DNA from: a virus
Lineage: Duplodnaviria; Caudoviricetes
Length of the DNA: 63,168 nt
Direction: 5' to 3' (one strand)
IMG/VR virus record: IMGVR_UViG_3300034093_001431
Span: 1 to 63,168 of that record
Part shown: positions 1-63,168 of the stretch, in pieces
Position numbering within the stretch: the first letter of the stretch is position 1
Layout of the letters: each line of letters begins with the position of its first letter
Position numbers and translations under genes: made by a program
The notes under the pieces: model-generated
Database searches by the model: none
What the model saw: only the letters and a program-made list of their open reading frames with translations
Told to the model about the DNA's origin: nothing

Positions 1-99
1 GAGTAGAATAAGGGGGAGTGGAGGGGGAGTCACACCGAGCCATGTTTACGCCATCCCTGTTCCACTTTCCACCACAACAGCACCACACCGCACCACTTT
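1..99. repeat. Terminal direct repeat (copy 1), probable circular-assembly overlap
   Basis: 1-99 is identical to 63070-63168; 99 nt matches a common assembler k-mer. Confidence 0.9.
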
Positions 100-574
100 T
101 CACCCCACCAAGGGGAGTACACCCCCACACATGCACGCGCACGCAGGGGATACCGCGCATTCCGCACGCGGGATGTACACCGCACACCCACGGGTGGTAC
201 ACGCACGCACGGCTTTACCGCGCACGGGCACGGGGTGGTTTACACGCGCACTGGCACGCGGGCGCACACGCACGTATATACCCCTCCCCTCCGGAAAAAC
301 CGATTCCGATACAGGGGGCCGGGCCGGGTACAATATACTCACCCCCACCTCCATATCCCTCCTACCCCCAAAACAGGGGTATCCCCGTAACACACTGATC
401 CTCAGTCCGTTTAACATAATTTAACTGCCAGATTTTCCCCCGCCAATTATCGTCATAACTCCCTCACCTTCAACGCATTGCCCCGGATTTTCGGCCATGT
501 CGATGAATATATAAGATATATTATCCAACGTAATTCCTTCGTATCTTCGCCATCTAATTCAATTACAGTAAGTT

Positions 575-1096
575 ATGAGCAAGCGTCCCGCACGGAGATC
601 CGGCAACCCCCTCCGTAACACCGATGATAATCAACGAGTTAAGCGTCCTGTGATGGACAGGTCAGAGATGGGCCTCAACCCCTTCGAGGCTTCACTCCGT
701 GTACCTACAAGCAAGGTGGTCATGAGGGGCCAGTACCGCAGGGACGGTGACGACATGGTGGAGAGTGCCGTGCTCATGGACCGCCAGCCCAAGGTGTCCG
801 TCTTCATAAGCTCTGACCTCAGGAAGTGCGCCATGAACCTGAGCCCCTCCTGCCTGAGACTTCTCGTGTGGATAATGTACGAGACCGAGTACGGGCTTGA
901 CTACGTGTGGATCAACCACAGGAGGTTCCTCTCCGAGTCCGGCATGTCCCCCTCCACCTACCGGGAGGCGGTGTCCCTCCTGTGCAGGTACGCTTACATC
1001 TACCCCGTGGTCGGGTACCAAGACGTTTACTGGGTGAACCCCTCGGTGATGTTCAACGGCAGCAGGGTATCCTCCTTCCCCTCGAGGGTTGTTTAA
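575..1096 (+). CDS. RepL-like winged-helix protein
   Basis: C-terminal YWVNPSVMFNG motif typical of RepL-like proteins; A-rich leader. Confidence 0.55.
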   Translation: MSKRPARRSGNPLRNTDDNQRVKRPVMDRSEMGLNPFEASLRVPTSKVVMRGQYRRDGDDMVESAVLMDRQPKVSVFISSDLRKCAMNLSPSCLRLLVWIMYETEYGLDYVWINHRRFLSESGMSPSTYREAVSLLCRYAYIYPVVGYQDVYWVNPSVMFNGSRVSSFPSRVV

Positions 1097-1129
1097 CACC
1101 TTTTGTGTTTTCGTGTACGGGGGCAGGTG

Positions 1130-1137
1130 TATATTTG
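1130..1137 (+). promoter_or_regulatory. Bacteroidota sigma-ABfr -7 box upstream of groES
   Basis: TATATTTG with TTTG upstream. Confidence 0.65.
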
Positions 1138-1222
1138 TCCGGTGTTACGGTGGCACCCTGTCACTATTACAGGCACCAGCCCCGGTGGCACAGTTAATGA
1201 ACAACGATAAAAACAAATAAAT

Positions 1223-1498
1223 ATGGCAGTAACAATCAGGCCCCTATCAGACCGCGTGGTGATCGAGGAGATCCCCGCAGAGTCGACCACACACTCAGGC
1301 ATCATCATCCCCGACTCCGCGCTGGAGAAGCCGCTCCAAGGCACGGTAGTCGCTGTAGGCGAAGGCAAGGGCGCCAACCCCATGACAGTCAAGGTGGGCG
1401 ACAGTGTAATCTACGGGAAGCACTCCGGCACCCAGATCAACTTAGGCGGCAGGGAATACATCATCATGCACGAGTATGAAATTTTTGCAGTACTATAA
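1223..1498 (+). CDS. groES: Co-chaperonin GroES
   Basis: IRPLSDRVVI, T-x-SGIIIPD mobile loop, GTVVAVGEG, VKVGD. Confidence 0.97.
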   Translation: MAVTIRPLSDRVVIEEIPAESTTHSGIIIPDSALEKPLQGTVVAVGEGKGANPMTVKVGDSVIYGKHSGTQINLGGREYIIMHEYEIFAVL

Positions 1499-1517
1499 TA
1501 AATAATCACATCACAGC

Positions 1518-3107
1518 ATGTCAAGGCAGATAACATTCGACACACCCGCGAGGGAAAAACTAAAGGCAGGGATCGACGCCCTAGCCGACGCGGTCAAGGT
1601 AACCCTAGGACCGAAGGGCAGGAACGTAGTAATCTACAAGAAGTACGGCGCCCCGCACGTGACAAAGGACGGCGTCACCGTGGCCAAGTCAATCCAGCTC
1701 TCGGACCCCATCGAGGACATGGGAGCGCAGATGCTCAAGGAGGTAGCGTCCAAGACAGCTGACATAGCAGGGGACGGGACCACCACCGCCACGGTCCTAG
1801 CGCAGGCAATGGTAACGGCAGGGTTAAAGAACGTGGCTAGCGGGGCCAACCCCATAGACCTCAAGCGAGGCATAGACAAGGCGGTAAGCGTCGTGGTGTC
1901 TGAGCTGGCTAAGATATCCGAGGGTGTAGGGTCGGACTACGAGAAGATCAAGCAGGTGGCGACAGTGTCCGCCAACAACGACGAGGCTATCGGCTCACTC
2001 ATAGCAGACGCCATGCAGAAGGTCGGCACCGAGGGAGTCATCACCGTGGAGGAAGCTAACGGCACGGAGACAGAGGTCAAGGTGGTGGAAGGCATGCAGA
2101 TCGATCGCGGCTACATCAGCCCGTACTTCATGACCGACGGATCTAACCAAGAGGCGGTACTCGACAACCCGCTCATCCTGATCTACAACAAGACCATCAG
2201 CAACATAAAGGAGCTACTGCCTACACTGGAGCAGTCAGCACAGACTGGCAGGCCCCTGCTTATTATAGCAGAAGACGTGGACGGCGAGGCGCTGGCGGCA
2301 CTGGTCGTGAACAAGATGAACGGCAGGTTGAAGGTTGCGGCAATCAAAGCACCTAGCTTCGGGGATACCAGAAAGGATGTGCTACACGACATCGCCATCC
2401 TGACAGGGGCTGAAGTTGTAGGCGAGGAGACGGGACTAAAGCTGGAGTCGGTAACCCTAATGGATCTAGGCGGGGCAGAGAAGATCATTGTAAGGAAAGA
2501 GAGCACCACCATCATCGGCGGATTGGGCGACAAGGACGAGATCGGTATCAGGACTGCAGAGATAAAGAACCAGATAGAGAAGGCATCAACAGACCGCGAG
2601 AAGAACTCGCTACAGTTCAGGCTCGCAAAACTTTCAGGCGGCGTGGCAGTGCTGTATGTAGGCGCGAGCACAGAGGTTGAGATGAAGGAGAAGAGGGACA
2701 GGGTCGACGACGCCCTTTCGGCTACCCGTGCGGCGGTAGAGGAGGGTATCGTTACCGGCGGGGGCGTGGCCTACATCAGGCTGGCACTAGCCCTAGACGG
2801 AGTGTTGGGGTCGAACGCGGACGAGTGCACGGGCATGGGCATCGTGCTCAGGGCTCTGGAAGAACCACTAAGACGCATCGTCTCTAACGCAGGAGGAGAA
2901 GGCGCCGTGGTGGTGCAGAGGGTGAGGGAGAGCTCCGGATCCTTCGGGTACAACGCCCGCACCGACAAGTACGAGGACCTTCACAAGGCCGGCGTCATAG
3001 ACCCCGCAAAGGTCACGAGGGTGGCGCTGGAGAACGCAGCATCCGTGGCAGGGATGATACTGATCACAGAGTGTGTGGTGTCAAACACGGCAGAAGACAA
3101 ACAATAA
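1518..3107 (+). CDS. groEL: Chaperonin GroEL (no C-terminal GGM tail)
   Basis: [42 protein letters not shown] motifs. Confidence 0.99.
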
Positions 3108-3117
3108 AAAGTAAAGG

Positions 3118-3148
3118 CTGGGCGCGACTAAGTGCCCAGTTTTTTTTT
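3118..3148 (+). terminator. Intrinsic terminator after groEL, followed by TAACTTTG promoter box (3150-3157)
   Basis: CTGGGCGC-gactaa-GTGCCCAG plus T run. Confidence 0.85.
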
Positions 3149-3173
3149 GTAACTTTGTTTAAAATCTCTCAGC

Positions 3174-3335
3174 ATGAAAAAAGATATGATCAAAAGAAAG
3201 GACGGCAGCATGACCAAGCGCGGGCTGTACGACAACATCCGCAAGAAGCAGGAGGAGAACAAGAAGACAGGCAAGAAGCCTAACAGGCCTACCCCTGAGA
3301 TGAAGAAGCAGATGAAGAAAATTAAAAATAAATAA
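3174..3335 (+). CDS. Small highly basic protein (53 aa, MKKDMIKRKDGSMTKRGLYDNIR...)
   Basis: Translated by hand; absent from ORF track; follows promoter. Confidence 0.7.
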   Translation: MKKDMIKRKDGSMTKRGLYDNIRKKQEENKKTGKKPNRPTPEMKKQMKKIKNK

Positions 3336-3354
3336 CCCATATAATTATAACACC

Positions 3355-3522
3355 ATGGATAAGATTTCAAGATTAAAGAAGAAGGAAAACAAGTTAGTCA
3401 TGAAGGGCAAGACAGCCAAGGCTGAGGGTAAAGAAAAAAAGGCTAACAGGGTACTGGGCAGAGCGGCTAAGGCTGAGGACCGCATGATTAAAACACAGGG
3501 GAAGAAGAAGTATGGCTGCTAA
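3355..3522 (+). CDS. Small highly basic protein (55 aa, MDKISRLKKKENK...KKKYGC)
   Basis: Translated by hand; A-rich leader; overlaps next start. Confidence 0.65.
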   Translation: MDKISRLKKKENKLVMKGKTAKAEGKEKKANRVLGRAAKAEDRMIKTQGKKKYGC

Positions 3523-3757
3523 GAAATCAGTCAAGCTATCCGTAGGCAGGGGGGAGAAACTCCCTGTCAGCAAGGGCGCTGGCTTGACAGCCAAGGGCAG
3601 GGCTAAGTACAACCGGGAGACCGGGTCTAACCTGAAGCCTCCAGCCCCAAACCCGAAGACGGACAAGGACAAGGCTCGTAAGAAGAGCTTCTGTGCTAGG
3701 TCTAAGGGATGGAAGGGTGAGCGCGGCAAGGCGGCAAGGAAGCGATGGGAATGTTAA
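3512..3757 (+). CDS. Basic phage protein, DUF6321-like
   Basis: GLTAKGRAKYNRETGSNLK...RKKSFCARS motif. Confidence 0.7.
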   Translation: MAAKKSVKLSVGRGEKLPVSKGAGLTAKGRAKYNRETGSNLKPPAPNPKTDKDKARKKSFCARSKGWKGERGKAARKRWEC

Positions 3758-3806
3758 CATAAATTTTGTATTCCCCTTGACGTCAGTGTCGTATGTTTGC
3801 TGAACT

Positions 3807-3944
3807 ATGATAACAAGCAGACGAAAGATAAAGACGATGAAAGAGGAGCTGGTCATGTGCGCGTGGCTATGCGTCAGCCTGCCATTCTTGGTGCTGATGA
3901 TCCTTGTCCAGATAATCATGTTATTCTTAAGGATCAAGAAATGA
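3807..3944 (+). CDS. Small membrane protein (45 aa)
   Basis: ATG after TATGTTTG box (3792-3799); one hydrophobic helix; ATGA overlap with next gene. Confidence 0.55.
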   Translation: MITSRRKIKTMKEELVMCAWLCVSLPFLVLMILVQIIMLFLRIKK

Positions 3945-4369
3945 AGGCATCATTCTCCGGGTTTATATCAAGAGGAAAGATGGCAGTCCACGACAAGAAA
4001 GGGCTGAGCGACTTCGTGTCCGCCATCGACAACATGGACGTGATACTGACTATCGAGAAGAAGAAGAGGAAGCGGTCACTGAGCCAGAACTCCTACTACT
4101 TCTCGGTGGTCGTCCCCATGATCAGGTCTAGGTTTTTAGAGCTAGGTCACGACGTTAACATGAGCGAGACCCACGAGTTCTTGAAGACGAGGTTCAACAA
4201 GGTTGACATCATCAACGAGCACACGGGGGAAGTGTTCTCTTTCCCTCGCAGCACATCAGACTTGACGACAGTGGAGTTCATGGCTTACATAGAAAGGGTC
4301 CTCCTGTTTGCTTCGGAGACGCTTGAGATCACCATACCATCACCAAACACTCAGACAGAGTTGTTTTAG
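3941..4369 (+). CDS. NinB/DUF1367-like ssDNA-binding recombination protein
   Basis: RSLSQNSYYF...HEFLK...STSDLTTVEF..YIE; start moved to ATG 3941. Confidence 0.7.
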   Translation: MKASFSGFISRGKMAVHDKKGLSDFVSAIDNMDVILTIEKKKRKRSLSQNSYYFSVVVPMIRSRFLELGHDVNMSETHEFLKTRFNKVDIINEHTGEVFSFPRSTSDLTTVEFMAYIERVLLFASETLEITIPSPNTQTELF

Positions 4370-4381
4370 TATATTTGCACA

Positions 4382-4753
4382 ATGAGTTACATCTCTCAGA
4401 TAATAAAGACAGAGTACCTGTGGGACAACCGGGTAACGGTAGAGGACAGGTGCAGGGAGCTGGGGATACCAGTGGACGAGGATGATGTAATCGAGGAGTG
4501 GAGGGATATCGTGCTTAACGTGAACCTAGTAGCGTTCTTCACGGCAGTGTCTTACATGGACGGTGATGATCAACTCACACTCCCAATGGTCACGATGAAC
4601 CTTAGCGGGTGCCCATCGTTCTTGATAAACATAGACTACGACGAGTTCGCTGAGCTGCTGAGCGCGGCTATATGCGACAGGGAATCAATGTACAGAAGCA
4701 CAATTAAATTAAATGAAGACAACAAAGAGCAGGTGGTACAAGGTAATCCTTGA
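4382..4753 (+). CDS. Hypothetical protein
   Basis: ORF directly after TATATTTG box (4370-4377). Confidence 0.7.
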   Translation: MSYISQIIKTEYLWDNRVTVEDRCRELGIPVDEDDVIEEWRDIVLNVNLVAFFTAVSYMDGDDQLTLPMVTMNLSGCPSFLINIDYDEFAELLSAAICDRESMYRSTIKLNEDNKEQVVQGNP

Positions 4754-5675
4754 CAACCCAAGACCGGAAAACGTCAGCCAGAACAAGTGGCTGAGAGACC
4801 TAGCCAAGCAGCACAACGTCACGTTTGGAACCATCGTCAAGGCGCACTACACACACTTCGTAAAGGGCAAGGACGAGCCCGTCAAGTTCGACGCGAGCAC
4901 GCCCACGTTCAAGGTCCTGCCAAAGAGCGACATAAGAAATAGATCCGTCATCGATATTCAAGGTAACAAGGTCCTGTGCCTGTACGATGTGCACGTCCCA
5001 TACCATGACGTGAAGGCTCTTCACTGCGCCATCAACGAGGGTGTCAAGAGGAGATGCGACACAATATTCTTAGGTGGTGACATTGTCGACGCGTATGAAA
5101 TCAGCCGCTTCGAGAAGAGTAAGTACAAGCGTAGCTGGAAGGAAGAGATTCAACTGACAAAGCAGTTCTTTAGCTTTTTGCGGTACAAGTTTCCTAAGGC
5201 TAATATCTACTATCTATTTGGAAACCATTGTCTTAGGTATCAGGCTTACATCAAAAAGAACGCCAGCGCCTTGGAAGGTATTGAAGCGTTTGACTTTGAG
5301 AACCTGTTCGACTTTGAAAGGTTTGGCATAACATCAATCAACCCGTCAGACTCGGCGAGGTACAGAGGATTAAACCTTGTGCACGGTCACGAGTGGGGCG
5401 GTAGCGTCTTCAGCCCTGTGAATGTGGCAAGGGGTCTGTACATGAGAGCCAAGACATCTGCGATGTGCGGCCACTCACACCAGACGTCTGAGCACACCGA
5501 GACTGACATGAACGGAAAGATCACCACGTGCTGGAGTGTTGGCTGTTTAAGCGAGCTACGACCAGAGTACTCCAAGTTCGCTAAGTACAACCACGGGTTT
5601 GCTATAGTCGAAGGCAGGGGCAAGGACAAGTACCACGTGACGAACTACAGAATACAAGACGGGGACATACTATAA
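4713..5675 (+). CDS. Calcineurin-like metallophosphoesterase
   Basis: DVH, GGDIVD, GNH, HGH, GHSH motifs. Confidence 0.9.
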   Translation: MKTTKSRWYKVILDNPRPENVSQNKWLRDLAKQHNVTFGTIVKAHYTHFVKGKDEPVKFDASTPTFKVLPKSDIRNRSVIDIQGNKVLCLYDVHVPYHDVKALHCAINEGVKRRCDTIFLGGDIVDAYEISRFEKSKYKRSWKEEIQLTKQFFSFLRYKFPKANIYYLFGNHCLRYQAYIKKNASALEGIEAFDFENLFDFERFGITSINPSDSARYRGLNLVHGHEWGGSVFSPVNVARGLYMRAKTSAMCGHSHQTSEHTETDMNGKITTCWSVGCLSELRPEYSKFAKYNHGFAIVEGRGKDKYHVTNYRIQDGDIL

Positions 5676-5687
5676 CAAAAGAACACA

Positions 5688-5849
5688 ATGACAGAGAGAG
5701 ATACAATGAACCGCATCCAAGACCTTCTCGATGAGAGGGTCAACCTGCTCGTGAAGATTGAGCTGAACAAGTTTGACAGGAAGGAGTACCACGTGTGGAG
5801 GAAGAAACTAATAGATCTCCAGAACGAACTAGAAAGACTTCAATCGTAA
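5688..5849 (+). CDS. Small coiled-coil hypothetical protein (53 aa)
   Basis: Translated by hand; fills gap between neighbours. Confidence 0.6.
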   Translation: MTERDTMNRIQDLLDERVNLLVKIELNKFDRKEYHVWRKKLIDLQNELERLQS

Positions 5850-5858
5850 ACAAACAAC

Positions 5859-6086
5859 ATGAGCAAGACAATAGAATCAGTAAAGCAGGACCTAGAATCA
5901 AGAGAGCTCAGGGGCTTGCACAAGTACGGCACTACCGTAGACCGGGACGACCTGAATGAATTAGACTGGCTACAGCACGCATACGAAGAGGCGCTAGACC
6001 TAGCCGTCTACTTGAAGCGGACGATAGAATTGAAGAAACAATTAAAGACCTCACAGCATGAAAGCAGCGGAACTAAAGAGTTTTAA
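5859..6086 (+). CDS. All-alpha NTP pyrophosphohydrolase (MazG/dUTPase-fold-like) small protein
   Basis: RGLHKYGTT...WLQHAYEEALDLAVYL. Confidence 0.6.
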   Translation: MSKTIESVKQDLESRELRGLHKYGTTVDRDDLNELDWLQHAYEEALDLAVYLKRTIELKKQLKTSQHESSGTKEF

Positions 6087-6357
6087 AGAGAGGTCGCTCG
6101 CAAAGCACGAGGAGATCAGGCAGGCTATAAGAGGATTGGAGGAGGAGTTCATCTCTTCTAACTCGCCGTACCGTATTGGTGACAATTACAAGATAGGCGA
6201 AAAGAAATCAGGAAAGAAAGTTGTTGACATCTTCGGTTATGTTCAGGGAATAGAGGTTGACTATCAACAACAAAGCACTCCGATGTTAAGGATATTTATA
6301 CATAGCGTCCAGCCGTCGGATAGGTACATAAAGACATTATATTTACACGTCGACTGA
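6058..6357 (+). CDS. Hypothetical protein
   Basis: ORF in operon context. Confidence 0.65.
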   Translation: MKAAELKSFKERSLAKHEEIRQAIRGLEEEFISSNSPYRIGDNYKIGEKKSGKKVVDIFGYVQGIEVDYQQQSTPMLRIFIHSVQPSDRYIKTLYLHVD

Positions 6358-6416
6358 CAGGTAGGAATACAGCTACCCGACGGTGGGTGAATAGCCACGG
6401 GACAGTAATTACAACG

Positions 6417-6456
6417 CCCCTGCAGTGATGAAACTCTGTAGGGGCTTTTCTCTTTT
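6417..6456 (+). terminator. Intrinsic terminator
   Basis: GCCCCTGCAG...CTGTAGGGGC plus T-rich tail. Confidence 0.75.
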
Positions 6457-6594
6457 AACACTTGTTATGTTTTACCGTCACGGCATGTGTCTATATATTT
6501 GCGTCAGTTCTTAGCTACACAGTAGCAACCCAACCAAGGGCAATGCGGGCTCATACCTGCGGAGCAAGGTGACGGTCAGGAAAGACTGGCGACA

Positions 6595-6678
6595 TAGTCA
6601 GGTGGCGGAATTGGTAGTTTATCCAATCAAAAGTAAGTGAGGATGAGTAGTTACTTCTATCAATCCTGTCTTGACTAC
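6595..6678 (+). ncRNA. Degenerate tRNA-like element
   Basis: TAGTCAGG..CTTGACTA closing stem, TGGCGGAATTGGTAG D-arm-like start, decayed T arm. Confidence 0.45.
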
Positions 6679-6691
6679 AAAAAATAAAGAT

Positions 6692-6817
6692 ATGAAGCAA
6701 GTATTAGAAACAATAAAACATGATTTTTTAATGGATCCTCTGTACTACATAACTCTCGCTTTAGCCGGAGTATTAATTTGTGTATTGATTGGAGGTGCTA
6801 TAACAAGTATAATATAG
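6692..6817 (+). CDS. Small single-TM protein (41 aa) between two tRNA-like elements
   Basis: MKQVLETIKHDFLMDPLYYITLALAGVLICVLIGGAITSII*. Confidence 0.6.
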   Translation: MKQVLETIKHDFLMDPLYYITLALAGVLICVLIGGAITSII

Positions 6818-7001
6818 TCGGGTGGCGGAGGCCCCGGTTAGACGCACTACATCTAGCAATGACCCCTTGGCGCAATGACAATGCTGGTGGGGTAGCTGTT
6901 GTGAAATGACAAAGTACAAGTCAAGAAGCAACGTAGATTCTCAGTTAACAACAAGGCTTGGTCACCTTGTGAGAACGCAGGTTCGAGTCCTGCCCCGACT
7001 A
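6816..7001 (+). ncRNA. tRNA-like RNA with ~125-nt insert replacing anticodon/variable arm
   Basis: Acceptor AGTCGGG/CCCGACT, D-arm-like GCGG..GG..CGC, perfect T arm GCAGG-TTCGAGT-CCTGC. Confidence 0.7.
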
Positions 7002-7354
7002 CGATAGCACCACGATGCATCCCGTAAGAACTGCACACTTCAGTGGTCTTGTCTCCACGTAAACGAATAGCCCAAGGCATAAGTTATGGTGGATTACCAA
7101 ACCAATCCTTAGCGGACGCGCTAAGTGAAGTTTGGGATATAGTTAGGTGATTGAATTGGTTTGTCTTACAAAACTATGCAACTTGCAAAAGAGACTAAGT
7201 AAGATCTATTATACTGCTATCTATGTTACTCTTCAGTTAGCAGTAGTAAGGATGATTGTCCATATTGACCATAAGGCTAAGACTACATTGCCCGGACAAT
7301 GGCATTGGACAGATGGTTATTATGATTATGTTGAATGTTTAAAAAATAAAATCT

Positions 7355-7576
7355 ATGAGTGAACAAGAAAAAATAGAATACATGCAGATTGCATTAGGTA
7401 TCCAAAAAATAGGTATTGACGAGGCTATGGCTGATAGAATCATTCAGACTTATGAAGGAATTCAAAAACTTGGTGGTGACTTCAGCTTGAAGGATGCTGT
7501 CAAGATTGAAATGGATATCCGTGAGAAATATGCTAAAAAATCTTTGGAGGCAGACAATGTGGATAAGAACAGTTAA
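7355..7576 (+). CDS. Hypothetical protein
   Basis: ORF with A-rich leader. Confidence 0.65.
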   Translation: MSEQEKIEYMQIALGIQKIGIDEAMADRIIQTYEGIQKLGGDFSLKDAVKIEMDIREKYAKKSLEADNVDKNS

Positions 7577-7646
7577 TGGAATAACTTGGATAGAAGTTGA
7601 GCAAACTTCACAAGGAATTTGGATACCAAAAATACGGAGGTGACAA

Positions 7647-7931
7647 ATGATTAACCCAAAAGAAAAAGCAGATGAGTTAGTAAAGAAAATGTATAATACA
7701 GAGCATTGTGGTATTGAGCATTTTCCAAATAAAAGATATTGTGATTGCACAGAAATGAATTTGTATCAAGCCAAGCAATGTGCGTTAATAGCAGTTGACG
7801 AGATTATAGAAGCTAATCCTTATAAGTGGGTTTCTTTTATGAATCAATATACTGAAACTGTACTGACAAGTAATATCCCATATTGGCAAGAAGTTAAACA
7901 AGAAATAGAACTAATAAGAGTTGGCAAATGA
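7647..7931 (+). CDS. Hypothetical protein of a family common in Bacteroidota phages
   Basis: PKEKADEL...AKQCALIAVDEII...YWQEVKQEIE. Confidence 0.7.
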   Translation: MINPKEKADELVKKMYNTEHCGIEHFPNKRYCDCTEMNLYQAKQCALIAVDEIIEANPYKWVSFMNQYTETVLTSNIPYWQEVKQEIELIRVGK

Positions 7932-8257
7932 TAACAAAGGAACAGGTACAAGAAAAAATTAAATCCCTAGCGCAATTAGATCCGCACCCGAAAAGGAAAG
8001 CCAAGATCAAGCAGCTTAGAGAAGTTGAAATTATAGTGTCCTCCTACAGCGAGTCGCTATTGATACCTCAACTTGAGAGGTTAAGGAAAGAGATACACAT
8101 CATCAAGTCCGGGATGAAAGAGGCGATTGAAAACATGGGGGATGCTATCCCGCTAAATGTTAGACGCCAGACATACATCGAGGAGATGCAGCTTAGAAAG
8201 AAACAGAGACAGGCTCTGTACATCAATTACATCATAACAGGAAAAGGAATAAAATAA
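7928..8257 (+). CDS. Hypothetical protein
   Basis: Coupled to upstream ORF. Confidence 0.7.
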   Translation: MITKEQVQEKIKSLAQLDPHPKRKAKIKQLREVEIIVSSYSESLLIPQLERLRKEIHIIKSGMKEAIENMGDAIPLNVRRQTYIEEMQLRKKQRQALYINYIITGKGIK

Positions 8258-8263
8258 ATAATT

Positions 8264-8425
8264 ATGAATATCACAAGTAAAGCAGAGTACTACAAGAAGT
8301 TAGAAAACTTAAAGAGCTGGAAAGATTTTGCACTGTCTGGCGTAGTAAAGAACGTAGAAGTTGCAAACAAGATCGATGTTGAGATCTTTGAATTTAAAGA
8401 CAGGTATGATTACTTAGCAAGATAA
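8264..8425 (+). CDS. Small hypothetical protein (53 aa)
   Basis: Translated by hand; A-rich leader. Confidence 0.55.
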   Translation: MNITSKAEYYKKLENLKSWKDFALSGVVKNVEVANKIDVEIFEFKDRYDYLAR

Positions 8426-8429
8426 GCTT

Positions 8430-8550
8430 TATATTTGCAACAAATACAGCCCACGTCTCGAAGAAGTACGAGCCTTCGAGGGGTGGGCAGGTAAGACTAA
8501 CCCCTTGCCTTAACCTAACCCCGTGGCTCGTACCTGCGGGGTTTTTTTAT
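8430..8550 (+). promoter_or_regulatory. Promoter plus two-hairpin leader/attenuator of the replication initiator
   Basis: TATATTTG; hairpin 8449-8488; terminator-like hairpin 8517-8548; loops complementary over 9 nt. Confidence 0.7.
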
Positions 8551-8560
8551 TTTACAATCA

Positions 8561-9376
8561 ATGACACAACAGGGCAATATTAGAAAGCGATCATACACTG
8601 ATAACTATGTGGTTATATCAAACAACATAGCGCAGTGTAAAGACCTTACATGGGAAGAGAAGGGAATGATCTTATTCCTACAGAGCCTCCCTCAGGACTG
8701 GAAGATTCATAAATCTAGCCTGCACGAGTTCAGTTCTAGTGGAGACTACAGCACAAGAAACACCTTTAACTCACTGGTAAAGAAGGGTTACATACAGAGC
8801 ATAAGACTAACAAAAGAGGGTAACAAGTTTGCAGGATGGGAACATATCTTTGATGTTGAAAAGAATTTCAATTTAGATTTATCCACTTGTGGGAAACCCA
8901 CAAACGGGGAAACCAATATTGGGAAACCTCACACTACAAAAGAAAAAGATACAAAAGAAGAAGATACAAAAGAAGAAGAGGGCGCGAACAAAATTGTAAG
9001 TAAAAAGAGGGTGCATGCCGGCCCCTCAACATGTACCCTCGAGGAAGCGATTGAGTACGCCGAGAAGAACGGGTTCAACAAAGAGTTCGCCACCAAGTTC
9101 CACGGGTACTATGTCCGGTGCGAGTGGAAGGATAGCCAAGGCAAGGTCGTCAAGAACTGGAAGAACCGAATGAATAGCTGGATGAGCCGGGAGGATAACA
9201 GCAGGTACATGACCTCAGCAAACACTGACGTGATAAAGATGAACGGCTTCAGCAAGGACAACAAGACGGGTAAGTACTTCAGGGTCTGGGAGAGGGACGG
9301 AAAGACTTACCAGTGTGACAGCGGCGGAACTTTCATGTACGGGGATGACAGGGATAAAATACCATACAACCAATGA
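8561..9376 (+). CDS. Lambda-O-like/HTH replication initiator with internal iterons
   Basis: N-terminal LTWEEKGMILFLQSLPQDW HTH; C-terminal FHGYY..EWKD..G..VKNWK; internal repeats. Confidence 0.75.
   Translation: MTQQGNIRKRSYTDNYVVISNNIAQCKDLTWEEKGMILFLQSLPQDWKIHKSSLHEFSSSGDYSTRNTFNSLVKKGYIQSIRLTKEGNKFAGWEHIFDVEKNFNLDLSTCGKPTNGETNIGKPHTTKEKDTKEEDTKEEEGANKIVSKKRVHAGPSTCTLEEAIEYAEKNGFNKEFATKFHGYYVRCEWKDSQGKVVKNWKNRMNSWMSREDNSRYMTSANTDVIKMNGFSKDNKTGKYFRVWERDGKTYQCDSGGTFMYGDDRDKIPYNQ
8891..8980 (+). repeat. Putative origin: 3x GGGAAACC (~15-bp period) plus 3x 15-bp A-rich ACAAAAGAARAAGAK repeats
   Basis: Direct reading of sequence inside initiator gene. Confidence 0.6.
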
Positions 9377-11265
9377 TAACAATATTCAGCAACATATTCG
9401 ACAAGACCCCTCACTACATTACAGTGGAGGCGGCGATCACAAGGATTAAGAACGGAAAGAGTAAGGAGAAGATAGAAGAGGTAAGGAGCCAGATCGACAA
9501 GGAGAGGGCGAACAGTCTCAAGAAGAACCTGCCAAGCATCTGCTTCAGCGGTAAGTTTACCGACAGGTTGGACAACTGCCTCATAGAACACAGCGGCTAT
9601 ATCGTCCTAGACTTTGATGACATTGATGACGTGGAAGGGTTCAAGACTAACCTGTTCAAGGACGAGTTCATCTACTCGTGCTGGGTGAGCCCGGGAGGTA
9701 ACGGGGTCAAGGCGTTAGTCAAGGTGGCTAAAGGAGACAGGCACCGCGAACACTTCGCCTCGCTCAAGGAGAAGTACCCTCTAGTCGACAAGAGCGGTGT
9801 GAATGTAAGCCGTGTGTGTTATGAATCTTACGACCCAAACATTCTTGTAAGGAGTACCCCGGTAGTGTACACGAAGTACATCGAAGAGGTCAAGGTAAGG
9901 TCAGAGGAGCAGGTCACCGACTACTCAATCATATACCAGACGATCATCAAGTGGCTAGCAAACAAGAACGATGCCTTCCGTACCGGAGAAAGGAACAGTT
10001 ACATCTACAAGCTAGCGTCGGCATGCTGCAGGTTTGGTATCCCGGAAGCTAACGCCGAGTACATGATAGTGGGCAGCTATGCTATAGGCAACTCTAGCTT
10101 CAGCGAGAAGGAGTGCGTCTCAGCCATTAAGAGTGCGTATAAATCAACTCAAAATACATTTGCTAGTGCTACCATCCAACACGGGACGTTAGTTGATTCT
10201 AAGACCTATAAAGAGGTCGAGATACCGAGGGGTGATGATTTCTACGACCCGAACGTGAAGGCTAAGGACGTGATGTACGGGGAGGACGTGAAGGACAAGG
10301 CGATGCAGATATACGACGGGGGAAGGGAGAACGTCATGCAGTGGGGTATCCCCATGCTTGACAAGCACTTCAAGAGGAGGAAGAAGGAGCTGACCCTCCT
10401 CAGCGGTATAGGAAACTACGGCAAGGGTTTGTGGTCCAAGTACCTTATGCTCATGAGGTCGATAAAGTTTGGAGAGAAGTGGGCGATCTTTGCCCCGGAG
10501 GATAACCCGGCGGAGGAGTTTTACATCGACCTTGTGGAGATGATGCTCGGCGCGGGTATAGACCCGTCCAACCACAGCCGCCCCAGCAGGATGAAGTACG
10601 AGTGGGCTTACGACTGGGTCAGCAGGCACTTCTTCTTCCTAGACCCCATAAGCATAACACCGACCCCGGCGTACATAAAGGAAAAGTTCTTGGAACTAAT
10701 CATCAAGGAGCAGGTGGACGGGTGCGTGATTGACCCGTTCAATCAGCTGTCAAACGACTACAGCAGTACGGGCGGCAGGGATGACAAGTACCTAGAAACA
10801 TTCCTGAGTGACATGCAGAGGTTCGCCCAGATCAACAACGTGTACATGGATATCGTGGCGCACCCGAAGACTATGAGAAAGGATGGGGCCCAGAACTATC
10901 CAATGCCCGACGTGTTTGACCTTGCGGGTGGCGCGATGTGGAACAACAAGGCTGACAACATAATGATATACCACAGGCCTAACCACCAGACGGATCCTAA
11001 CGATCCCCTTGCAGAGGTTGCGTTTAAGAAGATCAAGAAGCAGAAGATAACGGGCGTGAAGGGGGCGATTCAGATTGAATACGACTTCAAGATAAGGAGG
11101 TTCTTGTTCGAAGGTAAGGACGAGATGCAGGTAGCGATCGATCAAAAATTTACACCGGTTCAGCAGAGTATAAACACCGCAGTGAAATCAAACAATAATT
11201 TTTTAAAGACATACAAAGATGACTATGAACAGCCAGAGTATCCAAACGAGCCAGCCCCATTCTAA
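9373..11265 (+). CDS. Primase-helicase (VirE-N/BT4734-like primase, PriCT, SF4 helicase)
   Basis: KKNLP..FSGKF, LDFDD, VSPGGNGVK, GERN; Walker A GIGNYGK; VIDPFN; VAHP; NKADN. Confidence 0.88.
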   Translation: MITIFSNIFDKTPHYITVEAAITRIKNGKSKEKIEEVRSQIDKERANSLKKNLPSICFSGKFTDRLDNCLIEHSGYIVLDFDDIDDVEGFKTNLFKDEFIYSCWVSPGGNGVKALVKVAKGDRHREHFASLKEKYPLVDKSGVNVSRVCYESYDPNILVRSTPVVYTKYIEEVKVRSEEQVTDYSIIYQTIIKWLANKNDAFRTGERNSYIYKLASACCRFGIPEANAEYMIVGSYAIGNSSFSEKECVSAIKSAYKSTQNTFASATIQHGTLVDSKTYKEVEIPRGDDFYDPNVKAKDVMYGEDVKDKAMQIYDGGRENVMQWGIPMLDKHFKRRKKELTLLSGIGNYGKGLWSKYLMLMRSIKFGEKWAIFAPEDNPAEEFYIDLVEMMLGAGIDPSNHSRPSRMKYEWAYDWVSRHFFFLDPISITPTPAYIKEKFLELIIKEQVDGCVIDPFNQLSNDYSSTGGRDDKYLETFLSDMQRFAQINNVYMDIVAHPKTMRKDGAQNYPMPDVFDLAGGAMWNNKADNIMIYHRPNHQTDPNDPLAEVAFKKIKKQKITGVKGAIQIEYDFKIRRFLFEGKDEMQVAIDQKFTPVQQSINTAVKSNNNFLKTYKDDYEQPEYPNEPAPF

Positions 11266-11743
11266 AACAGAGGCCAAGCGCCGTGCGCGTAGATCTGATG
11301 ACCAGCCACTAACAAGGCTGTGCAGCAGGTGCGGTAACAGGAAAGACATAATGGCCTACAGGAAGAACGGGAATGTTTGTTATAAGTGCAGGTCCAAGAC
11401 TGTCTTCAACAAGGAGGCTGCTAAGATTGATGAGTGCGCCAAGGGTGTAAGAAAGTACCCGTACTTTGTGACGGTAATGCACGGCAACTTTGAGGAGTTT
11501 AACTTCTGTATCGTGTCGAGCAAAGGTTTTAACGAGAAGGACATGGAGGGGGCTATCAAGGATTCCGTCAGGGAAGTATTCGGGACCTGTGATGTCACCA
11601 TAAGCAAGGCTTCTATGTGGGAGGTTGACAAGATGTTTGACGACTCGGACGTGGTCACTGCTTACACAAGACATGCTGGAATCATCGAGTCGTTGATCAC
11701 CAGCTACCTTCGGGTCGCTAAGGACAAGATGCCTAAAAACTAA
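11219..11743 (+). CDS. Hypothetical protein with N-terminal Zn finger
   Basis: CSRC...CYKC. Confidence 0.6.
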   Translation: MTMNSQSIQTSQPHSKTEAKRRARRSDDQPLTRLCSRCGNRKDIMAYRKNGNVCYKCRSKTVFNKEAAKIDECAKGVRKYPYFVTVMHGNFEEFNFCIVSSKGFNEKDMEGAIKDSVREVFGTCDVTISKASMWEVDKMFDDSDVVTAYTRHAGIIESLITSYLRVAKDKMPKN

Positions 11744-11746
11744 AAT

Positions 11747-12190
11747 ATGTTAAAGGATAAAATCAGAAATATTGTTTTGTATGTTTGTAAAAAAAAGAAC
11801 ATGAATAATTTTGTCGTTTGCGACACGTCAATTAATGATGAGCCTGTTAAGGTTAAGTTCACGCTACTGTCTTCTAACAACAGAGAGATGTCCGAGACGA
11901 AGCATTCCCTGAAGTACGAAAACATACAGGACAGGGTCGAGTATTCCCCCGACATGATCGACAGCATGCGAATGCTTAACGAGGCTTTAGAGTTAGACAT
12001 TCAGGGCTTGAACCATTCTATGAAGTTCAAGGACGAAACCATTAAGCACCTTCAAGAAAGGAACGAAGCTCTTGAGGGTATGTTTGATACACACATAGAC
12101 TTCTATCACTCCAAGTTTATCCAGATGTTTTTATGGAACGCGGTAGTAACAGCTGCAATGGTTGCTACTATAATATACATCGCTTCATGA
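11747..12190 (+). CDS. Coiled-coil protein with C-terminal TM helix
   Basis: Hydrophobic C-terminus; true start may be ATG 11801 after TATGTTTG. Confidence 0.6.
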   Translation: MLKDKIRNIVLYVCKKKNMNNFVVCDTSINDEPVKVKFTLLSSNNREMSETKHSLKYENIQDRVEYSPDMIDSMRMLNEALELDIQGLNHSMKFKDETIKHLQERNEALEGMFDTHIDFYHSKFIQMFLWNAVVTAAMVATIIYIAS

Positions 12191-12453
12191 AACCGATAGG
12201 TGACGTACTCATAGTAAGACAACACAAGGACGAGGACTACAACAAGTGGTCGGTGATCGTCCCCAACCTTTCCGAGAAGAACAGGTTGTCTGGCGAGGTT
12301 GTGTACGCGGGGGATAAGGCGCAGAGTAAACCCGGTGACACTGTTGTGTTTAACCAGTGGGCTTTCTCTAAGCTAGACAAGGATGGTGATAAACTCCTCA
12401 TAATGAAGGAGACGAACGTAGGGATAATTTTAAAACAAATACAAAATGATTGA
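12187..12453 (+). CDS. Divergent GroES-like protein
   Basis: MKPIGDVLIV, GEVVYAG, KPGDTVVF, LLIMKE. Confidence 0.7.
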   Translation: MKPIGDVLIVRQHKDEDYNKWSVIVPNLSEKNRLSGEVVYAGDKAQSKPGDTVVFNQWAFSKLDKDGDKLLIMKETNVGIILKQIQND

Positions 12454-12766
12454 AAAAGGTGTTATTACTCACATCGGCTCAGTGGAGCAGGTGAGTGAAA
12501 AGTTAACGAAGTTGTTATTCGTTATCGAGAAACAAGACGGAAACTACAAGAAGAACATCGCGTTCGAGCTTATCAACAACGCTGTTGGGCAACTCGATGG
12601 CGTGGGTGTTGGCTCGGAGGTTGAGGTAAAGGCAGACGTAAGCAGCCGAGAATACAACGGCAGGTGGTACACTCAGGCTAAGGCTTGGGCGGTAAACGTG
12701 ATGAGCGCTGTCTCGAACGGGGACCAAGCCGAGTCAGTTCCTGCAGATGACGACCTTCCGTTTTAA
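12446..12766 (+). CDS. ssb: DUF3127-type single-stranded DNA-binding protein
   Basis: SREYNGRWYT..KAW; acidic tail DDDLPF. Confidence 0.85.
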   Translation: MIEKGVITHIGSVEQVSEKLTKLLFVIEKQDGNYKKNIAFELINNAVGQLDGVGVGSEVEVKADVSSREYNGRWYTQAKAWAVNVMSAVSNGDQAESVPADDDLPF

Positions 12767-12803
12767 TAACTCAGCAGGTAGCTAGATAACAACAAGTAAT
12801 CAA

Positions 12804-13052
12804 ATGGAAAACAATCCAACAAGCCCAATGACACTCGGGGAGTCGAGATGTCATATCAACTTCAATCCATCATCAGATGATAAGATTGGAACCTTCAAGC
12901 GTATGATGGCGAATGCTATTGACTACTGCAACAACGAGCTGCAAAGCACGGCGGATGGTGAGGCTAAGCGTTGCTTTAGCATCGCAATGACAGAGTTAGA
13001 AACTGCGCAGATGTATGCGGTAAAGGGCATTGCCAAGGGTCTAAAGAAATGA
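12804..13052 (+). CDS. Acb2/Tad1-like helical-hairpin nucleotide-signal sponge candidate
   Basis: FNPS...K...RCFSIAMTELETAQMYAVK. Confidence 0.6.
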   Translation: MENNPTSPMTLGESRCHINFNPSSDDKIGTFKRMMANAIDYCNNELQSTADGEAKRCFSIAMTELETAQMYAVKGIAKGLKK

Positions 13053-13525
13053 GGTACTTTCAAAAAAAAACTATTCAAGCTATGGAGGCTTGGCATCCCG
13101 ACTATGACATGACAAATGTTAGTGTATCGGTTGAAGATAGTATTGCGAACAGTCCTAAAGTTGGAGATTTTATTGCAACTAATTCAAGCAATCCTAATGA
13201 CAAATGGTTAGTTGCCAAGGATTTTTTAAAGGAAAACTATATCGAGGTGAGTACATCTTCAAATGAACTAACATTCGGTCAAGCTATTGTGGCTGCTAAA
13301 TTAGGAAAGAAAGTAGCTCGTGCGGGGTGGAATGGTTCAGGAATGTATGCGTACATTGTACCTGCCAATAGTTATCCCGCGCAGACTGAAGCCGCAAGAC
13401 AAACCTTTGGTGATATGGTTCCTTACCGCGCATATTGGGCGTTGAAAACTGCTCAGAATGATGTAGCGACTTGGGCCCCAAGTGGAAGTGATTCTCTTGC
13501 AGAAGATTGGATGGTAATAGATTAA
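13049..13525 (+). CDS. tad2: Tad2 (DUF2829) anti-Thoeris sponge fused to an extra N-terminal domain
   Basis: LTFGQAI...GKKVARAGWNG..MY...PY...WAPS.SD.LAEDW. Confidence 0.8.
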   Translation: MRYFQKKTIQAMEAWHPDYDMTNVSVSVEDSIANSPKVGDFIATNSSNPNDKWLVAKDFLKENYIEVSTSSNELTFGQAIVAAKLGKKVARAGWNGSGMYAYIVPANSYPAQTEAARQTFGDMVPYRAYWALKTAQNDVATWAPSGSDSLAEDWMVID

Positions 13526-13696
13526 TATGCGATTAACAGTTAACCATAGCAAGGACTGGTTGGCTCGGCACAGTAAGGGGCGAGGTTTATTCCTTTCCCC
13601 TTATTCTTTTGTAATAAACTACAAACTTGAATACCTCTGTACGGAAGTGTCTTACTATATCTGGAAGGAAGAGTTCAGGAGTTATATAGGCGATAA

Positions 13697-14215
13697 TTGA
13701 AAGAGAAGAAATGTAAGGTGTGTGGCAAAGGATTCGCGCCATTTAGATCCACGCAGCGAGTCTGCAGTGTGGAGTGTTCTGTCGTTGACGCGAAGGCTAA
13801 GTCTTGGCAGAAGGAGAAGAAGGTCAGGAAAGAGAATATGATCACGGCGTCCCAGTGGAGGAAGATGCTGCAGTCGTCGGTGAATGCGTATGTCAGAGCA
13901 AGGGACGAGGGGAGGCTGTGCATAAGCTGCAACAGACAACTGAAGGGGAAGTACGACGCGGGTCACTACTACAGTGTGGGGTCTTACCCTAACCTGAGGT
14001 ACGACGAGATGAATATATGGGGGCAGTGCGTTCACTGTAACCAGCACCTTCACGGCAACCTTATAGAGTACAGGACCAACCTCTTGCAGAGGATAGGAGA
14101 AGACGGGCTAGCTAGATTAGACTCGCTGAAGAATGAGCCGCTAAAGCTCACCGTTCCTGAAATAAAAGATTTAATTGAGGTTTACAAAAAAAAGATAAGG
14201 GAGTTGAAAAAGTAA
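13697..14215 (+). CDS. ninG: NinG/Rap-like Holliday junction endonuclease
   Basis: CKVC..CSVEC, YVRARD, CISC, DAGHY, NIWGQCVHCN, GN..EY. Confidence 0.9.
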   Translation: MKEKKCKVCGKGFAPFRSTQRVCSVECSVVDAKAKSWQKEKKVRKENMITASQWRKMLQSSVNAYVRARDEGRLCISCNRQLKGKYDAGHYYSVGSYPNLRYDEMNIWGQCVHCNQHLHGNLIEYRTNLLQRIGEDGLARLDSLKNEPLKLTVPEIKDLIEVYKKKIRELKK

Positions 14216-14276
14216 CTCGGTATATTTGCACTAGGTTCGTTCACTTCTTATTGTTTTGTTTTTGTTTATTGGCAAG

Positions 14277-14313
14277 ACCCCTGCACAAGAGCGGGGGTTT
14301 TGTTTTATATTTG
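14277..14313 (+). terminator. Terminator fused to TATATTTG promoter box (14306-14313)
   Basis: ACCCCTGC..GCGGGGGT plus T tract. Confidence 0.6.
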
Positions 14314-14317
14314 CCTC

Positions 14318-15019
14318 ATGCAAATTACAAAACAACAACTGTCAAGCATGGTAATGCGTGAGGGTAGGGTGCTTGTTAAAATGTCTTACGTTGTCAAGGA
14401 TCACCTTGACTTTAGCGGTACAAAAGTAAAGCTGGTAGCCAAGGCGTCCACCACCCAATATGATTTAGGTTGTAGGTACGGCGAGGTTATCAAGACTCCA
14501 GACAAGGCTGACATACCTTACCTGAACTATTCATTTAAAAGCGAAGTTGAGATAGAGCCCGGAGACATTGTATGGTGGAGTCAGCTAGCTATAGGAAGGA
14601 TCATCAGATCAAAAGACAAGGAACTTATTCACTTCACCTGTGAGGGTGATGACTACTACGAAATCCACTACAACGAACTTATCTTAAGGAAGAGGGGAGA
14701 TTCTTACATGGGTCTCAACGACAGGGTCATAGCCAAGCCGATTATGCCGGAGGCTCACCACATGTTTGACCTGTCTTCTACATCTTTAGGTAGCCCAGTG
14801 AAGGATAAGTTTGACTTGGTTTACACCCCATCATTTAAGGGTTCTTACGACAACGGCAGGAACATTAACTTGTGTGAGGTAAACCAGAGGGTTCTCGTGT
14901 CACAGAGTGGGAACATGGTGGGTCCGTTAGAGGATGAGTCCAACAGGTACTTTGAACACGAGCTGGTCTACTTCCGATCGGCAGATATAAGCGCAATATA
15001 TGAAGAAGAATTACGGTAA
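14318..15019 (+). CDS. Tandem double-domain GroES-like protein
   Basis: Two repeats: RVLVK..YGEVIKTP..IEPGDIVW..Y.ELI and GLNDRVIAKP..V.QRVLV..ADISAI. Confidence 0.55.
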   Translation: MQITKQQLSSMVMREGRVLVKMSYVVKDHLDFSGTKVKLVAKASTTQYDLGCRYGEVIKTPDKADIPYLNYSFKSEVEIEPGDIVWWSQLAIGRIIRSKDKELIHFTCEGDDYYEIHYNELILRKRGDSYMGLNDRVIAKPIMPEAHHMFDLSSTSLGSPVKDKFDLVYTPSFKGSYDNGRNINLCEVNQRVLVSQSGNMVGPLEDESNRYFEHELVYFRSADISAIYEEELR

Positions 15020-15725
15020 TATAAGGTACCCTATACACAAGCTAGATGAGACAGAGGACGTGGTTCAGGCTTTTCCTGACCTGTCATCTGTAGGTATATT
15101 TAGCGAAACGTCACACCCTTTCATAGTAACGGTCTATGACGAAAGTGGATCAGCTTACAGGCAGACACTCGACGTTGACCTTGGCGGCTTAGACAACAAC
15201 TTCGTGATGAAGTACATTATACTTATGTACTCACCCGGAAGTCCTGCCATAGAAAAGTATCCGCAGATAGGGAAGAGGAAGACTTGGGTGCTGTCCGAGT
15301 TAGGCGTGATGCCTGATGAAGAAAACAAGTACGCCTCAGAGTACGATGACCTGTTACTTAATCAGAACAGGCTTATCCTCAAGAAGACTGCTGTGTTCTT
15401 AACGCTTCAGCAGCCGGCAGACTGGGCCATCATGCTCAAGAGTTCGGAGGATCTTCAGGAGGTGTTAGGTACCCCGATGCCGGAGGATCCGACAAAGCAG
15501 GTCCAGAGAATTAAAGCTGTCGAGTTGCTTCGTCAGGCCATATCGGACTCAAGGTCTAGGCTTATGGACCTAGAGACGAGTAAGAGTTTAGAGGCGGAGA
15601 TAGACGAGTTCATGGCTTACACCACGCTCGGTATAAGACCAGAAGAGTTTGTGATGATGGGTATAAAGCCTGTCCCGCCAAGCAAGGCCAAGAGCTCGCC
15701 TGTGTTTAAAAATGTAAGGAACTAA
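15000..15725 (+). CDS. Hypothetical protein, possibly terminase small subunit
   Basis: Directly upstream of and coupled to TerL. Confidence 0.45.
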   Translation: MKKNYGNIRYPIHKLDETEDVVQAFPDLSSVGIFSETSHPFIVTVYDESGSAYRQTLDVDLGGLDNNFVMKYIILMYSPGSPAIEKYPQIGKRKTWVLSELGVMPDEENKYASEYDDLLLNQNRLILKKTAVFLTLQQPADWAIMLKSSEDLQEVLGTPMPEDPTKQVQRIKAVELLRQAISDSRSRLMDLETSKSLEAEIDEFMAYTTLGIRPEEFVMMGIKPVPPSKAKSSPVFKNVRN

Positions 15726-18115
15726 TGTCTAAGTACCACGATAAATACAAGAGAGAGCAGCAGTATATAATGTACAATCTGGACGACCCTGACTTGGGCG
15801 GAGATAACGCCATCAAGGTTGAGCTGCCTACTCTTGAATCCTTCTATGACATGCCTTGGGATGAGGCGGTCAAGTTAGTGGACGGGTACGGGCTAGACCC
15901 TAAGGATCAGAAGTTTGACACATACAGGGACGCGGGGTACTTTAGCCTTCCGCCAAAGTTAAAGAGTATAGAAGAGCATGTAAGAAGGAAGAAGAAACTC
16001 AAGCCGAAGGATAAGCTGTTTGCTGAAGACTTCTTGGAAGACGTGGAGTCCGACCCTGTGTATTACAGGGAGGAGATAGAGTACATACAGCGCACTAGGA
16101 ACAGATCCGTTAGCGGGTACTGGTGCTTCATAAAAGGCAGGCCCACCTACATAGACGGGTGGCATTATACCTACCTGAACTTTACACCTATAGATAACGA
16201 TAACAGGAAAGACAGGATGCCTGACTACAGGGACGTGGACAGGAGGATCGTCTTGTTTTATCGATGGGCCTACACCACCACGTCCTCAAAGTTCAAGTAC
16301 GTCTTGACTTACAACAAGGACGGCAGGGTAAAGAAGAAGTACTTCAACAACAAGAACACGATATCTCAGTTTATCAAATTTGAAAAGCTGGGTGATTACT
16401 TTGTCGAAGACGAGGGGTATGACATAGACTTGGGTTACAGGACAGTGTTCGGCGTCGTGTTCCCTAAGCGCCGACGTGTAGGTGCCACGTTCCTTAGTGC
16501 CCACATCGGCATGCGTATAGCCGTGGACAACAGCATGGGCACGTTTGCGATTCAGGCGTTGACAGAGGACACAGCTATCGAGGACGTCTACCAGAAGAAG
16601 GTGCTAGCCTCTTGGAGGCACTACCCGTTCTTCTTAAAACCCTGCGCCTCACCAGCCGACACCAACGCGCTTGTCTTTACAAAGAAGGATCAGGTCGCGT
16701 TCGCTAACGACGTGGTGGAACACGGCGGGTGGATCAGGCCAAGGTCTTCAGCCAACAAGGCATTCGACGGTAACAAGCTGTTTGCTTACCTGAATGATGA
16801 GTCTGGAAAGAAGACGAGCGGCAACGTACTGCACGAGTTCACTGACACTATACGAAACGCCCTAGCTCAGGGTCAGAACATACACGGGTTTGCCATGTAC
16901 ACCTCAACCTTTGGAGAGTTCGAGAGCGGTGGAGGTAAGGAATACTTCGACCTGTGCGTGAAGTCATATGCACACAAGCGTAACGACAACGGTATCACAG
17001 CTTCTGGTCTGGTCACCTTGTTCATACCAGCGTATGACGGTTATGACGGGAGGGTCGACCAGTACGGTGAATCTATAATAGAAGACCCTGTCGAGGCTTA
17101 CATTAACCTAACAGGTGAACTCTGCGAGGAGGGTGCCAAGACTACCCTCATGAAGACGAGGTCTTACCTTGAGGAAATCAAGGACTGGAATGGTTTGAAC
17201 AACGAGGTAAGGAACAACCCGTTCACTCTCCGAGAGGCGGGCAAGAAGGGTAACAGGTCTAACTTCTGGGATGTTAGTATAAACAGGACAAGGATAAGTG
17301 AGCTTAAGTTTGGAGAGAACAAAGTGCTCGACGTTAATTTCGAGTGGACGAATGGGAAGTGGTCACCGGTAAGGATTGTCGACGGAACGCCTGAGCGCCC
17401 CGGTAAGTGGAAGGTTAGCTTAAGGCCCGCCCCGCAGTACGTTAACAGGTTCAGCTGGGATGCTAGGATAGATAGTTACACCCCGGACCCAGACACTGTA
17501 GGTAAGTATATCCTTGGGACCGACCCCTTCAGCTACGACAACAAGGACGTGGTAGGTAAGAAGAAGTCTAACGGTGGTGGCGCCATGTACATGCCGCACG
17601 ATCCGATGATCGACACCCCGGACAAGTCACCTTCAGATTACGTGACAGGCGACTTTATTGCGACATACAACAACAGGGTTGAGACCACCGACGAGTACTG
17701 TGAAGACATGCTCCTAGCCGCCGTCTATTGCGGGGCCTTGGTCTTTACCGAAAGGAACGTGGACCATATTATAAAGTACTTCAGGAACAACCACGCATCA
17801 GCGTACCTGCTCCACCAGATAGATCCGCTGACCGGAAGGATAGAGCCGGTGCCGGGGGTGAGGACAGGGACAGGGGTTCACGAGAAGATATTTGCCAAGT
17901 ACGGGGACTACGTGAAGACAGTCGGTCACAGGGCTAGGCACATAGAGATACTTGAAGAGATTGATGGGGTTCAGAGTTTTAACGACATGACCAACTATGA
18001 CCTCTTTGCTGCGGGAGGGATGGCCCTGCTCGGGGCTGAGAGCAAGCACACTGAGATTATTAAGTCCAACAATACCAGCAATGATATAAGCGGCTTTATT
18101 GATCTATACGATTAA
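15725..18115 (+). CDS. terL: Terminase large subunit (crAss-like type)
   Basis: PKRRRVGAT Walker A variant, LNDESGK Walker B, TST coupling motif, GTDP nuclease, ERN, YDLF. Confidence 0.9.
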   Translation: MSKYHDKYKREQQYIMYNLDDPDLGGDNAIKVELPTLESFYDMPWDEAVKLVDGYGLDPKDQKFDTYRDAGYFSLPPKLKSIEEHVRRKKKLKPKDKLFAEDFLEDVESDPVYYREEIEYIQRTRNRSVSGYWCFIKGRPTYIDGWHYTYLNFTPIDNDNRKDRMPDYRDVDRRIVLFYRWAYTTTSSKFKYVLTYNKDGRVKKKYFNNKNTISQFIKFEKLGDYFVEDEGYDIDLGYRTVFGVVFPKRRRVGATFLSAHIGMRIAVDNSMGTFAIQALTEDTAIEDVYQKKVLASWRHYPFFLKPCASPADTNALVFTKKDQVAFANDVVEHGGWIRPRSSANKAFDGNKLFAYLNDESGKKTSGNVLHEFTDTIRNALAQGQNIHGFAMYTSTFGEFESGGGKEYFDLCVKSYAHKRNDNGITASGLVTLFIPAYDGYDGRVDQYGESIIEDPVEAYINLTGELCEEGAKTTLMKTRSYLEEIKDWNGLNNEVRNNPFTLREAGKKGNRSNFWDVSINRTRISELKFGENKVLDVNFEWTNGKWSPVRIVDGTPERPGKWKVSLRPAPQYVNRFSWDARIDSYTPDPDTVGKYILGTDPFSYDNKDVVGKKKSNGGGAMYMPHDPMIDTPDKSPSDYVTGDFIATYNNRVETTDEYCEDMLLAAVYCGALVFTERNVDHIIKYFRNNHASAYLLHQIDPLTGRIEPVPGVRTGTGVHEKIFAKYGDYVKTVGHRARHIEILEEIDGVQSFNDMTNYDLFAAGGMALLGAESKHTEIIKSNNTSNDISGFIDLYD

Positions 18116-18190
18116 TCACTAATATAATCAAACATTTGTTTATTTTTGTAGTCTGAAGATAATTCTTAATTTTGCGCTAATTGTAATTGA

Positions 18191-20536
18191 ATGATACCAT
18201 TTGATAAAATCACACCGTTCCCGCAGGACGACCTGTCGTCCGAAAAGAAGAAGGAGTCCTTTTACGGAGTCTCTGCAGCGAGAGCAATATACGGAAGATG
18301 GTATAGCGCCCCGATACCATATGGTTCGGGCGGAACTGTTTACGGTAACCTCGGGTACTTTAACATGCTCAAGAGTTACGCCGAAGGAAGACAGAGCACA
18401 CTCAAGTACAAGAAGCTGTACAGGGGAGAGAACGTAAGAGATAGCGCCTCGGGCTCAAAAGGTTTTAACGAGAACGCTAGGAAGGGTTACAACAATATCG
18501 GGTTCGACCAGAACAGTATCGTGAGCTCTGCACCTTTATTGATAAGTGTTATCAAGGGCTTGCTTACCCAGAGTGATTATAAGGTAGTAGTGTCGTCAAC
18601 TAGCAAGTCTGACGTAGCACTAAAGAGTAAGATCAAGTGGAAGATGTACGTCGACTCAAAGATCGTAAACCCACTCAAGGAGGAGTTAGGCATACCTTAC
18701 TCGAAGCCTGACTGGGAGCCTCAGACTGTTCCAGAGCTAGAGCTTTATGAGAAGTATCACGGAATCAGGCTGCCTTTGGAAATCGGCATGAGCATGATAG
18801 GCGAGCACGGTTTCGATGTATCAGACTGGAACAAGGTTAGGGACAAGATGATTGACTCAGCCTTGCAGACCTCATTTATATGCGGAAGGGTTGTGACTAA
18901 CGCGGACGGCAGCGTCGGCATGAAGTACATTAACCCGGCCATGTACATAACAGTGTGGGACGATGACAACCCTGAGCTAGACCCGCCATTCGCTGGTCAT
19001 ATTATGAGGGTTCCTATCCATGTCATAAAGCAGAAGATGCCAGAGTTGACAGACAAGGAACTCCAGAGCTTGGCTAGAATGTATGCCAACTCTAACAACG
19101 TGAGTGACCCCACAAACTATCAGTGGACTGCACGCGACCCTGTTACACAGAGGTACACATGGTACGACTTCTTAGTCGACGTGCTTCATTTTGAGTACAA
19201 GACAGATGACGTAACTTTCTATGTAGGCCGTAACGCCACGAACGGTAACTTCGTTTACAAGCAGGAGGACAGGGTAAAGAAGAAGTACGCTGACGGAAGA
19301 CAGAGGAAGACGGATAAGTATTACAAGAATAATATATACGAAGGGTGCTGGATCATAGGATCTAATCACGTCTACGACTACGACCTTCAAAAGAATATGA
19401 TAAAGAACCCTGACGGTTCTTGCGCCCTAAGCTACTTCAGTGAAAGGATAGCCGGCAAGGCTATAGTGGAGAGATGGCAGAGCTTGTTGGATGATCAGCA
19501 GATTGCTACATTAAAGTTGAGGGCTGCTATTCTTGCTGCCGCTCCAAAGGGTCTAGCTATCGACGTCGGCTTGTTAGCTAACATGGACTTGGGGCTTGGA
19601 AAGGTGAGCGCTATGGAGATAGCTCGAATCAGAAGAGAGACCGGTAACCAGTTCTACGCTACTCGACTAGAGGTTGGGCAGAAGTACTCTGGAGCTAACG
19701 CTATGATGGAGCTTGAGAATGGTGTCGGTAGACAGCTTGACGAGTGGATCAGCTATCAGATGTTTATCGAGAATCAGTTAAAGCGTATTGCTGGTATAAC
19801 CGACATGGCTTCAGCAAGTCCGGGGTCTTCTCCAGAGAAGCTAGTCGGCATGGGCCAGATGGAGTTGGACAGCACGAACAACGCGCTCCACAACATACGC
19901 CAAGCTATTATAAGAATTAAAGAGAAGGCTGCAAGGAAGATGATCCAGAAGGTTCGAGTGAACATAGAAGGGGACGCTACTTGCGCTAAGTATTATGAAG
20001 GGTACCTAGGAGAAGTTTATTACAACGCTGTAAAGAACATCAAGGATATTACTTTGAACTCTATAGGTATTAAGATGAAGGCTACCACTACAGCGCAGAG
20101 AAAGGCTTACATAATGAGTCTGCTCGAGGCTAGCTTGGCGGCAGGTAGAAACGGCCAGAAGGGTATAACAACCGCAGACGCTATGTATGTAGAGAAGACC
20201 TTGGAGGACGGCAACGATGAGTTAGCGGCTTGGTACCTAGCATTGGCTGAAGAGCGTGCAGAGAGAAAGATCCAAGAGAATCAGGAACGTATGTCGGCAA
20301 TTAACGCTGACAATAACATGAGAGCGGCACAAGCTGCCGAGCAGACACGCATGCAGTATGAGCAGATATTGAGTCAGTTGAAGACTACCGAGGACGGGCA
20401 GAAGATTGCCAACCAACTCGAGGCAGACCTACTCAAGATCGAGGCTAAGAAGAATGCTGACTACGAGCTGATGACTTTAGAGGGTCAGCTTCAGTCCTCT
20501 CAGGGTAAGGAGATATCAGGAAAGATAAGAATATAA
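18191..20536 (+). CDS. Portal protein
   Basis: 781 aa, follows TerL, helical C-terminus, GITD..S motif. Confidence 0.85.
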   Translation: MIPFDKITPFPQDDLSSEKKKESFYGVSAARAIYGRWYSAPIPYGSGGTVYGNLGYFNMLKSYAEGRQSTLKYKKLYRGENVRDSASGSKGFNENARKGYNNIGFDQNSIVSSAPLLISVIKGLLTQSDYKVVVSSTSKSDVALKSKIKWKMYVDSKIVNPLKEELGIPYSKPDWEPQTVPELELYEKYHGIRLPLEIGMSMIGEHGFDVSDWNKVRDKMIDSALQTSFICGRVVTNADGSVGMKYINPAMYITVWDDDNPELDPPFAGHIMRVPIHVIKQKMPELTDKELQSLARMYANSNNVSDPTNYQWTARDPVTQRYTWYDFLVDVLHFEYKTDDVTFYVGRNATNGNFVYKQEDRVKKKYADGRQRKTDKYYKNNIYEGCWIIGSNHVYDYDLQKNMIKNPDGSCALSYFSERIAGKAIVERWQSLLDDQQIATLKLRAAILAAAPKGLAIDVGLLANMDLGLGKVSAMEIARIRRETGNQFYATRLEVGQKYSGANAMMELENGVGRQLDEWISYQMFIENQLKRIAGITDMASASPGSSPEKLVGMGQMELDSTNNALHNIRQAIIRIKEKAARKMIQKVRVNIEGDATCAKYYEGYLGEVYYNAVKNIKDITLNSIGIKMKATTTAQRKAYIMSLLEASLAAGRNGQKGITTADAMYVEKTLEDGNDELAAWYLALAEERAERKIQENQERMSAINADNNMRAAQAAEQTRMQYEQILSQLKTTEDGQKIANQLEADLLKIEAKKNADYELMTLEGQLQSSQGKEISGKIRI

Positions 20537-20551
20537 AACAAATAACAAGTA

Positions 20552-21694
20552 ATGGATACAAACAACATCCCGGCAGATTTTGCTTTTGGGTTCTCTCAGA
20601 GTAACCCGAACGCGAGCAATGATGACATGGTAGCTGCGTGGCAGCAAAAAAATCCTACACCGGATCCTACACCGGATCCTATTAACGAAGGTGTTGACCC
20701 GGCGGCTAACGCAGGTGATCCGCCTGCTGACGGATCGGCAGACCCTCAGGCAAATCCAGCTCCGGCTTATGACTTCTCAAAGTTTGGGCTTCAGAACGAG
20801 GATGAGCTGACAGGGATCCTTGGTGATTACAAGAGGCTTAAGGAAGAGTCGAAGGTTATGGATTATGTAAAGAACCCGTTCGCTAACGACACGATTAAGC
20901 AGATCAATAACTTCAGCAAGTCTACAGGGATCAACGACCTTAACTTGGCAACGACTGTCATCAACACGTCTGACGACGACTTGAAGGCAAACCCGGTCAA
21001 GGCAATCGCTATAGAGATGTTGCTGTCTAACCCGAAGCTGGCTAGTGTAGGTCTCGACGAGATCATGGAAGGTGTTGCTCAGAAGTACAACGTCGACATG
21101 GACTACATAGGTCGTGACGGGTACAAGTTACCGCCCCTATTAAAGATGGACGCTACCAGCGCCATAGAGTCGCTAGAAAAAAAACGTAGCGAGTTTATGG
21201 GTGGTGATGATTATTTTGTAAATTTGCAAACGCAAGCTGCTAAGAATGAGAGCGCAAGGCAGGAGCACATGACTAAATGGGAACAATCAATCCCAGAAGT
21301 CAAGGCACCTCTAAAGGCATTAACTCACTCTGTTGATACGGGAATAGATGAGCTTGGTCAGATTCAATTTAGCGTCGCGGTTAGCGAGCAGGAAGTGGAC
21401 GAGGCTGTGAAATCCCTAAAGAGCTTGGGTGTTTTGGAAGGATTGAATCCCGATAAAGAAGGGATAGCGTCTGTAAGACAAGCGGTAGAGTTCAACTTGC
21501 GGTTAGCAAAGATGGACGACATCATCCGCGAATCTGTAAAGGCAGTTGCAGGTAAACTACAAGAGAAGATTGTCAAGGACAACCTCAACATAGGACCGGT
21601 CACTCCTCAAAGAATCACCCCAGCCCCTCAGTCAGGTAAGGTTATTAGCCCAGCTGAACAGGCTCTAGATACGTTTAGAGGCGGCGGCAGATAA
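20552..21694 (+). CDS. Scaffold/head assembly protein
   Basis: Between portal and MCP; acidic Pro-rich N-terminus with CCTACACCGGAT duplication. Confidence 0.6.
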   Translation: MDTNNIPADFAFGFSQSNPNASNDDMVAAWQQKNPTPDPTPDPINEGVDPAANAGDPPADGSADPQANPAPAYDFSKFGLQNEDELTGILGDYKRLKEESKVMDYVKNPFANDTIKQINNFSKSTGINDLNLATTVINTSDDDLKANPVKAIAIEMLLSNPKLASVGLDEIMEGVAQKYNVDMDYIGRDGYKLPPLLKMDATSAIESLEKKRSEFMGGDDYFVNLQTQAAKNESARQEHMTKWEQSIPEVKAPLKALTHSVDTGIDELGQIQFSVAVSEQEVDEAVKSLKSLGVLEGLNPDKEGIASVRQAVEFNLRLAKMDDIIRESVKAVAGKLQEKIVKDNLNIGPVTPQRITPAPQSGKVISPAEQALDTFRGGGR

Positions 21695-21708
21695 AAAATT
21701 AAACCATT

Positions 21709-23106
21709 ATGAATCCAAATTCAGTTAATCCAAATACTCCGGGTTACGCGCAGTCGAGCATCCTAGCGGTGTCTGACTTTGTACGTCCGGATTTCCAGAC
21801 TAAGCTGTTCAAGCAGTACGGTCAGTTCATGGACGAACTCTTGCTGCTTAAGCGCATGCAGGCTACCCGTCCTATTCGCAACGCATCAGGCGGTTTCCAC
21901 TTTGAAGAAGATTACTACGATAACTTCATCGAGGTGAAGGCTGATGCTGGTACTGCTACAACTACTCTTGAGTTCACTATTGCGAACTCACAGATCGAGA
22001 CAGTTGGATCGGTGCGCACAGTGTATGTTAATGTTGGGGACCTTATCTACGATCCGATCGCTATGATCCGTGGTCAGGTTATTGACGTTGACATCCCGCC
22101 TTCTGGTGACATTACTGTTACGGCTAAGTCTCTCCGTGGCGAGACATGGACTGTGCCAACAGCAGGTGACAAGTACGGTATCTACTCTAACGCATACGAC
22201 GAGAACACAGACCAGCCTGATGCTAAGTCAAGCTACTGGGAGAAGTTCTCATTCAAGTTGCAGACTTTGAAGACTTCTGCCTTGATTACAGGTAACGCGT
22301 CTATCGACCAGCTCTTCCCTGAGACTGACGAGGCGGGTAACTTCGTAGGTAACTGGGGTGGTGTTCAGCGTACACAGGCTGAGTTCCGTCACTTGAAGTC
22401 AACCATCGGTCAGTTGATCCTTGGTTTGGAGTCTAACCAGTCAGGTGTGTCTCAGACTACACACGGTATGATGGACCGCTTCTTGAACCGTGCACAGACA
22501 GTTCAGAGCAACGGTATGTCTAACCCAATCGGTACACTAGAAGACCTTATCGATGTTCTTAAGCCTGTAAATGCTGAGAACAACTACATGGGTTGGTTGT
22601 GCCGCGAGGTTAACCGCCCGCTTCAGAACGCTTTGTTGACAGAGTTCCAGAACGCTAACATCTCTGCAGTGCGTCGTCAGTCTGCTGAAATTATCTTCGG
22701 CGAGGGCGAGGCTTCTGAGAACATGTACGCGACATTCGATTTTGAATGCATGGTTAAGGAAGGTATGACGTTCAACCTACGTGCGTTTGACTTATCTTAT
22801 GACCCAAAGGTATTTGGTCTAGGTGGCGCTAACAACCAGTTTGTTAACACAGCTTACTTCTTGCCAGCAGGTACAGGGTATGACGCTCAGGGTGCATCAC
22901 GCCGCCACATGGAATTGGCTTACGGTGTCAACGGTGACAACGGTCAGGATCGTATGATGAAGATTTGGGAGACTGGTGCTAACGCTCCTGTTCCAACGAA
23001 CGCGATCGATAACCGAGTAACTCACTACTTGACTCACTTCGGTATCCAGTTCTTCTCACTTAAGCAGTGTGCTATCATCTACAATGAGGACTTGATCCCA
23101 TCGTAA
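21709..23106 (+). CDS. Major capsid protein (HK97 fold, crAss-like)
   Basis: 465 aa, strongly biased codon use, position, followed by terminator. Confidence 0.85.
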   Translation: MNPNSVNPNTPGYAQSSILAVSDFVRPDFQTKLFKQYGQFMDELLLLKRMQATRPIRNASGGFHFEEDYYDNFIEVKADAGTATTTLEFTIANSQIETVGSVRTVYVNVGDLIYDPIAMIRGQVIDVDIPPSGDITVTAKSLRGETWTVPTAGDKYGIYSNAYDENTDQPDAKSSYWEKFSFKLQTLKTSALITGNASIDQLFPETDEAGNFVGNWGGVQRTQAEFRHLKSTIGQLILGLESNQSGVSQTTHGMMDRFLNRAQTVQSNGMSNPIGTLEDLIDVLKPVNAENNYMGWLCREVNRPLQNALLTEFQNANISAVRRQSAEIIFGEGEASENMYATFDFECMVKEGMTFNLRAFDLSYDPKVFGLGGANNQFVNTAYFLPAGTGYDAQGASRRHMELAYGVNGDNGQDRMMKIWETGANAPVPTNAIDNRVTHYLTHFGIQFFSLKQCAIIYNEDLIPS

Positions 23107-23124
23107 GTTGAATACATAGAATAA

Positions 23125-23164
23125 AAAGAGGGCGGCAGTGTGTCGCCCTTTTTTATTATATTTG
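23125..23164 (+). terminator. Terminator after MCP plus TATATTTG promoter box
   Basis: AGGGCGGCA-gtg-TGTCGCCCT plus T run. Confidence 0.8.
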
Positions 23165-23184
23165 CGACATAAATAATTACAAAC

Positions 23185-24111
23185 ATGATTTTTATTGACG
23201 GAGAAAGACAGACAGATTTCCGAAAGGAAAGAGAAATCTTGAAGGGTGTATTCCCTAACAGCTTTGATGTTGCAAATCCAGCACCTATTGTAGTACACAG
23301 GAAGTCTGGTTCTTACGAGACAGCTACATTGTACAAGCCAGCAGTCACAGATGTCCCTATGGGTCAGCGTGTTGTCATGCCGCCGCCTACGGTTTTCAGT
23401 GTAACCGGAAGGATGAGGATGGAGGACAACATCATGCACCAGTGGAACTACAGCGAGCTATTCCCTCAGAGTAATGACGGAGCGCCAGTGTTCAAACAGA
23501 AGGGTGTTCACGTTCACCACGGGATGACGATCGATCCGGATCGTGACTTCGAGAAGTTGGTTTACCTTTGGTTCTACTCTAAAGGTTTTACAAACAACTA
23601 CAGAGGTAACAACTTTGCATTCTATGAGTTTGTGATACCAGCACAGCAGGCTAAGATTCGTATCGAAAGCGTGAAGGTTCTTCACAAGTACATGAGCGAG
23701 TTGCTGGTGGAAGATACCAGAATGAGCTACGACAAGATGAAGAGCATCATGACCATGCTTAACATTAAAGGCAACGGTGTAGAGGAAGAGGAAAGGACTC
23801 AGCTTTACGACATGATTATTGCTAACAAGGGACAGTTCGCTTCTCGTTACGACCAAGCAAAGGAAAACGCTGAGGCTATGGAAAGTAAGACAGGAGAGTC
23901 TGCTAGCAGCGTGAGTGTCTTGATTAAGCAGTTGATCAAGGACTTAGTTCTTGTTGAGAAGGACGGCATGTGGGTTGTAAACAACAAGGAAGGGGCAGAG
24001 AAGAGAATCATCACGCAGGTGAAGGGTTCGAAGAAGGCGGACAAGGAAAACAACCTCATCAAGTACATGGCTGTAAGCCCTGAAGACTTGGAGTACCTTG
24101 AGACCCTATAA
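23185..24111 (+). CDS. Conserved head-module protein (crAss gene-75 position)
   Basis: Synteny only. Confidence 0.45.
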   Translation: MIFIDGERQTDFRKEREILKGVFPNSFDVANPAPIVVHRKSGSYETATLYKPAVTDVPMGQRVVMPPPTVFSVTGRMRMEDNIMHQWNYSELFPQSNDGAPVFKQKGVHVHHGMTIDPDRDFEKLVYLWFYSKGFTNNYRGNNFAFYEFVIPAQQAKIRIESVKVLHKYMSELLVEDTRMSYDKMKSIMTMLNIKGNGVEEEERTQLYDMIIANKGQFASRYDQAKENAEAMESKTGESASSVSVLIKQLIKDLVLVEKDGMWVVNNKEGAEKRIITQVKGSKKADKENNLIKYMAVSPEDLEYLETL

Positions 24112-24134
24112 CATATAGAAACTATTTAATCTTC

Positions 24135-24169
24135 AAAAGCGCTCAAGTGGGCGCTTTTGTTTATTTTTG
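24135..24169 (+). terminator. Terminator plus TATTTTTG promoter box
   Basis: AAAAGCGCTC-aagt-GGGCGCTTTT. Confidence 0.75.
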
Positions 24170-24173
24170 TAAC

Positions 24174-26456
24174 ATGATAATCAGCAGCGTATCTGATCTA
24201 AAGCTGGTGGCTAGGTCCGCCACTAACCGTATTGTTTTTTACGACAGTAACGACCGTCCTATAGTGGGCATCAAGGTTACTGATCAGGTTCAGGTGAGCT
24301 ACACGGACAGCCAGCTGGTAATAATCAACAACGCGGATCAGGTGTACAGGTTCACGATCTACGCTCTGTACGACATAGACGGGAAAGGTTTTACCCCTAT
24401 CGATAATGACAGCTATTCTATAGAAGATTACCAGCAGAAGTTACAGGAGGCGTTCGAATGGCTACAGACCGTAGTGCTTGTAAGCTGTTGCGACGGCGGG
24501 GATAGCCCCTTAGAGCTCAGGTTCTATCCGGACCTAGCGTCATTTCCAGTTCCGGGTACCTCTGGTTTGCTATACATAGACGAGGCCGCTAACACTATAT
24601 ACAGGTGGGATGCTCCCAACTATGTGAGTCTTGGTAATAGCTCTGGAGGCGGGATCAAGTATGGTGTTGCCTCAGGAACAAACACTTACACTGTTACTAT
24701 CACAGGTGTTTCGTCGTACACAGACGGGGATACTTACGTTGTTAAGTTCACCAACGGGAATGATGACGATTCTACTATAGATATTAACGGGCTTGGCCCC
24801 AAGACCTTGGTTAAAAAAGTTAACACACAGGTTACAGGTGGCGATATAGTGTCTGGTCAGGACCTTATAATCATATACGACGGGACTAACTTTCAGTGTA
24901 TAGGTATAGCCCCTAACCAGTTCTTTGCTTACGTCACTAACGATGACTCTGTAACAATCAGCAAGGGTCAGCCTGTTTACGCCTTCGGGGCAGCAGGCAA
25001 CAGGATGAGTGTTAAGTTAGCTTCTAATACTGGAGATGCTACGTCAGCGCAAACCGTTGGGGTAGTATTCAGTTCGAGTATTGCTGCTGGTCAAACGGGA
25101 TTTGTAATAACCCAAGGTGTGATATCCGGTTTAAATACCGCAGCATATTCCCCGGGGGATCAGCTGTACCTTGGCGCGACAGCCGGGACTCTCACCAACG
25201 TGAAGCCATATGCCCCGAATCACTTGGTGTATATAGGAATAGTTGAGAGGGCTAACGCAGGCAACGGTCAGATCTATATCAAGCCGCAAAATGGTTATGA
25301 GTTAGACGAGCTTCACGATGTTGATTTAATAACAACCCCGCCTACAGATAAAGAAGTCCTGACATACAACAGCTCGACAGGGCTTTGGGAGAACAAGCCT
25401 ATCCCGACCCTAGACTTAACTGTACTCAACGCAACCACGGCAAACCAAAGGGAAAATAACTGGGCTCCGTCGGGATGGCCGGGAACAGATATAGTTAAGG
25501 TTATTGATATTACAGTAACTCACGTTGATAAGGTGCTTATCATATCAGGGCTCAGTAACCCTTCTGCCGGAAGGATTGTCACATTAAGAAATAGCAGTGT
25601 TAACCAACTGATTATTCTAGAGCAAAGAGGAAGCGCCTCTACTGCAGCCAATAGATTCAACTTCACAGGTAATGGAGCGTACTTCCTACTACCTGAAAGA
25701 TCAGTAACACTTCTGTATGATGGAACTTATTGGAACCAATTATCTAGCACGGGTATTTATGGAGGCTTGGATTCCTTTGATGATTTCACAAACATAACCC
25801 CTAACTACGCTACAACTAGCAGTAACCTTTATCACTTCCTTTTAAGCGGAACAGGATCAGGTGTTAGATCTGAAGGTGTGTCAGGTATTTACGGAACAAT
25901 TGCAATTTCTACAGGAACAACAACTACCGGTAACGTGAGAGGTTCTGTAGACTTTAGAAGAGGAGCAGGCTTCTTGGGAGGAACCGTTTACAGGCCCGGT
26001 GTTGTACTTAATAAAGTTCTGACGCCCGTGCTTCCTGCGGTCGGTAATGATTACTACTTCCAGTGCGGACTCAACGGAGCTACACCTACAGCTACGGCAG
26101 GTACTGCAGGATTTGGTTTTAATTGGCAGGTTCCAACGATAGCAAGCGGCGTGACCAATTGGCAGACCGTCAACTCCAACACTATAGGAACCATAGTAAA
26201 CACAACAACGTCAGGGCTTGCTCTTACAACGAGCGCTTTTGTTTGGTTAGGGATATTTTTAACAGGTGTTCATGGAGAGGCTGTTTACTTTTATAGCACC
26301 AATGGACAAGACTACGTTGTAGACAACAGGTTCTTAAGAACGACGGGTAACTATCTAGGAACTCCTTACATAAGCGTTGTGAAAACAACAGGTACTACAG
26401 CAAGAGACGTTCAGATGGACTTCTCAGGACTATCATTTAATTCCTCAGTAAGATAA
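24174..26456 (+). CDS. Tail/head fibre-like virion protein
   Basis: Gly/Thr-rich beta segments, LDELHDV, LTYNSSTGLWEN fibre motifs; start moved to ATG 24174. Confidence 0.7.
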   Translation: MIISSVSDLKLVARSATNRIVFYDSNDRPIVGIKVTDQVQVSYTDSQLVIINNADQVYRFTIYALYDIDGKGFTPIDNDSYSIEDYQQKLQEAFEWLQTVVLVSCCDGGDSPLELRFYPDLASFPVPGTSGLLYIDEAANTIYRWDAPNYVSLGNSSGGGIKYGVASGTNTYTVTITGVSSYTDGDTYVVKFTNGNDDDSTIDINGLGPKTLVKKVNTQVTGGDIVSGQDLIIIYDGTNFQCIGIAPNQFFAYVTNDDSVTISKGQPVYAFGAAGNRMSVKLASNTGDATSAQTVGVVFSSSIAAGQTGFVITQGVISGLNTAAYSPGDQLYLGATAGTLTNVKPYAPNHLVYIGIVERANAGNGQIYIKPQNGYELDELHDVDLITTPPTDKEVLTYNSSTGLWENKPIPTLDLTVLNATTANQRENNWAPSGWPGTDIVKVIDITVTHVDKVLIISGLSNPSAGRIVTLRNSSVNQLIILEQRGSASTAANRFNFTGNGAYFLLPERSVTLLYDGTYWNQLSSTGIYGGLDSFDDFTNITPNYATTSSNLYHFLLSGTGSGVRSEGVSGIYGTIAISTGTTTTGNVRGSVDFRRGAGFLGGTVYRPGVVLNKVLTPVLPAVGNDYYFQCGLNGATPTATAGTAGFGFNWQVPTIASGVTNWQTVNSNTIGTIVNTTTSGLALTTSAFVWLGIFLTGVHGEAVYFYSTNGQDYVVDNRFLRTTGNYLGTPYISVVKTTGTTARDVQMDFSGLSFNSSVR

Positions 26457-26749
26457 TGCTATACTACAAACTAACAGGTATGTTTAAAGATTCTTCTGAT
26501 AAACCACAGGAGATGCACATTATAGAAAAGTGTCAGGAAGAATTGATTTCTACCAGACCAGACGAAATGAAAGAAGTTATAAGGATTCAGTTTAAGAAAT
26601 TAAATAACGGAGTGGTGCCGGAGATAACTTACGACTACCAGTTAATCACACTGACTGAGTTTAATAAGCACGTGATCGAAGACAACTTCGAGTACGTGGA
26701 GATACCTGTCGATGAAGCCGGCAGGATAATGGATGAAGAAATTAAATAA
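26456..26749 (+). CDS. Hypothetical protein (possible fibre chaperone)
   Basis: Coupled to fibre gene. Confidence 0.55.
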   Translation: MLYYKLTGMFKDSSDKPQEMHIIEKCQEELISTRPDEMKEVIRIQFKKLNNGVVPEITYDYQLITLTEFNKHVIEDNFEYVEIPVDEAGRIMDEEIK

Positions 26750-26757
26750 ATACTAAT

Positions 26758-27807
26758 ATGATAACAGCAGAACAACTCGGCATCCCGCAGGTTTTATTTG
26801 ACGCCTGCATAGACAAGGTAATAAAAATAAAACAGGTCCACAAGGCAACCCCTCTCCGTACATCTGAGACGGTAACTAACAAGTTGCCTCACCCTTTGTA
26901 TCCCGGAAGGTTTATAACAAAGAGGCAGGTTGTCGAAGGTATCAGTCTTCGCTACTACAAGAAGAATGAATTGTTTGGTGCAGGGCTACTCAACTTTATC
27001 GCTTATCGAACAAGAGAGGGGTACGTGTACTCGGAGGACAAGTCTACGCAAGAAGTGTTCGTGTTCACTAGCTCGCAGGGCAAGGAGTTTGTTGTGCAGT
27101 TGGAAGGAGGTAAGGTCTTAACCTTTGATTCCGCAGGAAAAGAGACGTCCAAGGTTTACTCTATAAAGATAACTAATTCATTTACTCGTGAGGTCACGTA
27201 CCTTACGCGCGAGGTTACCGTTGAGCAGATGGCTTCGGAGTTAAATATTTCACTAGAGCTAGCAACAGAGATAATTAACGCTCACCAAGATTCCGGCGCA
27301 TGGGTCTGGGAAGCATCAACTATCGCTACAAGCAATCACCTAGCTAACGCGTTCTCTACATTGTCTTTGAATGATGGTGTGGTTAGTGGAAACTTTTACG
27401 TGAACGGTAAGGACTTCAGAGAGTTCGAGCCATTCGGTAGTATTGTATTCCCGTTTGGGAAGGCAGGTCAAGACTTCTGCGTGGACTGGGTGCTTTACAA
27501 TGAGCACGTAGACCTGACGCCGGACTGGGTTTCAGAAGGAAACTTTGGTGAGGGAGCAAGGGTACGCATAGCAGAAAAGGAAGACGCTAAGGCGTTTACA
27601 GTAAACGTGGCAGAGACAGACGGTGAGCCGTCCTATGATGCGGAAACCCACACGTTCTACTACAACCCTAGCAAGCAGAGCCTGCTAGCTATAGTGCCGA
27701 CCTTGTTGCCGGCTCAAGGAAAGAACGACGACTACGAGTGTTTGATAGACTTGAAGACAGGTGCGGTGTACTACTCACGATTTGAGGCTATGGCCAACGC
27801 TGAATAG
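26758..27807 (+). CDS. Hypothetical structural-region protein
   Basis: 349-aa ORF. Confidence 0.7.
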   Translation: MITAEQLGIPQVLFDACIDKVIKIKQVHKATPLRTSETVTNKLPHPLYPGRFITKRQVVEGISLRYYKKNELFGAGLLNFIAYRTREGYVYSEDKSTQEVFVFTSSQGKEFVVQLEGGKVLTFDSAGKETSKVYSIKITNSFTREVTYLTREVTVEQMASELNISLELATEIINAHQDSGAWVWEASTIATSNHLANAFSTLSLNDGVVSGNFYVNGKDFREFEPFGSIVFPFGKAGQDFCVDWVLYNEHVDLTPDWVSEGNFGEGARVRIAEKEDAKAFTVNVAETDGEPSYDAETHTFYYNPSKQSLLAIVPTLLPAQGKNDDYECLIDLKTGAVYYSRFEAMANAE

Positions 27808-27897
27808 TTTTACTTATTTGTAATGATATAATATTAGAAGCCATTAGTTTGAACTATTGGCTTTCTTTTTTACTATTTTTGTACAAAATATAATGAG

Positions 27898-30246
27898 ATG
27901 CCACTAACACCTAATGTGTATCTAGAGTTCGATATTGAAAATAAGCGAGCTAGAGTAATCGACAACACTAACTACGCTGACAATGATATAGTCTTGGCTA
28001 GCCAGAACGCTAAAGGACTTGGTGTTGTGACCGGCCCTACTGGTGTCGCTATCATAAGCGCTAATACTGTTGGGAATCCGCTAGTTAACCTAGCCGTGTC
28101 TACCAATGGACAGTATTTCAACCTTCCGCTAGACGCTAACGGGGAAGTTCTTAACGGAACATACGCGTTCACGTATGCTGTACGCTATGCAGGCACCGGT
28201 TCTATTGATACGATCACTGCCCCTAGCACAGCCCAGTTAGAGTTTGCTAACGCAGGAGCTGTCTTGCAAGACGGTGACCCGATAGTATTCACTGGTAATG
28301 CAAACGTCAACAACAACGGGACGTTCACTATTGCCACTGCAACATACAACCTCGGTCTTGACACGACGACCATTACGGTTGATCAGACCACTCTCGTGAA
28401 CGCAAGCCCTGCAACAGGTAGTTTTTCGTATGACGTGACCAGATCAGGTTTCGCTACCGGGACGTACACATGGAACGGATGTATTAAAGTCACGCCTGCC
28501 GTGACTGTTACTTATAACTGCGAGAGCACACAGTTCGGGCAGATCATATTCAGTGACTCGTCGTCCTTGAACGGTCAGGAACTTGTTAGTAGATCGCTTA
28601 CAGGTTTCTATCCTAACGCCCTGAACCCAGCTCCACCTACAGAGAGTGTTACCACATCAACAACTAGCCTTACATTCAACGAGCTTGCTGTTGGTACGTG
28701 GTCTCACAACCTTACGTTGGTGATGACATACACGCAACCTGATGGTCTTGTGGTTAACTACACAGTAGTGGACACAGGAGAGACTAAGGTTACGTGCGTC
28801 GGTACGTTGTGCGGATTAACCCCGTGTATCGAGAGTATCAAGGATAAGTATGCTGTAGCTTTCAACACAGGCAAGGCTAGCGGCTTAGAACCTATCATCT
28901 TAATGATTCTCCAGCTGTACGCCTTGGCTAAGGAGTACAGAACCTGTGGAGAGTATGATAAGTACGCGTCGACTGTTGCACAGCTTGAGCAGGTACTTGA
29001 TAAGTCAGGTCACTGCGAGTGTGGATGTTGCGACGAAAGCAAGGATGTTCCTTACTGGGTTGATAATTCAAACCTAGACACACCTAGTGCATTCGAACAG
29101 CTTCAAGAACAAGTAGACGAGTTAGAGTTAGCATTAGCCTCGTTGGAAGAGCAGGTAGATAACGCGGATCAGTTTTTGCAAGAACAGATTGATGTCATCA
29201 ACGTGCAGGTTGGCGGCCTTGAGAGTGTTGTGCAAGGCAACGCGTCAGCGCTCCTAGCCTATAACGCTATATCTTCTGACATCATCGCTTTTATTGCTAA
29301 CGTCCTAGCGCTATCAAACTCTCTGAATACTGTTCAGTCGCAAATACTTGCGCTGAATCCTAACTCGGAAAGTTTTGCTGACGACGTTGATGAAATCGAA
29401 GCGCTATTGATTTTGTTTGAATCATCAGTATCTGACTTGGATGATGAGCTGCAGGATATTATAGACAGCATCATTCAGTTTAATTCCGATTACCCAGAGT
29501 ACAGCGCGTACACGGTAAACTTAGCTATTCAGTATAGCGCTGCGGCAAACGCTTTATCGGGGTTGCCAACAGATATAGATGCCTTGCAAGTTCTTCTTGC
29601 CTCATTGACGCCTACAACATACGACGATGATATAGAGGATATCTATAACACGTTAGATCTTTTGATTTCAGCGATTACCAATTTGAGTAATGCTTCTACT
29701 TTGATGCAGTATTCTATTGAGCAGTTGTGGAATACAATAGTCAACATCAACACGTCTATTGCTAATTTACAAGAGCAGATCAACGCGTTGCCACAGAACA
29801 TCGTTAGCTCAAAGATACAACCATTGTATGCCGGCGTGAATGTGTCATCTACGGTATTTACAGTATTAGCGGAGTACCTAACGAAGGGTGGTTATGTTAA
29901 GTTTATCATCAAGGGTCAGGACCCTACCCCTGCTGGTACCGAAGTAACAATAAAAAGAGTCGGGCTTCCTTCTCCTGATTTTACACTGTACAATGTAGCT
30001 GTAGCAGGCAACACATATGAGATTGAAATCATACTCATGCCTGACTTGTCTTCACTTCCTATCACGTTTCATGCAGGCGGTATGATAGACTTGAATGATA
30101 ATCAAACGCCGATATCAATAACAGGCGTAAACTCTACTACTGAAATTGTTTATGGTGAATGGAATGGGTTCTCTATTGAGTCCAACAGCATCAGCAATGT
30201 ATTCAACAGCATTGAAGTTTATGGCCTTAACTTAACTTATGGATAA
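27898..30246 (+). CDS. Virion protein: beta-rich N-terminus, Cys cluster, long coiled coil
   Basis: CECGCC cluster then heptad repeats. Confidence 0.6.
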   Translation: MPLTPNVYLEFDIENKRARVIDNTNYADNDIVLASQNAKGLGVVTGPTGVAIISANTVGNPLVNLAVSTNGQYFNLPLDANGEVLNGTYAFTYAVRYAGTGSIDTITAPSTAQLEFANAGAVLQDGDPIVFTGNANVNNNGTFTIATATYNLGLDTTTITVDQTTLVNASPATGSFSYDVTRSGFATGTYTWNGCIKVTPAVTVTYNCESTQFGQIIFSDSSSLNGQELVSRSLTGFYPNALNPAPPTESVTTSTTSLTFNELAVGTWSHNLTLVMTYTQPDGLVVNYTVVDTGETKVTCVGTLCGLTPCIESIKDKYAVAFNTGKASGLEPIILMILQLYALAKEYRTCGEYDKYASTVAQLEQVLDKSGHCECGCCDESKDVPYWVDNSNLDTPSAFEQLQEQVDELELALASLEEQVDNADQFLQEQIDVINVQVGGLESVVQGNASALLAYNAISSDIIAFIANVLALSNSLNTVQSQILALNPNSESFADDVDEIEALLILFESSVSDLDDELQDIIDSIIQFNSDYPEYSAYTVNLAIQYSAAANALSGLPTDIDALQVLLASLTPTTYDDDIEDIYNTLDLLISAITNLSNASTLMQYSIEQLWNTIVNINTSIANLQEQINALPQNIVSSKIQPLYAGVNVSSTVFTVLAEYLTKGGYVKFIIKGQDPTPAGTEVTIKRVGLPSPDFTLYNVAVAGNTYEIEIILMPDLSSLPITFHAGGMIDLNDNQTPISITGVNSTTEIVYGEWNGFSIESNSISNVFNSIEVYGLNLTYG

Positions 30247-30967
30247 TATGAATTTAGGGGATATATACATACGTGTAAGGGAAAGGCTTGGCAAGGACCA
30301 GTTCGGGGGTTATGTGACACCCCTGAACTTCAACCAACTCCTGCCGTGGGTAAACATATTTAAGCTCAACGACCTGATCAAAGTGTTCGAGGAGAAGTCT
30401 GAGATATCAAGGGACCTGTTCCCGTTTATCAAGACAGTAGGTAGTCCAGATTACCCGCCCATAACACTTGACAGTTACGGATATGGCGAGTACCCTGAAG
30501 ATTATTACTACACCGCACGTTCTTCGTATAGTCAACTTCTCAATAATTGTGGAGGGTATGCGGAGAATGTTAGGATGGTGGAATTCCTTAATCAGCAAGA
30601 CTTCGGATACAGGGTGTCCACTGAATTGATGAAGCCAACCCTCGATCAGCCTATAGCTGTTGATGAGAATGATCGCTTCTTGGTTAGACCTCAGGGTATC
30701 CCTGCCGTTGGTTTTACTTACATTAGAAAGCCAGACACGCCAGTGTTTGATTACGATATCGTAAACGGAAAGGCGGTCTACTTACCACCGGGGACCTTTC
30801 ACACTAACTCTTCTGTTTTACCTGCGGGTACACCGAGCCAGAGCGTGGAGTTCGAGTTTCTAGAAGCAGTGTACGAGGACCTTATGAATATAATAGTCAA
30901 GGAGTACGCGATTAAGATACGCTCCGAGTTTAACTATCAAACAAGCAACACCGACCAAGGCGCATGA
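30239..30967 (+). CDS. Tail ring/tubular protein
   Basis: First of three ~200-250 aa genes before muzzle; YIRKP motif. Confidence 0.6.
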   Translation: MDNMNLGDIYIRVRERLGKDQFGGYVTPLNFNQLLPWVNIFKLNDLIKVFEEKSEISRDLFPFIKTVGSPDYPPITLDSYGYGEYPEDYYYTARSSYSQLLNNCGGYAENVRMVEFLNQQDFGYRVSTELMKPTLDQPIAVDENDRFLVRPQGIPAVGFTYIRKPDTPVFDYDIVNGKAVYLPPGTFHTNSSVLPAGTPSQSVEFEFLEAVYEDLMNIIVKEYAIKIRSEFNYQTSNTDQGA

Positions 30968-31557
30968 TATCGAAGAGAGTACTAACAGAACTTATACAGA
31001 ACAGGCTAGCGGGCGGTGACGCCCCTGCCGATGTTCAGGGCAAGTACCCTAAGCAGGTGATCGGAAGATTACTTGGTTTGGTGTATTCAGACCTAGCGTC
31101 ACAGAATAAAAAAACTGTACGCAACATGGCGCTCCCGTATGAGCTTGCGGTGACGTCATCGTCTGGTCAGTACTTCTGCACCTTGCCTGTCAGTCCAATC
31201 AACGGTCTGGCTGGTATCGTCTGGGTGAGTGGGTCTGGTGTGCACATCCCTATATCTCAAGGTGTAGAGGAGAACAACATTATGTCTTCGCTTCTTCCTA
31301 TGGTAAACAAGAGAGTCTCTAGGATTGTAGGTAGCAAGATGTATTTTAACTCAAACCCTAACCAAGAATTTGTAGACGTGGAGATTCTCCCAGACTACAA
31401 CTCGCTGTCGGATGACGACAACGTGTGTGTAGAGGGCGTGCAGTCTCAGCTGTTCAACATGGTCATTGCTATGATGAGACAGGGCGCATCACCTTTAGAA
31501 GAGGTTTATAACAACAGAGTGCCTGACACAGACAAACCAACACAGCCCGCTAGATAA
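30964..31557 (+). CDS. Tail ring protein
   Basis: Synteny. Confidence 0.5.
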   Translation: MISKRVLTELIQNRLAGGDAPADVQGKYPKQVIGRLLGLVYSDLASQNKKTVRNMALPYELAVTSSSGQYFCTLPVSPINGLAGIVWVSGSGVHIPISQGVEENNIMSSLLPMVNKRVSRIVGSKMYFNSNPNQEFVDVEILPDYNSLSDDDNVCVEGVQSQLFNMVIAMMRQGASPLEEVYNNRVPDTDKPTQPAR

Positions 31558-32297
31558 TGGAACAACCAGTAAAGACAATACACAACTTAGTTCTCAGTAC
31601 CATATCGAGAACAAAGAACATGGGCATCACCAACTCGGACTACATGTGGCTCCTTGAGATCGCTATATCCTTCTACCAAGAAAGGCTGAGAGGTTTTGAG
31701 ATGCCGTCTGTTGTGAGCGAGAATATAGAAATTAATCTAGCGAACAGGGTGTGGGCTATACCGGCTGACTTTATAGCGATCAGCCGCGTTGCTTACAGTG
31801 AGAGAGGGAGGTTGTGGGACCTAACAGTGGACAACACCATCAACCTTCTGGATTCTCCCGGCCCATGTGAAAGCCCTGTGTACGCACAGGATGACGCGGG
31901 CGGGTACTTCCTCCCCGGGTACTGGTATGCTTCGTACACAAGATACGGAGAGGGTGGCGGAAAGAACGTAAATTATTACAGGATTGATCACGAGAATCGT
32001 CGCATCGTATTTTCTGAAAGCATCCCTCCGGGGCGTGGCGTTGTAGAGTATCTGAGTTCGGGAAAGAATGTGAACGAACACACCTACATACCTCTCCCGT
32101 ATGTTGATGCTTTCAGAAATTATCTGGTGTGGCAGGCTCATGAATACAGCGACAACCCTATGCTTTATCAAAGAGCCAAGGACAGAGAGCGTCAGTTCAG
32201 AGAATCTATGTGGGACAGCAACATCCTTGCTAAGGCACCTACGCTTAGAGAGTTGTTGGATGAGCTTTACAAAGGAAGCGGCTTAAATCTAAGGTAA
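31557..32297 (+). CDS. Tail ring/tubular protein
   Basis: Synteny; IPADF, VEYLS motifs. Confidence 0.55.
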   Translation: MEQPVKTIHNLVLSTISRTKNMGITNSDYMWLLEIAISFYQERLRGFEMPSVVSENIEINLANRVWAIPADFIAISRVAYSERGRLWDLTVDNTINLLDSPGPCESPVYAQDDAGGYFLPGYWYASYTRYGEGGGKNVNYYRIDHENRRIVFSESIPPGRGVVEYLSSGKNVNEHTYIPLPYVDAFRNYLVWQAHEYSDNPMLYQRAKDRERQFRESMWDSNILAKAPTLRELLDELYKGSGLNLR

Positions 32298-32345
32298 TAA
32301 AGCCACAAAGGGCGTGTTTTTTTTACCTTTGTAAAAAATTGCACG

Positions 32346-35300
32346 ATGCCCATTTTATCAAAGGATATATTCTTCTATGGCGGTATAGACACCGACAGTG
32401 ACGACCGTCTAATTAAAGACGGCGACTACCGCACGGCGGTCAATGCCCGTGGACCAGAGGCAACCTCTTCCTCGGGTGGCGCTATTGAGAACATGACAGG
32501 ACACCTGTATGTTGAGAACAACGCCTTAGGTGATGACGACTACGTTATGGGTGGCTGCGCTTACACTGAGAGGAAATCGATAGTGTACTTTGTATTCAAC
32601 GCGGCGGGCGATCATTCTATATGGTACTACAACACACAGGATCAGACTCACACGTTAATCATACAGGACCCTATCCTAAACTTTCAGATAGACAGAAAGA
32701 TTAATAACGCCGCTGTCATCAACAACATACTGTACTGGACGGACGGGTACTTTGAGTCTTACGAGGTAGGGGTTGATGGGTACTGGGAGTTTAACCCTCC
32801 AAGGATGATCAACATAGACAAGGCGATCGCTGGCTACGCGGTCGTTGACGAGGCCCTTCTTGATATCATAAAGGCGCCAGCGCCATACGCGCTCAATCCT
32901 CAGTACATAACTAACGGCACTCAGGCAAACAACCTGTACGGTCAAGCCTATCAGTTCGCTATTCAGTGGGGGTACGAGAACGGGGAGAGGAGCGTGTGGA
33001 GTGTAACGAGCCCGGTACCTGTACCTACAAAGCAAGAGTATATACAAGGCAGGAACTATAACCAACCGTTTGAGGATAACGCTATTCAGGTAGATATACC
33101 AACAGGGAGTGAGCAGGTGAGGTACCTAAGGGTAGCTGTAAGGCCGGGTAACGACGCCCCGTTCCAAGTGTTCTACGAGTCGGACAAGCTGATTGATGTG
33201 ATAGCGGATAACGTGACTATACCGGTCACTTATGACGGAACGGTTGCAGGGTCTACTGTCCCGCTAGTGGAAGGTATCAGGAACTATGACCGCGTCCCGC
33301 AGGTAGCGGACACGCTGGAGGTGTTGAGTTCCGTGAACCAGCTGGCGTTCGGTAAATTTGTTGAAGGGTACGCAGGGGTTGACTTGGAAGATAGCGGGGT
33401 GTCCTACTACACCACGGAGATACCCAATCAGGTGTACGGCACAGACGCAAAAGTTTCTTATACGATATCCTCGTTTGTTGGATGGACTTTATCTATATAT
33501 ACATCAAGTGCTACTCAATTTAATTTTTGCGCTGGAGATGTTTTGATTTTTCAATTTTCAGATTTTAATGTATCTACTGGATCTCTAGGGTCGCCATATT
33601 TTGTAAGTTATACTATTAGTTCTAGCGATATTAATGATACTACAGGTCTTACTTTATTACAAAAAAGACAAGTGCTTATAAATAAAGTGGGATTATATTT
33701 ATTTGATTTTTTTAATGATCGTTATGGATTAGGTAACCAAACTTTTATTTCAGCTACAGGTTTTTCTGTTTCTTTTTTCATAGAATTTCTTGGAGATGAT
33801 AGAGCTGCTCTTTTTTCTATTAAAGAAACAAAATTCTATTCGCTTTTATCTCCTATAAAAACATTAAAGACCGGGGTTCTCCACGAGTTTGGCATACAGT
33901 ACTACGACAGGGCGATGAGGAACGGTGATGTGTTGACAAACCCTAACTACCAAGTGTATGTGGACTTCCCTTCTCAGGAAGACACCTCTGGTTTTGTTGA
34001 CCCTAGAAGCCCTTACTTTGCAAGGCCGTTACTCACCGGTAGGAACACGCCACCTATCTGGGCTAAGTACTATCAGCTTGTATGGAGACGCACGAAGATT
34101 CAAAACTTTCAGCAAAGAACAGCTGTGAGTATGTATCAGGATGGGTCCTTGTACAAGGTGAACTTGGATACTTATTACGAGCAGGTATGGGGTGCTAAGA
34201 TAAACCACCAGATATCGGTAGGTGACGTGTTCAGAATTAAGAACGCACAGGGAGAAGATGTTCACGACAACGTGACAGGTCTGCCTGATTACGCATACGA
34301 GTACATAGAAGGTCGCGTTGAAAGGTACGACCCTGTCGGTGGAGATAACAACGGGGAGGCTATATGGGTAACCCTGTTTGACTACAACGCTGTGATCAAG
34401 TACTCTGAGAGTTTTGTGGTAGAGGTTTACACCGCTAGAAAAGATTATATTGACGAGCCCTTCTATGAAATCGGTGAGGTGTTTGATGTCGTTGATCCTT
34501 ACACAGAGGATAGAAGACATGGAGGCAAGACCTACACAGGCAACGTAGTCACCGCGCCTGCACTTGGAGGCAACACGTTTGTTGTGGATGGTGATGTTAG
34601 ACCTATACTATTAGGGAACCCTAACGTACCTTACGAGATAGCATTCTTCTACACCGTGGGTAGTGACTTTGTAACCACCGTGACTAATGTGGTTTACGAT
34701 TACGGTACCAACACATCTACAGTAACGACTTCCGATAATAGCAACGGGGATCCTTACGCGAGTTATTTGTTTAGCACAGGATCTGCACAGCCCGGGGAGA
34801 CGTTTACCATAGCTCATGGGTACGGGGATGTTTACTTAAGACCTCGTGCAACTAACAGGCAGAACACTATAACCGGTGGAAACTGGAGGTACTGGGTAGA
34901 GGACCCACACATCTCGGACTACTACATCTCTAACGCTATTGACATCGGGAAGCTAGCCTTGGTGAACAAGTACGGCGGTAGAAAAAATCAGAAAGCTAGC
35001 CTTATACACGGCGGGTCCTACATAGACAATACCAACGTCAACAATATTTGTAGCTTTGACTTCAATATCAACAACAAGATAGACCTTGACGAACAGTTCG
35101 GGGATATCAGGTGGATTGGTATGAGCGGGTACACCCTAAAGGTTCTGCAGGACAGGAAGGAGACCTCGGTCTATATTCAGCGTGCGACTCAGGTTAACGG
35201 TGACGGCAGCGTGTCTGTGTCTAACCTTAACGACAGGACTTGGGGAGGTATCAACCCCTATGAATCATTGTACGGAACCATACACCCGCTATCTGTAAAA

Positions 35301-36068
35301 GTTGTCGCTGGTCAAATGTTCTACTACGACTACCACTCTTCAAGGTTTATACGATCCTTAACCAACGGCCAGCAGGATATATGCGACGGGGATTTTAAAT
35401 TCGTGAAGGGCGCGTCAGACATAACCAACGCTATTAGCCTGTATGGGCTAGATGATATGTTTGTCATAGCGTCCATCGATGAGCAGAACAAAGAGTACCA
35501 GTGCTTCTTCGCCTCTACCGGCGAGGATGTTGGGTCTTATTTGCTAGGCGTGGTGTTCAGCTACTCCCAGAGCAGGTGGAAGACAACCCTGAACTGGACT
35601 CCTACGTGGGCTACTAACTTCGGGGAGAGCTTGCTGTACTGGAACGTGAAGGATCCTTACGTTGCAAACGAGGGGACACCGTTAGAGTTTCTAGGTTCCG
35701 CCTCTGAGTTTAAGGTGACGCCTGTATTCAACGACAACGCCGTGCTGGTCAAGAGACCTTTAGCCCTGAACCTTACGTGCTACCCTCTAGCGTCATATGT
35801 GGTGGCAAGCATACCACAGACAAACAGCTATAACTCTCAGACTACACAGATGAACGAGAACATCTTCTCCGTGTACGAAAACGGAATGTGGACAGAGTAC
35901 ACCATGAACGAGAATGATCCGTCATTCGCTAGCGCATCCCTAGCAAACCTTAACGGTGATGAGCTGCGTGGTTACATCATATACCACGACGTTTATTATT
36001 TAGGGCAGGAGAAGTTCAGCCTGCTTAGAATGAGAGTCAACTATATACCTAGCGAAACAGCGCAGTAA
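32346..36068 (+). CDS. Tail stabilization/muzzle protein
   Basis: N-terminal GG...DSDDRLI..GDYR.A.N, LYWTDG..PPR.INI, FGIQYYD motifs of crAss-like muzzle proteins. Confidence 0.8.
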   Translation: MPILSKDIFFYGGIDTDSDDRLIKDGDYRTAVNARGPEATSSSGGAIENMTGHLYVENNALGDDDYVMGGCAYTERKSIVYFVFNAAGDHSIWYYNTQDQTHTLIIQDPILNFQIDRKINNAAVINNILYWTDGYFESYEVGVDGYWEFNPPRMINIDKAIAGYAVVDEALLDIIKAPAPYALNPQYITNGTQANNLYGQAYQFAIQWGYENGERSVWSVTSPVPVPTKQEYIQGRNYNQPFEDNAIQVDIPTGSEQVRYLRVAVRPGNDAPFQVFYESDKLIDVIADNVTIPVTYDGTVAGSTVPLVEGIRNYDRVPQVADTLEVLSSVNQLAFGKFVEGYAGVDLEDSGVSYYTTEIPNQVYGTDAKVSYTISSFVGWTLSIYTSSATQFNFCAGDVLIFQFSDFNVSTGSLGSPYFVSYTISSSDINDTTGLTLLQKRQVLINKVGLYLFDFFNDRYGLGNQTFISATGFSVSFFIEFLGDDRAALFSIKETKFYSLLSPIKTLKTGVLHEFGIQYYDRAMRNGDVLTNPNYQVYVDFPSQEDTSGFVDPRSPYFARPLLTGRNTPPIWAKYYQLVWRRTKIQNFQQRTAVSMYQDGSLYKVNLDTYYEQVWGAKINHQISVGDVFRIKNAQGEDVHDNVTGLPDYAYEYIEGRVERYDPVGGDNNGEAIWVTLFDYNAVIKYSESFVVEVYTARKDYIDEPFYEIGEVFDVVDPYTEDRRHGGKTYTGNVVTAPALGGNTFVVDGDVRPILLGNPNVPYEIAFFYTVGSDFVTTVTNVVYDYGTNTSTVTTSDNSNGDPYASYLFSTGSAQPGETFTIAHGYGDVYLRPRATNRQNTITGGNWRYWVEDPHISDYYISNAIDIGKLALVNKYGGRKNQKASLIHGGSYIDNTNVNNICSFDFNINNKIDLDEQFGDIRWIGMSGYTLKVLQDRKETSVYIQRATQVNGDGSVSVSNLNDRTWGGINPYESLYGTIHPLSVKVVAGQMFYYDYHSSRFIRSLTNGQQDICDGDFKFVKGASDITNAISLYGLDDMFVIASIDEQNKEYQCFFASTGEDVGSYLLGVVFSYSQSRWKTTLNWTPTWATNFGESLLYWNVKDPYVANEGTPLEFLGSASEFKVTPVFNDNAVLVKRPLALNLTCYPLASYVVASIPQTNSYNSQTTQMNENIFSVYENGMWTEYTMNENDPSFASASLANLNGDELRGYIIYHDVYYLGQEKFSLLRMRVNYIPSETAQ

Positions 36069-36120
36069 GTTGTCACAACATAGAATGTTTTTGTTACTTT
36101 TGTAGTTAAAATTTTAGAAG

Positions 36121-36870
36121 ATGATAGGATTAGGAACGATGGCGGCAATGTCTTTAGTGCCTGCGGTTTTTCAAGGGGCGATGGGGGCGATACAGTCCCG
36201 TCGCGGAAGGAAGATGGCGGAAGGGATAACCGTCCCTGAGTACCAAATTTCCGAGACTGCTGGTCAGGCTCTTGGTCTGGCCCGTCAGGGTGTCGGCACC
36301 TTCGAGATGCCCGGTCAGGACCAGATGGTTCAGGGCTTAGAGGCTGGGGTTGCCGGGTCTTTGAATGCGGCTACTCAGGCTGCAACATCTTCATCAGACC
36401 TCCTGTCCACTATTGCAAACGTGACAGGGAACAAGATGGAGGGCATGCTTAACATAGGCGCAAACGCCGCTCAGCAGTATGAGCAGAGACGTAACGCTTA
36501 CCAGAACGCGCTCAATGTGTACGCCGGATATCAAGAGAAGCAGATGATGGACCGGATAGCTAGACAGCAGCAGGCGGCAGATGCCTCTGCAGGTTTAATG
36601 AACGTAGGAAGACAGAACATAGGAGAGGCTATCAAGACAGGCGCAGGTGTAGGCGCTAACTACCTAATGTTAAAAGCTATGGGTTACGGCGGGGCAAATA
36701 CAAACAGTTCGAATAACACAAAGACTACAACGGAAAACGCACCTATGATGTCGGATGTTAACGTAGCGAGTTCAGGGTACACAGCTAGCGGCGGATCAGG
36801 CATGGGCTCTAACATGAGACAACAGCTTTTATTAAAACAGTTACAGGACATGCTAGGATTAAAAAACTGA
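36121..36870 (+). CDS. Internal virion/ejection protein
   Basis: Gly/Ala/Gln-rich with N-terminal hydrophobic segment. Confidence 0.6.
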   Translation: MIGLGTMAAMSLVPAVFQGAMGAIQSRRGRKMAEGITVPEYQISETAGQALGLARQGVGTFEMPGQDQMVQGLEAGVAGSLNAATQAATSSSDLLSTIANVTGNKMEGMLNIGANAAQQYEQRRNAYQNALNVYAGYQEKQMMDRIARQQQAADASAGLMNVGRQNIGEAIKTGAGVGANYLMLKAMGYGGANTNSSNNTKTTTENAPMMSDVNVASSGYTASGGSGMGSNMRQQLLLKQLQDMLGLKN

Positions 36871-36881
36871 TAAACAAAGAT

Positions 36882-38270
36882 ATGGCAGACAATGTAAGCA
36901 AGATGATAGAAAAGCCTTGGCTCGCCCAAGGTAGAACTGTTTTTTACGGGCAGAGTTCTTTTGACCCTGTTCAGTTCATGCAGAACCTAGCGGCGATGAA
37001 GATGCAGCAGGACGAGGCGGATGCTAAGAAAGCTATTGCCCGTCAAGCAGAGTGGAAGGATTTTAAATGGGACCAGTACCAGCCCAAGGAGATATACCAG
37101 CAGAATCGCCAGCAGATTGAGGGCAAGGTTTCTGAGTTCGGTAACCTTATGACGGAGGCGTTCGCTGCTGGATTAAGTCCAAGCGATCCTCGTGTGAAGA
37201 AGGTGGCGGAGCAGTTGAGGATGGAGATGATAGAGTTGGAGAACGAGGGTAAGCTGTTTAATGACAGGTATAATTCTGTAATGACAGAGGTTCAGAAGGA
37301 CCCGACCAAGTACGACCCTGAAACTATTAAAGCATGGCAGGCAGAGATTGAAAAGCTACCCACCATTCAGGAGAAGAGAGCTTACGTGGACACGAATAAT
37401 CCACTAGAAGAAGTGTTTGATATAAAACAGGAACTCTTAAAAGTGGGAGATTTTCCTACAATACTAGAAACAGAAAGGCAGTCTAATCCAAACTTTTTTG
37501 TAACAGAGGAAGGGCTGGACGAGGCGAAGACTAGAGGCATGGTCAAGGAATTACTTCTTACCCCTAAATACACCAAGCAGTTAGCTCAGGAAGCTAAGGC
37601 TCTTGCTGAAAAAGAAAATATAAAAATAGAAGAAGCCACCGAAAGGGTGATCAAGGGTTACGAAGATTTTATTCTTTCAACAGGAAGCAGAAAGAGAATA
37701 GAAAGCGGAACCCCAAAACAAAGCAACGTGTTTAATTTTGGTGGGCAGGGAGATAAAACAGGAAATGTTGTAGCGAAACCATACGAGACACAGGAGGCTT
37801 CAGGACTAGGGGAAAACCAAACGCTAGCCTCAGGAGAGAATGCTATCAGAATATTGACAGCGAAAGGAGAGGAGACGGTTCAGCCTAAGATCTTTACCAA
37901 AAATGGAAAGAGAGAAGAGTATGTCCCAATAGACTTGATAGTTGTAGAGCAGGATGGTAAAAGATTCTTTAACATCAGGGCACAAAAAGCTACCAAGAAA
38001 ACTGGTATAAAAATAAAAGAGAATGAAACCGAACAAAGTTTCTTGTCTGATTTAAAAAAGGAATACGGGGCTGAAGCGAAAATAGAAAAAGACGATGACG
38101 ACACTTACACTGTCACGTACCTTGCTCCACAAACAGAATTGCTTGAATATAATCCGGAGAATAAAGCCTCGTTACCGGGAGCTTTTATTGACTACGCGGA
38201 CAAGTGGCTTGCGAATAAAACTGTTGACGCAACAGGAGAAGGAGATTCAATTTTTAAAAAAACAAAATAA
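36882..38270 (+). CDS. Internal virion/ejection protein
   Basis: Helical, in cargo cluster. Confidence 0.55.
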   Translation: MADNVSKMIEKPWLAQGRTVFYGQSSFDPVQFMQNLAAMKMQQDEADAKKAIARQAEWKDFKWDQYQPKEIYQQNRQQIEGKVSEFGNLMTEAFAAGLSPSDPRVKKVAEQLRMEMIELENEGKLFNDRYNSVMTEVQKDPTKYDPETIKAWQAEIEKLPTIQEKRAYVDTNNPLEEVFDIKQELLKVGDFPTILETERQSNPNFFVTEEGLDEAKTRGMVKELLLTPKYTKQLAQEAKALAEKENIKIEEATERVIKGYEDFILSTGSRKRIESGTPKQSNVFNFGGQGDKTGNVVAKPYETQEASGLGENQTLASGENAIRILTAKGEETVQPKIFTKNGKREEYVPIDLIVVEQDGKRFFNIRAQKATKKTGIKIKENETEQSFLSDLKKEYGAEAKIEKDDDDTYTVTYLAPQTELLEYNPENKASLPGAFIDYADKWLANKTVDATGEGDSIFKKTK

Positions 38271-38278
38271 TGTAGTCT

Positions 38279-41200
38279 ATGGATAAAGTAGAGCAGTTAT
38301 ATAACTTATACTTAGAAAAAAAACTAATTACTAACGCTACTTCTTTGGAGAAGTTTCGTAGTGCGGGTGCAGATCAGCAGGACGCCTTGTTTAATCTAGG
38401 TAAAAAGAATAATCTATTTAAAGAAACTACTTTTGATACGTTTAAAAGTGCGTGGACTCCTAGTGATGTAAAAAAAAAAGACGAGCCGGAACAAGAATCT
38501 ACGCCGCAACAAGAAGCGCCATCCAAGCCTTCTGCAAAGCCTTCTCCGCCGAGTGGAAAAGAGGCTAAGATAAAAGAGCTCACGGTCAAGGCGGCTGAGT
38601 TGGCGGCTAGCGGTGATCAGCAGGGTCTTGCTAAGATAAGACAGGAGATAGTTGCTCTAAAAAAAGAAGCGGCACCAACCCCTGTTTATGAAAAGTCTGG
38701 GGTGGAAAAACCTAAGACAGACTGGCGTGCCGAGGGTCTTAAGATGATGGGTCGAGAGATCGAAGGTCTTGAGCAAAAGTCCGATGTTACAAGTGTTGAT
38801 GTAAACAAGCCTATTGAGATTAAAAAACAAGAGGCTCAGGCATACAATACTGAACAGAAAAAGAAGACAGAAGAGGAGAAGAAGGTGCGCGAAGAAATGT
38901 CTGCTGCTATTAACGAGACGTACAAGAGGCAGGCTGAGTACCTAGGAATAAAACAAGAGGAAGGGAAGGAGAAACTTTCGACGTATGAGATGAGGCAGAT
39001 GTATGAGCAGTCGATAGACCAAGCTCAGAAATACCTCGACGTTGTCCCAGAGTCTAGAGCATCCTTACCTATCAACGACGTCTTGGCTACAAGAAAAAAG
39101 ATCAACATGATGCCTAGCGACACTGACGAAGAAGTCCGTGCGCAGCTTCGTGCGTTGGCAGAGAATGACAAAGACTTGGAGAGGGCTTATCAGGAGATGG
39201 AGAACAGAGCTCTAGAGTACTGGAAGGTTTATGATCCGGGCAAGTACGAGACTTACACTGACCGCATGGCTACTATCAAGGATAAGGTTGGTGATATCCC
39301 TATGTATGACTTTAACTGGGAGGAGGACAGCTCTAAGCCTAGGCTCTCTTCTGAAGACAAGAAATTCCTAGAGCAGTTTAGAATAGAATCGTTACAGCTA
39401 CAACAGAGCGCAGATAACTACAGAGCAAAGAAGCTGACCGAGAATTACGACTTCAAGTCTTACAGCAAGGACGCCTCGTCTATTCAAGAAAGTCTCAGCA
39501 GTGTAATGAAGCAGATCAAGGAGACTGAATCTCAGTACAAGCTAGAGGAAAACAAGATCATGTCTCAGCATGACAAGTACAATGCTCAGGTGAGAGTTCT
39601 TAACGACAAGGTGTCGATCATGGAAAAGACTCTGGGTTCTTACCTAGATGCTAACGGGAATATAAAAGATGAGGGTAAGCTAGATGAATACAACGAGACT
39701 TACCGTAAGTACCAAGACCTTATAAACGAGGCGAACAGCCTACAAGAAAACAGGCCGTCCATATACAACGATCAGGGTTATATTGTAGCCCCTGCCACAT
39801 CACCAAAGGTGAAGCAGCTGTATGATCAGTACAACACGTTGATGGAACAGTACAACAAGGCGGGTGAGAAGTACGGTATAACGCCTGAGGTTACAGGTGA
39901 ACTGAACAGCGCTGTGTCTAACTTAGAAAACTCAAAGGCTTCACTAGCATACGCAGAAAAATATCAAGAGTTAAGTAACGATCGCGCGGTCGCTAAGTAC
40001 TTTCAGGAAGAGAAGCTGAGGGTGATGAAGGAAGGCAACGCATTCGAGAAAGGCTGGTTGGTAGCTAGAGATATAGCAACAGGTGTTGGCAATACGGTGC
40101 TTCCTATACTTGAAGCGCCAAAGGCTATTAGTGATATGGCTGGTTTCGAACAAGAGTACGGGTGGGCAGATGGCTTGGCGGACTGGACTCAAGGGTTTCT
40201 ATCTAAAGTGAACGAGAAGACTTCTTACGGGGATCTAGAGGTGCCTAGCTGGATGACTACCGTGCAAGACTTGAGTCAGGGCGTAGGGTCCTCACTTGGT
40301 TTTGCTATAGGTGGTGGCGTGGCAGGTGTGGCAGGAAGAGCTGTAGGTGTAACTGCCAAGTCCATAGACGCATTCCAGAAGAGTGCTGTGTTCACTCAGG
40401 TTTTCTTGGGTGGTCTTAACGACAACTATCAAGCGGCAAAGCTGGCAGGATTGTCCGACGCAGAGGCAGCCGCTGCTGCTACATTACAGTCTGGTGGTCA
40501 GGCGATAGGTGAGTTGGCGGTACCTGACTATAAAATATTTAAGGCGGCTAACCGCCCGAACTTATTCAGTGCTGTTAAAAGCCTAGGGCTTACACAGGGT
40601 GTTAAGAATTGGGCGCCGACCTACACGAAGAACCTTGCAGAGAATTTTATTAAGGAGGGGATAGAGGAAGGCACCTCTGAAATCATAACCAAGGGTAGCG
40701 CCAAGGCTATCAACACGTTAACTGACATGAAGGTGTACGAGGACGACATCAAGTCATCCGATCTAAGAGACGTCTTCACCAGTGGCGGTGCTGTGGGTAT
40801 GATCATGGAAGGGTTCAGACTTGGTCATAAGTACAAGCACCCTGTCACTAACAGCGCCACGAGATGGTACGCGGAGATGAGTGAGGCTGACAGGGAGGAG
40901 ATGAAGATGGGTATGAGCATTGAAGATGTTAACGCACTCAACAAGGCCGAGAAGGATAGTGACGCGTTCAAGATTGCTGAGGACATGAAGATGATCCCCC
41001 AGTACGCGATGATGAACGAGGTCGAGAAAGACGAACTGTTCGCTTTATTGTTAGAGAAGAAGACTGTGGCTGAGAGGTACCGAGGTATTGGACTTGGTGG
41101 CACAGAGATGGAGAAGCAGGAGATAGAGTCGTTGGATGCAGCGATCAAGGAAAAGTTCATGGCCGTTGACCAGAGGAGAGAGACCGAGTTACAGTCTGAG

Positions 41201-43366
41201 ATGGCTCGCCAGCGTGAGGATATCCAAGAGTTCGGTGTGTCCTTAAGAGTTCCTGAGGTAAAGACCGCAGAGGAGGTCATGTCTAAGGGTGAGTTCTTGG
41301 ACGACAACGTGGCGGCTAACGCTGACAAGGGTCTGTCGAAGATGATAGACGAGGTTATAGAAAGAGAGGACCTGACTGATGATGAGAAAGTTCAGCTTGC
41401 TCAGGTACTCGAAGATAGAAGACAAAAAATAAATAGCTATGAATATAGATCAAAGAATGAGGTTGTCACTTCTACCCAAACCCGCCCAAGTGGAGTTGTT
41501 GAAAAGGCTAGAGCAGCGAATGAGCGAGCAGCAAAACCAATCGCCGCAGCCGCAGCAAAAGAAAACCCAGTCCCTGTAGCCCTAGACGGGGTGAAGGGGA
41601 AGGTTAAGGTGAGTGACTCTACTATGGTTGACAACATGGGCGACACGATCCCGGAGGGGTACTACGTGTTCGTGCCTGATTCAACCGAAGGAAAGGGCGC
41701 CCGCATGGGGGCTGTTGTTATCGGGTCAATAGAGGACATCGACTCCGCCTCAACATTCGAGGGTGTGGAGAACAACCCGGCATGGAGCCCAGAGAATAAC
41801 ATGGTGGCGAACTTCACCACCCCTGATGGTCAGACGTTGAGTATCCTTGACGACGACCTCAGCGCGGATGTTGGTGTTAAGCAGAAGGAGGATGTTATCG
41901 GTGCAGCACCACAGGCACTTTTCGATGTAGTGTTCGAGGAGGTGACCACGGAGTTAGGCATTAAAGAGAAACCATATTTAAAGGATGATACGAAAGACAA
42001 AGAAGGGCTACCAAGTAGTCAGCGAACAGGGCAAGCCCCTGTCCAAGCCGGACCTGTCCAAGGAACAGGCACAGAAGAGGTTGCGCCAAGTGGAGTGGTT
42101 CAAGAACAAGAAGTAGACTTTGACGGTGCACCAGAGCTAACGCCTGAGGAGGCAGAGCTGATGTCAGCAGGCTACGACAACGCGATGTCTCAGGTCTTAG
42201 AGTTGGACGACACGCTAAGCCCGGAGGATACAGACCTTGCTGCATCATTTGTTCAGCAGGGAGCTACCCCTCAAGAGGCGGTGCAGATGGTACGTGACGA
42301 GAAGGACTCTATCTCTGCAGCGTCAGAGCCTGTCGTGCAAGAGGATCAGGAGTTCCTAACTCCCTTGCCTGATACGGACCCTGTCGGGAGAGCATTCTCC
42401 TTGTCCCTACCATTCGAGTACACAAGGTCTAGGGCTATGGAATTAAAGGAGAGGGCAGCAAACGATCCTACCCTAAAGCGTGCACTGAGAAACCTAGACA
42501 AGGCAGCCGAGTCGTTTGCTAAAACCTTCGGGTCTAAGCTACCAGTGTACGTGTTCGACACTCAGCAAGAGATGCTGGACGCCCTCGCCGAGGTCGGTGA
42601 GGTGAGTGACATGACCAACGGATCAATCCTTATGGATGATGACGGGACAATCTTGGGCGTGTTCATGAACGCTGAGTCTCAAGACTTCACGGTCGGGTCG
42701 CACGAGTTTGTTCACGGGATAATGGCGGAGTTCTTCAACGACAACCCTGAGATGTTTAACAAGTGGAAGGATTCAATCCTGAAGAACTTCAAAGGGTCAG
42801 GCATCGACAGGTTAAACGAGTGGGCTGAAAGCGAATACGACAGGGATAGTTCAGCCGAGGAGTTTATCACACAGCTCACTGCCGAACTAGCCGATGCAAA
42901 CAAGCAGCTGGCGTTGCCTAAATCTTTTCTTAATTCTATCAAGGACTTATTCAACAGTATATGGGAAGGCGTCACAGGAAGCCCGCTCTTCTCTGAGAGG
43001 GCTACGGAGAAGGACGTGATCACGTTTATCAACGACATGGCTAAGGGCCTGTCTACCGGGCAGGCTATGTCCACTAAAGCAGCAGAGAAACTGGCGGGTA
43101 GAGAGAAGAAGGCGGCTGCTAAAAAGAAGGCCAAGAATAGTAAGTCTGTCGTGCAGGCTCGTGCGTCTGTAAACATTGGCCAGATAAACCAGATCAATGC
43201 AGCTGACGGCCTGTCCAAGAACCCAGAGAACAAGGAGCTGGCTGACCAGATAAAGCAGGAAATTTTTGACAGCAACCCTACCCTTGAGTTCATCATGAAC
43301 AACTTCAATAAAATAGAGAAGGCTCTTGTGAACGAAGGGAAATTAAAAGTAAATTGCGAACTTTAA
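38279..43366 (+). CDS. Large polyvalent cargo protein with zincin metallopeptidase domain
   Basis: Gly-rich TM-like segment; HEFVH...EEF; C-terminal NP..NCEL motif. Confidence 0.75.
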   Translation: MDKVEQLYNLYLEKKLITNATSLEKFRSAGADQQDALFNLGKKNNLFKETTFDTFKSAWTPSDVKKKDEPEQESTPQQEAPSKPSAKPSPPSGKEAKIKELTVKAAELAASGDQQGLAKIRQEIVALKKEAAPTPVYEKSGVEKPKTDWRAEGLKMMGREIEGLEQKSDVTSVDVNKPIEIKKQEAQAYNTEQKKKTEEEKKVREEMSAAINETYKRQAEYLGIKQEEGKEKLSTYEMRQMYEQSIDQAQKYLDVVPESRASLPINDVLATRKKINMMPSDTDEEVRAQLRALAENDKDLERAYQEMENRALEYWKVYDPGKYETYTDRMATIKDKVGDIPMYDFNWEEDSSKPRLSSEDKKFLEQFRIESLQLQQSADNYRAKKLTENYDFKSYSKDASSIQESLSSVMKQIKETESQYKLEENKIMSQHDKYNAQVRVLNDKVSIMEKTLGSYLDANGNIKDEGKLDEYNETYRKYQDLINEANSLQENRPSIYNDQGYIVAPATSPKVKQLYDQYNTLMEQYNKAGEKYGITPEVTGELNSAVSNLENSKASLAYAEKYQELSNDRAVAKYFQEEKLRVMKEGNAFEKGWLVARDIATGVGNTVLPILEAPKAISDMAGFEQEYGWADGLADWTQGFLSKVNEKTSYGDLEVPSWMTTVQDLSQGVGSSLGFAIGGGVAGVAGRAVGVTAKSIDAFQKSAVFTQVFLGGLNDNYQAAKLAGLSDAEAAAAATLQSGGQAIGELAVPDYKIFKAANRPNLFSAVKSLGLTQGVKNWAPTYTKNLAENFIKEGIEEGTSEIITKGSAKAINTLTDMKVYEDDIKSSDLRDVFTSGGAVGMIMEGFRLGHKYKHPVTNSATRWYAEMSEADREEMKMGMSIEDVNALNKAEKDSDAFKIAEDMKMIPQYAMMNEVEKDELFALLLEKKTVAERYRGIGLGGTEMEKQEIESLDAAIKEKFMAVDQRRETELQSEMARQREDIQEFGVSLRVPEVKTAEEVMSKGEFLDDNVAANADKGLSKMIDEVIEREDLTDDEKVQLAQVLEDRRQKINSYEYRSKNEVVTSTQTRPSGVVEKARAANERAAKPIAAAAAKENPVPVALDGVKGKVKVSDSTMVDNMGDTIPEGYYVFVPDSTEGKGARMGAVVIGSIEDIDSASTFEGVENNPAWSPENNMVANFTTPDGQTLSILDDDLSADVGVKQKEDVIGAAPQALFDVVFEEVTTELGIKEKPYLKDDTKDKEGLPSSQRTGQAPVQAGPVQGTGTEEVAPSGVVQEQEVDFDGAPELTPEEAELMSAGYDNAMSQVLELDDTLSPEDTDLAASFVQQGATPQEAVQMVRDEKDSISAASEPVVQEDQEFLTPLPDTDPVGRAFSLSLPFEYTRSRAMELKERAANDPTLKRALRNLDKAAESFAKTFGSKLPVYVFDTQQEMLDALAEVGEVSDMTNGSILMDDDGTILGVFMNAESQDFTVGSHEFVHGIMAEFFNDNPEMFNKWKDSILKNFKGSGIDRLNEWAESEYDRDSSAEEFITQLTAELADANKQLALPKSFLNSIKDLFNSIWEGVTGSPLFSERATEKDVITFINDMAKGLSTGQAMSTKAAEKLAGREKKAAAKKKAKNSKSVVQARASVNIGQINQINAADGLSKNPENKELADQIKQEIFDSNPTLEFIMNNFNKIEKALVNEGKLKVNCEL
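41439..41579 (+). CDS. Candidate overprinted +1-frame gene (46 aa)
   Basis: AAAAAATAAATAGCT-ATG; MNIDQRMRLSLLPKPAQVELLKRLEQ... Confidence 0.35.
   Translation: MNIDQRMRLSLLPKPAQVELLKRLEQRMSEQQNQSPQPQQKKTQSL
41985..42116 (+). CDS. Overprinted +1-frame small basic protein (43 aa)
   Basis: MIRKTKKGYQVVSEQGKPLSKPDLSKEQAQKRLRQVEWFKNKK*, resembles a stand-alone small phage protein family. Confidence 0.65.
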   Translation: MIRKTKKGYQVVSEQGKPLSKPDLSKEQAQKRLRQVEWFKNKK

Positions 43367-43375
43367 ACACAGCAC

Positions 43376-46024
43376 ATGGCGAAGAGATGTAAGTACATAT
43401 ACAAGGGCAAGACCTACACAAAGGAAGAGTTCATGGCGATGCTAGCGGGAGGGGAGTATGAGAACCTCCTCGCTGAGTATGAACAAGACGTTCAAGACTT
43501 GAACGCACCTAGTAAAGGCATGAATATTAAGTCATCGATTATTCAAAACAATCCTGTATATTTTAATAATTTAAAAGAATTTGCAAGCAACTCTTCGTTT
43601 GCAAACAAAATTGAATTTAAAAAAGCTATTCAAGGATTGCTTAACTCATATCTACCTGAATTAAAAAAACAATACGGCAAGTCATTTGACCCGTCAAAAA
43701 ATGATGAACTAACCAAAAAATATTTGTCTGATGCTATAACAAACGAAGCTGTAAAAGCAATCGAAGAACACCCCGAAGCAATCGGATGGTATGATGAGAA
43801 GACACGAGCAGCATTAGACGTTATATCAGCAATACATCCTGAGATAGCAACTGATAAAGAATCAAGAGGTTCTTTTATTCTGCCGCTTGCTGTGATGTCA
43901 AATGGAAACTTAGTTGATTTCAACTTTGATTTAGCTGAAAAGCAATACAATTATTTTAAAAACAACGGAAGGTTTAATCCTGAAGGGGGGTTTGGATTAC
44001 AACAATCGGGAATTAAAAAGTCATTACTATTAATAAACTCTTTATTGGATAACGGGCTGTCAATGGCTGATATCAATACGTTTTTAACCTCAAAATATAG
44101 AGCCGGAGATTTAAAAGTAAAGGTAGACGGAAAAATTAAAAGTCTTGCCTCAGGTGAATTAGCTGATGAAATGGTGTACGGAGCTACTATACTTGGCCCT
44201 AAAATTGGAAATGGATTCTATATGAATCTATGGGGCCAGTTTGACCAACTTACAATGGACAGATGGTTTATGCGTACGTGGGGAAGACTTACAGGGACTC
44301 TTTTAAAAACTGACGCCAAAGCAATTGCTGATGGAAAGAAAAGAGTGTCTGACGCATTAGCTGCTATCAAGTCAAACCCTGCTGCCAGTGAAATATTGAA
44401 GTCAATATTTAAAAAGGTTAGTGGTATGTCTCCTGTTGAACTTGCTAAAGCTGTAGAAAAGGCAAGTGTAGACAAAGATAGCAGAACAAAACTTGCATCC
44501 AATCCCAAGACAGATGAGTTAAGAAAGGCGGGAAATCAATTGTCAAAAAACATATCGGGAGAAAAAGAAGCTCCTGCAAATGGCAATGAAAGAAAGTTCA
44601 TTCGAGAAGTATTTAATAACGTACAAAATAGATTAAAGACTGAGCACGATATTGAAATTTCAATGGCTGATTTACAAGCTGTGCTTTGGTATCCTGAAAA
44701 AATATTATACGAATCATTTAAAGGCGGTCAAACATTCGAAGAAGCATCTGAAGGATACACTTCAGAATCTGCTCCTGATTATTTTAATGCGGCAAAAAAA
44801 CTTGCAACTAAACTTGGAAAAAATGAAACAGAAATTAATGAAGCCTTATCAAGAGGAAGAGAACGTGCTCAACGAAGTATCGGAACAGGAAATACCACAG
44901 CTAGGGGATCAGCTAGCGCAGCTGATAAAGAAGCTCTAGGAAGGGTAACTGAGGTAATATCAGGAAAATTTAAACAATCTAAGGGTATAGGAAAATTTGA
45001 TCCGCTTCCGGGCGCCCCAAAAACTGAAGGCATCACGGGCCCGGATCCCAACTTGGTTAGCGTAGCGGAAAACTATGCTAAGAAGTTTGGAATACCTTTT
45101 ACTCGACAGGCGGAGTATGTTAAGGTTGATGAGGATAGGGCTAAGAGAATAGCTGACGCTTACGAGAACATGAAGCACGACCCCAAAAACCCAAAGGTCT
45201 TGGAAGCGTTCAATGACTTAATCCGTCAGACAAAGGATCAGTACGATGCTCTAACCGAGGCCGGGTATGAGTTCTCTTTCTTTGACGGCGACACAGATCC
45301 TTACAATAAGAACCCTTCCAAGGCCATGAGAGATCTTCGAAACAATAAGAAGATGGCGGTGTACGGAACATACGCAGGGTACGGAACAGAAGGTATAACC
45401 GGTGCTAGCATTGAAGGCAACCCTATGCTTCAGGACACCGGCCTTAAATGGAAAGATCAGAATGGTGTGGACCAGACGGTGACAATGAACGACTTGTTCC
45501 GCGCTGTTCATGACGCGTTTGGCCACGGGTTAGAGGGCGCAGGGTTCAGGGCTAGAGGTGAAGAGAACGCGTGGCAGGCACACGTTAGGTTATTCACAGG
45601 TCCTGCTGTCGCTGCTATAACCACCGAGACTAGAGGTCAGAACAGCTGGTTAAATTACGGACCCTTTGGTGAACAGAACAGGAAGGCAACGGTGGACGAT
45701 ACCGTGTTTGCTGAGCAGAAGACAGGGCTTATGCCGGAGTGGACATGGAACGAGGGTAAGGCTGAGGCTATGCCTGAGCAGGTAGATGATCAGGACACTC
45801 AAGCTGTTGCAGACTCAAGCGCTCTGTTTGAAAAGTCTCAGGAGTTATTCGAGAAGATATCCGATGCAGCAGGCGGGTCTAAGAAGAGATCACTCGCTGA
45901 GGAGAGGAGAAAATTCATGGACGAGAACCCTGATATCAAGTTCATGGACGAGAATATGGCGTATATTTACAGACAAATTGAGGACAATAACCTTGGAAAG
46001 AAAGAAGGCAACTGTCCGCTATAA
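43376..46024 (+). CDS. Polyvalent cargo protein: HhH-glycosylase-like domain plus HDxxGH domain
   Basis: GWY, GPKIG..F..NL.G, LTMDRWF, LQAVLW; FRAVHDAFGH..GEE. Confidence 0.65.
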   Translation: MAKRCKYIYKGKTYTKEEFMAMLAGGEYENLLAEYEQDVQDLNAPSKGMNIKSSIIQNNPVYFNNLKEFASNSSFANKIEFKKAIQGLLNSYLPELKKQYGKSFDPSKNDELTKKYLSDAITNEAVKAIEEHPEAIGWYDEKTRAALDVISAIHPEIATDKESRGSFILPLAVMSNGNLVDFNFDLAEKQYNYFKNNGRFNPEGGFGLQQSGIKKSLLLINSLLDNGLSMADINTFLTSKYRAGDLKVKVDGKIKSLASGELADEMVYGATILGPKIGNGFYMNLWGQFDQLTMDRWFMRTWGRLTGTLLKTDAKAIADGKKRVSDALAAIKSNPAASEILKSIFKKVSGMSPVELAKAVEKASVDKDSRTKLASNPKTDELRKAGNQLSKNISGEKEAPANGNERKFIREVFNNVQNRLKTEHDIEISMADLQAVLWYPEKILYESFKGGQTFEEASEGYTSESAPDYFNAAKKLATKLGKNETEINEALSRGRERAQRSIGTGNTTARGSASAADKEALGRVTEVISGKFKQSKGIGKFDPLPGAPKTEGITGPDPNLVSVAENYAKKFGIPFTRQAEYVKVDEDRAKRIADAYENMKHDPKNPKVLEAFNDLIRQTKDQYDALTEAGYEFSFFDGDTDPYNKNPSKAMRDLRNNKKMAVYGTYAGYGTEGITGASIEGNPMLQDTGLKWKDQNGVDQTVTMNDLFRAVHDAFGHGLEGAGFRARGEENAWQAHVRLFTGPAVAAITTETRGQNSWLNYGPFGEQNRKATVDDTVFAEQKTGLMPEWTWNEGKAEAMPEQVDDQDTQAVADSSALFEKSQELFEKISDAAGGSKKRSLAEERRKFMDENPDIKFMDENMAYIYRQIEDNNLGKKEGNCPL
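44823..44939 (+). CDS. Candidate overprinted +1-frame gene (38 aa)
   Basis: GGAAAAA-ATG in interdomain linker; MKQKLMKPYQEEENVLNE... Confidence 0.3.
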   Translation: MKQKLMKPYQEEENVLNEVSEQEIPQLGDQLAQLIKKL

Positions 46025-46033
46025 GACGATAAC

Positions 46034-46537
46034 ATGATAACAGTAGTACCTACAAAATTAAGTGTCGAGGTTTCATCCTTATTAGAAGCTAGAATCCATG
46101 ACGAGTACAACGCCTTCTTCTTCTATCGATCAGCATCTAACTGGTGCCAAGACGTAGGGTACGAGAAGGCTGCAAAGTTCTTTGCCAAGGAGGCAGAGTC
46201 GGAACTTGGTCACGCTAAAAAGATTGAGTCTTACATGGTGGACTGGAACACGCTGCCTTCACTAGCAGCGACGACCACCCCTCCATTCTTCTCTGGACTT
46301 GACGACATTATATCGCAAGCCTATAAAATGGAGTACGCACTGTACGAAGAGTATGAAGATACAAGCGCAAAGATATTTGAGATGAAGGACCTCTGCGTGT
46401 TTGACTTCTTACAAGAGTACCGCGTAGGCCAGAAGGACGCCGTGACCGAGTACGCTGACATGATCAATAAGCTGTCCGGTGTTAACACTATGGATAAGTT
46501 TCAGATGCTAATGCTAGAAAAGAATCTATTCGCATAA
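46034..46537 (+). CDS. Non-heme ferritin
   Basis: E..A...Y, FF.KEAESELGHA ferroxidase-type residues, E, Q..A..E. Confidence 0.85.
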   Translation: MITVVPTKLSVEVSSLLEARIHDEYNAFFFYRSASNWCQDVGYEKAAKFFAKEAESELGHAKKIESYMVDWNTLPSLAATTTPPFFSGLDDIISQAYKMEYALYEEYEDTSAKIFEMKDLCVFDFLQEYRVGQKDAVTEYADMINKLSGVNTMDKFQMLMLEKNLFA

Positions 46538-46543
46538 CAGCCC

Positions 46544-49500
46544 ATGCCGTGTAAGATAAAATACAAAGACAGGGATATGTCTTACGCAGAGTTCGCCTCA
46601 TCCATGTATGAAGGCGAGCTTGCTGCTTTAATAAACTCCGGCGTGATCGACTCCTCTAAGTTAAAGGGGAGCATGCCCGCGTCTATAACAGCGGCAATGT
46701 CTGCTGAGCCAGCACCGAAAGCTACCCCTGCCAAGTCGCCCCTGCCTCCTTTGAAATTAAAGGACCGGAAGGGTAAGCCGGTAAGGAAGGCGAGTGTAAA
46801 GGCGAAGATGAGCAACAACGCAGGCGCTGTCAACAGCGCGTTCTCTAACGTGTTCAAGCAGTTCCCTAACTTAACCATCAAGGTTGATGCTCAGTCATAT
46901 TTAAACGCATCGGCAGACCCCGCGTCTGTCCCTATATACGACTCGTATGATGACCTGATAGGGTTTACAAATGCGGGCGAGGTCTTTATAGACCCTTCGG
47001 TATTTGACCGTAGCTCAAGGATTGCAGCGCTATCATCTGTATGGTTAAAGGTAGCCGAGACCGTAGACCCTGCAATATACAAGTCCTTCATGAGCGAGCT
47101 TAAGAAGCCAGAGAACAGGTCTTACATAGACAGTGTAGAAGCTACGGGTAGGTTTACTGAAGAGAAAGATATCCTAAACCAAGCCGCGTCAAACATGATC
47201 AATGACGCAGCGTACCAGAGGGAGAACAGGACCCTTATACAAAAGTTTGCAGACTTCCTCAGGGATTTGTTTGGGATCAAGAGGGACTTTATGAAGATGA
47301 CTGCGAAGGATTTTGCGGAGACTATCGCAAAGGAACTTAACGGGAACTACCCGGTGTCTAGCCTGACATCAAAGCAGTTAGATGAGCTAGATCCTAGTGA
47401 TGCTAGGATATCTATAGATGGTGGTGTCCTTGATTACGAGGGTGGGGTTATGGCTAAGGCTGCCGATAAGGTGAGTGGGGTACGATTAATATCGCCTCAA
47501 AAGTTTAGCAGCTTCAAGACTATGCTTAGCTATATGTTCGGGGGTAAGTACTTCGGGAGGATAGACAACCTTAACAAGCAGAAGGATAGAGTTATAAACG
47601 CACGCATGCGCGAGCTTGATGGTAAGGTAAAGTCTTTCGCTAAACAATTTAAGAAAGAGTTTAAGGGCAAGTCTAATGCAGACATCAAGCGTGCTATTGA
47701 GTACATAAACGGCATCATGAGCTCCACGCAAAAGCGCAGCTGGGTTATGATGAATGCTAGGAATGGTGTACTGTCAGATGAGATGGTCGACATGATCCAG
47801 AGTATGCGAGATGACATAGACGCGATGTCTATGGAGGTGAACAAGTTCATCGACCCGCAGTCTAGACTGAGTGCTGTTATCAGTGGTAACCTAGGGTTCT
47901 ACATGAACCGAAGCTACGCCGTACATAACAACGGGTCTTGGAACAAGGCCATGTTCCCGTCTGGCATGAAGACCAGCGTATTCTCAGACAAGAGAACCCC
48001 GGAGATGCAGGCTGTGTACGACGAGGCGTTTGACTTCTTGAAGAACCAGTACCCTGAGTTATCATCGTCTGAGATTGACTTGATGTTAAAGCAGTTCTCA
48101 AAGGTCGACAAGGACGAGGCAGAGGATGCGTTTATAGAATCAAACGGTAAGGTAGGCAAGGCTTACTCAGACTTCTTGAAAGCTAGGAAGGATATGCCTG
48201 ACCAGATCCGCGCATTCCTTGGCGAGTACAAGGATCCGCTGACTAATTTCTACAACACTATGGCGAACATGATACAGTTCGCTGAGAATAGAAAGTTCTT
48301 GCAAAGTTTGGCTGACTTAGGGGACAACAAGATATTCTTTGACTCTCCTAGTAGCGAGTTCAATAGCGAGATAGCAGGGACCAAGAACGAGTACAGCCCA
48401 CTGTATGGTAAGTACACCTCGAAGGAGATTGCTGACTACCTGAGCGGGACAGACAAGATGTGGAAGATCCCTGTCTTCAGGAAACTCGCATCGGTCTGGA
48501 AGATGAACCAGACGGTTTTATCTCCAAGGTCTTGGGTAAGAAACTTCCATTCTAACTTCTTTATACACGTGTACAACGGTCACATATTCGGGCCCGTCAA
48601 GTACATGGCTAAAGGATTTTATTACGCAGGGAAGAACGTGGCTGACTCAGATGACTCGTACATACTTAGCCTTATGGAGGCTGGAGTGATCGGGTCTGGA
48701 GTTGAAGCGGGCGTGCTTCGCAGGGTTATAAAGGAGGCTTGGGGTGACATGGACGACATGACCCTTGACCCTGAGCAGAGATACAACTCTTTCACTGAGA
48801 GGTTAAACAGGGCTGTCAGCTGGACAAGAAATAAGTCTATAGATGTTTACGAGGCTGCAGATAACATCCACAAAATCATAGCGTTCGAGTCTGAAAAGTA
48901 TGACGTCAAGTATATGTTCCCGTCATTGAGCGAAAAGGAAATATTTGACATGGCCGTGGAAAGGTTTAAGGAGACCAACATTGTGTATGAGAAGGCGCCA
49001 GATATAATTAAGAGATTGTCTGCGTCGCCTATACTGGGTACGTTCCCTACCTTTACCGCAGAGGCCATGAGGATTGCCGTGACTATACCGATGCGTGCAG
49101 TCAAGGATATAAACGAAGGCGCTAAGAAGAAGAATGCTCGTCAGACCTTGGTTGGTCTTAAGAGACTGGTTGGATTCGCAGCAGGCGCTACCATGATGAA
49201 CGTGATAGCTAACCTAATCCTTTCAGGATTTGATCAGCCAGAGGAGGATGATGACGTGGCAAGGGTGCTGTACGAAGGGTCTCCGGAGTACGCCAAGAAT
49301 AGTAGCAAGATCATCATTAACAAGACCCCTAAGGGTTATAAGATGGTTGACTTGGACTGGCTTAATCCATTGAACTTTATTCAGAAGTCCTACAACACAT
49401 GGGAAAACACGGGCTCTTTTGAGCCGAACGACTCGCGCCTGCTGGCCGTGACGTCTACGCTTTTAGAATCCTTCATTGGCCCTGAAGCAGTCCTAGCTGT

Positions 49501-50308
49501 CGGCGAGGATATAATAAAGAACGAAGACTCATCCAAGAGGTCAGAAATTTATTCAATAAACGACAGGTTCTACGACAAGTTTGAGAAGAGCTTCATCTAT
49601 ATGAGCAAGAGATCTCAGCCCGGAATCGCTACCAGTGCTTATGATTTTTACAAAGCGTATGGTGTGGACAAGGAGTATGACGGGGACGCATACAAGAGGG
49701 ATACCAAGGACGAGGTGTTGAGGCACACGGCTGGGGTGAACATTGTTAGCGTGGATATTGTCCGCAACTGGGCTAATCAGGTAGCTAACAACTACGCACC
49801 CGCTATCAGTAGTTATACCGAGGACGTGAGCAAGATGAAGTACGACCTTAAGACCGAGGTGGAGAAGATGAACTACAACTTAAAGAGTGGTAACCTCACC
49901 AAGTCAGAGTACGACTCAAGGTTTGATGACATGTTGGACCAGTTCCAGAACGACATACACGAGGTGAACAAGGGTATAGTAGCCAAGCAGCTTAGACTTC
50001 ACAAGTACACCAAGTCCCTGCTTAATGTAGTGTCCCAATCTACCGACGACCCGGAACAGATTGCTAAGATTGAGGAGGAGATTCTAGGTAAGTACGAGTA
50101 CAGCATAGGCAAGAACGTGACCATGAACCAAGGGTACAAGGTGAAGGAAGCCTTGAAGTTAGGCAACCTGTACAACGCAGACTTCTTCTTCTTTAAGGAC
50201 ATGACAGGCGAGTTCCTTAATAACATGGGGTACAAGGGTTCTGACAAGGAGATGATGGACGCTTACCTAAAGGATTTGATAACAGAAGCTGACCAAAATT
50301 ATGAGTAA
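46544..50308 (+). CDS. Large polyvalent cargo protein (degenerate zincin plus LPD38-like C-terminus)
   Basis: GF...GEVFIDP followed by non-HExxH helix; helical C-terminal region. Confidence 0.65.
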   Translation: MPCKIKYKDRDMSYAEFASSMYEGELAALINSGVIDSSKLKGSMPASITAAMSAEPAPKATPAKSPLPPLKLKDRKGKPVRKASVKAKMSNNAGAVNSAFSNVFKQFPNLTIKVDAQSYLNASADPASVPIYDSYDDLIGFTNAGEVFIDPSVFDRSSRIAALSSVWLKVAETVDPAIYKSFMSELKKPENRSYIDSVEATGRFTEEKDILNQAASNMINDAAYQRENRTLIQKFADFLRDLFGIKRDFMKMTAKDFAETIAKELNGNYPVSSLTSKQLDELDPSDARISIDGGVLDYEGGVMAKAADKVSGVRLISPQKFSSFKTMLSYMFGGKYFGRIDNLNKQKDRVINARMRELDGKVKSFAKQFKKEFKGKSNADIKRAIEYINGIMSSTQKRSWVMMNARNGVLSDEMVDMIQSMRDDIDAMSMEVNKFIDPQSRLSAVISGNLGFYMNRSYAVHNNGSWNKAMFPSGMKTSVFSDKRTPEMQAVYDEAFDFLKNQYPELSSSEIDLMLKQFSKVDKDEAEDAFIESNGKVGKAYSDFLKARKDMPDQIRAFLGEYKDPLTNFYNTMANMIQFAENRKFLQSLADLGDNKIFFDSPSSEFNSEIAGTKNEYSPLYGKYTSKEIADYLSGTDKMWKIPVFRKLASVWKMNQTVLSPRSWVRNFHSNFFIHVYNGHIFGPVKYMAKGFYYAGKNVADSDDSYILSLMEAGVIGSGVEAGVLRRVIKEAWGDMDDMTLDPEQRYNSFTERLNRAVSWTRNKSIDVYEAADNIHKIIAFESEKYDVKYMFPSLSEKEIFDMAVERFKETNIVYEKAPDIIKRLSASPILGTFPTFTAEAMRIAVTIPMRAVKDINEGAKKKNARQTLVGLKRLVGFAAGATMMNVIANLILSGFDQPEEDDDVARVLYEGSPEYAKNSSKIIINKTPKGYKMVDLDWLNPLNFIQKSYNTWENTGSFEPNDSRLLAVTSTLLESFIGPEAVLAVGEDIIKNEDSSKRSEIYSINDRFYDKFEKSFIYMSKRSQPGIATSAYDFYKAYGVDKEYDGDAYKRDTKDEVLRHTAGVNIVSVDIVRNWANQVANNYAPAISSYTEDVSKMKYDLKTEVEKMNYNLKSGNLTKSEYDSRFDDMLDQFQNDIHEVNKGIVAKQLRLHKYTKSLLNVVSQSTDDPEQIAKIEEEILGKYEYSIGKNVTMNQGYKVKEALKLGNLYNADFFFFKDMTGEFLNNMGYKGSDKEMMDAYLKDLITEADQNYE

Positions 50309-50363
50309 TACCTACTAATTTACTACACGTGTTAATAGTTAATGTATTATATTTGTAGTGATT

Positions 50364-50609
50364 ATGAATGATGAGATGAAACACATAGTTGCTGCTCTTC
50401 TGAACCAGATGCAGAGCAATCAAGACGACTTGGTGGTGTGCGCTAAGTGGATAGGAGCCAGTATGTTACTTACGGTTCCGTCGTACATGCCAGAGTTAGA
50501 GCAGTGGGTTAGGTTGCTGAGTGTTACCTTCGGTAGCATCACCGCCTTTATAGGTATGATCATCATGGTATTCAAACTAAAGGACCTCCTAAGTAAACGA
50601 AAAAAGTAA
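50364..50609 (+). CDS. Putative holin
   Basis: Two hydrophobic segments, basic tail, upstream of lysin. Confidence 0.5.
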   Translation: MNDEMKHIVAALLNQMQSNQDDLVVCAKWIGASMLLTVPSYMPELEQWVRLLSVTFGSITAFIGMIIMVFKLKDLLSKRKK

Positions 50610-50611
50610 CC

Positions 50612-50953
50612 ATGTTTGAGGCGATAAAAAAAACAATTAAACAATTCCCCGAGGTGTTTGCCCTTCCTGTTATATGGATAGGCCTTATCATCTGCAAGTC
50701 CATGTTAGAGTTAGACCTAGAGGCTAACGCTATTATACCTTACGACTGGATTCAGTTTCCTGTGATGGCAGGGGCTACTGTTATGTTTGCTAACGCCTTA
50801 GCGCACGGTGCAATTAAATATAACCAACCATCGATATGGGCACAGTACAAGAAATGGATAAACAATCAAGGTCCAGAGCCGGGCAACTACTTCAGCTACT
50901 TAGTTCTTTATACGGCAGCGTTCGTCGTTATTATGTACGTCCTGCTCAAATAA
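50612..50953 (+). CDS. Membrane protein (3 TM), holin/antiholin candidate
   Basis: Hydrophobic segments. Confidence 0.5.
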   Translation: MFEAIKKTIKQFPEVFALPVIWIGLIICKSMLELDLEANAIIPYDWIQFPVMAGATVMFANALAHGAIKYNQPSIWAQYKKWINNQGPEPGNYFSYLVLYTAAFVVIMYVLLK

Positions 50954-51477
50954 TAATCATATCACTATCCTTATTCGAGACCACAGAACTTTACGCTAGC
51001 AACTGCGTAAGGACTACCGCGTATTCTCAGGTAGGGGTAACCGAAGAGGGTGGTAACAATAAGGGCAGGGTGGTAACTATGTACCTTTCCAACGCGAAGA
51101 TATACACGCCAGCCCCTTGGTGTGGCGCCTTTGTCAAGTGGGTACTGGATGCGTGCGGTGTTGAGCACTGGATCACCGCGTGGTCCCCAAGCGGAACGGC
51201 ACGCAACAGGATCTATGACCGAAGAACTCCAGACAAGAATGTTACAAAGCCAGAGAGCATGGACGTGTTTACCCTGTACTACCCGTCCCTTAAAAGGATA
51301 GGGCATGTAGGATTCGTTGATGAGTGGGGAGACAAGTGGGTCACCACAGTTGAGGGTAACACTAACGACTCAGGGTCTAGGGATAGTAACACCGGGGACG
51401 GTGTGCTTAAACGCAAGAGACTCAAGTCTACCATATACCAAGTAAGCAGACCAAACTACAGCAAGACATGCAGGTAA
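50836..51477 (+). CDS. CHAP-domain endolysin (start uncertain)
   Basis: APWCGAFV, GHVGFV, VEGNT. Confidence 0.88.
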   Translation: MGTVQEMDKQSRSRAGQLLQLLSSLYGSVRRYYVRPAQIIIISLSLFETTELYASNCVRTTAYSQVGVTEEGGNNKGRVVTMYLSNAKIYTPAPWCGAFVKWVLDACGVEHWITAWSPSGTARNRIYDRRTPDKNVTKPESMDVFTLYYPSLKRIGHVGFVDEWGDKWVTTVEGNTNDSGSRDSNTGDGVLKRKRLKSTIYQVSRPNYSKTCR

Positions 51478-52058
51478 TGAGAAGGGAACAGGAGGAACTT
51501 GTAAAGGCTTACAAGTTATTCAAACAGTACGGGTGGGTAGTGGAGAGGGGCCAGAAGGACTTCTACTCAGGGACCCTAGACCTCTGCGTCAGGCTTTACA
51601 AGAACGGGGAGTACACCCCTTGGTTCTATGGGCAGGCTCCTGTGGTTGACAAGAACCTAGTGTTCGCGCTAGTGTGTGCGGAGTTAACAGCCTTGACGTT
51701 TGCTGCCGTAGCTTATGACATCCCATTCAAGCAGGACTCTGTAGAGGATCCTGCCGTGACAGAGTCAACCGACGCGGACATGGGCGGCGTCACCAAGTGG
51801 AGGTTACTTCACGAGATGGGTTCAACCATCCATGATGTAGAGATGAGGCTTTACGGCATGGGCGTGGACATGACACCTTATCTTGTTTACAAGTCAAGGT
51901 TAAACGCTCAGGGTAAGAGGGTGACCAAGGAGAAGATGGCGGAGTTTTTCTTTCCAGATGGGGGCACTCCTAAGATTAAGCCTATAAAATTAAAGCCAGA
52001 AGAGAAGGCTGTGGTTACGCAAGAGCCTCCTAAGAAATCTTTCAGGGCTGAGTACTAA
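51468..52058 (+). CDS. Hypothetical protein
   Basis: Last + strand ORF. Confidence 0.65.
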   Translation: MQVMRREQEELVKAYKLFKQYGWVVERGQKDFYSGTLDLCVRLYKNGEYTPWFYGQAPVVDKNLVFALVCAELTALTFAAVAYDIPFKQDSVEDPAVTESTDADMGGVTKWRLLHEMGSTIHDVEMRLYGMGVDMTPYLVYKSRLNAQGKRVTKEKMAEFFFPDGGTPKIKPIKLKPEEKAVVTQEPPKKSFRAEY

Positions 52059-52095
52059 CAAAAAAGGGAAGGCTGAAGCCCTCCCTCTTAAGTTT
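52058..52095. terminator. Terminator between convergent gene blocks
   Basis: A-run, AGGG-AAGGC-tgaa-GCCCTCCCT. Confidence 0.6.
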
Positions 52096-52107
52096 AACCA
52101 ATAACCA

Positions 52108-52836
52108 CTAGCACAAACTAAGCACGAGACTCAACTCATCCTCACTGAGGAACCATGTTGCCGTATCCATGCTCACTGTCTCTGATAAGAATATAATATT
52201 CTGATAGTTCGTTATGTTATGTGAAGACTTTATGTCCAGCATGCACGTCGGGAAGTCAAGCACATTCTGCTTGAAGCCCTTCCCTGATAGTATGGTCGAG
52301 CTGTTCTTGTCAAGCCCCCTGTCGAGGTGCCTGTCCCATAGCCTGTAAGAGGACCCGTATGTTAAAGACTCGCACGCTTTTCTTGAGAGCATCCTCCCGC
52401 ACCCGACCAGCCTGTTACCCTTGTACCTGAACTCTCTGAACTCTTTAGTGTGAGAGTTATGGAAGTACACCGACTCGTACCCGCAGTAGCTCAGGCGCTG
52501 TATGTTCTGGCACAGGTTCTTTACACCTGCTGTGGATATGAGATCATCGCTACCCATGATCATGAGCGCGTCCCACTCGTGCTTCATGGCTGAAACAAAA
52601 CCTGTATTATGCTTCTCGCTGACAGGGTTGTTCCTAGCATTTACATAGTTGACAGGCACCTCAGGGTGCAGGGTCTGGGTTGCGAACACGTAGTCCTCGT
52701 GGTCAGAGAACACGACAGTCATAGACACCTCTACCCCTAGCTGAGACAGCTCCCTGTGAAGCCTGTTCATGCCGACGTAAAAGATTCTAGTAATGTTACG
52801 CCTGCCGTGAACGCAGACCAAGACCATCAACTTCAT
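52108..52836 (-). CDS. GT-A (GT2-like) glycosyltransferase
   Basis: N-terminal beta strand, KHNTG, MGSDD (DxD-like), GLD. Confidence 0.7.
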   Translation of the reverse strand: MKLMVLVCVHGRRNITRIFYVGMNRLHRELSQLGVEVSMTVVFSDHEDYVFATQTLHPEVPVNYVNARNNPVSEKHNTGFVSAMKHEWDALMIMGSDDLISTAGVKNLCQNIQRLSYCGYESVYFHNSHTKEFREFRYKGNRLVGCGRMLSRKACESLTYGSSYRLWDRHLDRGLDKNSSTILSGKGFKQNVLDFPTCMLDIKSSHNITNYQNIIFLSETVSMDTATWFLSEDELSLVLSLC

Positions 52837-53243
52837 TCTTCACCCTCCCCCTTCTCTTCTGCCGCTTGAGACATAGCCTCGTAAGACTTCTCCCTGTATT
52901 CCTTTAGCAACTGAGCTGCGTTAGGGAACATATAGATAGGCGTATCCTTTACCTCTTTCAATAGCTGTATGTCCACTACTTCCTTCATGAGAATCTCGAC
53001 GTAGGTCTGGGCTTCTAGGAAGGTGTCTCCCCTCTGCTGATCATCCTCTGTTACCATGTCAAACATGGTTGTGATCTTGTCCTTGTTTCTCTTCATGAAT
53101 GTTTCGAAGTAACGGTTGAATGTCATCTTAACATCCCTAGTGATGTACTCACCCGCTAGTTCATCCGCTAGGTACATTAACACCATGTTCACCATGATAA
53201 ACGTGAGCATCTTGTGCTTCTTCTCTTGATCTTTTGCTGTCAT
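52833..53243 (-). CDS. Hypothetical protein
   Basis: Operon context. Confidence 0.65.
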   Translation of the reverse strand: MTAKDQEKKHKMLTFIMVNMVLMYLADELAGEYITRDVKMTFNRYFETFMKRNKDKITTMFDMVTEDDQQRGDTFLEAQTYVEILMKEVVDIQLLKEVKDTPIYMFPNAAQLLKEYREKSYEAMSQAAEEKGEGEE

Positions 53244-53252
53244 TTTTATTTG

Positions 53253-53480
53253 TTATTTGTTTTCGATTTGTCCTAGTCCTTCTCTTTGGCAATGCCCTAG
53301 TATGCTACCTTCAACTATCTCATACGCCTGACCCTCTACCTTGGGTTCAATACTCTCTACCTTGTACTTGGTCTCTCCGTTAGTGTGTTTAGTTACCTCA
53401 AACTTGTATTCTCTATCAAGTATTATAACTCCGTAATAGAAGTCTATTTTCTTGTGCGGTTTAGGGTCTGTCTTAATCAT
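53253..53480 (-). CDS. Hypothetical protein
   Basis: Operon context. Confidence 0.6.
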   Translation of the reverse strand: MIKTDPKPHKKIDFYYGVIILDREYKFEVTKHTNGETKYKVESIEPKVEGQAYEIVEGSILGHCQREGLGQIENK

Positions 53481-53673
53481 TACTTTGTTGTTGTAGTTTA
53501 AAAAATATTTGTTTCAAATGATCGGGGATGTCCTTGACAAGCACCCCTGATGGCTGCCAATTATCCCCGACCTTGCCTATGTATTTAACCCTCCTAGTTG
53601 TGTACGAGTAGAGCCTGTTGTCAGAGGTCAGTATGTTGTACCCCTGCTTTAACTTGTATATCCTAGCCTTCAT
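53473..53673 (-). CDS. Hypothetical protein (start MKARIYK)
   Basis: ATGA-type coupling to upstream gene. Confidence 0.55.
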   Translation of the reverse strand: MKARIYKLKQGYNILTSDNRLYSYTTRRVKYIGKVGDNWQPSGVLVKDIPDHLKQIFFKLQQQSND

Positions 53674-54110
53674 CTGGATAGTCTTATTCCTAGTATAACG
53701 CCACCTACCAGAGCTGATGGGACTAGGACAAATGTACCCACCTTCCAAGACTTTTTCTTCACGTTAGCTTTTTTTAACTCGTCCTTCATAGAGGTCAGCG
53801 CCTGCTCCATCTCTAACTTCTGAGCCCTCTGTATGCCTGATATTTTTTTCAGGTCATCTATACTGCTGGCCTGTATCCCTGTCATCTGCTCATACGCGGA
53901 CAGCTTCTCCCTCTCCTGAACAAGTATCCCCTGCAGGAGTTTAGCCTCGTACCACCAGTAGTTGAGTGAAGTGTAGCACAGGTTGAACGCCTGATCGTTA
54001 CTTAGTCGGGGTGTACTTTCCTGAGAAGTAGTCTGACTCAAAAGAGTGTTGGTTGACAATACGCATAGCGCGATTAACACTGTCACCTGATGTAAGAATT
54101 TCTTTTTCAT
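53670..54110 (-). CDS. Signal peptide + coiled coil + C-terminal TM; spanin-like candidate
   Basis: Overlaps upstream TM/coiled-coil gene in another frame, as Rz/Rz1 pairs do. Confidence 0.4.
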   Translation of the reverse strand: MKKKFLHQVTVLIALCVLSTNTLLSQTTSQESTPRLSNDQAFNLCYTSLNYWWYEAKLLQGILVQEREKLSAYEQMTGIQASSIDDLKKISGIQRAQKLEMEQALTSMKDELKKANVKKKSWKVGTFVLVPSALVGGVILGIRLSR

Positions 54111-54393
54111 TGTAATAGTATTTGTTGGTTATAGATGCCCTCTTGTTCTCTAGCAAAAGGATTAAAGAATCTCCGTGGCTGATCCTGTCGACTAGCTGCT
54201 GTATCATAGCTTCCCTCTGGGTCACCTGAATCTCGAGCTGCCTGATCTGATCCTCAGCGTATGTGTTTAAGGGCGAGTAGTCCACAGACCTCGACCGAAG
54301 ACCGTGCTGCATTAACAACCCGAACATGACCGACGCTGTTATTACGAACACGGGCCATAGTATCTTTCTTTTTATTGACTGTCTCTGTTGCAT
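53998..54393 (-). CDS. N-terminal TM + coiled coil; i-spanin-like candidate
   Basis: Single TM then periplasmic helix. Confidence 0.4.
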   Translation of the reverse strand: MQQRQSIKRKILWPVFVITASVMFGLLMQHGLRSRSVDYSPLNTYAEDQIRQLEIQVTQREAMIQQLVDRISHGDSLILLLENKRASITNKYYYNEKEILTSGDSVNRAMRIVNQHSFESDYFSGKYTPTK

Positions 54394-54704
54394 GCTTTAT
54401 GTATTATGTTTTCTATGTCCTTGTTGAACTGGTGTATGTTGCACGGGGCGACATACTCTTGCGCTAACCTCTTGACCTGATCACCTAGCTTCATCATCAC
54501 GGCCTGAACGTCATCACCTGTCACCTTAACGAGCGCGGCTAGCGTAGTGATGAACTCTCCGTTAGCATCCAAGATCAGGGCTATGTTAGTGTCCTCGCTG
54601 TCGGTGTACACGCTGACGAGCCTGCCTACGCTGGCGTCCTCAAAGTCCAGCGCCACCCTGTTGATAGACCCTGCCTTGTAGTACCTGCACGGGGTTGTGT
54701 TCAT
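54372..54704 (-). CDS. Hypothetical protein
   Basis: Operon context. Confidence 0.6.
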   Translation of the reverse strand: MNTTPCRYYKAGSINRVALDFEDASVGRLVSVYTDSEDTNIALILDANGEFITTLAALVKVTGDDVQAVMMKLGDQVKRLAQEYVAPCNIHQFNKDIENIIHKACNRDSQ

Positions 54705-54937
54705 GTTTCGTATGCTAGTATATCTGACTCATCTATGACAAGCGTGCCATCCTCCGAGTCGTTAAACTTCTTTAAAGAAATGCCCGCAAGCCTGACCACC
54801 ATACCCGGAGAGACCCTTACGGCCTCCCCGGTTTTGATGACATTTGCTCGGCACACCTTGCGCTGATTAATTTTAATCAGGCTACTCACCTCTTCCAGTA
54901 TTGGTGAGATCATAACCTTGCCCTTCATCAGCCTCAT
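54701..54937 (-). CDS. Divergent short GroES-like protein
   Basis: MRLMKGKVMISP, ANVIKTG, VSPGMVV, LVIDESDILA. Confidence 0.65.
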   Translation of the reverse strand: MRLMKGKVMISPILEEVSSLIKINQRKVCRANVIKTGEAVRVSPGMVVRLAGISLKKFNDSEDGTLVIDESDILAYET

Positions 54938-54939
54938 GG

Positions 54940-55434
54940 TTACTTTATTTGCAGGTTATTGTTCACTGAGATTGAGGCCCCGAGTACCACGGCTCCAGAC
55001 TTAATCGCGTCCTTTATTTTCGCCTTGTCTACCCTCCACTCTTCCTTCTTCACCTTGTACTCTATCGGCACAAGGTTCTCGTCCTCTACCTCAACAGACT
55101 CAGACTTCCTGAATGACACGCTGATGAGCGGGGTTGTTATCTTCTGCACGCCCATGTCTTCCATCGCCCCCTTGAGTCGCTGCTTCAGCGAGTCCACGTT
55201 GCGGGCGTTGCGAGCCTTTAATATTTTCAATCGCTCCATCTCCGCGTCGATGATGGTGTTGTTTGTCTCGTAAGCCTTCATGATGAAGCTATAGTTCTGC
55301 GCCTTCACCTCGATGCTTGACGACACGGCGTCTAATCTTTCTGCGATCTCTGGGGTGATCTCACCCTCTGCCATCTCGATCTCTAGCATGATCTCCTTGT
55401 ACTCTTGGGAGATGTTAAATAATGACTGGTTCAT
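54940..55434 (-). CDS. Siphovirus Gp157-family protein
   Basis: SLFNI...RKSESVEV..IP..Y...DKAKIKDAIKSG..V.GA...NLQIK. Confidence 0.85.
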   Translation of the reverse strand: MNQSLFNISQEYKEIMLEIEMAEGEITPEIAERLDAVSSSIEVKAQNYSFIMKAYETNNTIIDAEMERLKILKARNARNVDSLKQRLKGAMEDMGVQKITTPLISVSFRKSESVEVEDENLVPIEYKVKKEEWRVDKAKIKDAIKSGAVVLGASISVNNNLQIK

Positions 55435-55435
55435 A

Positions 55436-56077
55436 TTACTTGTTTGTTTTGATTGCTGTTAACTTTGCTTTCACTTCCTTGTTCACGCGGTACTTCTTGT
55501 ACACATCCTCGATAGACCCGCCCTTCTGAATGTGCGCGACCACCTTGGTATAATTCTCAGACGATTCATCTAGCCAAGGCTTCTCCTTAGCTGGCTGTTG
55601 AGCGGCAGGCGCCACGTTGGACTTCTCCTTCCCGTCTGGTCTGATGATAGCGTCCACATCATCCTCGTCCGTGGATACTAAGAACTGCTTGAGTAGGAAG
55701 TACCTGATCGCGTAAGTGACAGCTGACCCGAAGCCCTTGTCCCAGTCGTTCATCCCGTTACCCGCCCACATACAGTCCATGCTCTCGCCTGATTCGATAT
55801 CTATCCAAGTCATCTTCATGGTGATGGACGTGAACACTTCCTTCTTTACGTTACCCTTGGAGGTGGTGTATTCCTGAGTCTGGTTACTCATGCTGAGTAC
55901 CTCCGACTTAAGGATGACCTTGTGCTCGTCCATCAGTGGTCGGATGATACCGATAATCTTGTCCCCGCTAACGTACTTAAAACCGTTGGGGTTGTAATTG
56001 CTCTTGGTGTCCTCGTCCTTTGCGACAGCTCTCACCTTGCACTGAATTTCGTGCAGCTTTTTTAATAGATGCTTCAT
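55436..56077 (-). CDS. erf: ERF-family single-strand annealing protein
   Basis: GSAVTYAIRYFL...L.STDEDDVD; C-terminal KPWL. Confidence 0.88.
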   Translation of the reverse strand: MKHLLKKLHEIQCKVRAVAKDEDTKSNYNPNGFKYVSGDKIIGIIRPLMDEHKVILKSEVLSMSNQTQEYTTSKGNVKKEVFTSITMKMTWIDIESGESMDCMWAGNGMNDWDKGFGSAVTYAIRYFLLKQFLVSTDEDDVDAIIRPDGKEKSNVAPAAQQPAKEKPWLDESSENYTKVVAHIQKGGSIEDVYKKYRVNKEVKAKLTAIKTNK

Positions 56078-56481
56078 ACCTGTTTGTTTATTAATTTATA
56101 TTTGATTGCGTACCTCAGCGACTGCTTGTGCTGAGATGATTGATGCCTCCATATTACTGTGACCCACAGCGCGTCACCTGTCCTAGGTCTTAGCTTGAAT
56201 ATCCTCATCAGCACAGCCCTCCTCTTTTTTGGGTCTGGCTCGACAGCTATAAAGAGCGGGTCGAACAGTACCACCGCCCTAGTCCAGTACCTGTACCTAG
56301 GGTTCTCGATCCTAAGCAGGACCTTCTTGATGGTCTTGACTAGCTTCTGCTCTAGCTTCATGTCGTTTCGGATGGACGTGAACTTGTCGACCTGCTGCCT
56401 CCTCTTCCTTTCTAAGACAGAGTTGACCACCACTGGCTTATGTTTTTTTCTAGCTTCCCGCTTTCCTGATTGTCTGCTCAT
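56074..56481 (-). CDS. Basic hypothetical protein
   Basis: Operon context. Confidence 0.6.
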   Translation of the reverse strand: MSRQSGKREARKKHKPVVVNSVLERKRRQQVDKFTSIRNDMKLEQKLVKTIKKVLLRIENPRYRYWTRAVVLFDPLFIAVEPDPKKRRAVLMRIFKLRPRTGDALWVTVIWRHQSSQHKQSLRYAIKYKLINKQV

Positions 56482-56674
56482 CTCTGCGTATGATTTTTAT
56501 GATCCTCTCCCACTCCTTGAGGTCCGCCTCTGTGTACTGGTTCTTCCCGTCGAAGACTCTCTTGACTAGCCTCCACTGTCGCTGCTCCTTGTACACCTTG
56601 AATGCCTGCTTGTATGGGATGGGCCTGTCTATAAAGAACTGAACTACTGCCCTTGCTCTTGACTCTCGTGACAT
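56450..56674 (-). CDS. Hypothetical protein
   Basis: Operon context. Confidence 0.55.
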   Translation of the reverse strand: MSRESRARAVVQFFIDRPIPYKQAFKVYKEQRQWRLVKRVFDGKNQYTEADLKEWERIIKIIRRDEQTIRKAGS

Positions 56675-57063
56675 ATGTACTCCCTGCCCGTGATTAGTTT
56701 CAAGTCGATAGCCATACCGCCGAACAGGTGAAGCAGCGCCTCGTTCAACTCAGGGGTGTGCTTGTCCTCATCCATGAGCAGCGGCTCCATCTTCTGCCTC
56801 TTGATGTTCATGGCTCTGGAAATTTCTGACAGGTTAAAGTAGTCCCTGTAATCTACCAGAGTACTCATGAAGTTAGGCATGTTCGCGTAGTATATGCTCT
56901 TCCACTTTGGATCCTTCCATATGAAGGCGATAGCCAGCGCATGACTTAAGCACGACGAGTACTCCCTTAGTATCTTCGGAGGGGTGAGCGACACAGCCTC
57001 TGCGGCTAGGTCTTCGGGCATCGTGAGCAGCCACTCGTGAACTGTTGTTTTATTTATCGACAT
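56644..57063 (-). CDS. Hypothetical protein with HTH-like C-terminal half
   Basis: FNLSEISRAMNI; follows TATATTTG box. Confidence 0.55.
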   Translation of the reverse strand: MSINKTTVHEWLLTMPEDLAAEAVSLTPPKILREYSSCLSHALAIAFIWKDPKWKSIYYANMPNFMSTLVDYRDYFNLSEISRAMNIKRQKMEPLLMDEDKHTPELNEALLHLFGGMAIDLKLITGREYICHESQEQGQ

Positions 57064-57083
57064 ATTTTGTAGTTGTTTTGCAG

Positions 57084-57091
57084 CAAATATA
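57084..57091 (-). promoter_or_regulatory. TATATTTG -7 box driving recombination operon
   Basis: Consensus match in intergenic gap. Confidence 0.65.
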
Positions 57092-57267
57092 TAACATAAC
57101 ATGCTGACTATTAATTTAATCTGAACTTTTAATTGTTAACAGATTCCGTGTCTAATTTACACAGAAAAGTAGCGCCAGTCCCTGCACTACTTGATAAATA
57201 TTCTCTATAAGTATAAGAAACTTATTGGGTTTATTTATCACCTGTTAACTTGTTAGGACTGGTAAAC

Positions 57268-57423
57268 TTACCACCTCCTGCGCTTGACTAGCTTCTTGTA
57301 CTTGGGCCTTATGATTGCGACCACGGTAAAGAATACCATGAACTTGACGCCCGCGTACATATTGAACATGGCGGAGATGTAAAGTACAGTAACTGAAAGT
57401 GTGACTGTTAGTATGTGTATCAT
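57268..57423 (-). CDS. Small membrane protein (51 aa)
   Basis: Translated by hand; hydrophobic then basic tail. Confidence 0.5.
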   Translation of the reverse strand: MIHILTVTLSVTVLYISAMFNMYAGVKFMVFFTVVAIIRPKYKKLVKRRRW

Positions 57424-57568
57424 GCTCAGTGGTTTATTAGTTTAACTGTTGCCGCTGTACTCAGGGCGAGGAGTGCGAGTGTAAGCACGGCTGATACAAG
57501 CCTGCCGACCCTGTTCATTTTCTCCCACCTGATAGCCATCCGTGCGAACGACATCAGGTACAGCACGA

Positions 57569-57766
57569 TCACGACCTCCATACCCGTTCGTTTTTTATTT
57601 TCCAGTGCCTGCCCCATTGGAACTGGCACTTATAGAACCTGCCTGTCAGGGTCTGGTAACTCGTGTCGTGCTTCCTGATAATGACGGAGCCCACGAACAT
57701 GGACACCGAGGAGGAGTAGTCTACCTGCCCCTCGGATGATACCACTACTGGTTTTGTCTGTTCCAT
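57569..57766 (-). CDS. Hypothetical protein
   Basis: Overlapping operon context. Confidence 0.5.
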   Translation of the reverse strand: MEQTKPVVVSSEGQVDYSSSVSMFVGSVIIRKHDTSYQTLTGRFYKCQFQWGRHWKIKNERVWRS

Positions 57767-58137
57767 TCTTCTACCTTTTTGTTTAGCTGATCCCTTCTAG
57801 TGTTTATAGCCTCTAACTCCGCCTTGATTTGTACGATCTCTTCATTGTAAGAGGTTTGCTGTATGCGTTCTAGGAAGACGCGAACATCTTCTTCTATAGC
57901 ATCAATGTTTATCCCGTCAGATTCATAGTCTATGTTCCAGTCCATGTGCACCCTGCGTGCTCCGTTTACATGAACGTAGACCCTGAACGTGTAGTGGGTG
58001 TCCGCTACCCTTAACTCCGCCATGTCCTCGTTCGCAAACAGGATGTTCTTGATGTCGTCACGGAAAGTAAGTTTCTTTGGCGTGTTGTGAATAGCATCCA
58101 CCACCATGTTGGCAATATTTTCTACCTGTTGTTTCAT
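57745..58137 (-). CDS. Hypothetical early protein
   Basis: Operon context. Confidence 0.65.
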   Translation of the reverse strand: MKQQVENIANMVVDAIHNTPKKLTFRDDIKNILFANEDMAELRVADTHYTFRVYVHVNGARRVHMDWNIDYESDGINIDAIEEDVRVFLERIQQTSYNEEIVQIKAELEAINTRRDQLNKKVEEWNRQNQ

Positions 58138-58436
58138 CTTCTTGTTATTATAAATTCTAAGTTTGATTTAGTTATCCTGCGCCCGACTTCGGTGGCGATG
58201 TACTCAGCCGTGTCCTCCTCGAGAGAGTTGTCGGTGTGATCCGAGCACCACTCAAAGTCTACGGCGTCGATGTCCTCGATGATATCCTCGATATCCTCTG
58301 GCTCAAAGACGTGGGCTTCTATCTTGGCTAGGGTCGAGGCCTTGGAGGACAGGCTCGGCAGGCTGTCTTCATCTACCAAGTCCCACCTCCATGTGTTCAG
58401 CACGCGGCACACCGCGTATAGGTCATTTGCTTTCAT
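58134..58436 (-). CDS. Acidic hypothetical early protein
   Basis: Asp/Glu-rich core. Confidence 0.65.
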   Translation of the reverse strand: MKANDLYAVCRVLNTWRWDLVDEDSLPSLSSKASTLAKIEAHVFEPEDIEDIIEDIDAVDFEWCSDHTDNSLEEDTAEYIATEVGRRITKSNLEFIITRR

Positions 58437-58767
58437 GCTTGTTTCTCTTGTTAACGTATCTTGATATGTTGTTTACCTGAAAGGACATGCCCTTCATGTA
58501 CTCTGGTATGGTGAGCATGCCGTACCTTTCGGTGGACTGTAGCACCGCGATGCCGACCTTGGTCCTAGGCTTCATGCCCATACGGACCTCGGTCTCTTCA
58601 TGCCACCTCTCGAATGACTCCACCTCCTCGGCGGGGAACATGTACCCTTCAAAGGATAGGTGAGTGAATAGGTTTCTGACTGTCGCGTGTACCTGCGCTA
58701 GGTACTGGGCAGACTTGGGGTCTAACTCGTTAGCCTGCTTGCTGCTGTTGTAGAATGTCTTCTTCAT
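58423..58767 (-). CDS. Hypothetical early protein
   Basis: Operon context. Confidence 0.65.
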   Translation of the reverse strand: MKKTFYNSSKQANELDPKSAQYLAQVHATVRNLFTHLSFEGYMFPAEEVESFERWHEETEVRMGMKPRTKVGIAVLQSTERYGMLTIPEYMKGMSFQVNNISRYVNKRNKHESK

Positions 58768-58768
58768 G

Positions 58769-59152
58769 TTACTTGTTAACTATAGCGTTGAATAATCTCA
58801 TCAGCCTCAGGGTCTCGGGCGTCCTGTCGAACAGGCGGGACTTGTTGTAGTCCCTGTGCCCGTGGTAAGGGCAGCAGTAATAGATTCCTGTGCTCCCTTC
58901 AATCATCACCTTGAAGTAAGGCGTGCCCTTGGCGCTCAAAGACTCGGCTATGCACTGACGTGTTACCTGTACAGGCGTGGGCTTTTCGAATGACCTCTTC
59001 CTGACATCCCTTCCGAAGCGCTTGCTTATAATCTCCACCACGTCAGCGACCAAGAGGTCACCTAACTTCTTTCGGTTTCCGTGGAAGCGTGGGAGTGGGT
59101 AATGTTTAAGAGCCTTCACCTGCTCTATTTGTTTTGCGGTTAAATTCTTCAT
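58769..59152 (-). CDS. Hypothetical early protein
   Basis: Operon context. Confidence 0.65.
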   Translation of the reverse strand: MKNLTAKQIEQVKALKHYPLPRFHGNRKKLGDLLVADVVEIISKRFGRDVRKRSFEKPTPVQVTRQCIAESLSAKGTPYFKVMIEGSTGIYYCCPYHGHRDYNKSRLFDRTPETLRLMRLFNAIVNK

Positions 59153-59463
59153 TGTGCGTTATTGATTAGGTTTACTATTTCCTTGTAGCTTATCTTAGAG
59201 AACCCATCGCAGAACGGACATAGCCACCCTAGTGCGTCTTGGATAACCTCTTCGTCGACGACCTGCTTGTCTTGCCAATCTTTATAAGATGTTTTCCCTT
59301 CGGAAATTCCATCTAAATTGTCTTGGTCGTATCGCTCTATCCTGTCTTGATAATAGGTAGATACAATGTGTTCACCATTGTGATGCACGGTAGCTATGCC
59401 ACCGTCTTCTAGTATGACGGTCGCGTCCGTTTCTTTATTGAGAAAACCTACTGCGTATTTCAT
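59149..59463 (-). CDS. Hypothetical early protein
   Basis: Operon context. Confidence 0.65.
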   Translation of the reverse strand: MKYAVGFLNKETDATVILEDGGIATVHHNGEHIVSTYYQDRIERYDQDNLDGISEGKTSYKDWQDKQVVDEEVIQDALGWLCPFCDGFSKISYKEIVNLINNAQ

Positions 59464-59475
59464 TGTGTTATTGTT

Positions 59476-59661
59476 TTAATTATTATTTCCGTATTCATAG
59501 CACATCTCCATGCCGAGGTCGCCCTCTCCATACTCTTCGAGACAGCGCTCAAGTTTTTTCTTTTGGTCAACCCTGTGTGCTGCCTGTTCGACCGCGACAA
59601 GGAAGGCTGCCAGACCTAGTGCAAGCAGCAGCAGGCTGACGATGTTTGTTCTGTTCTTCAT
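59476..59661 (-). CDS. Small membrane-anchored protein
   Basis: N-terminal TM, two Cys. Confidence 0.6.
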   Translation of the reverse strand: MKNRTNIVSLLLLALGLAAFLVAVEQAAHRVDQKKKLERCLEEYGEGDLGMEMCYEYGNNN

Positions 59662-59858
59662 GACTTACTGTTTATGTGGTTTATGTAATTCTTGTAGTAG
59701 CTACAGCCCTTGGCGTAGACCTTGCCGTAGGTGGCGTCGTAGAGGCACTCGTCCCCTACCTTTATGAGTTCACCTGTAAGGGCGCAGGATGACCTGTACC
59801 TTGCCTTGATTATTCTTGAGCCTTCAAGGTGGTGGCTCGGTGGTGTGTAAATTCCCAT
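59658..59858 (-). CDS. Small Cys-containing protein (start MGIYTPPS)
   Basis: AR.RS.CA.TG..IKVGD motif. Confidence 0.6.
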   Translation of the reverse strand: MGIYTPPSHHLEGSRIIKARYRSSCALTGELIKVGDECLYDATYGKVYAKGCSYYKNYINHINSKS

Positions 59859-59873
59859 GTCTTTATTTATTTG

Positions 59874-59915
59874 CAGCACGGGCGGGAGTCGAACCCACCC
59901 TGCGACCTTCGTGCT
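59874..59915 (-). ncRNA. Minimal tRNA mimic (acceptor stem + T arm only)
   Basis: AGCACG/CGUGCU stem stacked on GUGGG-UUCGACU-CCCGC. Confidence 0.6.
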
Positions 59916-60106
59916 TATCCTTCTATCTCTCTAAATTCTAACTCGTCAATGATCAGGGACCTCTCGTTCTCCACTTCCTTGTATATCCTGTCGCCGCTGT
60001 CTATGACGTGACAGTATTCGTTGAGTGTACCTAGCACCTCGTTGAGGCAGTGCAGTCGTTCGGATAAGGTGTACCCGCTCAGTTGTTTTACTTGCTTCTT
60101 ATTCAT
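59915..60106 (-). CDS. Hypothetical early protein (start MNKKQVK)
   Basis: A-rich leader; stop overlaps tRNA mimic. Confidence 0.6.
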   Translation of the reverse strand: MNKKQVKQLSGYTLSERLHCLNEVLGTLNEYCHVIDSGDRIYKEVENERSLIIDELEFREIEG

Positions 60107-60117
60107 TGCTTTGGTTT

Positions 60118-60402
60118 TTATTGGGCGCATAGTTCCCACTGTTGATACTTTTTTATAGACCTGCCGTCTAGGCCAAGGCGGCTGCAAACGAACTTCGCTA
60201 GTTTTTTGAGACCTCGCTCGGTGTCTAGCCTGTTAGTGCCGATGGCTTCAACTACTTCGCTAGGGCTCATGCCTAGCACCCTGCTACAGAACTTTACATC
60301 CTGTCCTAGGTAGAAAGTTTTGGTGACCTTGCCTGTGGTGCAGTGCAGCGTCCAGTTGTGTTCAAACCCGTAGTGTGACGATACTGTGATGGTAGCTTTC
60401 AT
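60118..60402 (-). CDS. Hypothetical early protein
   Basis: Operon context. Confidence 0.65.
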   Translation of the reverse strand: MKATITVSSHYGFEHNWTLHCTTGKVTKTFYLGQDVKFCSRVLGMSPSEVVEAIGTNRLDTERGLKKLAKFVCSRLGLDGRSIKKYQQWELCAQ

Positions 60403-60403
60403 C

Positions 60404-60610
60404 TTATTTATTTTTTTGGTTATTGAATACTAAGTCCTCGTTGTACTCGAAGTTGCCAGTCTCTATAAACTCTAGCACCTCTTCCTTGTAAGCGTACTCG
60501 GCGCGGAGGTCGTCGCCTAGGTTTAGCTTGTACTGTTTGTGACCCTCGTGGTCCTGTGTGCGTGTGACCTGCCCTGTCAGGAGCATCCATGCAAAGATTA
60601 ATTTTGTCAT
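60404..60610 (-). CDS. Hypothetical early protein
   Basis: Operon context. Confidence 0.6.
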   Translation of the reverse strand: MTKLIFAWMLLTGQVTRTQDHEGHKQYKLNLGDDLRAEYAYKEEVLEFIETGNFEYNEDLVFNNQKNK

Positions 60611-60879
60611 GCTGTTTTATTTATGGCGTATTTTATAGCCTTAGTGAGTGCCTTTCTTGTAGACTGTGACGCGTTCCTGAGGCCCGCGAAGGCCATCATC
60701 GCGCTCGTTACTGAGGCGAACTGAATAATCGCCCATGCAGCGAACTCGTACACGGTGTAGCCCTGTGACACTAGCCTGTACACCTCGTCATTTGTGTTGA
60801 ATTGACTGCCTTTAGGGTAGTCCCATGTTTCAGTCTCGATAGCGCTGATGTAGCGCTTGAGTATTTCGTTTGCTTTCAT
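60607..60879 (-). CDS. Hypothetical early protein
   Basis: Operon context. Confidence 0.6.
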   Translation of the reverse strand: MKANEILKRYISAIETETWDYPKGSQFNTNDEVYRLVSQGYTVYEFAAWAIIQFASVTSAMMAFAGLRNASQSTRKALTKAIKYAINKTA

Positions 60880-61136
60880 GCTTTTGATTTAAAATATATT
60901 TTAAGTAATTCAAGATCGCTAGGTTCATCCGATAAATTAGGCTCAGCACCTTGCGTATCGGAGAAGTATAACTCCTCTATGTATTCAAAGAAACTGTGTC
61001 TCTCAAAATAATCCATCTTGCGAAATAAACCCCTCGCTTGTCGGTGTTGACCATTAACCTTGCTTTCAAGGATGTAGTCAAAATATTCTTGCAAGGTGTT
61101 AAAGTTTAGTTCGGTGACATAACTTGGAATCCTCAT
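60876..61136 (-). CDS. Hypothetical early protein
   Basis: EYFDYILESKVNGQ..QA..LF motif; downstream of hammerhead. Confidence 0.65.
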   Translation of the reverse strand: MRIPSYVTELNFNTLQEYFDYILESKVNGQHRQARGLFRKMDYFERHSFFEYIEELYFSDTQGAEPNLSDEPSDLELLKIYFKSKA

Positions 61137-61154
61137 AAGTATGTTTTATTTATT

Positions 61155-61211
61155 GGTTAAGACGGGCGCTAATTGCACCCGTTTCGACTAATTAAGTCTC
61201 GTCAGTTAACC
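61155..61211 (-). ncRNA. Type I hammerhead ribozyme (HHR-C)
   Basis: GGUUAA CUGACGA GAC-UUAAUUA-GUC GAAA CGGGUGC-AAUUA-GCGCCCG UC^UUAACC. Confidence 0.93.
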
Positions 61212-61666
61212 TTGGCTAATTCTTGAGCTACAGTCCTTGCATATGCTGACTTCTGTGCATAGGTCCCTGCCTGTTGTGGGGCAGGTAATTCTATAACCTT
61301 GTCGAGGTCTACGCTGTAGATGGCCCGTTGATTATTAAGCATGCCGTACAGGGCAGCCTCTTCGATGCTATCAAACTGATAAGACACGTCTAGCACTAGC
61401 TTTCCGTTTTCCCACCACCCGCCGATGTGGGCGCCGTTATTCATCAGGTCCTTGCGGTTATTTTCGATGAAGGCATTGACCTCTGCGGTTATGACGTCTA
61501 CCTTGAGGTCCCGCTTGTACCTGTTGTAAACAGGCGACAAGTTAACGATGTGCTCGCTTTTTGCCTGAGAGGCGAACACGCCTGTTGTAGGCTTCCCTGT
61601 AGTCAGGCTGTAGCTTGCGCCTGTGCTGTCCACTAGGGACTCGATAAAAGATTGTAAGTTATTCAT
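61202..61666 (-). CDS. Hypothetical early protein
   Basis: IGGW..NGKLVLDVS...A...G..NNQRAIY; stop UGA is part of hammerhead core. Confidence 0.7.
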   Translation of the reverse strand: MNNLQSFIESLVDSTGASYSLTTGKPTTGVFASQAKSEHIVNLSPVYNRYKRDLKVDVITAEVNAFIENNRKDLMNNGAHIGGWWENGKLVLDVSYQFDSIEEAALYGMLNNQRAIYSVDLDKVIELPAPQQAGTYAQKSAYARTVAQELAKVN

Positions 61667-61676
61667 TGTATTTGGT

Positions 61677-61922
61677 TTATTGATAAATAATTCTTGTTAC
61701 TGTTGCGACCTCGTCACCTGTGTGTAGTTGATAGGCTATGCCGTCAGTTTGGTAGTGGACCGTGTCGCCTTTTTGAAGGGTTTCGCTAGCTATGAAGAAC
61801 GAAACGTCGCCGTCCTCAGCTATTGCTATCCTGTTTTTAACGTCCTCGACCTTCTCAAAGGTCTCCTTTTCGCACGAAGCGAGCGCTGTTGCTAGCATTA
61901 TTGCTGTTATATATCTTCTCAT
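61677..61922 (-). CDS. Lipoprotein
   Basis: MRRYITAIMLATALASC lipobox. Confidence 0.75.
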   Translation of the reverse strand: MRRYITAIMLATALASCEKETFEKVEDVKNRIAIAEDGDVSFFIASETLQKGDTVHYQTDGIAYQLHTGDEVATVTRIIYQ

Positions 61923-61930
61923 ATTTTAAT

Positions 61931-61980
61931 GGTTAAGACGCCTCTCGGCGTTTCGTCCATACAGGACTCGTCAGTTAACC
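61931..61980 (-). ncRNA. Type I hammerhead ribozyme (HHR-B)
   Basis: GGUUAA CUGACGA GUCC-UGUAU-GGAC GAAA CGCC-GAGA-GGCG UC^UUAACC. Confidence 0.95.
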
Positions 61981-62220
61981 TATCACCAATTCGTACGCTT
62001 GGAACGACGGCTCGTACTCTCCGTGCTCAGCCATCATGTCGTCAAGTTCGTAGAACTCGGTGTTTCCGATAGCTTGTAACTCGTGAGAGACGGCTATTAT
62101 CGGGTGCTTATCTCCTCTTGTTGGGTGCTCGTAGAACGTGATGACCTGCCCGAGTGAGTTAGTCATTTCCCCTAGCTTGGTAGGGTTATAGGACATGAAT
62201 TTAGAATAACTTGTGTTCAT
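61975..62220 (-). CDS. Hypothetical early protein
   Basis: NSLGQ.I.FYEHP.RGD motif; flanked by two hammerheads. Confidence 0.7.
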   Translation of the reverse strand: MNTSYSKFMSYNPTKLGEMTNSLGQVITFYEHPTRGDKHPIIAVSHELQAIGNTEFYELDDMMAEHGEYEPSFQAYELVIG

Positions 62221-62236
62221 TTTTGTAAAATTTAAT

Positions 62237-62292
62237 GGTTAAGACGGCCACAATTGTGACCGTTTCGAATATTTAATTCTCTTCAGTTAACC
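62237..62292 (-). ncRNA. Type I hammerhead ribozyme (HHR-A)
   Basis: GGUUAA CUGAAGA GAAU-UAAAU-AUUC GAAA CGGUCAC-AAUU-GUGGCCG UC^UUAACC. Confidence 0.93.
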
Positions 62293-62474
62293 TGTTCTAG
62301 GTTGACGCGGTAGTCATATCCGACACCGCCCGCCTCTTTGCCGTCCCAATTGTCTAGGTTATGCACTTCGCACAGGGCCTGTACACACTTTCTCGCGTCG
62401 CCATAAGAGGCGTAGAGGAGGTTTATTGAGTCAGGCTTCTGCATGGATGATAGGACTACTTTGTAATTTGTCAT
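62283..62474 (-). CDS. First early gene, hypothetical (start MTNYKVV)
   Basis: Leader UAACCAAUUAAAUUUUAC nearly identical to that of the next gene. Confidence 0.65.
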   Translation of the reverse strand: MTNYKVVLSSMQKPDSINLLYASYGDARKCVQALCEVHNLDNWDGKEAGGVGYDYRVNLEQVN

Positions 62475-62489
62475 GATAGTAAAATTTAA

Positions 62490-62792
62490 TTGGTTAGCGG
62501 GACATGGGGCGCACGATGCCCCTTGTACGTTAACATGTGACCTACTCACATACCCCGTATCTCTTGCGTCGCCTCCCTGTCTATTTAACAGGCTCGGGTC
62601 AGTTTAGCTAATTAAAACGCTGTAGTATGTTTCCTACATTATCGGGCTGACTCCCGTCCTTCGCTTGCGCTAAGGCTAACCATCTTGAGTTACCGTGAGA
62701 TGGTGAAAGCACGTTTTATGTCTTCTACGTTTTACCCGATATCACATCGATGCTACACGTAAGGGTTGACTACTCAGTCCCTGTCGTTTGAC
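62490..62792 (-). ncRNA. Long structured, probably pseudoknotted leader RNA
   Basis: Several hairpins and crossing long-range complements; no credible ORF. Confidence 0.5.
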
Positions 62793-62797
62793 GTCGG

Positions 62798-62830
62798 CAA
62801 AGATGGGGTCATCGTTTTTAAATTTCCAAA
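62798..62830 (-). promoter_or_regulatory. Putative early promoter (TTTG-N21-CATCTTTG)
   Basis: -33/-7 Bacteroidota-type spacing with one mismatch in the -7 box. Confidence 0.5.
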
Positions 62831-63069
62831 TAAATTTTACATTAACCTTCTGAAAGGCGCAATTTATGCGGGTGAAATTTTTATTTTCTCAGTGTTTACG
62901 AGGGATGCAGGAGGGGAAAACACACTAAACCATTGCAAACACAGGTGGTTCAGGGGGCGCAAAGTAACACAGGTGAGCGCAATTTTGGTACAGGTTCCGT
63001 GTCAACAGGGGAGTAAAAGGGTGCCGATGACAGGGTGAAAGTAACTAGCGAGGGAGGAGGGGAGGAGGG

Positions 63070-63168
63070 GAGTAGAATAAGGGGGAGTGGAGGGGGAGTC
63101 ACACCGAGCCATGTTTACGCCATCCCTGTTCCACTTTCCACCACAACAGCACCACACCGCACCACTTT
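63070..63168. repeat. Terminal direct repeat (copy 2)
   Basis: Identical to 1-99. Confidence 0.9.

Follow-up and report, generated by a model that had tools for sequence, protein, structure and literature searches.

In split NRPS/PKS assembly lines, docking (communication) domains come in pairs, with a short module at the C-terminus of the upstream subunit and its counterpart at the N-terminus of the downstream subunit, and orthogonal classes of these modules set the order of the subunits. In T4-like phages, as in nrdA of Aeh1, the insertion of an endonuclease splits the gene and the resulting pieces assemble through a pre-existing fold. In fractured genes, split inteins are found at the cut and a free-standing homing endonuclease gene lies between the two halves (Dassa et al., 2009, PMC2677866). 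Polyvalent proteins are giant, multi-domain proteins encoded by phages or conjugative elements and presumed to accompany the DNA (Iyer et al., 2017, PMC5512222). In the Bacteroides phage crAss001, large cargo proteins are kept inside the virion and leave through the tail in a partly unfolded state, the virion contains inter-subunit disulfides, and the cargo was proposed to exit in an order set by packing and by mutual interactions; terminal Cys connectors are not described in the parts of that report compared here (PMC10172136).

The DNA analysed in this work (the window; 63,168 nucleotides) is a complete phage genome of 63 kb, related to Cellulophaga-phage-like structural proteins instead of crAss001. 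Three of its proteins, referred to as A, B and C (Table 1; 3831 aa in total), are encoded in the structural module, 3' of the portal, capsid and 1240-aa structural genes, where PHROG matches to 'virion structural protein' were obtained, which would indirectly favour their packaging and delivery with the DNA; the core of C (residues 373-1115) itself matches phrog_22602, which bears that name. No Pfam family was detected in A, B or C at E<=0.01, and neither megablast of positions 38279-50308 nor tblastn of A against the phage collection gave a match. The translations are identical, letter for letter, to those of the initial annotation, and the 1695-, 882- and 1254-aa proteins carry the end motifs described there, with a C motif in A, both motifs in B and an N motif in C. 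That annotation read the arrangement as a plug-and-socket chain, a view that is supported by comparison as regards the split, the terminal motifs, their order, the lone cysteines and the exchange of cassettes. The 882- and 1254-aa genes are not neighbours, a 167-aa ferritin-like ORF lying between them.

Table 1. Features of the split-protein locus, in positions of the window.
Feature	Position	Strand	Length (aa)	Cysteines	Terminal residues or remark
Piece A of split giant virion (putatively ejected) protein	38279..43366	+	1695	only Cys: residue 1693	ends ...KLKVNCEL
C-end motif, subtype I (last part of A)	43214..43363	+	50	codon 43355-43357	...NPTLEFIMNNFNKIEKALVNEGKLKVNCEL
Piece B, swappable middle piece	43376..46024	+	882	only Cys: residues 5 and 880	starts MAKRCKYIYKGKTYTKEEF..., ends ...KKEGNCPL
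N-end motif, subtype I (B)	43376..43495	+		codon 43388-43390	MAKRCKYIYKGKTYTKEEFMAMLAGGEY...
C-end motif, subtype II (B)	45872..46021	+		codon 46013-46015	...NPDIKFMDENMAYIYRQIEDNNLGKKEGNCPL
Ferritin-like gene	46034..46537	+	167	2 Cys	between subtype II C-motif and N-motif genes
Piece C	46544..50308	+	1254	only Cys: residue 3	starts MPCKIKYKDRDMSYAEF...
N-end motif, subtype II (C)	46544..46663	+		codon 46550-46552	MPCKIKYKDRDMSYAEFASSMYEGELAALI...

Relatives of B are encoded in 44 IMG/VR loci (L001-L044), where ORFs of 1573-4261 aa contain the B domains, and in about 40 relatives the same domains are found in one polyvalent-type ORF of 2400-4261 aa that lacks both motifs. Specifically, the domains at residues 56-536 and 556-800 of B are embedded in the single giant ORFs, the single ORF of L001 (3717 aa) matches the N-terminus of A (1-90) as well as A residues 1448-1598, and the core of C finds its match in the C-terminal portion of the fused giants L008, L011, L026 and L029, downstream of the B-like domain. 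By sequence comparison, the three window proteins correspond to pieces of the one giant ORF of the relatives, in the same domain order. One of the B-domain matches is annotated 'large polyvalent protein'; the fused relatives are very large, and the B-type relatives contain PF18762 Kinase-PolyVal and PF18760 ART-PolyVal above cut-off, in agreement with polyvalent proteins being very large multi-domain proteins of phages or plasmids that carry several effector or 'PolyVal' domains. Since A, B and C themselves are without a Pfam family, their membership in this class rests on the homology of the two B domains. The window protein resembles the polyvalent proteins of Iyer et al. (2017) in being giant, multi-domain and phage-encoded, with relatives of B sharing the Kinase-PolyVal and ART-PolyVal domains, and differs from them in being cut into separately translated pieces that have Cys-bearing end modules as caps; in the main text of that paper (PMC5512222) the words 'split', 'disulfide', 'cysteine', 'linker' and 'homing' are absent.

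Matching Cys-bearing end peptides probably re-link the pieces head to tail. The fuller proposal, that the terminal modules constitute an orthogonal docking pair, probably disulfide-locked in the virion, which re-chains a split ejected protein, is one that we hold to have an even chance of being correct. As in the NRPS/PKS docking domains, the C-end module is carried by the upstream piece and the N-end module by the downstream piece, in putatively orthogonal classes that would set the order; the connectors differ from docking domains in being located on phage virion proteins and in having a lone Cys at the very tip, and no sequence match of the end peptides to a known docking-domain family was obtained above cut-off in Pfam or PHROG. 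As in Aeh1 nrdA, an inserted gene can split a phage gene whose pieces must still cooperate, whereas here the cut is capped by dedicated end modules that are absent from the unsplit relatives. No description of such connectors was found in open-access papers or bioRxiv.

Every stop-to-stop ORF in the window and in 56 of 57 loci was searched with HMMs of the two motifs; L045, which duplicates the window region, was excluded. Both HMMs matched exclusively at the ends or starts of ORFs, with no match in L001-L044 nor in the other ORFs of the window. The C motif is the exact end of the protein in all 63 C-motif proteins (in A, the HMM match runs to the last residue). For the N motif, 240 cluster representatives (E<=0.001; clusters at 50% identity) were obtained, so that the connector family is a large one for the N module alone; among the matches listed, the motif extends from residues 1-8 onward in 147 of 150 representatives, the remaining three being repeat proteins without the motif. 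The initial annotation had also contemplated fused versions of the motifs, and none was found among the C- or N-motif proteins: the motifs are confined to split forms and to termini.

The C ends of A and B align with a Smith-Waterman score of 54 (shuffles, 22.9 +/- 4.4; 0 of 5000 reach 54) and the N ends of B and C with a score of 40 (shuffles, 19.5 +/- 4.0; 2 of 5000 reach 40), whereas BLASTP gave a weak signal, with an E of 0.001 for the N ends and the C ends left unaligned. Chance similarity of the end motifs was ruled out by this shuffle test together with the recurrence of the motifs in relatives. With respect to the consensuses initially proposed, both motifs do recur in relatives, but only some of the columns are kept: in the C motif one Asn and the Cys are invariant and NP is common, while in the N motif the Cys and one Tyr are invariant and G-K-x-Y-[ST]-x-x-E-F is common. 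The Cys is placed 0-3 residues before the stop in the C motif and 2-5 residues after the initiator Met in the N motif (7 in one listed protein, P0206). Synonymous differences within conserved motif codons (window vs L046) are a sign of selection at the protein level. Searches of Pfam and PHROGs with isolated end peptides and mini-proteins returned sub-threshold rows only, among them Phage_XkdX as a weak lead for the N module of L063 (13.3 bits vs a cut-off of 23.5). Pfam, home of the families of Iyer et al. (2017), held no match for the end modules; against PDB sequences the N-motif profile found nothing and the C-motif profile chance-level rows only (E 0.08-0.97). Single end peptides searched with phmmer against the first 44 loci retrieved only themselves, and a first pattern scan with a two-sequence C alignment confirmed 0 loci.

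The motif cysteines are the only cysteines in A, B and C, where about 34 would be expected; the other plus-strand ORFs of the window contain 102 Cys in 11643 aa (0.88%), and the probability of finding no further Cys in the three proteins is 2e-15. Likewise, no inner Cys is present in 42 of 43 C-motif and 60 of 71 N-motif proteins (those of at least 600 aa). The fused giants are nearly Cys-free too (7 Cys in 107,022 aa vs 451 in 92,657 aa for their neighbours), so Cys-poverty is a trait of the whole protein class and by itself is no proof that the terminal cysteines pair. Virion assembly takes place in the reducing cytoplasm; therefore, a disulfide would be possible only after lysis.

The adjacent co-occurrence of the motifs, proposed as a check by the initial annotation, was observed in most cases: a Cys-ended ORF (Cys in the last 4 residues) is located one or two genes upstream of 24 of the 29 evaluable N-motif genes, and the order C then N is kept in 8/8 further metagenome loci. 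Among the complete ORF ends of the loci with those N-motif genes, 28 of 120 are Cys-ended, mostly the partners themselves. Partner genes follow each other immediately or have a single gene inserted between them, which is ferritin-like or encodes a GIY-YIG endonuclease. The exceptions are 5 N-motif genes, all of the CIYKYKGKDYTKDEFYSL subtype (L058, L059, L060, L061, L062), preceded by a YkuD-domain protein that ends in ...NKSEQ or ...KIKELN, without Cys, and N ends thus outnumber C ends in the visible regions of these loci. Such genes without a nearby Cys-ended partner would fit a scheme in which the modules do not bind each other and instead contact a common third partner (portal, capsid interior, scaffold or packaging chaperone), or in which the Cys ligate a metal, the modules serving as packaging or ordering signs for each piece. 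This scheme, to which the strict terminal position and the lone Cys are equally suited, as they are to any terminus-dependent recognition, is also favoured by L031 and L033, where ~5 kb separate an end with a single Cys (...RECQA) from a start with a single Cys (MPTLATC...), and by the ferritin-like gene present in every subtype II junction. Still, we judge it unlikely: the modules sit exactly at the interruptions of the chain, in C-then-N order and in cognate subtype pairs, a usual metal site would need more than the single Cys that each end offers, and the packaging of the fused giants, which have neither module, argues against general packaging signs.

Docking between the ends would agree with the way the subtypes are paired. 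Subtype I combines ...G[KE]L[KI]V.C ends with CK[YH]IY starts (window, L048-L050, L061, L062) and subtype II combines ...GNCP, QCPI or PCF ends with C[KI][IV].Y...LHDG starts; all four two-junction loci of the group of the window (window, L048, L049, L050) use one of each, and the partner motifs diverge in matched fashion. As the motifs lie only ~0.1-0.6 kb apart on the DNA, pairing and matched divergence could just reflect joint inheritance.

The ORF inserted in the second junction of the window is ferritin-like (PF00210, E 1.8e-19, 70.5 bits vs a cut-off of 24.5, residues 16-148), and a 163-167-aa ORF with like ends occupies the same place in all the subtype II junctions printed, of which the Pfam scan covered the window copy. 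In L058, L061, L062 and L063, C and N modules flank GIY-YIG genes (PF01541; 5/5 inserted ORFs above cut-off). Both the ferritin-like gene of the second junction and the endonuclease in the junctions of another phage group had been overlooked initially. Concerning the middle pieces, 13 B-type proteins of 664-1009 aa have residues 1-37 in common (69-100% identity) as well as their last ~65-108 residues (30-95% identity), while the interiors are replaced and carry Kinase-PolyVal, ART-PolyVal, GNAT or DUF7178 domains; interiors are thus exchanged between constant ends, as the initial annotation had supposed for effector cassettes.

The guest genes, the interiors swapped between constant ends and the matched divergence of the partner motifs would also be expected if the modules were baggage of a gene-splitting cassette (a GIY-YIG or ferritin gene with its flanks) or recombination linkers, having little or no role in joining. 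This is, in our view, quite improbable, given that the A/B junction is free of any inserted gene in the window, L048-L050 and L051, and that the N module has been kept across so many clusters; moreover, the near-invariant single Cys in a Cys-free background, together with the synonymous change in conserved codons, points to selection on the end peptides themselves.

In the window, a giant, nearly Cys-free and presumably virion-internal polyvalent protein is divided into the genes A, B and C, each cut being capped by a pair of short terminal modules. The upstream cap, a C-end module of ~50 aa, is predicted from the model of a related mini-protein to form a helix followed by a short strand ending in the Cys, and the downstream cap, an N-end module of ~40 aa, comprises Met, 1-4 residues and the Cys, followed by a predicted beta-hairpin and helix. 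Under the docking proposal, addition of the C-end strand to the N-end hairpin would bring the two lone cysteines together and, outside the cell, these may oxidise to an inter-chain disulfide; a thread-like A-B-C chain would therefore arise, which could undergo packaging and passage through the tail in the manner of the unsplit protein and would dissociate in the reducing cytoplasm. Disulfides between subunits, and cargo proteins that unfold, have a documented precedent in the crAss001 virion (PMC10172136). The two non-identical subtypes (I at A/B, II at B/C) would set the order and prevent B-B joining, the constant ends would permit the exchange of whole effector cassettes, and guest genes (ferritin-like, GIY-YIG endonuclease) could occupy a cut with no destruction of the protein.

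Structure prediction was applied to P0108, a natural 86-aa protein made up of only the N and C motifs. In the AlphaFold model (mean pLDDT 68, pTM 0.45) a hairpin (5-8/11-14), a helix, a long helix (57-79) and a final strand (82-85) are predicted; confidence is higher at the termini (pLDDT 74-81) than in the middle, and besides the hairpin no strands are available to pair with the final strand. The model may lend weak support to strand addition to the hairpin. The model of P0080 (70 aa) is poor (pLDDT 56, pTM 0.34), with no terminal strand. Foldseek of the P0108 model against the PDB gave nothing at E<=0.001, and complex prediction of the C-end of A (59 aa) with the N-end of B (50 aa) scored 0.20 and 0.18, below the mark of 0.32, values that weigh on neither side of the binding question.

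If the connectors work as proposed, they would explain how an ejectable chain of ~3800 aa is combined with swaps of single cassettes and with guest genes. They would further provide a sequence rule (giants free of Cys except for a lone one at each cut end) by which ejected proteins of uncultured phages could be recognized and put in order, as well as compact (40-50 aa), apparently orthogonal and possibly redox-releasable heterodimerising tags for protein engineering, and would represent a splicing-free answer to the homing-endonuclease problem that inteins and introns solve. It may also be speculated, with a low probability in our estimation, that the unit formed by C-end connector, stop, endonuclease or other guest gene, start and N-end connector is a mobile, intein-free gene-splitting cassette whose redox-reversible Cys-Cys lock re-joins the host protein; such a cassette could settle between two domains of a giant ejected protein, since the halves would re-join it after translation. 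Introns and inteins would then be joined by a third means by which a selfish or guest gene can reside inside an essential gene, and the cassette would, in addition, be a driving force in the exchange of effector cassettes among phages.

As far as the parts of the report of Dassa et al. (2009) compared here go, the loci resemble fractured genes in that a gene is in two pieces with complementary modules at the cut and with an endonuclease in some cuts (L058, L061, L062, L063); they differ in that the junctions of the window are without an endonuclease (one empty, one with the ferritin-like gene), the connectors lack a Hint fold or intein blocks, the Cys positions are unfit for splicing chemistry, and the link is predicted to be a disulfide or non-covalent instead of a peptide bond. 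Cysteines flanking the cut, often as Asn-Cys upstream, and the endonuclease genes in some cuts recall a split intein of a new and very small kind, or some other means of ligation through a peptide bond, an explanation that we regard as highly improbable. Hint/intein families were not found in Pfam for A, B, C or the end peptides, nor was a PDB sequence relative found for the end motifs; the modules are predicted to be largely helical. Split inteins place a Cys/Ser at the opening of an N-fragment of at least 25 aa and a terminal Asn followed by Cys/Ser/Thr(+1) downstream, a placement not seen here: from the distances of the Cys to stop and Met, the 'intein' would be only 3-8 residues, and the position preceding the downstream Cys is variable (R, P, G, A, S or N), with no conserved Asn. 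On the Cys geometry and the absent Hint, the intein reading was rejected.

Finally, read-through of single in-frame TAA stops to yield one polyprotein, suggested by the four window ORFs lying in one frame and being separated by one TAA plus 6-9 nt, was rejected as scarcely credible, because proteins with an internal N or C module were not found, the ferritin would end up inside the chain, only 21 of 40 junctions across 19 loci are in frame, and several of the 40 overlap (TAATG, ATGA) or end in TGA.

At 63,168 bp, the window represents a complete viral record and has direct terminal repeats. Encoded on the + strand are a replication block and a GroEL-like chaperonin and, behind them, the terminase large subunit, the portal and structural proteins. 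A 1240-aa "virion structural protein" precedes two Cys-free ORFs and then three large proteins with Cys-bearing ends, here termed A, B and C, with an endolysin-like gene downstream. PHROG matches point to Cellulophaga phages and the signal peptides in relatives are Bacteroidota-like. The termini quoted for A, B and C in the initial annotation agree exactly with the translations; its three-gene layout is correct for these termini but overlooked a ferritin-like ORF that separates B from C. The proposed sharing of a C-terminal motif by A and B, and of an N-terminal motif by B and C, was supported by Smith-Waterman scores of 54 vs 22.9 ± 4.4 in shuffles (0/5000 as high) and 40 vs 19.5 ± 4.0 (2/5000 as high), respectively, as well as by recurrence in other loci. 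BLASTP of these like ends was weak or blank, and neither motif was found in further ORFs of the window. Conservation in other loci is a stronger argument for a real likeness than the within-window scores.

Searching IMG/VR with peptide patterns of B retrieved 44 loci (38 distinct giant sequences were inspected). Here both B domains (residues ~56-536 and ~556-800) form part of single ORFs that are 1573-4261 aa long, mostly 2400-3950 aa. The 3717-aa giant of locus L001 resembles A at its start, and the core of C aligns 3' of the B-like domain within the same ORF in L008, L011, L026 and L029. Gene order 5' of the giant is as in the window (a ~1200-aa protein, a small Gly-rich protein, a 430-600-aa protein, the giant), the annotations of the phage-collection matches of B include "large polyvalent protein", and Kinase-PolyVal, ART-PolyVal, GNAT and DUF7178 domains occur in B relatives. 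Based on these relatives, the synteny, the annotations and the PolyVal domains, A+B+C (3831 aa) is a split version of a giant virion protein of the polyvalent class, to which the three belong by homology. Short similar strings ([KR]VK.QVA..., QQAGKTGF) recur between modules of the L001 giant (residues ~1210-1230, 1420-1430 and 1910-1925) and adjoin the end modules in A and B, possibly serving as linkers or being cut by proteases.

Scans with the motif alignments yielded additional split loci. Both motif HMMs were run on all stop-to-stop ORFs from the window and from 56 of 57 loci, with L045, which duplicates the window region, omitted. The C motif matched only ORF ends and the N motif only ORF starts, and neither matched the fused giants of L001-L044. 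In a collection of 5.8 billion proteins (8000 scored candidates of 89-2000 aa, E<=0.01) the C-motif profile had 63 matches including A and B, every one reaching the last residue, while the N-motif profile had 240 among 1.84 billion cluster representatives (E<=0.001); among the 150 of these listed, the motif starts at residues 1-8 in 147, and three are multi-stretch repeat proteins without it. No internal module or fused C-N protein was found in the scanned loci or among the listed profile matches. Thus, in the loci and listed matches the motifs are confined to the termini of split forms.

Two subtypes occur in the group of the window. Subtype I, at the A/B junction, ends in ...G-K-L-K-V-N-C-E-L and starts with C-K-Y-I-Y..K-T-Y-T-K-E-E-F; subtype II, at the B/C junction, ends in ...G-N-C-P(-L), Q-C-P-I or P-C-F and starts with C-[KI]-[IV]-x-Y-K...F...L-H-D-G. 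Cognate ends and starts are always paired, even in the distant L061 and L062 (G-E-L-K-V-E-C with C-K-Y-I-Y-K-G), and all four two-junction loci of the group have one junction per subtype. This pairing would fit the needs of order-fixing, self-avoiding connectors, but common descent and tight linkage could also account for it.

The suggestion that cassettes can be exchanged was confirmed by 13 B-type proteins (664-1009 aa) in which residues 1-37 and the last ~65-108 residues are kept, while the interiors have nothing or only parts in common with B. Natural mini-proteins of 70-96 aa (P0080, P0103, P0104, P0108 and P0109) contain little besides the N and C modules, all with two Cys, and look like empty cassettes or chain spacers. 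Another protein, P0065 (219 aa), has regions 2 and 4 of an ECF-type sigma-70 factor and, at its end, a subtype II C module including the Cys; it may be a transcription factor that travels with the ejected chain. An AlphaFold2 model of P0108 (86 aa; 6-row alignment; mean pLDDT 68, pTM 0.45), most confident at both ends, shows a hairpin (5-8/11-14), a helix, a long helix (57-79) and a last strand (82-85). Since DSSP assigns strands only where they are paired and the model has no sheet element besides the hairpin, the C-end strand is predicted to lie on the N-end hairpin. The model of P0080 (70 aa) was poor and the final strand was absent. No fold or sequence relatives of the end modules were found in PDB, Pfam or PHROGs.

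The most telling result is the distribution of cysteines. Those of A (1693), B (5 and 880) and C (3) are all motif residues, with no others. In the remaining + strand ORFs of the window, cysteine makes up 0.88% of the residues (102 of 11,643). At that rate A+B+C, with 3831 residues, should contain about 34, and the probability of finding none beyond the motifs is 2e-15. Among proteins of at least 600 aa, 42/43 with the C motif (1 inner Cys in 56,425 aa) and 60/71 with the N motif (14 in 99,560 aa) lack inner Cys; the fused giants have 7 in 107,022 aa, and the proteins neighbouring them 451 in 92,657 aa. The motif Cys lies 0-3 residues before the stop or 2-5 residues past the initiator Met. Hence a Cys-avoiding protein class gains exactly one Cys per cut end. 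A low Cys content is also seen in proteins that have to pass through narrow channels in an unfolded state, for example autotransporter passengers, and of all positions for a cross-link only the extreme tips leave two joined chains thread-like. Cys-freeness may mark the whole ejected set, including the fused giants and the two ORFs upstream of A.

The comparisons establish the split, the confinement of the motifs to termini, the order of the genes, the lone cysteines and the exchange of cassettes. We infer, with even chances, that the end modules bind each other and rejoin the pieces of the split ejected protein head to tail. Docking would juxtapose the lone cysteines, an inter-chain disulfide would form once the virion meets an oxidising medium, the linked chain would exit the capsid as the unsplit protein does, and the reducing cytoplasm would take it apart. 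In a Bacteroides phage, disulfides are described as linking virion subunits, and cargo proteins as extruded partly unfolded in an order possibly set by mutual interactions (PMC10172136). That the modules instead bind a common third partner, or that the Cys form a metal site, is possible yet unlikely.

The expected adjacency of ends and starts was found in most cases. In 22 loci with 30 N-motif genes (near-duplicate pairs L049/L050 and L072/L073 included), 24 have an ORF with Cys in its last four residues directly upstream or one gene beyond; one (L063) sits at a contig edge and counts neither for nor against, and five, all of the CIYKYKGKDYTKDEFYSL subtype, lack such a partner at either place and are preceded by a YkuD-domain protein without terminal Cys. 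The context sample comprised 30 loci overall, vs 240 N-motif clusters. Of 11 metagenome loci, three were contigs of earlier loci, and the other eight all show the order C end, ferritin-like ORF, N start. A/B-type junctions are empty (gap -1 to 12 nt), and every subtype II junction seen (window, L046-L053, L065-L074, L076-L085) holds a 163-167-aa ferritin-like ORF with Cys, which may be a guest gene or act in iron handling or redox. A similar ORF lies 3' of the unsplit giant in L010.

The junctions of a phage group less closely related to the window (L058, L061, L062, L063) hold a GIY-YIG endonuclease gene, with PF01541 over cut-off in 5/5 ORFs. These free-standing genes lie exactly between the Cys-ended and N-motif genes, or directly 5' of the latter at a contig edge. 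The modules might alternatively have come along as baggage when a cassette was inserted or moved, or be linkers for recombination, which we consider improbable. A bolder and doubtful reading is that of an intein-free gene-splitting cassette; if true, guest genes can live within an essential gene.

The gene arrangement is reminiscent of fractured genes with split inteins; the defining intein features were searched for and were absent, the Hint family was not found and the Cys geometry is unsuitable, so that intein-like ligation of the pieces is very improbable. Read-through of TAA has equally little to recommend it: A, B, the ferritin-like ORF and C share one frame with a single TAA in each gap, but in 19 loci only 21/40 junctions are in frame (13 expected), a mild excess with no conserved read-through, and some overlap as TAATG or ATGA.

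In their working, the proposed connectors would be analogous to NRPS/PKS docking domains; by sequence they belong to no known docking-domain family, with no Pfam or PHROG match above cut-off. Docking-mediated assembly of a split multi-domain protein is a known principle, which would here operate in a phage virion, with a probable redox lock at the tips. The words "split", "disulfide", "cysteine", "linker" and "homing" are absent from the main text of the polyvalent-protein paper (PMC5512222), and among the open-literature papers listed on phage ejection proteins and disulfides, or on phage docking domains, split genes and homing endonucleases, no title or abstract opening mentions such connectors.

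Positions of the features in the window and in related IMG/VR loci
Feature	Source	Position	Strand	Details
GroEL-like chaperonin	window	1518-3107		phrog_5725, E 8.6e-171
Cys-free ORFs directly upstream of A	window	36121-36870, 36882-38270	+	249, 462 aa
A	window	38279-43366	+	1695 aa
B	window	43376-46024	+	882 aa
Ferritin-like ORF between B and C	window	46034-46537	+	167 aa; PF00210, 70.5 bits
C	window	46544-50308	+	1254 aa
In-frame gaps	window	43364-43375, 46022-46033, 46535-46543	+	single TAA + 6-9 nt
Fused giant	L001	47-11200
GIY-YIG gene	L058	7823-8479		PF01541
GIY-YIG gene	L061	1222-1974		PF01541
GIY-YIG gene	L062	1438-2031		PF01541
GIY-YIG genes	L063	162-827, 1240-1977		PF01541
Second junction kind	L058	1434-5001
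Second junction kind	L059	835-4297
Second junction kind	L061	1974-4995
Large proteins with single tip Cys	L031	357-4358, 9584-14773
Large proteins with single tip Cys	L033	1768-5751, 9626-14797
Large protein with single tip Cys	L034	6542-12196

A second kind of junction recurs in three loci, where the upstream protein ends in ...GLVIPKN and the protein 3' of it starts with MYKNI[KN]VEAEHNELILEN and has both a C-H-G-C (or C-H-x-C) motif and a YkuD (L,D-transpeptidase) domain. No Cys-ended partner lies close to the N-motif gene that comes next. In GC-richer phage lineages, other large proteins, otherwise Cys-free, have a single Cys at the tip (...RECQA stop, MPTLATC... start, ...YSAC stop). These ends are unlike the window motifs in sequence and the genes lie ~5 kb apart, and the principle of a lone tip Cys may be wider than this motif family.

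What the first reader, a model, noticed from the sequence alone, without database searches (positions are those of the whole stretch)
41985..42116. Small basic gene overprinted in +1 frame within the giant cargo protein
Seen: behind an A-rich stretch, ATG 41985 opens MIRKTKKGYQVVSEQGKPLSKPDLSKEQAQKRLRQVEWFKNKK*, while the main frame here is a featureless linker (DDTKDKEGLPSSQRTGQAPVQ...). From recall, not a search, the peptide resembles a stand-alone family of small basic phage proteins (MI.K...GY.V.SE.GK.L......K..A.KRL.QVE.FK). Inference: a real nested gene that annotation pipelines miss; the 'linker' is its shadow frame.
Basis: partly seen in the sequence, partly recalled or inferred. Interest (0 to 1): 0.7.

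Follow-up and report, generated by a model that had tools for sequence, protein, structure and literature searches.

The report
Conserved small gene nested in giant phage gene
A 43-codon gene for a small basic protein lies out of frame inside a giant virion-module gene of a freshwater phage, and the same hidden arrangement recurs in dozens of uncultured phages, so it is very likely a real gene that ordinary annotation tends to miss.

Summary
The ORF at 41985-42116 (+) exists as described, in the +1 frame of a 1695-codon ORF (38279-43366). Its length alone is unremarkable. Its relatives are what matter.

- **Family size.** A profile of the peptide finds 2620 protein clusters (E<=1e-3).
- **Arrangement elsewhere.** Of the 80 best IMG/VR loci, 53 carry the small ORF nested in the same relative frame inside open frames of roughly 1000 to over 3500 codons. 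In 27 it is not nested, and it often sits beside the large terminase gene.
- **Which frame is selected.** In nested copies, substitutions follow the small frame: 50% are synonymous against 21% expected. In the giant frame 14% are synonymous against 24% expected. The giant frame is only kept free of stops.
- **Start signals.** ATG or GTG is kept at the start. The sequence upstream is A-rich and unstructured, like other starts in this genome, which lacks Shine-Dalgarno sites.
- **Copy number.** The nested copy is the only copy in 6 of 6 near-complete genomes.
- **Function.** This is inferred, not shown. In-frame fusions to a MuF-like head protein and to a head maturation protease, plus the terminase neighbourhood, suggest a head-internal or packaging protein.

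No expression data exist. My literature searches found no description of this arrangement.

The parts
41985..42116 (+). Nested small gene: 43 codons plus TAG. It encodes a basic protein with a predicted beta-hairpin and C-terminal helix.
   Evidence: ORF. (family). (purifying selection in this frame). (AF2 model, pLDDT 95.3; strands at residues 2-4 and 9-12, helix at 26-41).
41955..41984 (+). Probable internal translation-initiation region inside the giant ORF. It is A/T-rich, has little structure and has no Shine-Dalgarno motif, like other gene starts of this genome.
   Evidence: A 0.50 and A+T 0.70 upstream of the nested start. The 52 long ORF starts average A 0.463 and A+T 0.70, and 1 of 52 has a strict SD. 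MFE of the +-30 nt around the start is -1.7 kcal/mol, against a mean of -12.0 at 100 internal control positions (z 2.36).
41979..41981 (+). TAA stop in the small frame, one codon upstream of the ATG. It leaves almost no room for entry into this frame by frameshifting.
   Evidence: sequence. (WIN: 1 open codon upstream; median 6 over 54 nested loci).
38279..43366 (+). Host gene: a 1695-codon ORF in the virion module, of no known family.
   Evidence: no Pfam or PDB match, and only weak sub-threshold PHROG rows (E 0.083 and 0.12); full-length relatives with 34-82% identity to P0002 in A3; natural variants in the flanks fall 6/6/15 on codon positions 1/2/3 of this frame.
41984..42118 (+). Dual-coding segment as read in the giant frame (residues 1236-1280). 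It is a polar, acidic stretch with no stops that behaves as the shadow of the small gene.
   Evidence: Over the unique nested loci this frame is 73% D/E/K/R/Q/N/S/T/G/P, 17% acidic and 6% basic. Its N/S ratio is 2.03 times the random expectation. Between WIN and L003 there are 2 synonymous and 27 non-synonymous differences; its mean aa identity of 0.41 equals that of the non-coding third frame (0.412).
42701..42715 (+). HEFVH (HExxH) motif in the C-terminal part of the giant protein, invariant in 7 of 7 aligned relatives.
   Evidence: sequence. (H1475, E1476, F1477, V1478 and H1479 invariant). No family model matched it.

Best explanation
The window is a complete 63-kb genome of an uncultured freshwater phage. 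Its genes start without Shine-Dalgarno sites, which fits a Bacteroidota-type host.

Inside the late giant gene 38279-43366, ribosomes also initiate at AUG 41985 in an A-rich, unstructured patch. They read the +1 frame for 43 codons and make a small basic protein with a beta-hairpin and a helix. The same nucleotides read in frame 0 give only a polar inter-domain linker of the giant protein.

Shown here by comparison:
- The small frame is the one under purifying selection.
- Its start codon and initiation-type context are conserved.
- The giant frame is kept free of stops.
- This nested copy is the phage's only copy.

Inferred:
- The small gene is the older partner and was engulfed when neighbouring virion genes fused across it.
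- Its product works inside the head or at DNA packaging, as a small DNA- or portal-binding internal protein. I give this functional part about 0.35-0.4. The stated confidence is for a real, separately translated nested gene.
For: Family.
- All 17 scored proteins of 42-50 aa matched, with 60-86% identity.
- A profile finds 2620 clusters at E<=1e-3 and 616 at E<=1e-10 among 1.84 billion representatives.
- At least 428 viral contigs encode a relative.

Nested form.
- In 53 of the 80 best IMG/VR loci, and in the window, the small ORF lies inside an open frame of at least 300 codons. Most of these are about 1000 to over 3500 codons, and the small ORF is always at giant frame +1.

Selection.
- Among 48 unique nested copies, pairwise difference at small-frame positions 1/2/3 is 0.276/0.216/0.471. 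The giant frame's third position is therefore the least variable.
- Over 315 pairs the synonymous share is 0.504 in the small frame (expected 0.213), 0.136 in the giant frame (expected 0.241) and 0.18 in the third frame.
- WIN against L003 gives 15 synonymous and 12 non-synonymous changes in the small frame, and 2 and 27 in the giant frame.
- The giant-equivalent frame has 1-8 stops in 24 of 28 non-nested copies and none in the nested ones. The third frame has 1-8 stops in every nested copy.

Initiation.
- Start codons in the 54 nested loci are ATG 46, GTG 7, and one GTA with an ATG one codon upstream.
- Upstream A fraction is 0.526 against 0.331 at internal controls, and is higher in 47 of 48 loci.
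- The start region is less structured than the controls in 46 of 48 loci.
- The window's own genes have the same context, with 1 of 52 carrying an SD.

Copy number.
- The nested copy is the only match in the window genome and in 5 of 5 other genomes that are at least 94% complete.

Function leads.
- Non-nested copies have the large terminase gene within about 1.5 kb in 8 of 16 loci scanned.
- The domain is fused in frame to the N-terminus of a head maturation protease in Vibrio phage XM1/VBM1 (36.8 bits).
- It is fused to the C-terminus of a MuF-like head morphogenesis protein (P0246).
- It is fused to the end of a giant-like fragment (P0116).
Against: - There is no direct evidence of translation. 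No RNA run is listed, the phage is uncultured, and only one cultured phage carries a homologue.
- The 80 loci are the best of at least 428 hits to a query built around the window's peptide. The 2:1 nested share is therefore biased and is not a population estimate.
- Many loci are related, so the tests over 48 loci overstate independence.
- Part of the low structure at the start comes from the Lys-rich coding sequence itself.
- Natural variants avoid the ORF (0 of 27 sites against 2.7 expected), but this is not significant (P=0.065).
- No fold or family match supports any function.
- Other fusions do not fit a head role, namely a HhH glycosylase-like domain and a dehydrogenase.
- Neighbours of non-nested copies also include a glycosyltransferase and a helicase.
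Confidence: 0.85

Rival explanations
1. The small frame is not initiated on its own. A share of the ribosomes translating the giant gene shift +1 and make a truncated giant protein that ends in the basic domain.
For: One metagenomic protein (P0116, 395 aa) reads from giant-like sequence straight into the small domain and stops. In-frame C-terminal fusions of the domain exist (P0246, P0256). A few nested loci have 26-56 open codons upstream in the small frame (L040, L041, L042, L074).
Against: - In the window a TAA closes the small frame one codon before the ATG, and the median over 54 nested loci is 6 codons.
- Homology starts exactly at Met1.
- ATG or GTG is kept at that place in 53 of 54 nested loci, and in the remaining one an ATG lies one codon upstream.
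- I saw no recognisable +1 shift site.
- The upstream context is that of a start site.
Confidence: 0.05
2. The nested copy is a relic. A small gene was swallowed by gene fusion and is no longer expressed, and its conservation reflects recent descent.
For: There are no expression data. Many nested loci are related to one another.
Against: - The flanks of the giants fall into 22 upstream and 24 downstream similarity clusters, most of them singletons. P0002 matches 8 of 82 loci, and in six of the eight the match is confined to or centred on the overlap.
- Over that depth of divergence the small frame keeps 71% mean identity, an N/S ratio 0.27 times expectation, its start codon and no stops.
- It is the only copy in 6 of 6 genomes checked.
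Confidence: 0.05
3. The conservation is at the nucleotide level, for example a recombination joint, packaging or regulatory signal, or an RNA element, and the open small frame is a by-product.
For: This segment is the best conserved part of otherwise mosaic giant genes, and module insertions or deletions lie right beside it. A 250-base stretch without natural variants, 41921-42170, spans it.
Against: - Variation has three-base periodicity in the small frame, and half of all differences are synonymous there.
- Non-nested homologues show the same pattern in quite different DNA contexts.
- The start region is predicted to be unusually unstructured, not structured.
- A role as a recombination joint could still exist on top of coding.
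Confidence: 0.04

Closest known systems
Embedded two-component spanin genes of phage lambda (Rz1 inside Rz). This comparison is recalled knowledge, not taken from a call.
   Same: A small late gene lies wholly inside a larger late gene in the +1 frame and has its own start. Across phages the same small gene is found either embedded or separate.
   Different: - The 43-aa peptide has no Cys, so it has no lipobox or lipoprotein signal.
- The host ORF is not one conserved partner family but many unrelated or mosaic giant ORFs.
- The host frame over the overlap is only a linker with no selection on its residues.
Polyvalent and MuF-linked head-packaged proteins of phages (Iyer et al. 2017, PMC5512222; I read passages only).
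   Same: These are giant multidomain ORFs in the virion module. The window's giant has an invariant HExxH motif, which recalls the zincin-like peptidase domains described there. One giant, L047, holds a histidine phosphatase domain. The small domain is fused to a MuF-like protein in P0246.
   Different: No MuF or other Pfam domain was found in P0002. The paper's main text holds the word 'overlapping' 0 times and 'reading frame' once, so a nested gene does not seem to be described there. I did not read it in full and could not see its supplements.
Classical viral overprinting, in which a new gene is born inside an older one (reviews PMC8227390 and PMC3494269; I saw the search listings and abstract starts only).
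   Same: Two proteins are read from one stretch of DNA in different frames, and the selection on the two frames is asymmetric.
   Different: The polarity appears reversed. The nested small gene is the widespread one and also occurs non-nested (2620 clusters). The overlapping part of the big gene is the unconstrained frame and is presumably the younger one.
Small three-stranded-sheet-plus-helix domains: UPF0339/YegP-type proteins (3bid, 6q2z, 2k7i) and the AP2 / lambda integrase arm-binding DNA-binding fold (2gcc, 2wcc).
   Same: The predicted topology is a beta-hairpin, a short third strand and a C-terminal helix in about 43 residues. These entries appear among the top rows of both fold searches.
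   Different: All scores are at noise level. Foldseek E is 1.9 or worse, and VIA-align Z is 3.1-4.4 with 274 chains at Z>=2. No sequence model matches.

Membership tests
Unnamed family of small basic phage proteins (profile A2) | Length of about 42-60 aa with the conserved pattern M-I-x-K-T ... G-Y-x-V-x-S-x-x-G-K-x-L-S ... A-x-K-R-L-x-Q-V-E-x-F-K | tested here: met
   P0001 is 60-86% identical to 17 proteins. M1, V11, S13, L19, R32, L33, E37 and F39 are invariant in 82 sequences. The window's own match to the single-protein query in its own genome has E=1.5e-25.
Unnamed family of small basic phage proteins (profile A2) | Occurs as an independent gene with its own translation signals | tested here: met
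   Aeromonas phage 1233 has an intergenic copy with a GGGAG site 7 nt upstream and a hairpin plus T-run after it. A strict SD is present in 11 of 25 unique non-nested copies.
Out-of-frame embedded gene pair (lambda Rz/Rz1 type architecture) | The small ORF lies wholly inside a larger ORF on the same strand, in the +1 frame, with its own start codon | tested here: met
Out-of-frame embedded gene pair (lambda Rz/Rz1 type architecture) | The nested product is an outer-membrane lipoprotein (signal peptide and lipobox Cys) that pairs with the host-gene product | tested here: not met
   The 43-aa peptide has no Cys and no hydrophobic N-terminus. It is therefore not a spanin. Only the gene architecture is alike.
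Programmed +1 frameshift product | The alternative frame is open upstream of the shift site, there is a shift-prone site, and there is no need for an own start codon | tested here: not met
   A TAA lies one codon upstream. ATG or GTG is conserved at the first homologous residue in 53 of 54 nested loci.
UPF0339 / YegP-like small proteins | Sequence match to the family model, or a clear fold match to 3bid, 6q2z or 2k7i | tested here: inconclusive
   No Pfam match at E<=10 for 18 members. Foldseek E is 1.9-6.9, and VIA-align Z is 3.1-4.0.
Polyvalent head-packaged proteins (for the host ORF) | Several recognisable effector or processing domains in one polypeptide, often with MuF or a zincin-like peptidase, encoded in the virion module | tested here: inconclusive
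   The ORF lies in the virion module and has an invariant HExxH. No Pfam or PDB match was found for P0002, and only weak sub-threshold PHROG rows at E 0.083 and 0.12. A histidine phosphatase domain is present in the L047 giant.

The most novel reading that the evidence does not exclude
This would be reverse overprinting. An old head-module gene that also exists on its own was engulfed as neighbouring virion genes fused into giant ORFs. Those ORFs read its -1 frame as a flexible linker. The resulting dual-coding segment is the one constant piece in otherwise mosaic giant genes. It also serves as a shared homology patch at which modules of these giant proteins are exchanged. The small protein itself would be co-packaged as an internal DNA- or portal-binding head protein.
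Probability: 0.3. Interest if true: 0.8.

Novelty: new variant of a known kind. Interest (0 to 1): 0.65.

Why it matters
Out-of-frame nested genes in tailed phages are known from only a few classic cases. Here one small protein family is hidden in the same frame inside giant virion genes of at least 53 uncultured phage contigs.

The frame-specific selection signal is clean, and the nested copy is the only copy in the genomes checked. Gene callers do not normally report an ORF nested inside another gene, so these phages may appear to lack a protein that is otherwise very widespread (2620 clusters).

The case also gives a natural test bed for two questions. The first is how ribosomes of hosts without Shine-Dalgarno sites start inside a translated ORF. 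The second is how giant modular virion proteins are assembled by fusing across existing genes.

Tried and rejected
Family and structure searches that gave nothing usable:
- Pfam, PHROGs and NCBIfam had no match for the peptide or its relatives.
- The PDB sequence search with profile A2 gave only chance rows, with E 0.24 or worse.
- Foldseek against the PDB had no match at E<=0.001.
- VIA-align wide had a best Z of 4.4 and nothing stood out.
- The ESM Atlas does not hold P0001. Its homologue P0018 returns only unnamed 'hypothetical protein' clusters.

Host ORF P0002:
- There was no tblastn or blastn match in the phage collection.
- There was no PDB match.
- Searching IMG/VR with its C-terminal 415 aa found no relative.
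- The metagenome scan with A3 gave only two loci, both of the 33-45% identity class.
- DNA of the 83% and 61% relatives (P0172, P0173) was therefore not obtained.

Other attempts:
- Homodimer prediction of the small protein gave no answer. The score was 0.01 against a mark of 0.42, and the controls were not run.
- No RNA holder is listed among the sequencing runs.
- The tree of 69 small proteins has too few columns. Nested and non-nested labels are clustered (10 changes against 20.1 in shuffles), but neither one origin nor several is shown.
- The listing of cluster members gave no names or accessions.
- The literature searches and the passages of PMC5512222 turned up no description of this nested gene. 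Papers outside the held library and all supplements were not seen.

Readings considered and rejected:
- Spanin, because there is no Cys or signal.
- Frameshift product, because of the stop one codon upstream.
- Relic, and nucleotide-level element (see the rival explanations).
- Small terminase subunit, because the protein is far too small and a 241-aa ORF lies directly upstream of the large terminase gene in the window.
Full report
**The observation.** The window is a complete IMG/VR virus record of 63,168 bases with direct terminal repeats. ATG 41985 opens a 43-codon ORF that ends at TAG 42114-42116 and gives the quoted peptide. It lies in the +1 frame of the ATG ORF 38279-43366 (1695 aa), which here reads ...KDDTKDKEGLPSSQRTGQAPVQ.... 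The ORF's length means nothing on its own: one search lists seven ORFs of 40-46 aa in this same +1 frame between 39000 and 43366. A TAA closes the small frame one codon before the ATG.

**The small protein belongs to a very large family that no library names.**
- Pfam, PHROGs and NCBIfam give no match.
- tblastn against 50,697 phage records gives one significant hit, Aeromonas phage 1233 (E=1e-7, 43 of 43 residues). A more typical family member as query scores 3e-13 there. The only other record at E<=1e-3 was a half-length match (E 6e-4) inside a Cronobacter phage RNA ligase gene, which I take for chance.
- In that phage the homologue is an unannotated intergenic gene. It has GGGAG seven bases before its ATG and a hairpin plus T-run behind it.
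- The word-indexed protein search returned 17 proteins of 42-50 aa at 60-86% identity.
- A profile of 82 sequences found 2620 representative clusters at E<=1e-3 and 616 at E<=1e-10.
Of these, 428 were confirmed, and the best 80 were fetched as L003-L082.

**The nested arrangement is conserved.** I called a locus nested if the frame one base upstream of the small frame stays open through the small ORF and for at least 300 codons.
- By that rule 53 of the 80 IMG/VR loci, and the window, are nested. The other 27, and Aeromonas phage 1233, are not.
- In every nested locus the big frame has the same offset as in the window. Its open span is mostly about 1000 to over 3500 codons, and many run off the fetched DNA.
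- The 80 loci are the best matches to a query led by the window's peptide, so the 2:1 share is biased.
- Among the 'not nested' loci, L012 may be nested in an ORF cut by the contig end. L004, L081 and L082 have no stop in the giant-equivalent frame. L037 is an in-frame C-terminal part of a 115-aa ORF.

**Which frame is selected.**
- Over 48 unique nested copies, mean pairwise difference at small-frame codon positions 1/2/3 is 0.276/0.216/0.471. In 24 non-nested copies it is 0.338/0.264/0.633.
- Small position 2 is giant position 3. The giant frame's 'silent' position is thus the least variable, the opposite of what a region coding only in the giant frame would show.
- Mean amino-acid identity is 0.714 in the small frame, 0.41 in the giant frame and 0.412 in the third frame, which is full of stops.
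- Over 315 pairs with at most 30% difference, the synonymous share of differences is 0.504 in the small frame against 0.213 expected, an N/S ratio 0.27 times expectation. In the giant frame it is 0.136 against 0.241 (2.03 times). In the third frame it is 0.18 against 0.213.
- WIN against its nearest relative L003 shows 29 differences in 123 bases (76% nucleotide identity): 15 synonymous and 12 non-synonymous in the small frame, 2 and 27 in the giant frame.
- The giant frame is nevertheless kept open. The equivalent frame holds 1-8 stops in 24 of 28 non-nested copies and none in the nested copies, whose third frame holds 1-8 stops each.
- The two frames are therefore under different kinds of constraint. 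The small frame is selected for its residues. The giant frame is selected only to stay open and polar (73% D/E/K/R/Q/N/S/T/G/P).

**The giant ORF is real on both sides.**
- Full-length relatives of 1585-1917 aa align across the site, with invariant columns upstream and downstream.
- Contigs of four freshwater runs differ from the window at 27 sites in 41400-42700. All 27 lie in the flanks. They fall 6/6/15 on giant codon positions 1/2/3, with 17 synonymous and 10 non-synonymous.
- None lies in the nested ORF, where 2.7 would be expected. That is not significant (P=0.065).
- The variant-free stretch runs from 41921 to 42170.

**Signs of independent initiation.**
- Start codons in the 54 nested loci are ATG 46, GTG 7, and one GTA with an ATG one codon upstream.
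- The small frame is open for a median of 6 codons upstream.
- The window's 52 long ORFs have a strict Shine-Dalgarno motif in 1 case. Their upstream 20 bases average 46% A and 70% A+T. The nested start has 50% and 70%.
- Across 48 unique nested loci the upstream A fraction is 0.526 against 0.331 at internal positions of the same giant ORF. It is higher in 47 of 48 (paired Wilcoxon p=1.7e-9).
- The +-30-nt window around the start folds less stably than the controls in 46 of 48 loci (mean z 1.56). In the window it is -1.7 against -12.0 kcal/mol. These loci are related, and the Lys-rich coding sequence contributes, so the p-values overstate the case.
- Six nested loci have a strict SD inside the giant ORF just before the nested start: L025, L041, L059, L072, L073 and L074. 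That is 6 of 48 against a control rate of 0.06.

**The nested copy is the only copy.** This holds in the window genome and in 5 of 5 other nested-type genomes that are 94-100% complete and 61.6-66.6 kb long.

**The host ORFs are diverse and mosaic.**
- P0002 finds 8 of the 82 stored loci by tblastn. Only L003 matches along its length. In five loci the match covers little beyond the overlap, in L029 it extends about 60 aa upstream of it, and in L080 a C-terminal domain of P0002 lies upstream of the nested gene instead.
- With the overlap left out, the 400 aa upstream fall into 22 similarity clusters and the 400 aa downstream into 24.
- The L032 group shares its upstream flank with the L043/L024 group but not its downstream flank. 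L010 differs from L018 and L013 by blocks of about 130-150 aa right beside the nested gene.
- In L050 the host ORF begins only 66 codons before the nested start.
- I did not test whether breakpoints are enriched at the nested gene.

**What kind of phage this is.** PHROG matches give the following:
- a GroEL-type chaperonin at 1518-3107;
- a primase/helicase at 9373-11265;
- the large terminase at 15725-18115;
- the portal at 18191-20536;
- a virion structural protein at 32346-36068.

The terminase's nearest isolates are Flavobacterium, Cellulophaga, Tenacibaculum and Maribacter phages, at about 25% identity. This fits starts without SD sites. The host assignment is an inference. The region occurs in 20 freshwater or lake runs of 15 studies, two of which are possible sources.

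**Function (inferred).**
- The AlphaFold2 model is confident, with pLDDT 95.3. It has strands at residues 2-4 and 9-12 and a helix at 26-41. Fold searches give only noise-level rows.
- Context is more informative. In non-nested loci the large terminase gene lies within about 1.5 kb in 8 of 16 loci scanned. One more locus has a portal beside the gene and two have tail-fibre genes. The rest gave a glycosyltransferase, a helicase or nothing. Only the one or two largest neighbours were scanned per locus.
- The domain is fused in frame to the N-terminus of a head maturation protease in Vibrio phages XM1 and VBM1. The profile scores 36.8 bits at residues 13-47, and phrog_530 covers residues 66-475.
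- It is fused to the C-terminus of a MuF-like head morphogenesis protein, P0246 (PF04233, phrog_324).
- It is fused to the C-terminus of an unassigned 633-aa protein (P0256) and to the end of a giant-like fragment (P0116).
- MuF-type proteins are head components of portal-terminase phages (PMC5512222, passages).
- Other fusions do not fit a head role: a HhH glycosylase-like domain in P0220 and a dehydrogenase in P0253.
- I therefore read the product as a small basic protein of the head interior or the packaging step, at about 0.35-0.4.

**Comparison and novelty.** The gene architecture is that of lambda Rz1 in Rz (recalled), but the product is not a spanin. The host ORFs resemble polyvalent head-packaged proteins, but membership is not shown. 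Unlike classical overprinting, the nested gene here is the widespread partner and probably the older one. Four literature searches and the passages of one paper found no description of it. I rate it a new variant of a known kind.

Noticed in passing
window 1518-3107: The phage encodes a full-length GroEL-type chaperonin (phrog_5725, E=8.6e-171). This region has the highest GC of the genome, 0.566 against about 0.47.
   Followed up: no
window 42701-42715: An HExxH motif (HEFVH) in the C-terminal part of the giant protein is invariant in 7 of 7 relatives. It may be a zincin-like peptidase, as in polyvalent proteins. No model matched it.
   Followed up: partly
window 41921-42170: A 250-base stretch without any natural variant in contigs of four freshwater runs. 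The 1301 bases examined hold 27 variant sites in all. The stretch is wider than the nested ORF on both sides.
   Followed up: partly
window 7928, 9373, 26758, 46034: Four long ORFs begin with the same nine bases, ATGATAACA (Met-Ile-Thr). The nested gene begins ATGATACGA (Met-Ile-Arg).
   Followed up: no
window 41961-42248 (-): A 95-codon ATG ORF lies antisense across the nested gene. In the related loci no antisense frame was the longest one over the overlap, so it is probably spurious.
   Followed up: partly
P0020, P0022 (protein collection): Some family members carry two tandem copies of the small domain in one protein (199 and 169 aa).
   Followed up: no
P0116 (protein collection): A 395-aa predicted protein reads from giant-like sequence directly into the small domain and stops. 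This is either a natural in-frame fusion variant or a one-base assembly error near the nested start.
   Followed up: partly
L010 vs L018 and L013; L032 vs L043/L024: Blocks of about 130-150 aa are present or absent directly beside the nested gene, and the upstream and downstream flanks have different nearest relatives. The giant ORFs are mosaic around this point.
   Followed up: partly
L047 423-11018: A 3532-codon open frame that hosts the nested gene also holds a histidine phosphatase domain (PF00300, E=1e-16) at residues 1685-1803, just upstream of the nested gene at about codon 1859.
   Followed up: no
L001 (Aeromonas phage 1233, OR359403.1): This 67-kb record has only 28 annotated features. 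The small gene and its large neighbours (618, 812 and 89 aa ORFs) are not annotated.
   Followed up: partly

Follow-up and report, generated by a model that had tools for sequence, protein, structure and literature searches.

RNase III cuts the early polycistronic mRNA of phage T7 between cistrons, and the upstream message keeps a 3' hairpin; this processing depends on a protein and leaves 5'-phosphate and 3'-OH ends. The system analyzed here would differ in being RNA-only and in leaving 5'-OH and cyclic-phosphate ends. The nearest described counterparts are found in a 2011 paper (PMC3088659), passages of which report hammerheads in clusters, placed around single phage genes and read as cutting polycistronic RNA into single-gene messages. 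According to those passages, three triple prophage arrays cut their native polycistronic RNA of ca. 2 kb in vitro, and one of them also did so in E. coli. For bacterial and phage hammerheads in general, the relevant part of a 2019 review (PMC6765202) describes the biological purpose as still undefined and calls for further work on it. The locus examined here resembles the 2011 arrays, as those passages present them, in having several hammerheads close together among small phage genes of varying identity. It differs from them in that all of its copies are of type I and share a fixed stem I (GGUUAA/UUAACC) with stops in two frames. Further differences are a stem II of 4 bp closed by a U-N-A-N-U loop, a leader of ca. 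22 nt without a Shine-Dalgarno sequence, and hosts that are apparently mainly Bacteroidota. The GGUUAA subtype may already be contained within the alignments that supplement the 2011 paper; a search of titles and abstracts found, among the papers listed, no publication on this subtype, on its frame bias or on its link to phages of Bacteroidota.

The window, i.e. the whole stretch of DNA that was analyzed, is the complete genome, 63,168 bp long, of an uncultured phage and has direct terminal repeats of 99 bp. Its genes run rightward to ca. 52,058 and leftward from ca. 62,500 to 52,108. The three hammerheads lie at the head of the leftward (minus-strand) block, near the right genome end, where they span 1.14 kb on one strand and bound a one-gene and a two-gene unit. 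The features are given below in the order of leftward transcription.

62283 to 62474, minus strand: gene a, 63 aa from the ATG at 62474, ending ...QVN
62237 to 62292, minus strand: HHR-A, type I hammerhead by core, fold, pattern and class model
62292-62287 with 62242-62237, minus strand: stem I of HHR-A
62286-62280, minus strand: core CUGAAGA of HHR-A
62279-62267, minus strand: stem II of HHR-A
62266-62263, minus strand: GAAA of HHR-A
62262-62245, minus strand: stem III of HHR-A
62244-62243, minus strand: U16.1 and C17 of HHR-A, predicted cut at 62243/62242
62221 to 62242, minus strand: leader after HHR-A, UUAACCAUUAAAUUUUACAAAA
61975 to 62220, minus strand: gene b, 81 aa, PHROG 11770, function unknown
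61931 to 61980, minus strand: HHR-B, type I hammerhead, predicted cut at 61937/61936
61923-61936, minus strand: leader after HHR-B
61677 to 61922, minus strand: gene c, 81 aa, ATG 14 nt past the HHR-B cut
61202 to 61666, minus strand: gene d, 154 aa, ending ...KVN
61155 to 61211, minus strand: HHR-C, type I hammerhead, predicted cut at 61161/61160
61137-61160, minus strand: leader after HHR-C
60876 to 61136, minus strand: gene e, 86 aa, ATG 24 nt past the HHR-C cut

Each copy was found to have the layout GGUUAA, CUGANGA, stem II hairpin, GAAA, stem III, GUC and UUAACC. The catalytic core (CUGA(A/C)GA ... GAAA ... GUC) is complete in all three, with the A15.1-U16.1 pair and an H17 other than G, as is the type I topology, in which stem I is open and stems II and III are closed by loops. 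The stem II hairpin measures 13 nt in every copy (4 bp and a 5-nt loop), and stem III has 5–8 bp. The layout pattern was matched three times in the window and not once in any of 100 dinucleotide shuffles. When the copies were folded alone, the minimum-free-energy structure was the three-way hammerhead junction in each case (z-scores of -3.4, -2.6 and -3.4); in its sequence context, HHR-A showed a competing hairpin that occupies the 5' strand of stem I. That stem consists of 6 bp, four of them A-U, with neither loop nor bulge. Since it is this short and no loop-loop contact is obvious, activity at cellular Mg2+ would depend on a tertiary contact. Judged from their sequence, the three motifs are bona fide hammerheads, positioned to cut a polycistronic transcript.

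An initial annotation of this DNA had described three minus-strand hammerheads with complete cores and three closed stems, and its coordinates proved correct by sequence, pattern and fold. It had also held that the UGA of CUGA is the stop codon of the upstream gene at HHR-A and HHR-C; this was borne out, with ORF ends at 62283 (gene a) and 61202 (gene d, UGA at 61204-61202) and both proteins ending ...VN, residues that are encoded by stem I. The UAA that it had placed within stem I of HHR-B (ORF end 61975) was found at 61977-61975, where its three bases complete the 5' strand of that stem; it terminates gene b. The distances that it had given from the predicted cuts to the next AUG, namely 22, 14 and 24 nt, were reproduced for genes b, c and e, respectively. 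Its claim of covariation among the three copies was retained in part: stems II and III differ in sequence from copy to copy and keep their pairing, but three copies alone are weak evidence, and the strong evidence comes from the 138 aligned members described below.

With respect to the flanking genes, the ORF of gene a can be extended to a GTG at 62549, which would make it 88 aa long, and neither gene a nor gene d gave a family match. Gene d starts 10 nt past gene c with no ribozyme in between, and gene e opens a leftward run of small genes that are tightly packed or overlapping. The N-terminus of gene c, MRRYITAIMLATALASC, resembles a lipoprotein signal by the lipobox rule. All three leaders (14–24 nt) are A/U-rich and devoid of G. 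Farther down the leftward strand, Erf-like and Gam-like genes were noted; the genes at its head are small and of unknown function.

Neither a sigma-70-like promoter nor a terminator was found at the three ribozyme junctions on the minus strand, which points weakly to co-transcription of the genes. The Bacteroidota-type promoter motif TAnnTTTG was absent from the minus strand above 59000. Among the sequencing runs listed for this DNA, none was of RNA. As no promoter was located, a single transcript across the operon is an assumption, and because the promoter scans gave nothing useful, the promoter and the label “early” rest on gene content.

The comparison with Rfam hammerhead models that the initial annotation had proposed came out divided: no match was obtained at the gathering score in the whole window, and matches below the cut-offs appeared in E-value mode. 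For Hammerhead_1 (RF00163; gathering cut-off of 34 bits), E-value mode on 1.7 kb returned HHR-B at 29.3 bits (E = 1e-4) and HHR-C at 24.8 bits and did not list HHR-A, so that none of the three copies attained the gathering score. The shared features are the core, the three-stem junction and the open stem I, and HHR-B aligns with this model end to end. For RAGATH-1-hammerhead (RF03152; gathering cut-off of 56.3 bits), the scores of the trio were 31.2 (HHR-A), 28.9 and 19.2 bits. The copies resemble this model in core, stem III and A/U-rich stem I (model consensus ucuua...uaaga). Two features of the model, a 5' hairpin that is conserved and a stem II of a single pair, are absent from the copies, whose stem II has 4 bp; the copies are therefore not members of the RAGATH-1 family, and membership was rejected on these grounds and on the sub-cut-off scores. 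The segment that aligns with the 5' hairpin of RAGATH-1 was likewise rejected as a feature, since it is part of a coding sequence and, in HHR-B, contains four non-standard pairs. E-value mode on 62400-63168 gave no match. A class model (R1), whose training set included the three window copies, scored them at 64.5 (HHR-A), 64.4 (HHR-B) and 66.8 bits (HHR-C); the next best score in the window was 18.7 bits, and R1 detected no fourth copy there. Because the Rfam scores fall under the gathering cut-offs, standard Rfam annotation misses the class.

IMG/VR was scanned with a stem I-flavoured pattern, and at least 120 contig stretches were found to carry the class; among the matches listed, 17 of the 120 loci have two to five pattern copies. 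An alignment was assembled from the 135 unique elements among the matches listed and the three window copies (138 in total). In this alignment, 98.5% of cells were paired, compared to 77.2% in shuffles, and 437 cells were changed on both sides (122 when shuffled); none of 500 shuffles reached the observed value of either quantity. When the partners were shifted against each other by one to three columns, pairing fell to 23–40%. Two-sided change was present in eight of 15 pairs (three each in stems II and III, and two in stem I), and stems II and III paired far above shuffled sequence. Columns that the search pattern holds constant cannot inform on covariation, as they never vary; all of the free stem positions covary among these 138 members.

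R1 was also applied to the first 100 loci, which yielded 160 matches; the search pattern does not cover 30 of these. In these 30 relatives, stem I varies as pairs (e.g. GCAUAA/UUAUGC and GGUCUA/UAGAUC), and the 15.2-16.2 pair is C-G, U-A, G-C or A-U. Twenty-eight of the 30 retain the core, and H17 in those 28 is C or A, never G. The two damaged cores are L014:647-696 (CCGAUGA) and L092:146-201 (UUGAUAA). Taken as sequence evidence, the covariation, the core and the cleavage-site rule of the class are what a catalytic hammerhead would show and a generic hairpin repeat would not. These observations bear on a reading in which the motif folds but would be too slow to cut in the cell, acting as a protective or punctuating hairpin or as a protein-binding site. 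Such a role would suit the minimal stem I, the lack of a demonstrable loop-loop contact and the sub-threshold Rfam scores, and the two relatives with damaged cores show that decay occurs. It is nevertheless regarded as very improbable: the catalytic bases are kept in all three window copies and in the 28 relatives while the stems vary, a combination that is expected under selection for catalysis and is otherwise hard to explain.

Several positions that the search pattern does not demand are also conserved among the elements in the matches listed. Stem I is preceded by A in 137 of 142 and followed by A in 131 of 142; in the U-N-A-N-U loop of stem II, again among the matches listed, U1 is kept in 121 of 123, A3 in 110 and U5 in 104. 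The flanking A residues and the loop II bases are candidates for the contact between stems I and II on which natural hammerheads depend. Pairing of loop II with the leader as a pseudoknot was entertained but given up, as many class leaders start with CCAAAA and offer no complement to the loop.

We infer that the three copies are probably active, self-cleaving type I hammerheads within a co-transcribed leftward operon. In this preferred reading, each ribozyme would fold once its ca. 50–57 nt had been transcribed and would cut after GUC. With stem I as the open helix, the ribozyme body and the stop codon would stay on the upstream RNA, which would thus acquire a structured 3' tail of two hairpins with a terminal 2',3'-cyclic phosphate. 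The downstream RNA would begin with a 5'-OH, followed by UUAACC and an unstructured, A-rich leader. The 6-bp, A/U-rich stem I would fall apart after the cut and release the products. The expected pieces are (i) a non-coding leader of ca. 300 nt with gene a, (ii) a 306-nt message for gene b, (iii) a 776-nt message for genes c and d and (iv) the remainder of the operon; as separate pieces, they would have their stability and translation uncoupled. The initial annotation had likewise proposed cutting of the polycistron. The placement of the copies speaks for that proposal, and the link to stop codons is real across the class. The idea is not new, having been advanced in 2011 in the passages already cited (PMC3088659). 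Protection of the downstream RNA by its 5'-OH end, also suggested there, would be an extrapolation from general knowledge.

The link to stop codons was quantified across the class. Among the matches listed, a frame of at least 40 codons ends between -12 and +8 of CUGA in 111 of 139 unique elements; the stop is the UAA of stem I in 43 of these frames, the UGA of CUGA in 28 and a UAG overlapping the first base of stem I in 14. When a wider range and the longest frame were used, the three categories (40, 25 and 14) accounted for 79 of the 139 elements among the matches listed, with stops at positions -8, -3 or +1 relative to CUGA, i.e. inside stem I or the core. The stop-free frame of the ribozyme is used by 17 of 128 upstream genes among the matches listed, against an expected one third, which indicates that stop overlap is favoured beyond mere adjacency. 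For upstream genes, then, the ribozyme tends to supply the stop.

The overlap of stops with stem I or the core and the underuse of the stop-free frame would also suit a mechanism in which translation gates cutting. A terminating or stalled ribosome would melt the ribozyme, cleavage would take place only when the upstream gene was untranslated, and the fate of the downstream message would thereby be linked to upstream translation. Compaction explains the frame bias equally well, however, since a motif with stops in two frames saves a codon. Moreover, 49 of the 128 upstream genes among the matches listed stop at least 9 nt before CUGA, outside stem I (longest-ORF count). A ribosome would also leave the stop quickly, and cleavage is irreversible, so that occupancy should merely delay the cut. 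Gating is accordingly considered unlikely.

The geometry on the downstream side was similarly uniform. Among the matches listed, an ATG-initiated ORF of at least 40 codons begins no more than 120 nt past the cut in 123 of 139 elements, at a median distance of 22 nt; when the window copies were left out, 120 of 136 listed elements had such a leader. Those 120 leaders (among the matches listed) consist of 54% A and 9.5% G; 87 have A at -3, and a Shine-Dalgarno-like 4-mer occurs in 23. The genes downstream of class members are small (median of 85 codons among the matches listed).

Strain variation was examined in contigs of related phages from other lake samples. In a contig of run X4, position 62224 is joined to 62479, with the result that gene a and HHR-A are gone; a 12-base leader repeat fits both sides of this junction. 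Related contigs of runs X2, X3 and X5 are devoid of 61668-61923, which is gene c. Depth rose to a peak at each of the three ribozymes, where the sequence to either side was unrelated, and the motif is therefore present in many other genomes of these lake samples. The joints 61213>62014, 61213>62214, 61955>61178 and 61955>62479 were not counted, as they are probable cross-matches of hammerheads from other phages. The deletions fit a modular unit of gene, ribozyme and leader, which is compatible with self-cleavage in the operon transcript. They may also be read differently: ribozyme and leader would chiefly mark the borders of small gene cassettes and promote their exchange. Homology for DNA recombination would then come from the identical stem I and leader, or these would allow excised RNA segments to be ligated or circularized. 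The loss of exactly one unit in each set of contigs, the depth peaks with unrelated flanks and the small size of the adjoining genes agree with such exchange. DNA recombination, on the other hand, needs neither an invariant catalytic core nor a base rule at the cleavage site, and the gene c indel does not have a ribozyme repeat on both sides. Spliced or circular products were sought by Perreault et al. and none were found, as stated in one passage with the data not shown (PMC3088659). As the explanation of the motif, cassette exchange is thus judged quite improbable; it is compatible with the self-cleavage reading and does not exclude it.

The available evidence points mainly, not exclusively, to Bacteroidota as hosts of the class. 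The large terminase of the window has 87 relatives in cultured phages at ca. 25% identity, and 86 of these belong to phages of Flavobacterium, Cellulophaga, Tenacibaculum or Maribacter. A 630-aa protein carries a BT4734-like_N domain. In a blastn search against cultured phages, 60000-63168 had no match; a 61-nt ribozyme query against cultured phages led to Cellulophaga phage phi19:3. This phage, whose host is C. baltica #19, and Flavobacterium phage elemoE, whose host is strain BAL314, each contain one unannotated copy of the class, at record positions 21769-21817 and 16304-16361, respectively, and in phi19:3 the annotated upstream gene terminates on the UAA of stem I. In a species-genome collection, all five records that were neither MAGs nor bins were Bacteroidota (Pedobacter, three Mucilaginibacter and Paraflavitalea), and 11 of the 19 pattern-bearing stretches were in MAGs labelled as other phyla. 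A sample of 150 further Bacteroidota genomes yielded no match to the class, and 150 further Pseudomonadota genomes yielded three weak ones (34–38 bits). Lytic-type phage contigs, and not bacterial chromosomes, seem to be where the class resides. Bacteroidetes are described, in the pertinent part of one paper, as lacking Shine-Dalgarno sequences and as having initiation tuned by structure and by upstream bases (PMC6847099). The A-rich, Shine-Dalgarno-poor leaders of the class would fit ribosomes that ignore such sequences and favour unstructured leaders; this correspondence is suggestive only.

A more specific proposal, regarded as doubtful, is that the subtype serves phages of these Shine-Dalgarno-blind hosts as a dedicated cistron separator, with gene, ribozyme and leader together acting as a portable expression cassette. 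The cut would be needed to produce the short, unstructured, A-rich leader with a 5'-OH end on which such ribosomes start, and the stop in stem I would make upstream termination and ribozyme folding mutually exclusive. Portability would explain the gains and losses of cassettes between strains.

The locus adds no new principle. Its value is that it marks a large, uniform and easily recognized subtype that Rfam annotation misses and that is present in two cultured phage-host pairs (those of phi19:3 and elemoE). The fixed geometry, with a stop in stem I and a start ca. 22 nt past the cut, together with these pairs makes the effects of the cut on stability and translation testable, and such a test would fall in a host phylum that initiates translation in an unusual way. 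DNA of the phage recurs in lake and freshwater metagenomes.

Contigs of related phages from other lake samples differed from the window by whole units, present or absent, at 62225-62478 and 61668-61923. The 2112-nt contig from run X4 was without gene a and HHR-A (62225-62478), the hammerhead motif in whose core that gene stops, and its joint shared 12 bases. Gene c (61668-61923) was missing from the contigs of runs X2, X3 and X5, whose joints held 7-9 other bases. No match to gene c (61677-61922, minus strand) was found in PHROG or Pfam; its N-terminus, MRRYITAIMLATALASC, resembles a lipoprotein signal, including a putative cysteine of the lipobox. Farther along the same leftward block lay the following:

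54940-56077, minus strand: Mu Gam-like end-protection gene and Erf-like annealing protein gene

Gene a was preceded by the following stretch:

62475-62792, minus strand: non-coding stretch of about 300 nt

The minus strand of this stretch contained no ORF and had 0 matches in Rfam. Its 3' end (...GCUAACCAAUUAAAUUUUAC) was near-identical to the leader that follows HHR-A. Within it, a long-range pairing was predicted between CGGGAGUCAG (62656-62647) and CUGACCCG (62602-62595). In one related contig, that of X5, the changes 62647 C>G and 62602 G>C occurred together; the predicted long-range G-C pair would thereby become C-G, i.e. a compensatory change.

The coding sequence just upstream of HHR-A (62293-62310, minus strand) contains AACCU, which is able to pair with the 5' strand of stem I (AACCU...AGGUU). 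A 96-nt stretch holding HHR-A in context took this pairing as its minimum-energy fold, so the modeled hairpin is a possible competing fold, an alternative to stem I of HHR-A.

The same hammerhead subtype was located in two cultured phages:

L124 4003-4051 (record 21769-21817): hammerhead copy, Cellulophaga phage phi19:3
L127 1501-1558 (record 16304-16361): hammerhead copy, Flavobacterium phage elemoE 6-9C

Both copies were unannotated, though both phages have been cultured and annotated. In phi19:3, the stop codon of gp051 was the UAA of stem I of the hammerhead copy, and gp050 started 34 nt downstream of the predicted cut.

Very dense arrays of this subtype were also observed, with seven copies in 5.8 kb of L133 (5798 bases; its contig was assigned to an Aliivibrio-labelled MAG), five in 2.7 kb of L138 and four in 2.9 kb of L144. 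These three sequences are probably phage contigs that were swept into bins. Two other class members had damaged cores and intact stems (L014:647-696, CCGAUGA; L092:146-201, UUGAUAA); they are likely to be decayed or inactive hammerhead copies.

Follow-up and report, generated by a model that had tools for sequence, protein, structure and literature searches.

A structured leader RNA and a tRNA-like element in a hammerhead slot at the head of an early phage operon

What kind of RNA stands at the head of a phage operon whose genes are separated by hammerhead ribozymes? The window analysed here, i.e., the whole stretch of 63,168 nucleotides, is a complete IMG/VR virus record (IMGVR_UViG_3300034093_001431; 63,168 bp) that carries a 99-bp direct terminal repeat. 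Its plus strand carries replication and structural genes (GroEL-like, primase/helicase, large terminase, and portal), and its minus strand carries an operon of small unknown-function genes, which runs leftwards from ~62.8 kb for ~10.7 kb to an apparent end at a strong terminator-like hairpin (52089-52062, minus strand) and has a second terminator-like site inside it (57192-57167, minus strand). Searches of the first 10 early genes against PHROGs and Pfam gave a sole family match, of gene 2 to phrog_11770 (function unknown), and early protein 9 had a sub-threshold Pfam GXGXG match (E 0.0022); the gene 1 protein had no relatives among the viral contigs searched. Three hammerheads lie within the operon:

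62237-62292, minus strand: hammerhead A, type I, core motifs seen, RAGATH-1-hammerhead match of 31.2 bits (E 0.0075), below gathering
61931-61980, minus strand: hammerhead B, type I, Hammerhead_1 match of 29.3 bits (E 9.1e-05), short of the gathering score of 34
61155-61211, minus strand: hammerhead C, type I, by motif scan only

For all three, the upstream stop codon sits in stem I (that of gene 1 in stem I of hammerhead A), and UUAACCA(A)UUAAA and a start codon follow. In Perreault et al. 2011 (PMC3088659), clustered hammerheads flank phage genes and were proposed to cut transcripts into gene-length mRNAs, and the design described there is the same, with several type-I hammerheads between short phage genes. 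The slot of the leader ahead of gene 1 differs from that design, however, in that it holds a tRNA-like element without a hammerhead core. The original prediction had singled out this leader (62475-62792, minus strand), a stretch that is real as sequence, as a large undescribed non-coding RNA occupying the ribozyme slot for gene 1.

We first consider where such an RNA would begin. A promoter-like site lies just upstream, with boxes TTTG (62830-62827) and CATCTTTG (62805-62798) separated by a 21-nt spacer. Since these boxes match the Bacteroidota sigma-A consensus of TTTG (-33) and TAnnTTTG (-7) given in PMC7366714, they suggest a Bacteroidota host and an expected transcription start near 62794-62792, directly before a 5'-terminal hairpin. 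The same two boxes precede the RNA in homologues (with an exact TAnnTTTG in four), and the phages carrying it probably infect Bacteroidota. The features at this end are as follows:

62798-62830, minus strand: promoter-like site of the Bacteroidota sigma-A type, by consensus match
62783-62792, minus strand: 5'-terminal hairpin GUC-AAAC-GAC, in 9 of 10 homologues
62715-62782, minus strand: clade-specific inserted domain, holding GACU-GAGU-AGUC and UAUCGGGU, by alignment

The 5'-terminal hairpin, which had been among the predicted ones, was thus retained; it reads GUUC..GAAC in two homologues (L127 and L144), and the one without it (L133) has another promoter. L133 and one metagenome contig keep the RNA but have other sequence upstream of 62795. 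The inserted domain is absent in L048 and L131 and has a different sequence in L122 and L124. The predicted hairpin GACU-GAGU-AGUC did not survive the comparison, as it lies in an insertion found only in the window and L133, where a natural variant (U62776 to C) gives C.A and breaks a pair.

The single-sequence fold of the leader was only moderately better than those of shuffles (z = -2.58), so that everything depends on relatives. We retrieved 120 viral loci with a pattern for the operon's hammerhead, and an nhmmer search with the leader as query found L048 (E 1.3e-28) and, weakly, L070. The motif common to these two and the window was scanned for in viral contigs, metagenomes, and prokaryote genomes, which gave 6 stretches in the viral contigs (7 with a looser motif), 8 in the metagenomes, and 0 in the prokaryote genomes. 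Removal of duplicates and of two chance matches (L128, and L126, which had been a candidate distant member and is a real tRNA-Tyr) left nine distinct sequences, i.e., clade A (the window, L133, L048, L131, L122, and L124) and clade B (L070, L125, and L127). A tenth and more distant member (L144, clade C), where the RNA sits upstream of a gene 2 homologue, was found with a covariance model (R1) of the core at 77 bits. Compared with that of the window, the terminases of clade A are 72% identical, those of clade B 46-47%, and that in the record of L144 35% (a partial match).

The same covariance model was run over the ~1.35 Mb of fetched loci and 60 whole records. Exactly one copy of the core was present in each of five whole records searched; 50 other hammerhead-bearing records had the core in only one, a previously found member, and five related records with a gene 2 homologue had it in none. 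L143, which is sister to clade B and has a promoter of the same type, carries a different leader of ~260 nt, and L145 likewise has another long leader at the equivalent place. In the members, the RNA is the first element behind a promoter of the TTTG/TAnnTTTG type, and the first protein gene varies from member to member.

The conserved core comprises 117 nt (62683-62567, minus strand) and folds, by covariation, into five nested helices and an H-type pseudoknot (GUCAG/CUGAC). In transcript order, P1 and the parts of the core are:

62679-62704, minus strand: P1, hairpin ACCAUCU/AGAUGGU, upstream of the 117-nt core, covarying within clade A
62658-62675, minus strand: P2, GNRA-capped hairpin (loop GCAA) with a purine mismatch inside the stem, by covariation
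62643-62656, minus strand: S1, hairpin CGGG/CCCG, 100% paired, 2 of 4 pairs changing on both sides
62622-62637, minus strand: P4, hairpin GUAG/CUAC with an A-rich loop, 100% paired, 4 of 4 pairs changing on both sides
62606-62621, minus strand: P4a, AGC/GCU with a loop of variable length, 3 of 4 pairs changing on both sides
62598-62602, minus strand: S2b, CUGAC, the 3' strand of the pseudoknot after an invariant AAA, 100% paired
62576-62592, minus strand: P5, hairpin with an invariant AAAUA loop and GAG on both flanks, 100% paired, 3 of 6 pairs changing on both sides
62557-62575, minus strand: linker from the core to the tRNA-like element, by sequence and alignment

In the 10-sequence alignment, 95.8% of the cells pair, compared with 30-40% when the partners are slid by 1-3 columns, and 20 of the 29 pairs change on both sides. 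These values were reached in 0 of 500 shuffles, a count that is not a probability, and the ten homologues amount effectively to about four lineages. For nine of the ten, the patterns used in retrieval already specified portions of S2b and P5, L144 being the sole independent find, so that the lack of variation in those columns reflects in part the retrieval itself. In P2, 81.7% of cells pair, all six pairs change on both sides, and the loop is G-N-A-A in nine sequences (GCGA in L144). Within P1, 3 of 7 pairs (104:124, 105:123, and 106:122) change on both sides among the six clade-A sequences. Its loop (CACG, 62697-62694) may tentatively pair with CGUG (62713-62710), for which inspection of the alignment by eye gave one compensatory change and one mismatch (in L124). 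Extra hairpins occur at P4a in clades B and C and in L124. The distance from the core to the 3' module is 19 nt in clade A, ~130 nt in clade C, and ~190 nt in clade B.

The original prediction had placed two crossing long-range pairings in A-B-A'-B' order, and only one of them stood. GUCAG/CUGAC is paired in all ten sequences, with its 5' strand (62651-62647) carried by the 6-nt S1 loop (AGUCAG) and its partner strand 45 nt downstream in the window; loops 1 and 2 of the pseudoknot are 1 nt and 0 nt. Both helices of the H-type fold covary (2 of 4 pairs in S1 and 2 of 5 in S2 change on both sides): position 37:131 is UA in five sequences, GC in four, and CG in one, and position 38:130 is CG in eight, AU in one, and UG in one. 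This count is free of model-fitting bias because the model was built without the pseudoknot helix. The second pairing, of UAUCGGGU (62741-62734) with GCCCGAUA, fails on both arms, the 5' arm lying in the insertion that only the window and L133 carry and the other being the 3' strand of the covarying CGGG/CCCG hairpin, so that it clashes with S1. The CGG/CCG extension of the pseudoknot was also lost in the register first proposed, as two of its three pairs are unpaired in 2 and 3 of the 10 sequences; two S1 residues (G33 and G34) can extend the pseudoknot instead, and both options are supported. Of the eight hairpins predicted, five gained comparative support (ACCAUCU/AGAUGGU, CCUU..AAGG, GUAG/CUAC, CCUGU/ACAGG, and GGGGC/GCCCC, the last at 62522-62506).

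Some further pairings were considered and rejected. For a core-closing helix between the CGUGC region and GGGAG.CG, a change in L124 is uncompensated. For a pairing between the P4a loop and processed mRNA 5' ends, the matches are short and A/U-rich, L131 has an uncompensated loop change, and L124 lacks the loop. A coding reading of the leader was likewise dropped, as reading frames are not conserved.

Comparison with known RNAs gave no family for the leader. Rfam 15 had no match to it at gathering thresholds anywhere in the window, nor by E-value in 61700-63168 and in L048, L131, L126, L144, L077, L116, and L127, where the best noise in the leader was RAGATH-24 (E 6.2) and c-di-GMP-I-GGC (E 8.9). 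No model scored at or near gathering there, those of pistol, twister, hatchet, HDV-like, riboswitch, and RAGATH families included. There was no model match for tmRNA or RNase P RNA, a C4 match in the window (63076-63145, plus strand, E 4.7) was noise, and blastn against GenBank phages gave no match to the leader. A 51-nt element in L145 shares the words AGUCAG, CUGAC, AAAUAG, and GGGAG and directly abuts a CUAAC leader; we rejected it as a second family member, since it is nested and not pseudoknotted and has no other copy in 1.35 Mb. With ten covarying homologues, no Rfam family, and no conserved reading frame, the prediction of an undescribed large structured non-coding RNA was borne out, and the comparative evidence makes it well supported that the leader represents a new structured RNA family in uncultured lake-water phages. 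A catalogue of 10,006 candidate viral RNAs may include this motif (PMC10690425).

How, then, does the leader end? Between the linker and gene 1 lie two features:

62498-62556, minus strand: tRNA-like element of 59 nt, a fold conserved in clade A
62475-62497, minus strand: leader of the gene 1 mRNA, short and A/U-rich (CUAACCAAUUAAAUUUUACUAUC), by sequence, with the gene 1 ATG at 62474

The element consists of a 7-bp acceptor (GGGGUAU/AUGUCCC), a 27-nt middle, a T-arm-like hairpin (GGGGC-AUCGUGC-GCCCC), and a discriminator (G62498). Its middle holds the hairpin GUGA-GUAGG-UCAC and a second, 3-bp mini-hairpin, so that the middle hairpins are of 3-4 bp, and the 5-nt loop of the first of them always ends in GG in clade A. 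The predicted hairpin AUGUGA/UCACAU is kept here as GUGA/UCAC, but its outer pairs compete with the acceptor stem. The layout (7/27/5/7/5/7/1) is identical in five of the six clade-A members, and L131 has a 26-nt middle if a C.U is counted in the T stem. All seven acceptor pairs form in all six members, in three sequence types, and the T stem has 5 of 5 pairs in five members and 4 of 5 in L131. An acceptor plus T stem with a 7-nt loop is present in clade A and also in L144, in a version of 75 nt with a 43-nt middle.

The likeness to tRNA is uneven across the set. A T-loop signature UUCGA(G/C)(U/C) closed by G-C is present in four of the six clade-A members (L048, L122, L124, and L131), and L144 also has the T-loop consensus UUCRANN. 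The window and L133 depart from that consensus with G53-C61, their loop being AUCGUGC closed by C-G, and the isolated 59-mer of the window folds best as the longer hairpin originally proposed, with an acceptor of only 3 bp. Because of this loop and this preferred fold, the copy in the window is the least tRNA-like of the set, and the best evidence for the acceptor comes from the other clade-A members and L144, since the changes in the window and L133 fit both folds. There is no full cloverleaf with D and anticodon arms, and ARAGORN called no tRNA in the window or at the loci of its homologues. Weak Rfam matches on clade-A elements were to tRNA-Sec and Tymo_tRNA-like (E 0.8-0.9; 0.81-0.89 in L048), and the best match of the L144 element was to mascRNA-menRNA (24.7 bits, E 0.0098; gathering 42.5). 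The one exact form of the clade-A T-arm plus acceptor had no match in prokaryote genomes, i.e., no host copy or source tRNA was found there.

The same slot is occupied by the tRNA-like element in six of six clade-A members and L144 and by a canonical type-I hammerhead in three of three clade-B members, which bears out the prediction that the leader fills the ribozyme slot for gene 1. No hammerhead core (CUGANGA...GAAA...UH) was present in 62475-62797, either by Rfam at E <= 10 or by motif scan, and a candidate intrinsic terminator at the 3' end of the leader was also sought and rejected, none being present on the minus strand. Beyond the element, clade A has CUAACC and then an A/U-rich stretch that extends to the start codon. 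As had been noted, the leader in the window ends in GUCCC-G-CUAACCAAUUAAAUUUUAC, which is similar to the GUC-UUAACCAUUAAAUUUUAC found behind hammerhead A, and CUAACCAAUUAAAUUUUACUAUC more generally resembles the leaders found downstream of all three hammerheads and of tRNA-like elements at other places; an exact 20-mer of it had 0 matches.

We scanned the window and 149 fetched loci (1.35 Mb, both strands; ~120 loci chosen only for a hammerhead) for 7-bp acceptors combined with a UUCRANN loop on a 5-bp T stem whose closing pair is G-C. This gave 30 distinct matches, whereas five shuffles gave 0, 0, 1, 0, and 1. Of the 30, ARAGORN recognised four as true tRNAs and did not call the other 26. In 20 of the 30, the middle is only 10-20 nt, i.e., an acceptor/T-arm mini-helix. 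A same-strand ORF starts within 70 nt downstream of 25 of the 30 matches (25% for random places), and 15 of the 30 are flanked by the end of one ORF and the start of another (5.6% for random places). Since pairing was a condition of the scan, the evidence lies only in the gene context and in how far the matches outnumber those in shuffles. Several loci have multiple matches (two between early genes in L144, four in a row in L077, and three in L116), L127 of clade B has one, and L077 additionally carries a twister-like element (47.9 bits, short of gathering). In L120, the same kind of leader comes after a true tRNA-Arg. In the scanned phages, ribozymes, tRNAs, and tRNA mimics alike occupy the slot between the end of a gene and the A-rich leader that follows. 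Among 17 intergenic cases, 5 have the stop codon of the preceding gene overlapping the first base of the acceptor, where an RNase P cut would remove the stop; the 3' cut may therefore matter more. No description of phage operons punctuated by tRNA-like elements came up in the literature searched.

The principle of such a cutting signal is already known from mitochondria and from MALAT1/mascRNA, and here it is attached to a new RNA family. The mascRNA of MALAT1 and MEN-beta (Rfam RF01684) is a eukaryotic nuclear tRNA-like cloverleaf that serves as a signal for RNase P and RNase Z. It resembles the present element as a small cloverleaf without a working anticodon arm after a long structured RNA, whereas the phage element would also free a downstream mRNA, by a cutting that is here putative. 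In mitochondrial polycistronic transcripts, tRNA punctuation marks the cut sites for tRNA enzymes; there too, tRNA-shaped elements stand between cistrons, and in some phage cases the stop codon overlaps the element, but the phage elements are mostly mimics of 40-75 nt and are mixed with hammerhead and twister ribozymes. C4 RNA and the P4 CI RNA are phage regulatory RNAs that are cut by RNase P and excised from the leader of their own operon. These, however, are antisense RNAs of ~80 nt whose known targets lie in the transcript that carries them, and no convincing target pairing was found for the leader RNA. HK022 put RNA and Bacillus EAR, the latter with a pseudoknot, are folded leader RNAs of long operons that act in processive antitermination. 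The present RNA has no sequence or model similarity to them and is followed by a cleavage module; it fits them in position only.

We propose that the first cistron of the operon is an RNA gene, freed by host tRNA enzymes at a tRNA-like mark that is interchangeable with ribozymes, and that its core is a trans-acting accessory RNA, a reading to which we give about an even chance. Host RNA polymerase would start at ~62794-62792, to judge by the promoter match, and the transcript would fold into the 5' hairpin, the optional insert, a compact core (P1-P2-pseudoknot-P4-P4a-P5), and then the 59-nt tRNA-like element. An RNase Z-type enzyme would presumably cut after the discriminator G62498, and RNase P might cut before G62556. 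RNase P is described as cutting non-tRNA substrates that include the phage C4 RNA (of P1/P7) and operon mRNAs in PMC11143913. Such cuts would release a stable structured RNA and leave the gene 1 message with a short A/U-rich 5' leader, of the same kind as hammerhead cleavage would give genes 2, 3, and 5. The freed core could then perhaps act in trans as a folded, protein-binding RNA in host take-over or counter-defence. We favor a trans-acting accessory RNA because the first gene varies, leader domains come and go, and L143 has a different leader; the last of these in particular, along with the five related records without the core, leads us to prefer an accessory RNA that can be exchanged to an element essential for the operon. 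A role in cis is equally compatible with the position directly behind the promoter.

A broader form of this proposal, which we regard as possible but rather doubtful, is that host tRNA enzymes and ribozymes are interchangeable scissors and that the first RNA freed belongs to a new class that acts on the host before any protein is made. True tRNAs, mimics of 59-75 nt, mini-helices of 40 nt, hammerheads, and twisters would then all fill the slot that separates early genes, and the first RNA might be, e.g., a decoy for a defence or RNA-decay factor or a polymerase-binding RNA.

Other explanations have to be weighed against an RNA gene freed in this way. By analogy with HK022 put RNA and Bacillus EAR, the nascent core could be a processive antiterminator in cis that binds the polymerase and carries it through the hairpins and terminators of the operon. 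We consider this unlikely, even though the RNA lies directly behind the early promoter in one copy per genome regardless of the next gene, the operon has many strong hairpins (the hammerheads) and terminator-like sites (57192-57167 and 52089-52062, minus strand), and L048 and L124 have GC-rich hairpins with UUU between early genes. The cleavage module that stands between the RNA and the genes in 10 of 10 members would untie the RNA from the polymerase, the different leader of L143 and the five related records without the core would be odd for an operon-essential element, and there is no Rfam match of any kind. That the core is instead a riboswitch-like sensor, binding a small molecule and deciding the folding and cutting of the 3' module, appears quite improbable. 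The first gene varies among members, without a tie to any gene family, the core lacks a closing helix that would bring its two ends together, the only matches are noise (c-di-GMP-I type, E 8.7-8.9), and the stretch between core and module differs greatly in sequence and length among clades (19, ~130, and ~190 nt), against which stand a size, GNRA loop, pseudoknot, and invariant unpaired A-rich loops that resemble large aptamers, the alternative pairing of G33/G34 (S1 or extended pseudoknot), which could be a switch, and the competing fold of the tRNA-like element in the window.

We hold it to be just as improbable that the core is a new ribozyme, self-cleaving or otherwise catalytic. A separate cutting module lies downstream in every member and would make a self-cleaving core redundant, and no known ribozyme model matches at E <= 10. 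The hammerhead neighbours and the complex conserved fold with its many invariant unpaired bases would fit a ribozyme; the 51-nt element of L145, which has the same words and abuts a CUAAC leader, points toward a ribozyme as well, but it is nested and has no second copy in 1.35 Mb. Finally, the leader might be a functionless structured spacer that shields a long 5' untranslated region from Rho or RNases, or a leftover of recombination, as the other long leaders at the same place in L143 and L145 and the coming and going of leader parts among relatives could suggest. This seems the least probable of all, since compensatory changes and invariant unpaired nucleotides persist down to 35% terminase identity, which a mere spacer would not show.

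By its promoter match, the new RNA family appears to sit where the earliest transcript begins, and an RNA made before any protein would be a good candidate for immediate counter-defence. The exchange of hammerhead and tRNA-like element at one slot amounts to a natural experiment on the purpose of phage hammerheads: if a cutting signal for host enzymes can replace them, their role would be plain transcript cutting, and if the scissors reading is true, the long-puzzling phage hammerheads would simply be mRNA punctuation. If confirmed, the mini tRNA-like punctuation would be the counterpart in bacterial viruses of mitochondrial punctuation and mascRNA processing, and it could supply operon design in Bacteroidota with compact cutting signals driven by host enzymes. 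The leader stretch is present in lake-water and freshwater metagenome DNA runs, and contigs from four DNA runs have few variants, mostly upstream of 62795.

Between small genes of other phages (L-numbered loci, mostly hammerhead-bearing), we found mini tRNA-like helices, each about 40 nt long and made up of a 7-bp acceptor, a 10-14-nt bulge and a T arm with UUCGANN; GG was present in the bulge of the L144 copies examined. Every helix was followed by an A-rich leader beginning C/U-A-A and then a start codon, and no Rfam family was found for these helices in the four loci:

L077:2450-2490, 2966-3008, 3550-3591 and 4236-4279, four mini tRNA-like helices
L116, - strand, three mini tRNA-like helices
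L144:2739-2782 and 3275-3318, two mini tRNA-like helices
L127:3652-3692, one mini tRNA-like helix

Other elements were recorded in L077 and in further phage loci:

L077:1247-1308, twister-P1-like element (47.9 bits, gathering threshold 67.2, E 7e-08)
L120:10864-10937, true tRNA-Arg (ARAGORN)
L048:965-1010 and 1390-1440, and L124 ~4200-4245, GC-rich hairpin (GCCCCGC..GCGGGGC) followed by UUU
L122:20-107, - strand, acceptor/T-arm structure of 88 nt, 57 of them in the middle part

The twister-P1-like element shares its operon with the four mini helices, and the tRNA-Arg, whose 5' end is overlapped by the end of an ORF, occupies the same slot as such helices, with a CUAAAU leader and start codon 17 nt past it. 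In L048 and L124, clade-A relatives of the window, the repeated GC-rich hairpin and UUU, rather than hammerheads, separate the early genes and precede a UAAC..AAUUAAA-type leader. The L122 structure, on which ARAGORN made no tRNA call, is followed by G-CUAAC; the leader RNA of this locus is encoded on the other strand.

Two further loci carry different elements:

L145:2432-2482, 51-nt element directly 5' of a CUAAC leader and a homologue of gene 2, the second early-operon gene
L143:2215-2480, ~260-nt leader without the core, the conserved 117-nt pseudoknotted part of the leader RNA

The L145 element has the words AGUCAG, CUGAC, AAAUAG and GGGAG in common with the core, yet its fold is nested (z = -3.1), unlike that of the core. 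It may serve as a further cutting signal or be a small ribozyme; no second copy was found in the loci analysed. L143 (terminase identity 46%) has the promoter type of clade B and a different leader, which ends in a CUGAUGAG-containing element; CUAAACC follows.

Promoter regions were also replaced among close relatives:

window 62795-62830, promoter region, with its replaced counterparts at L133:3400-3440 and in a contig of run X4

Sequence upstream of 62795 is exchanged while the leader RNA is kept, a pattern suggestive of promoter swapping with a sharply defined boundary.

Elsewhere in the window we recorded:

63020-63168 and 1-99, direct terminal repeat of 99 bp with an adjoining C/T-rich tract
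1518-3107, + strand, phage-encoded GroEL-like chaperonin (phrog_5725, E 8.6e-171)
57167-57192, - strand, terminator-like hairpin inside the early operon
52062-52089, - strand, terminator-like hairpin with a 12-bp stem and T run

The C/T-rich tract beside the terminal repeat is on the - strand, and words resembling CCCCTCC recur in it. The hairpin at 52062-52089 probably marks the end of the early operon.
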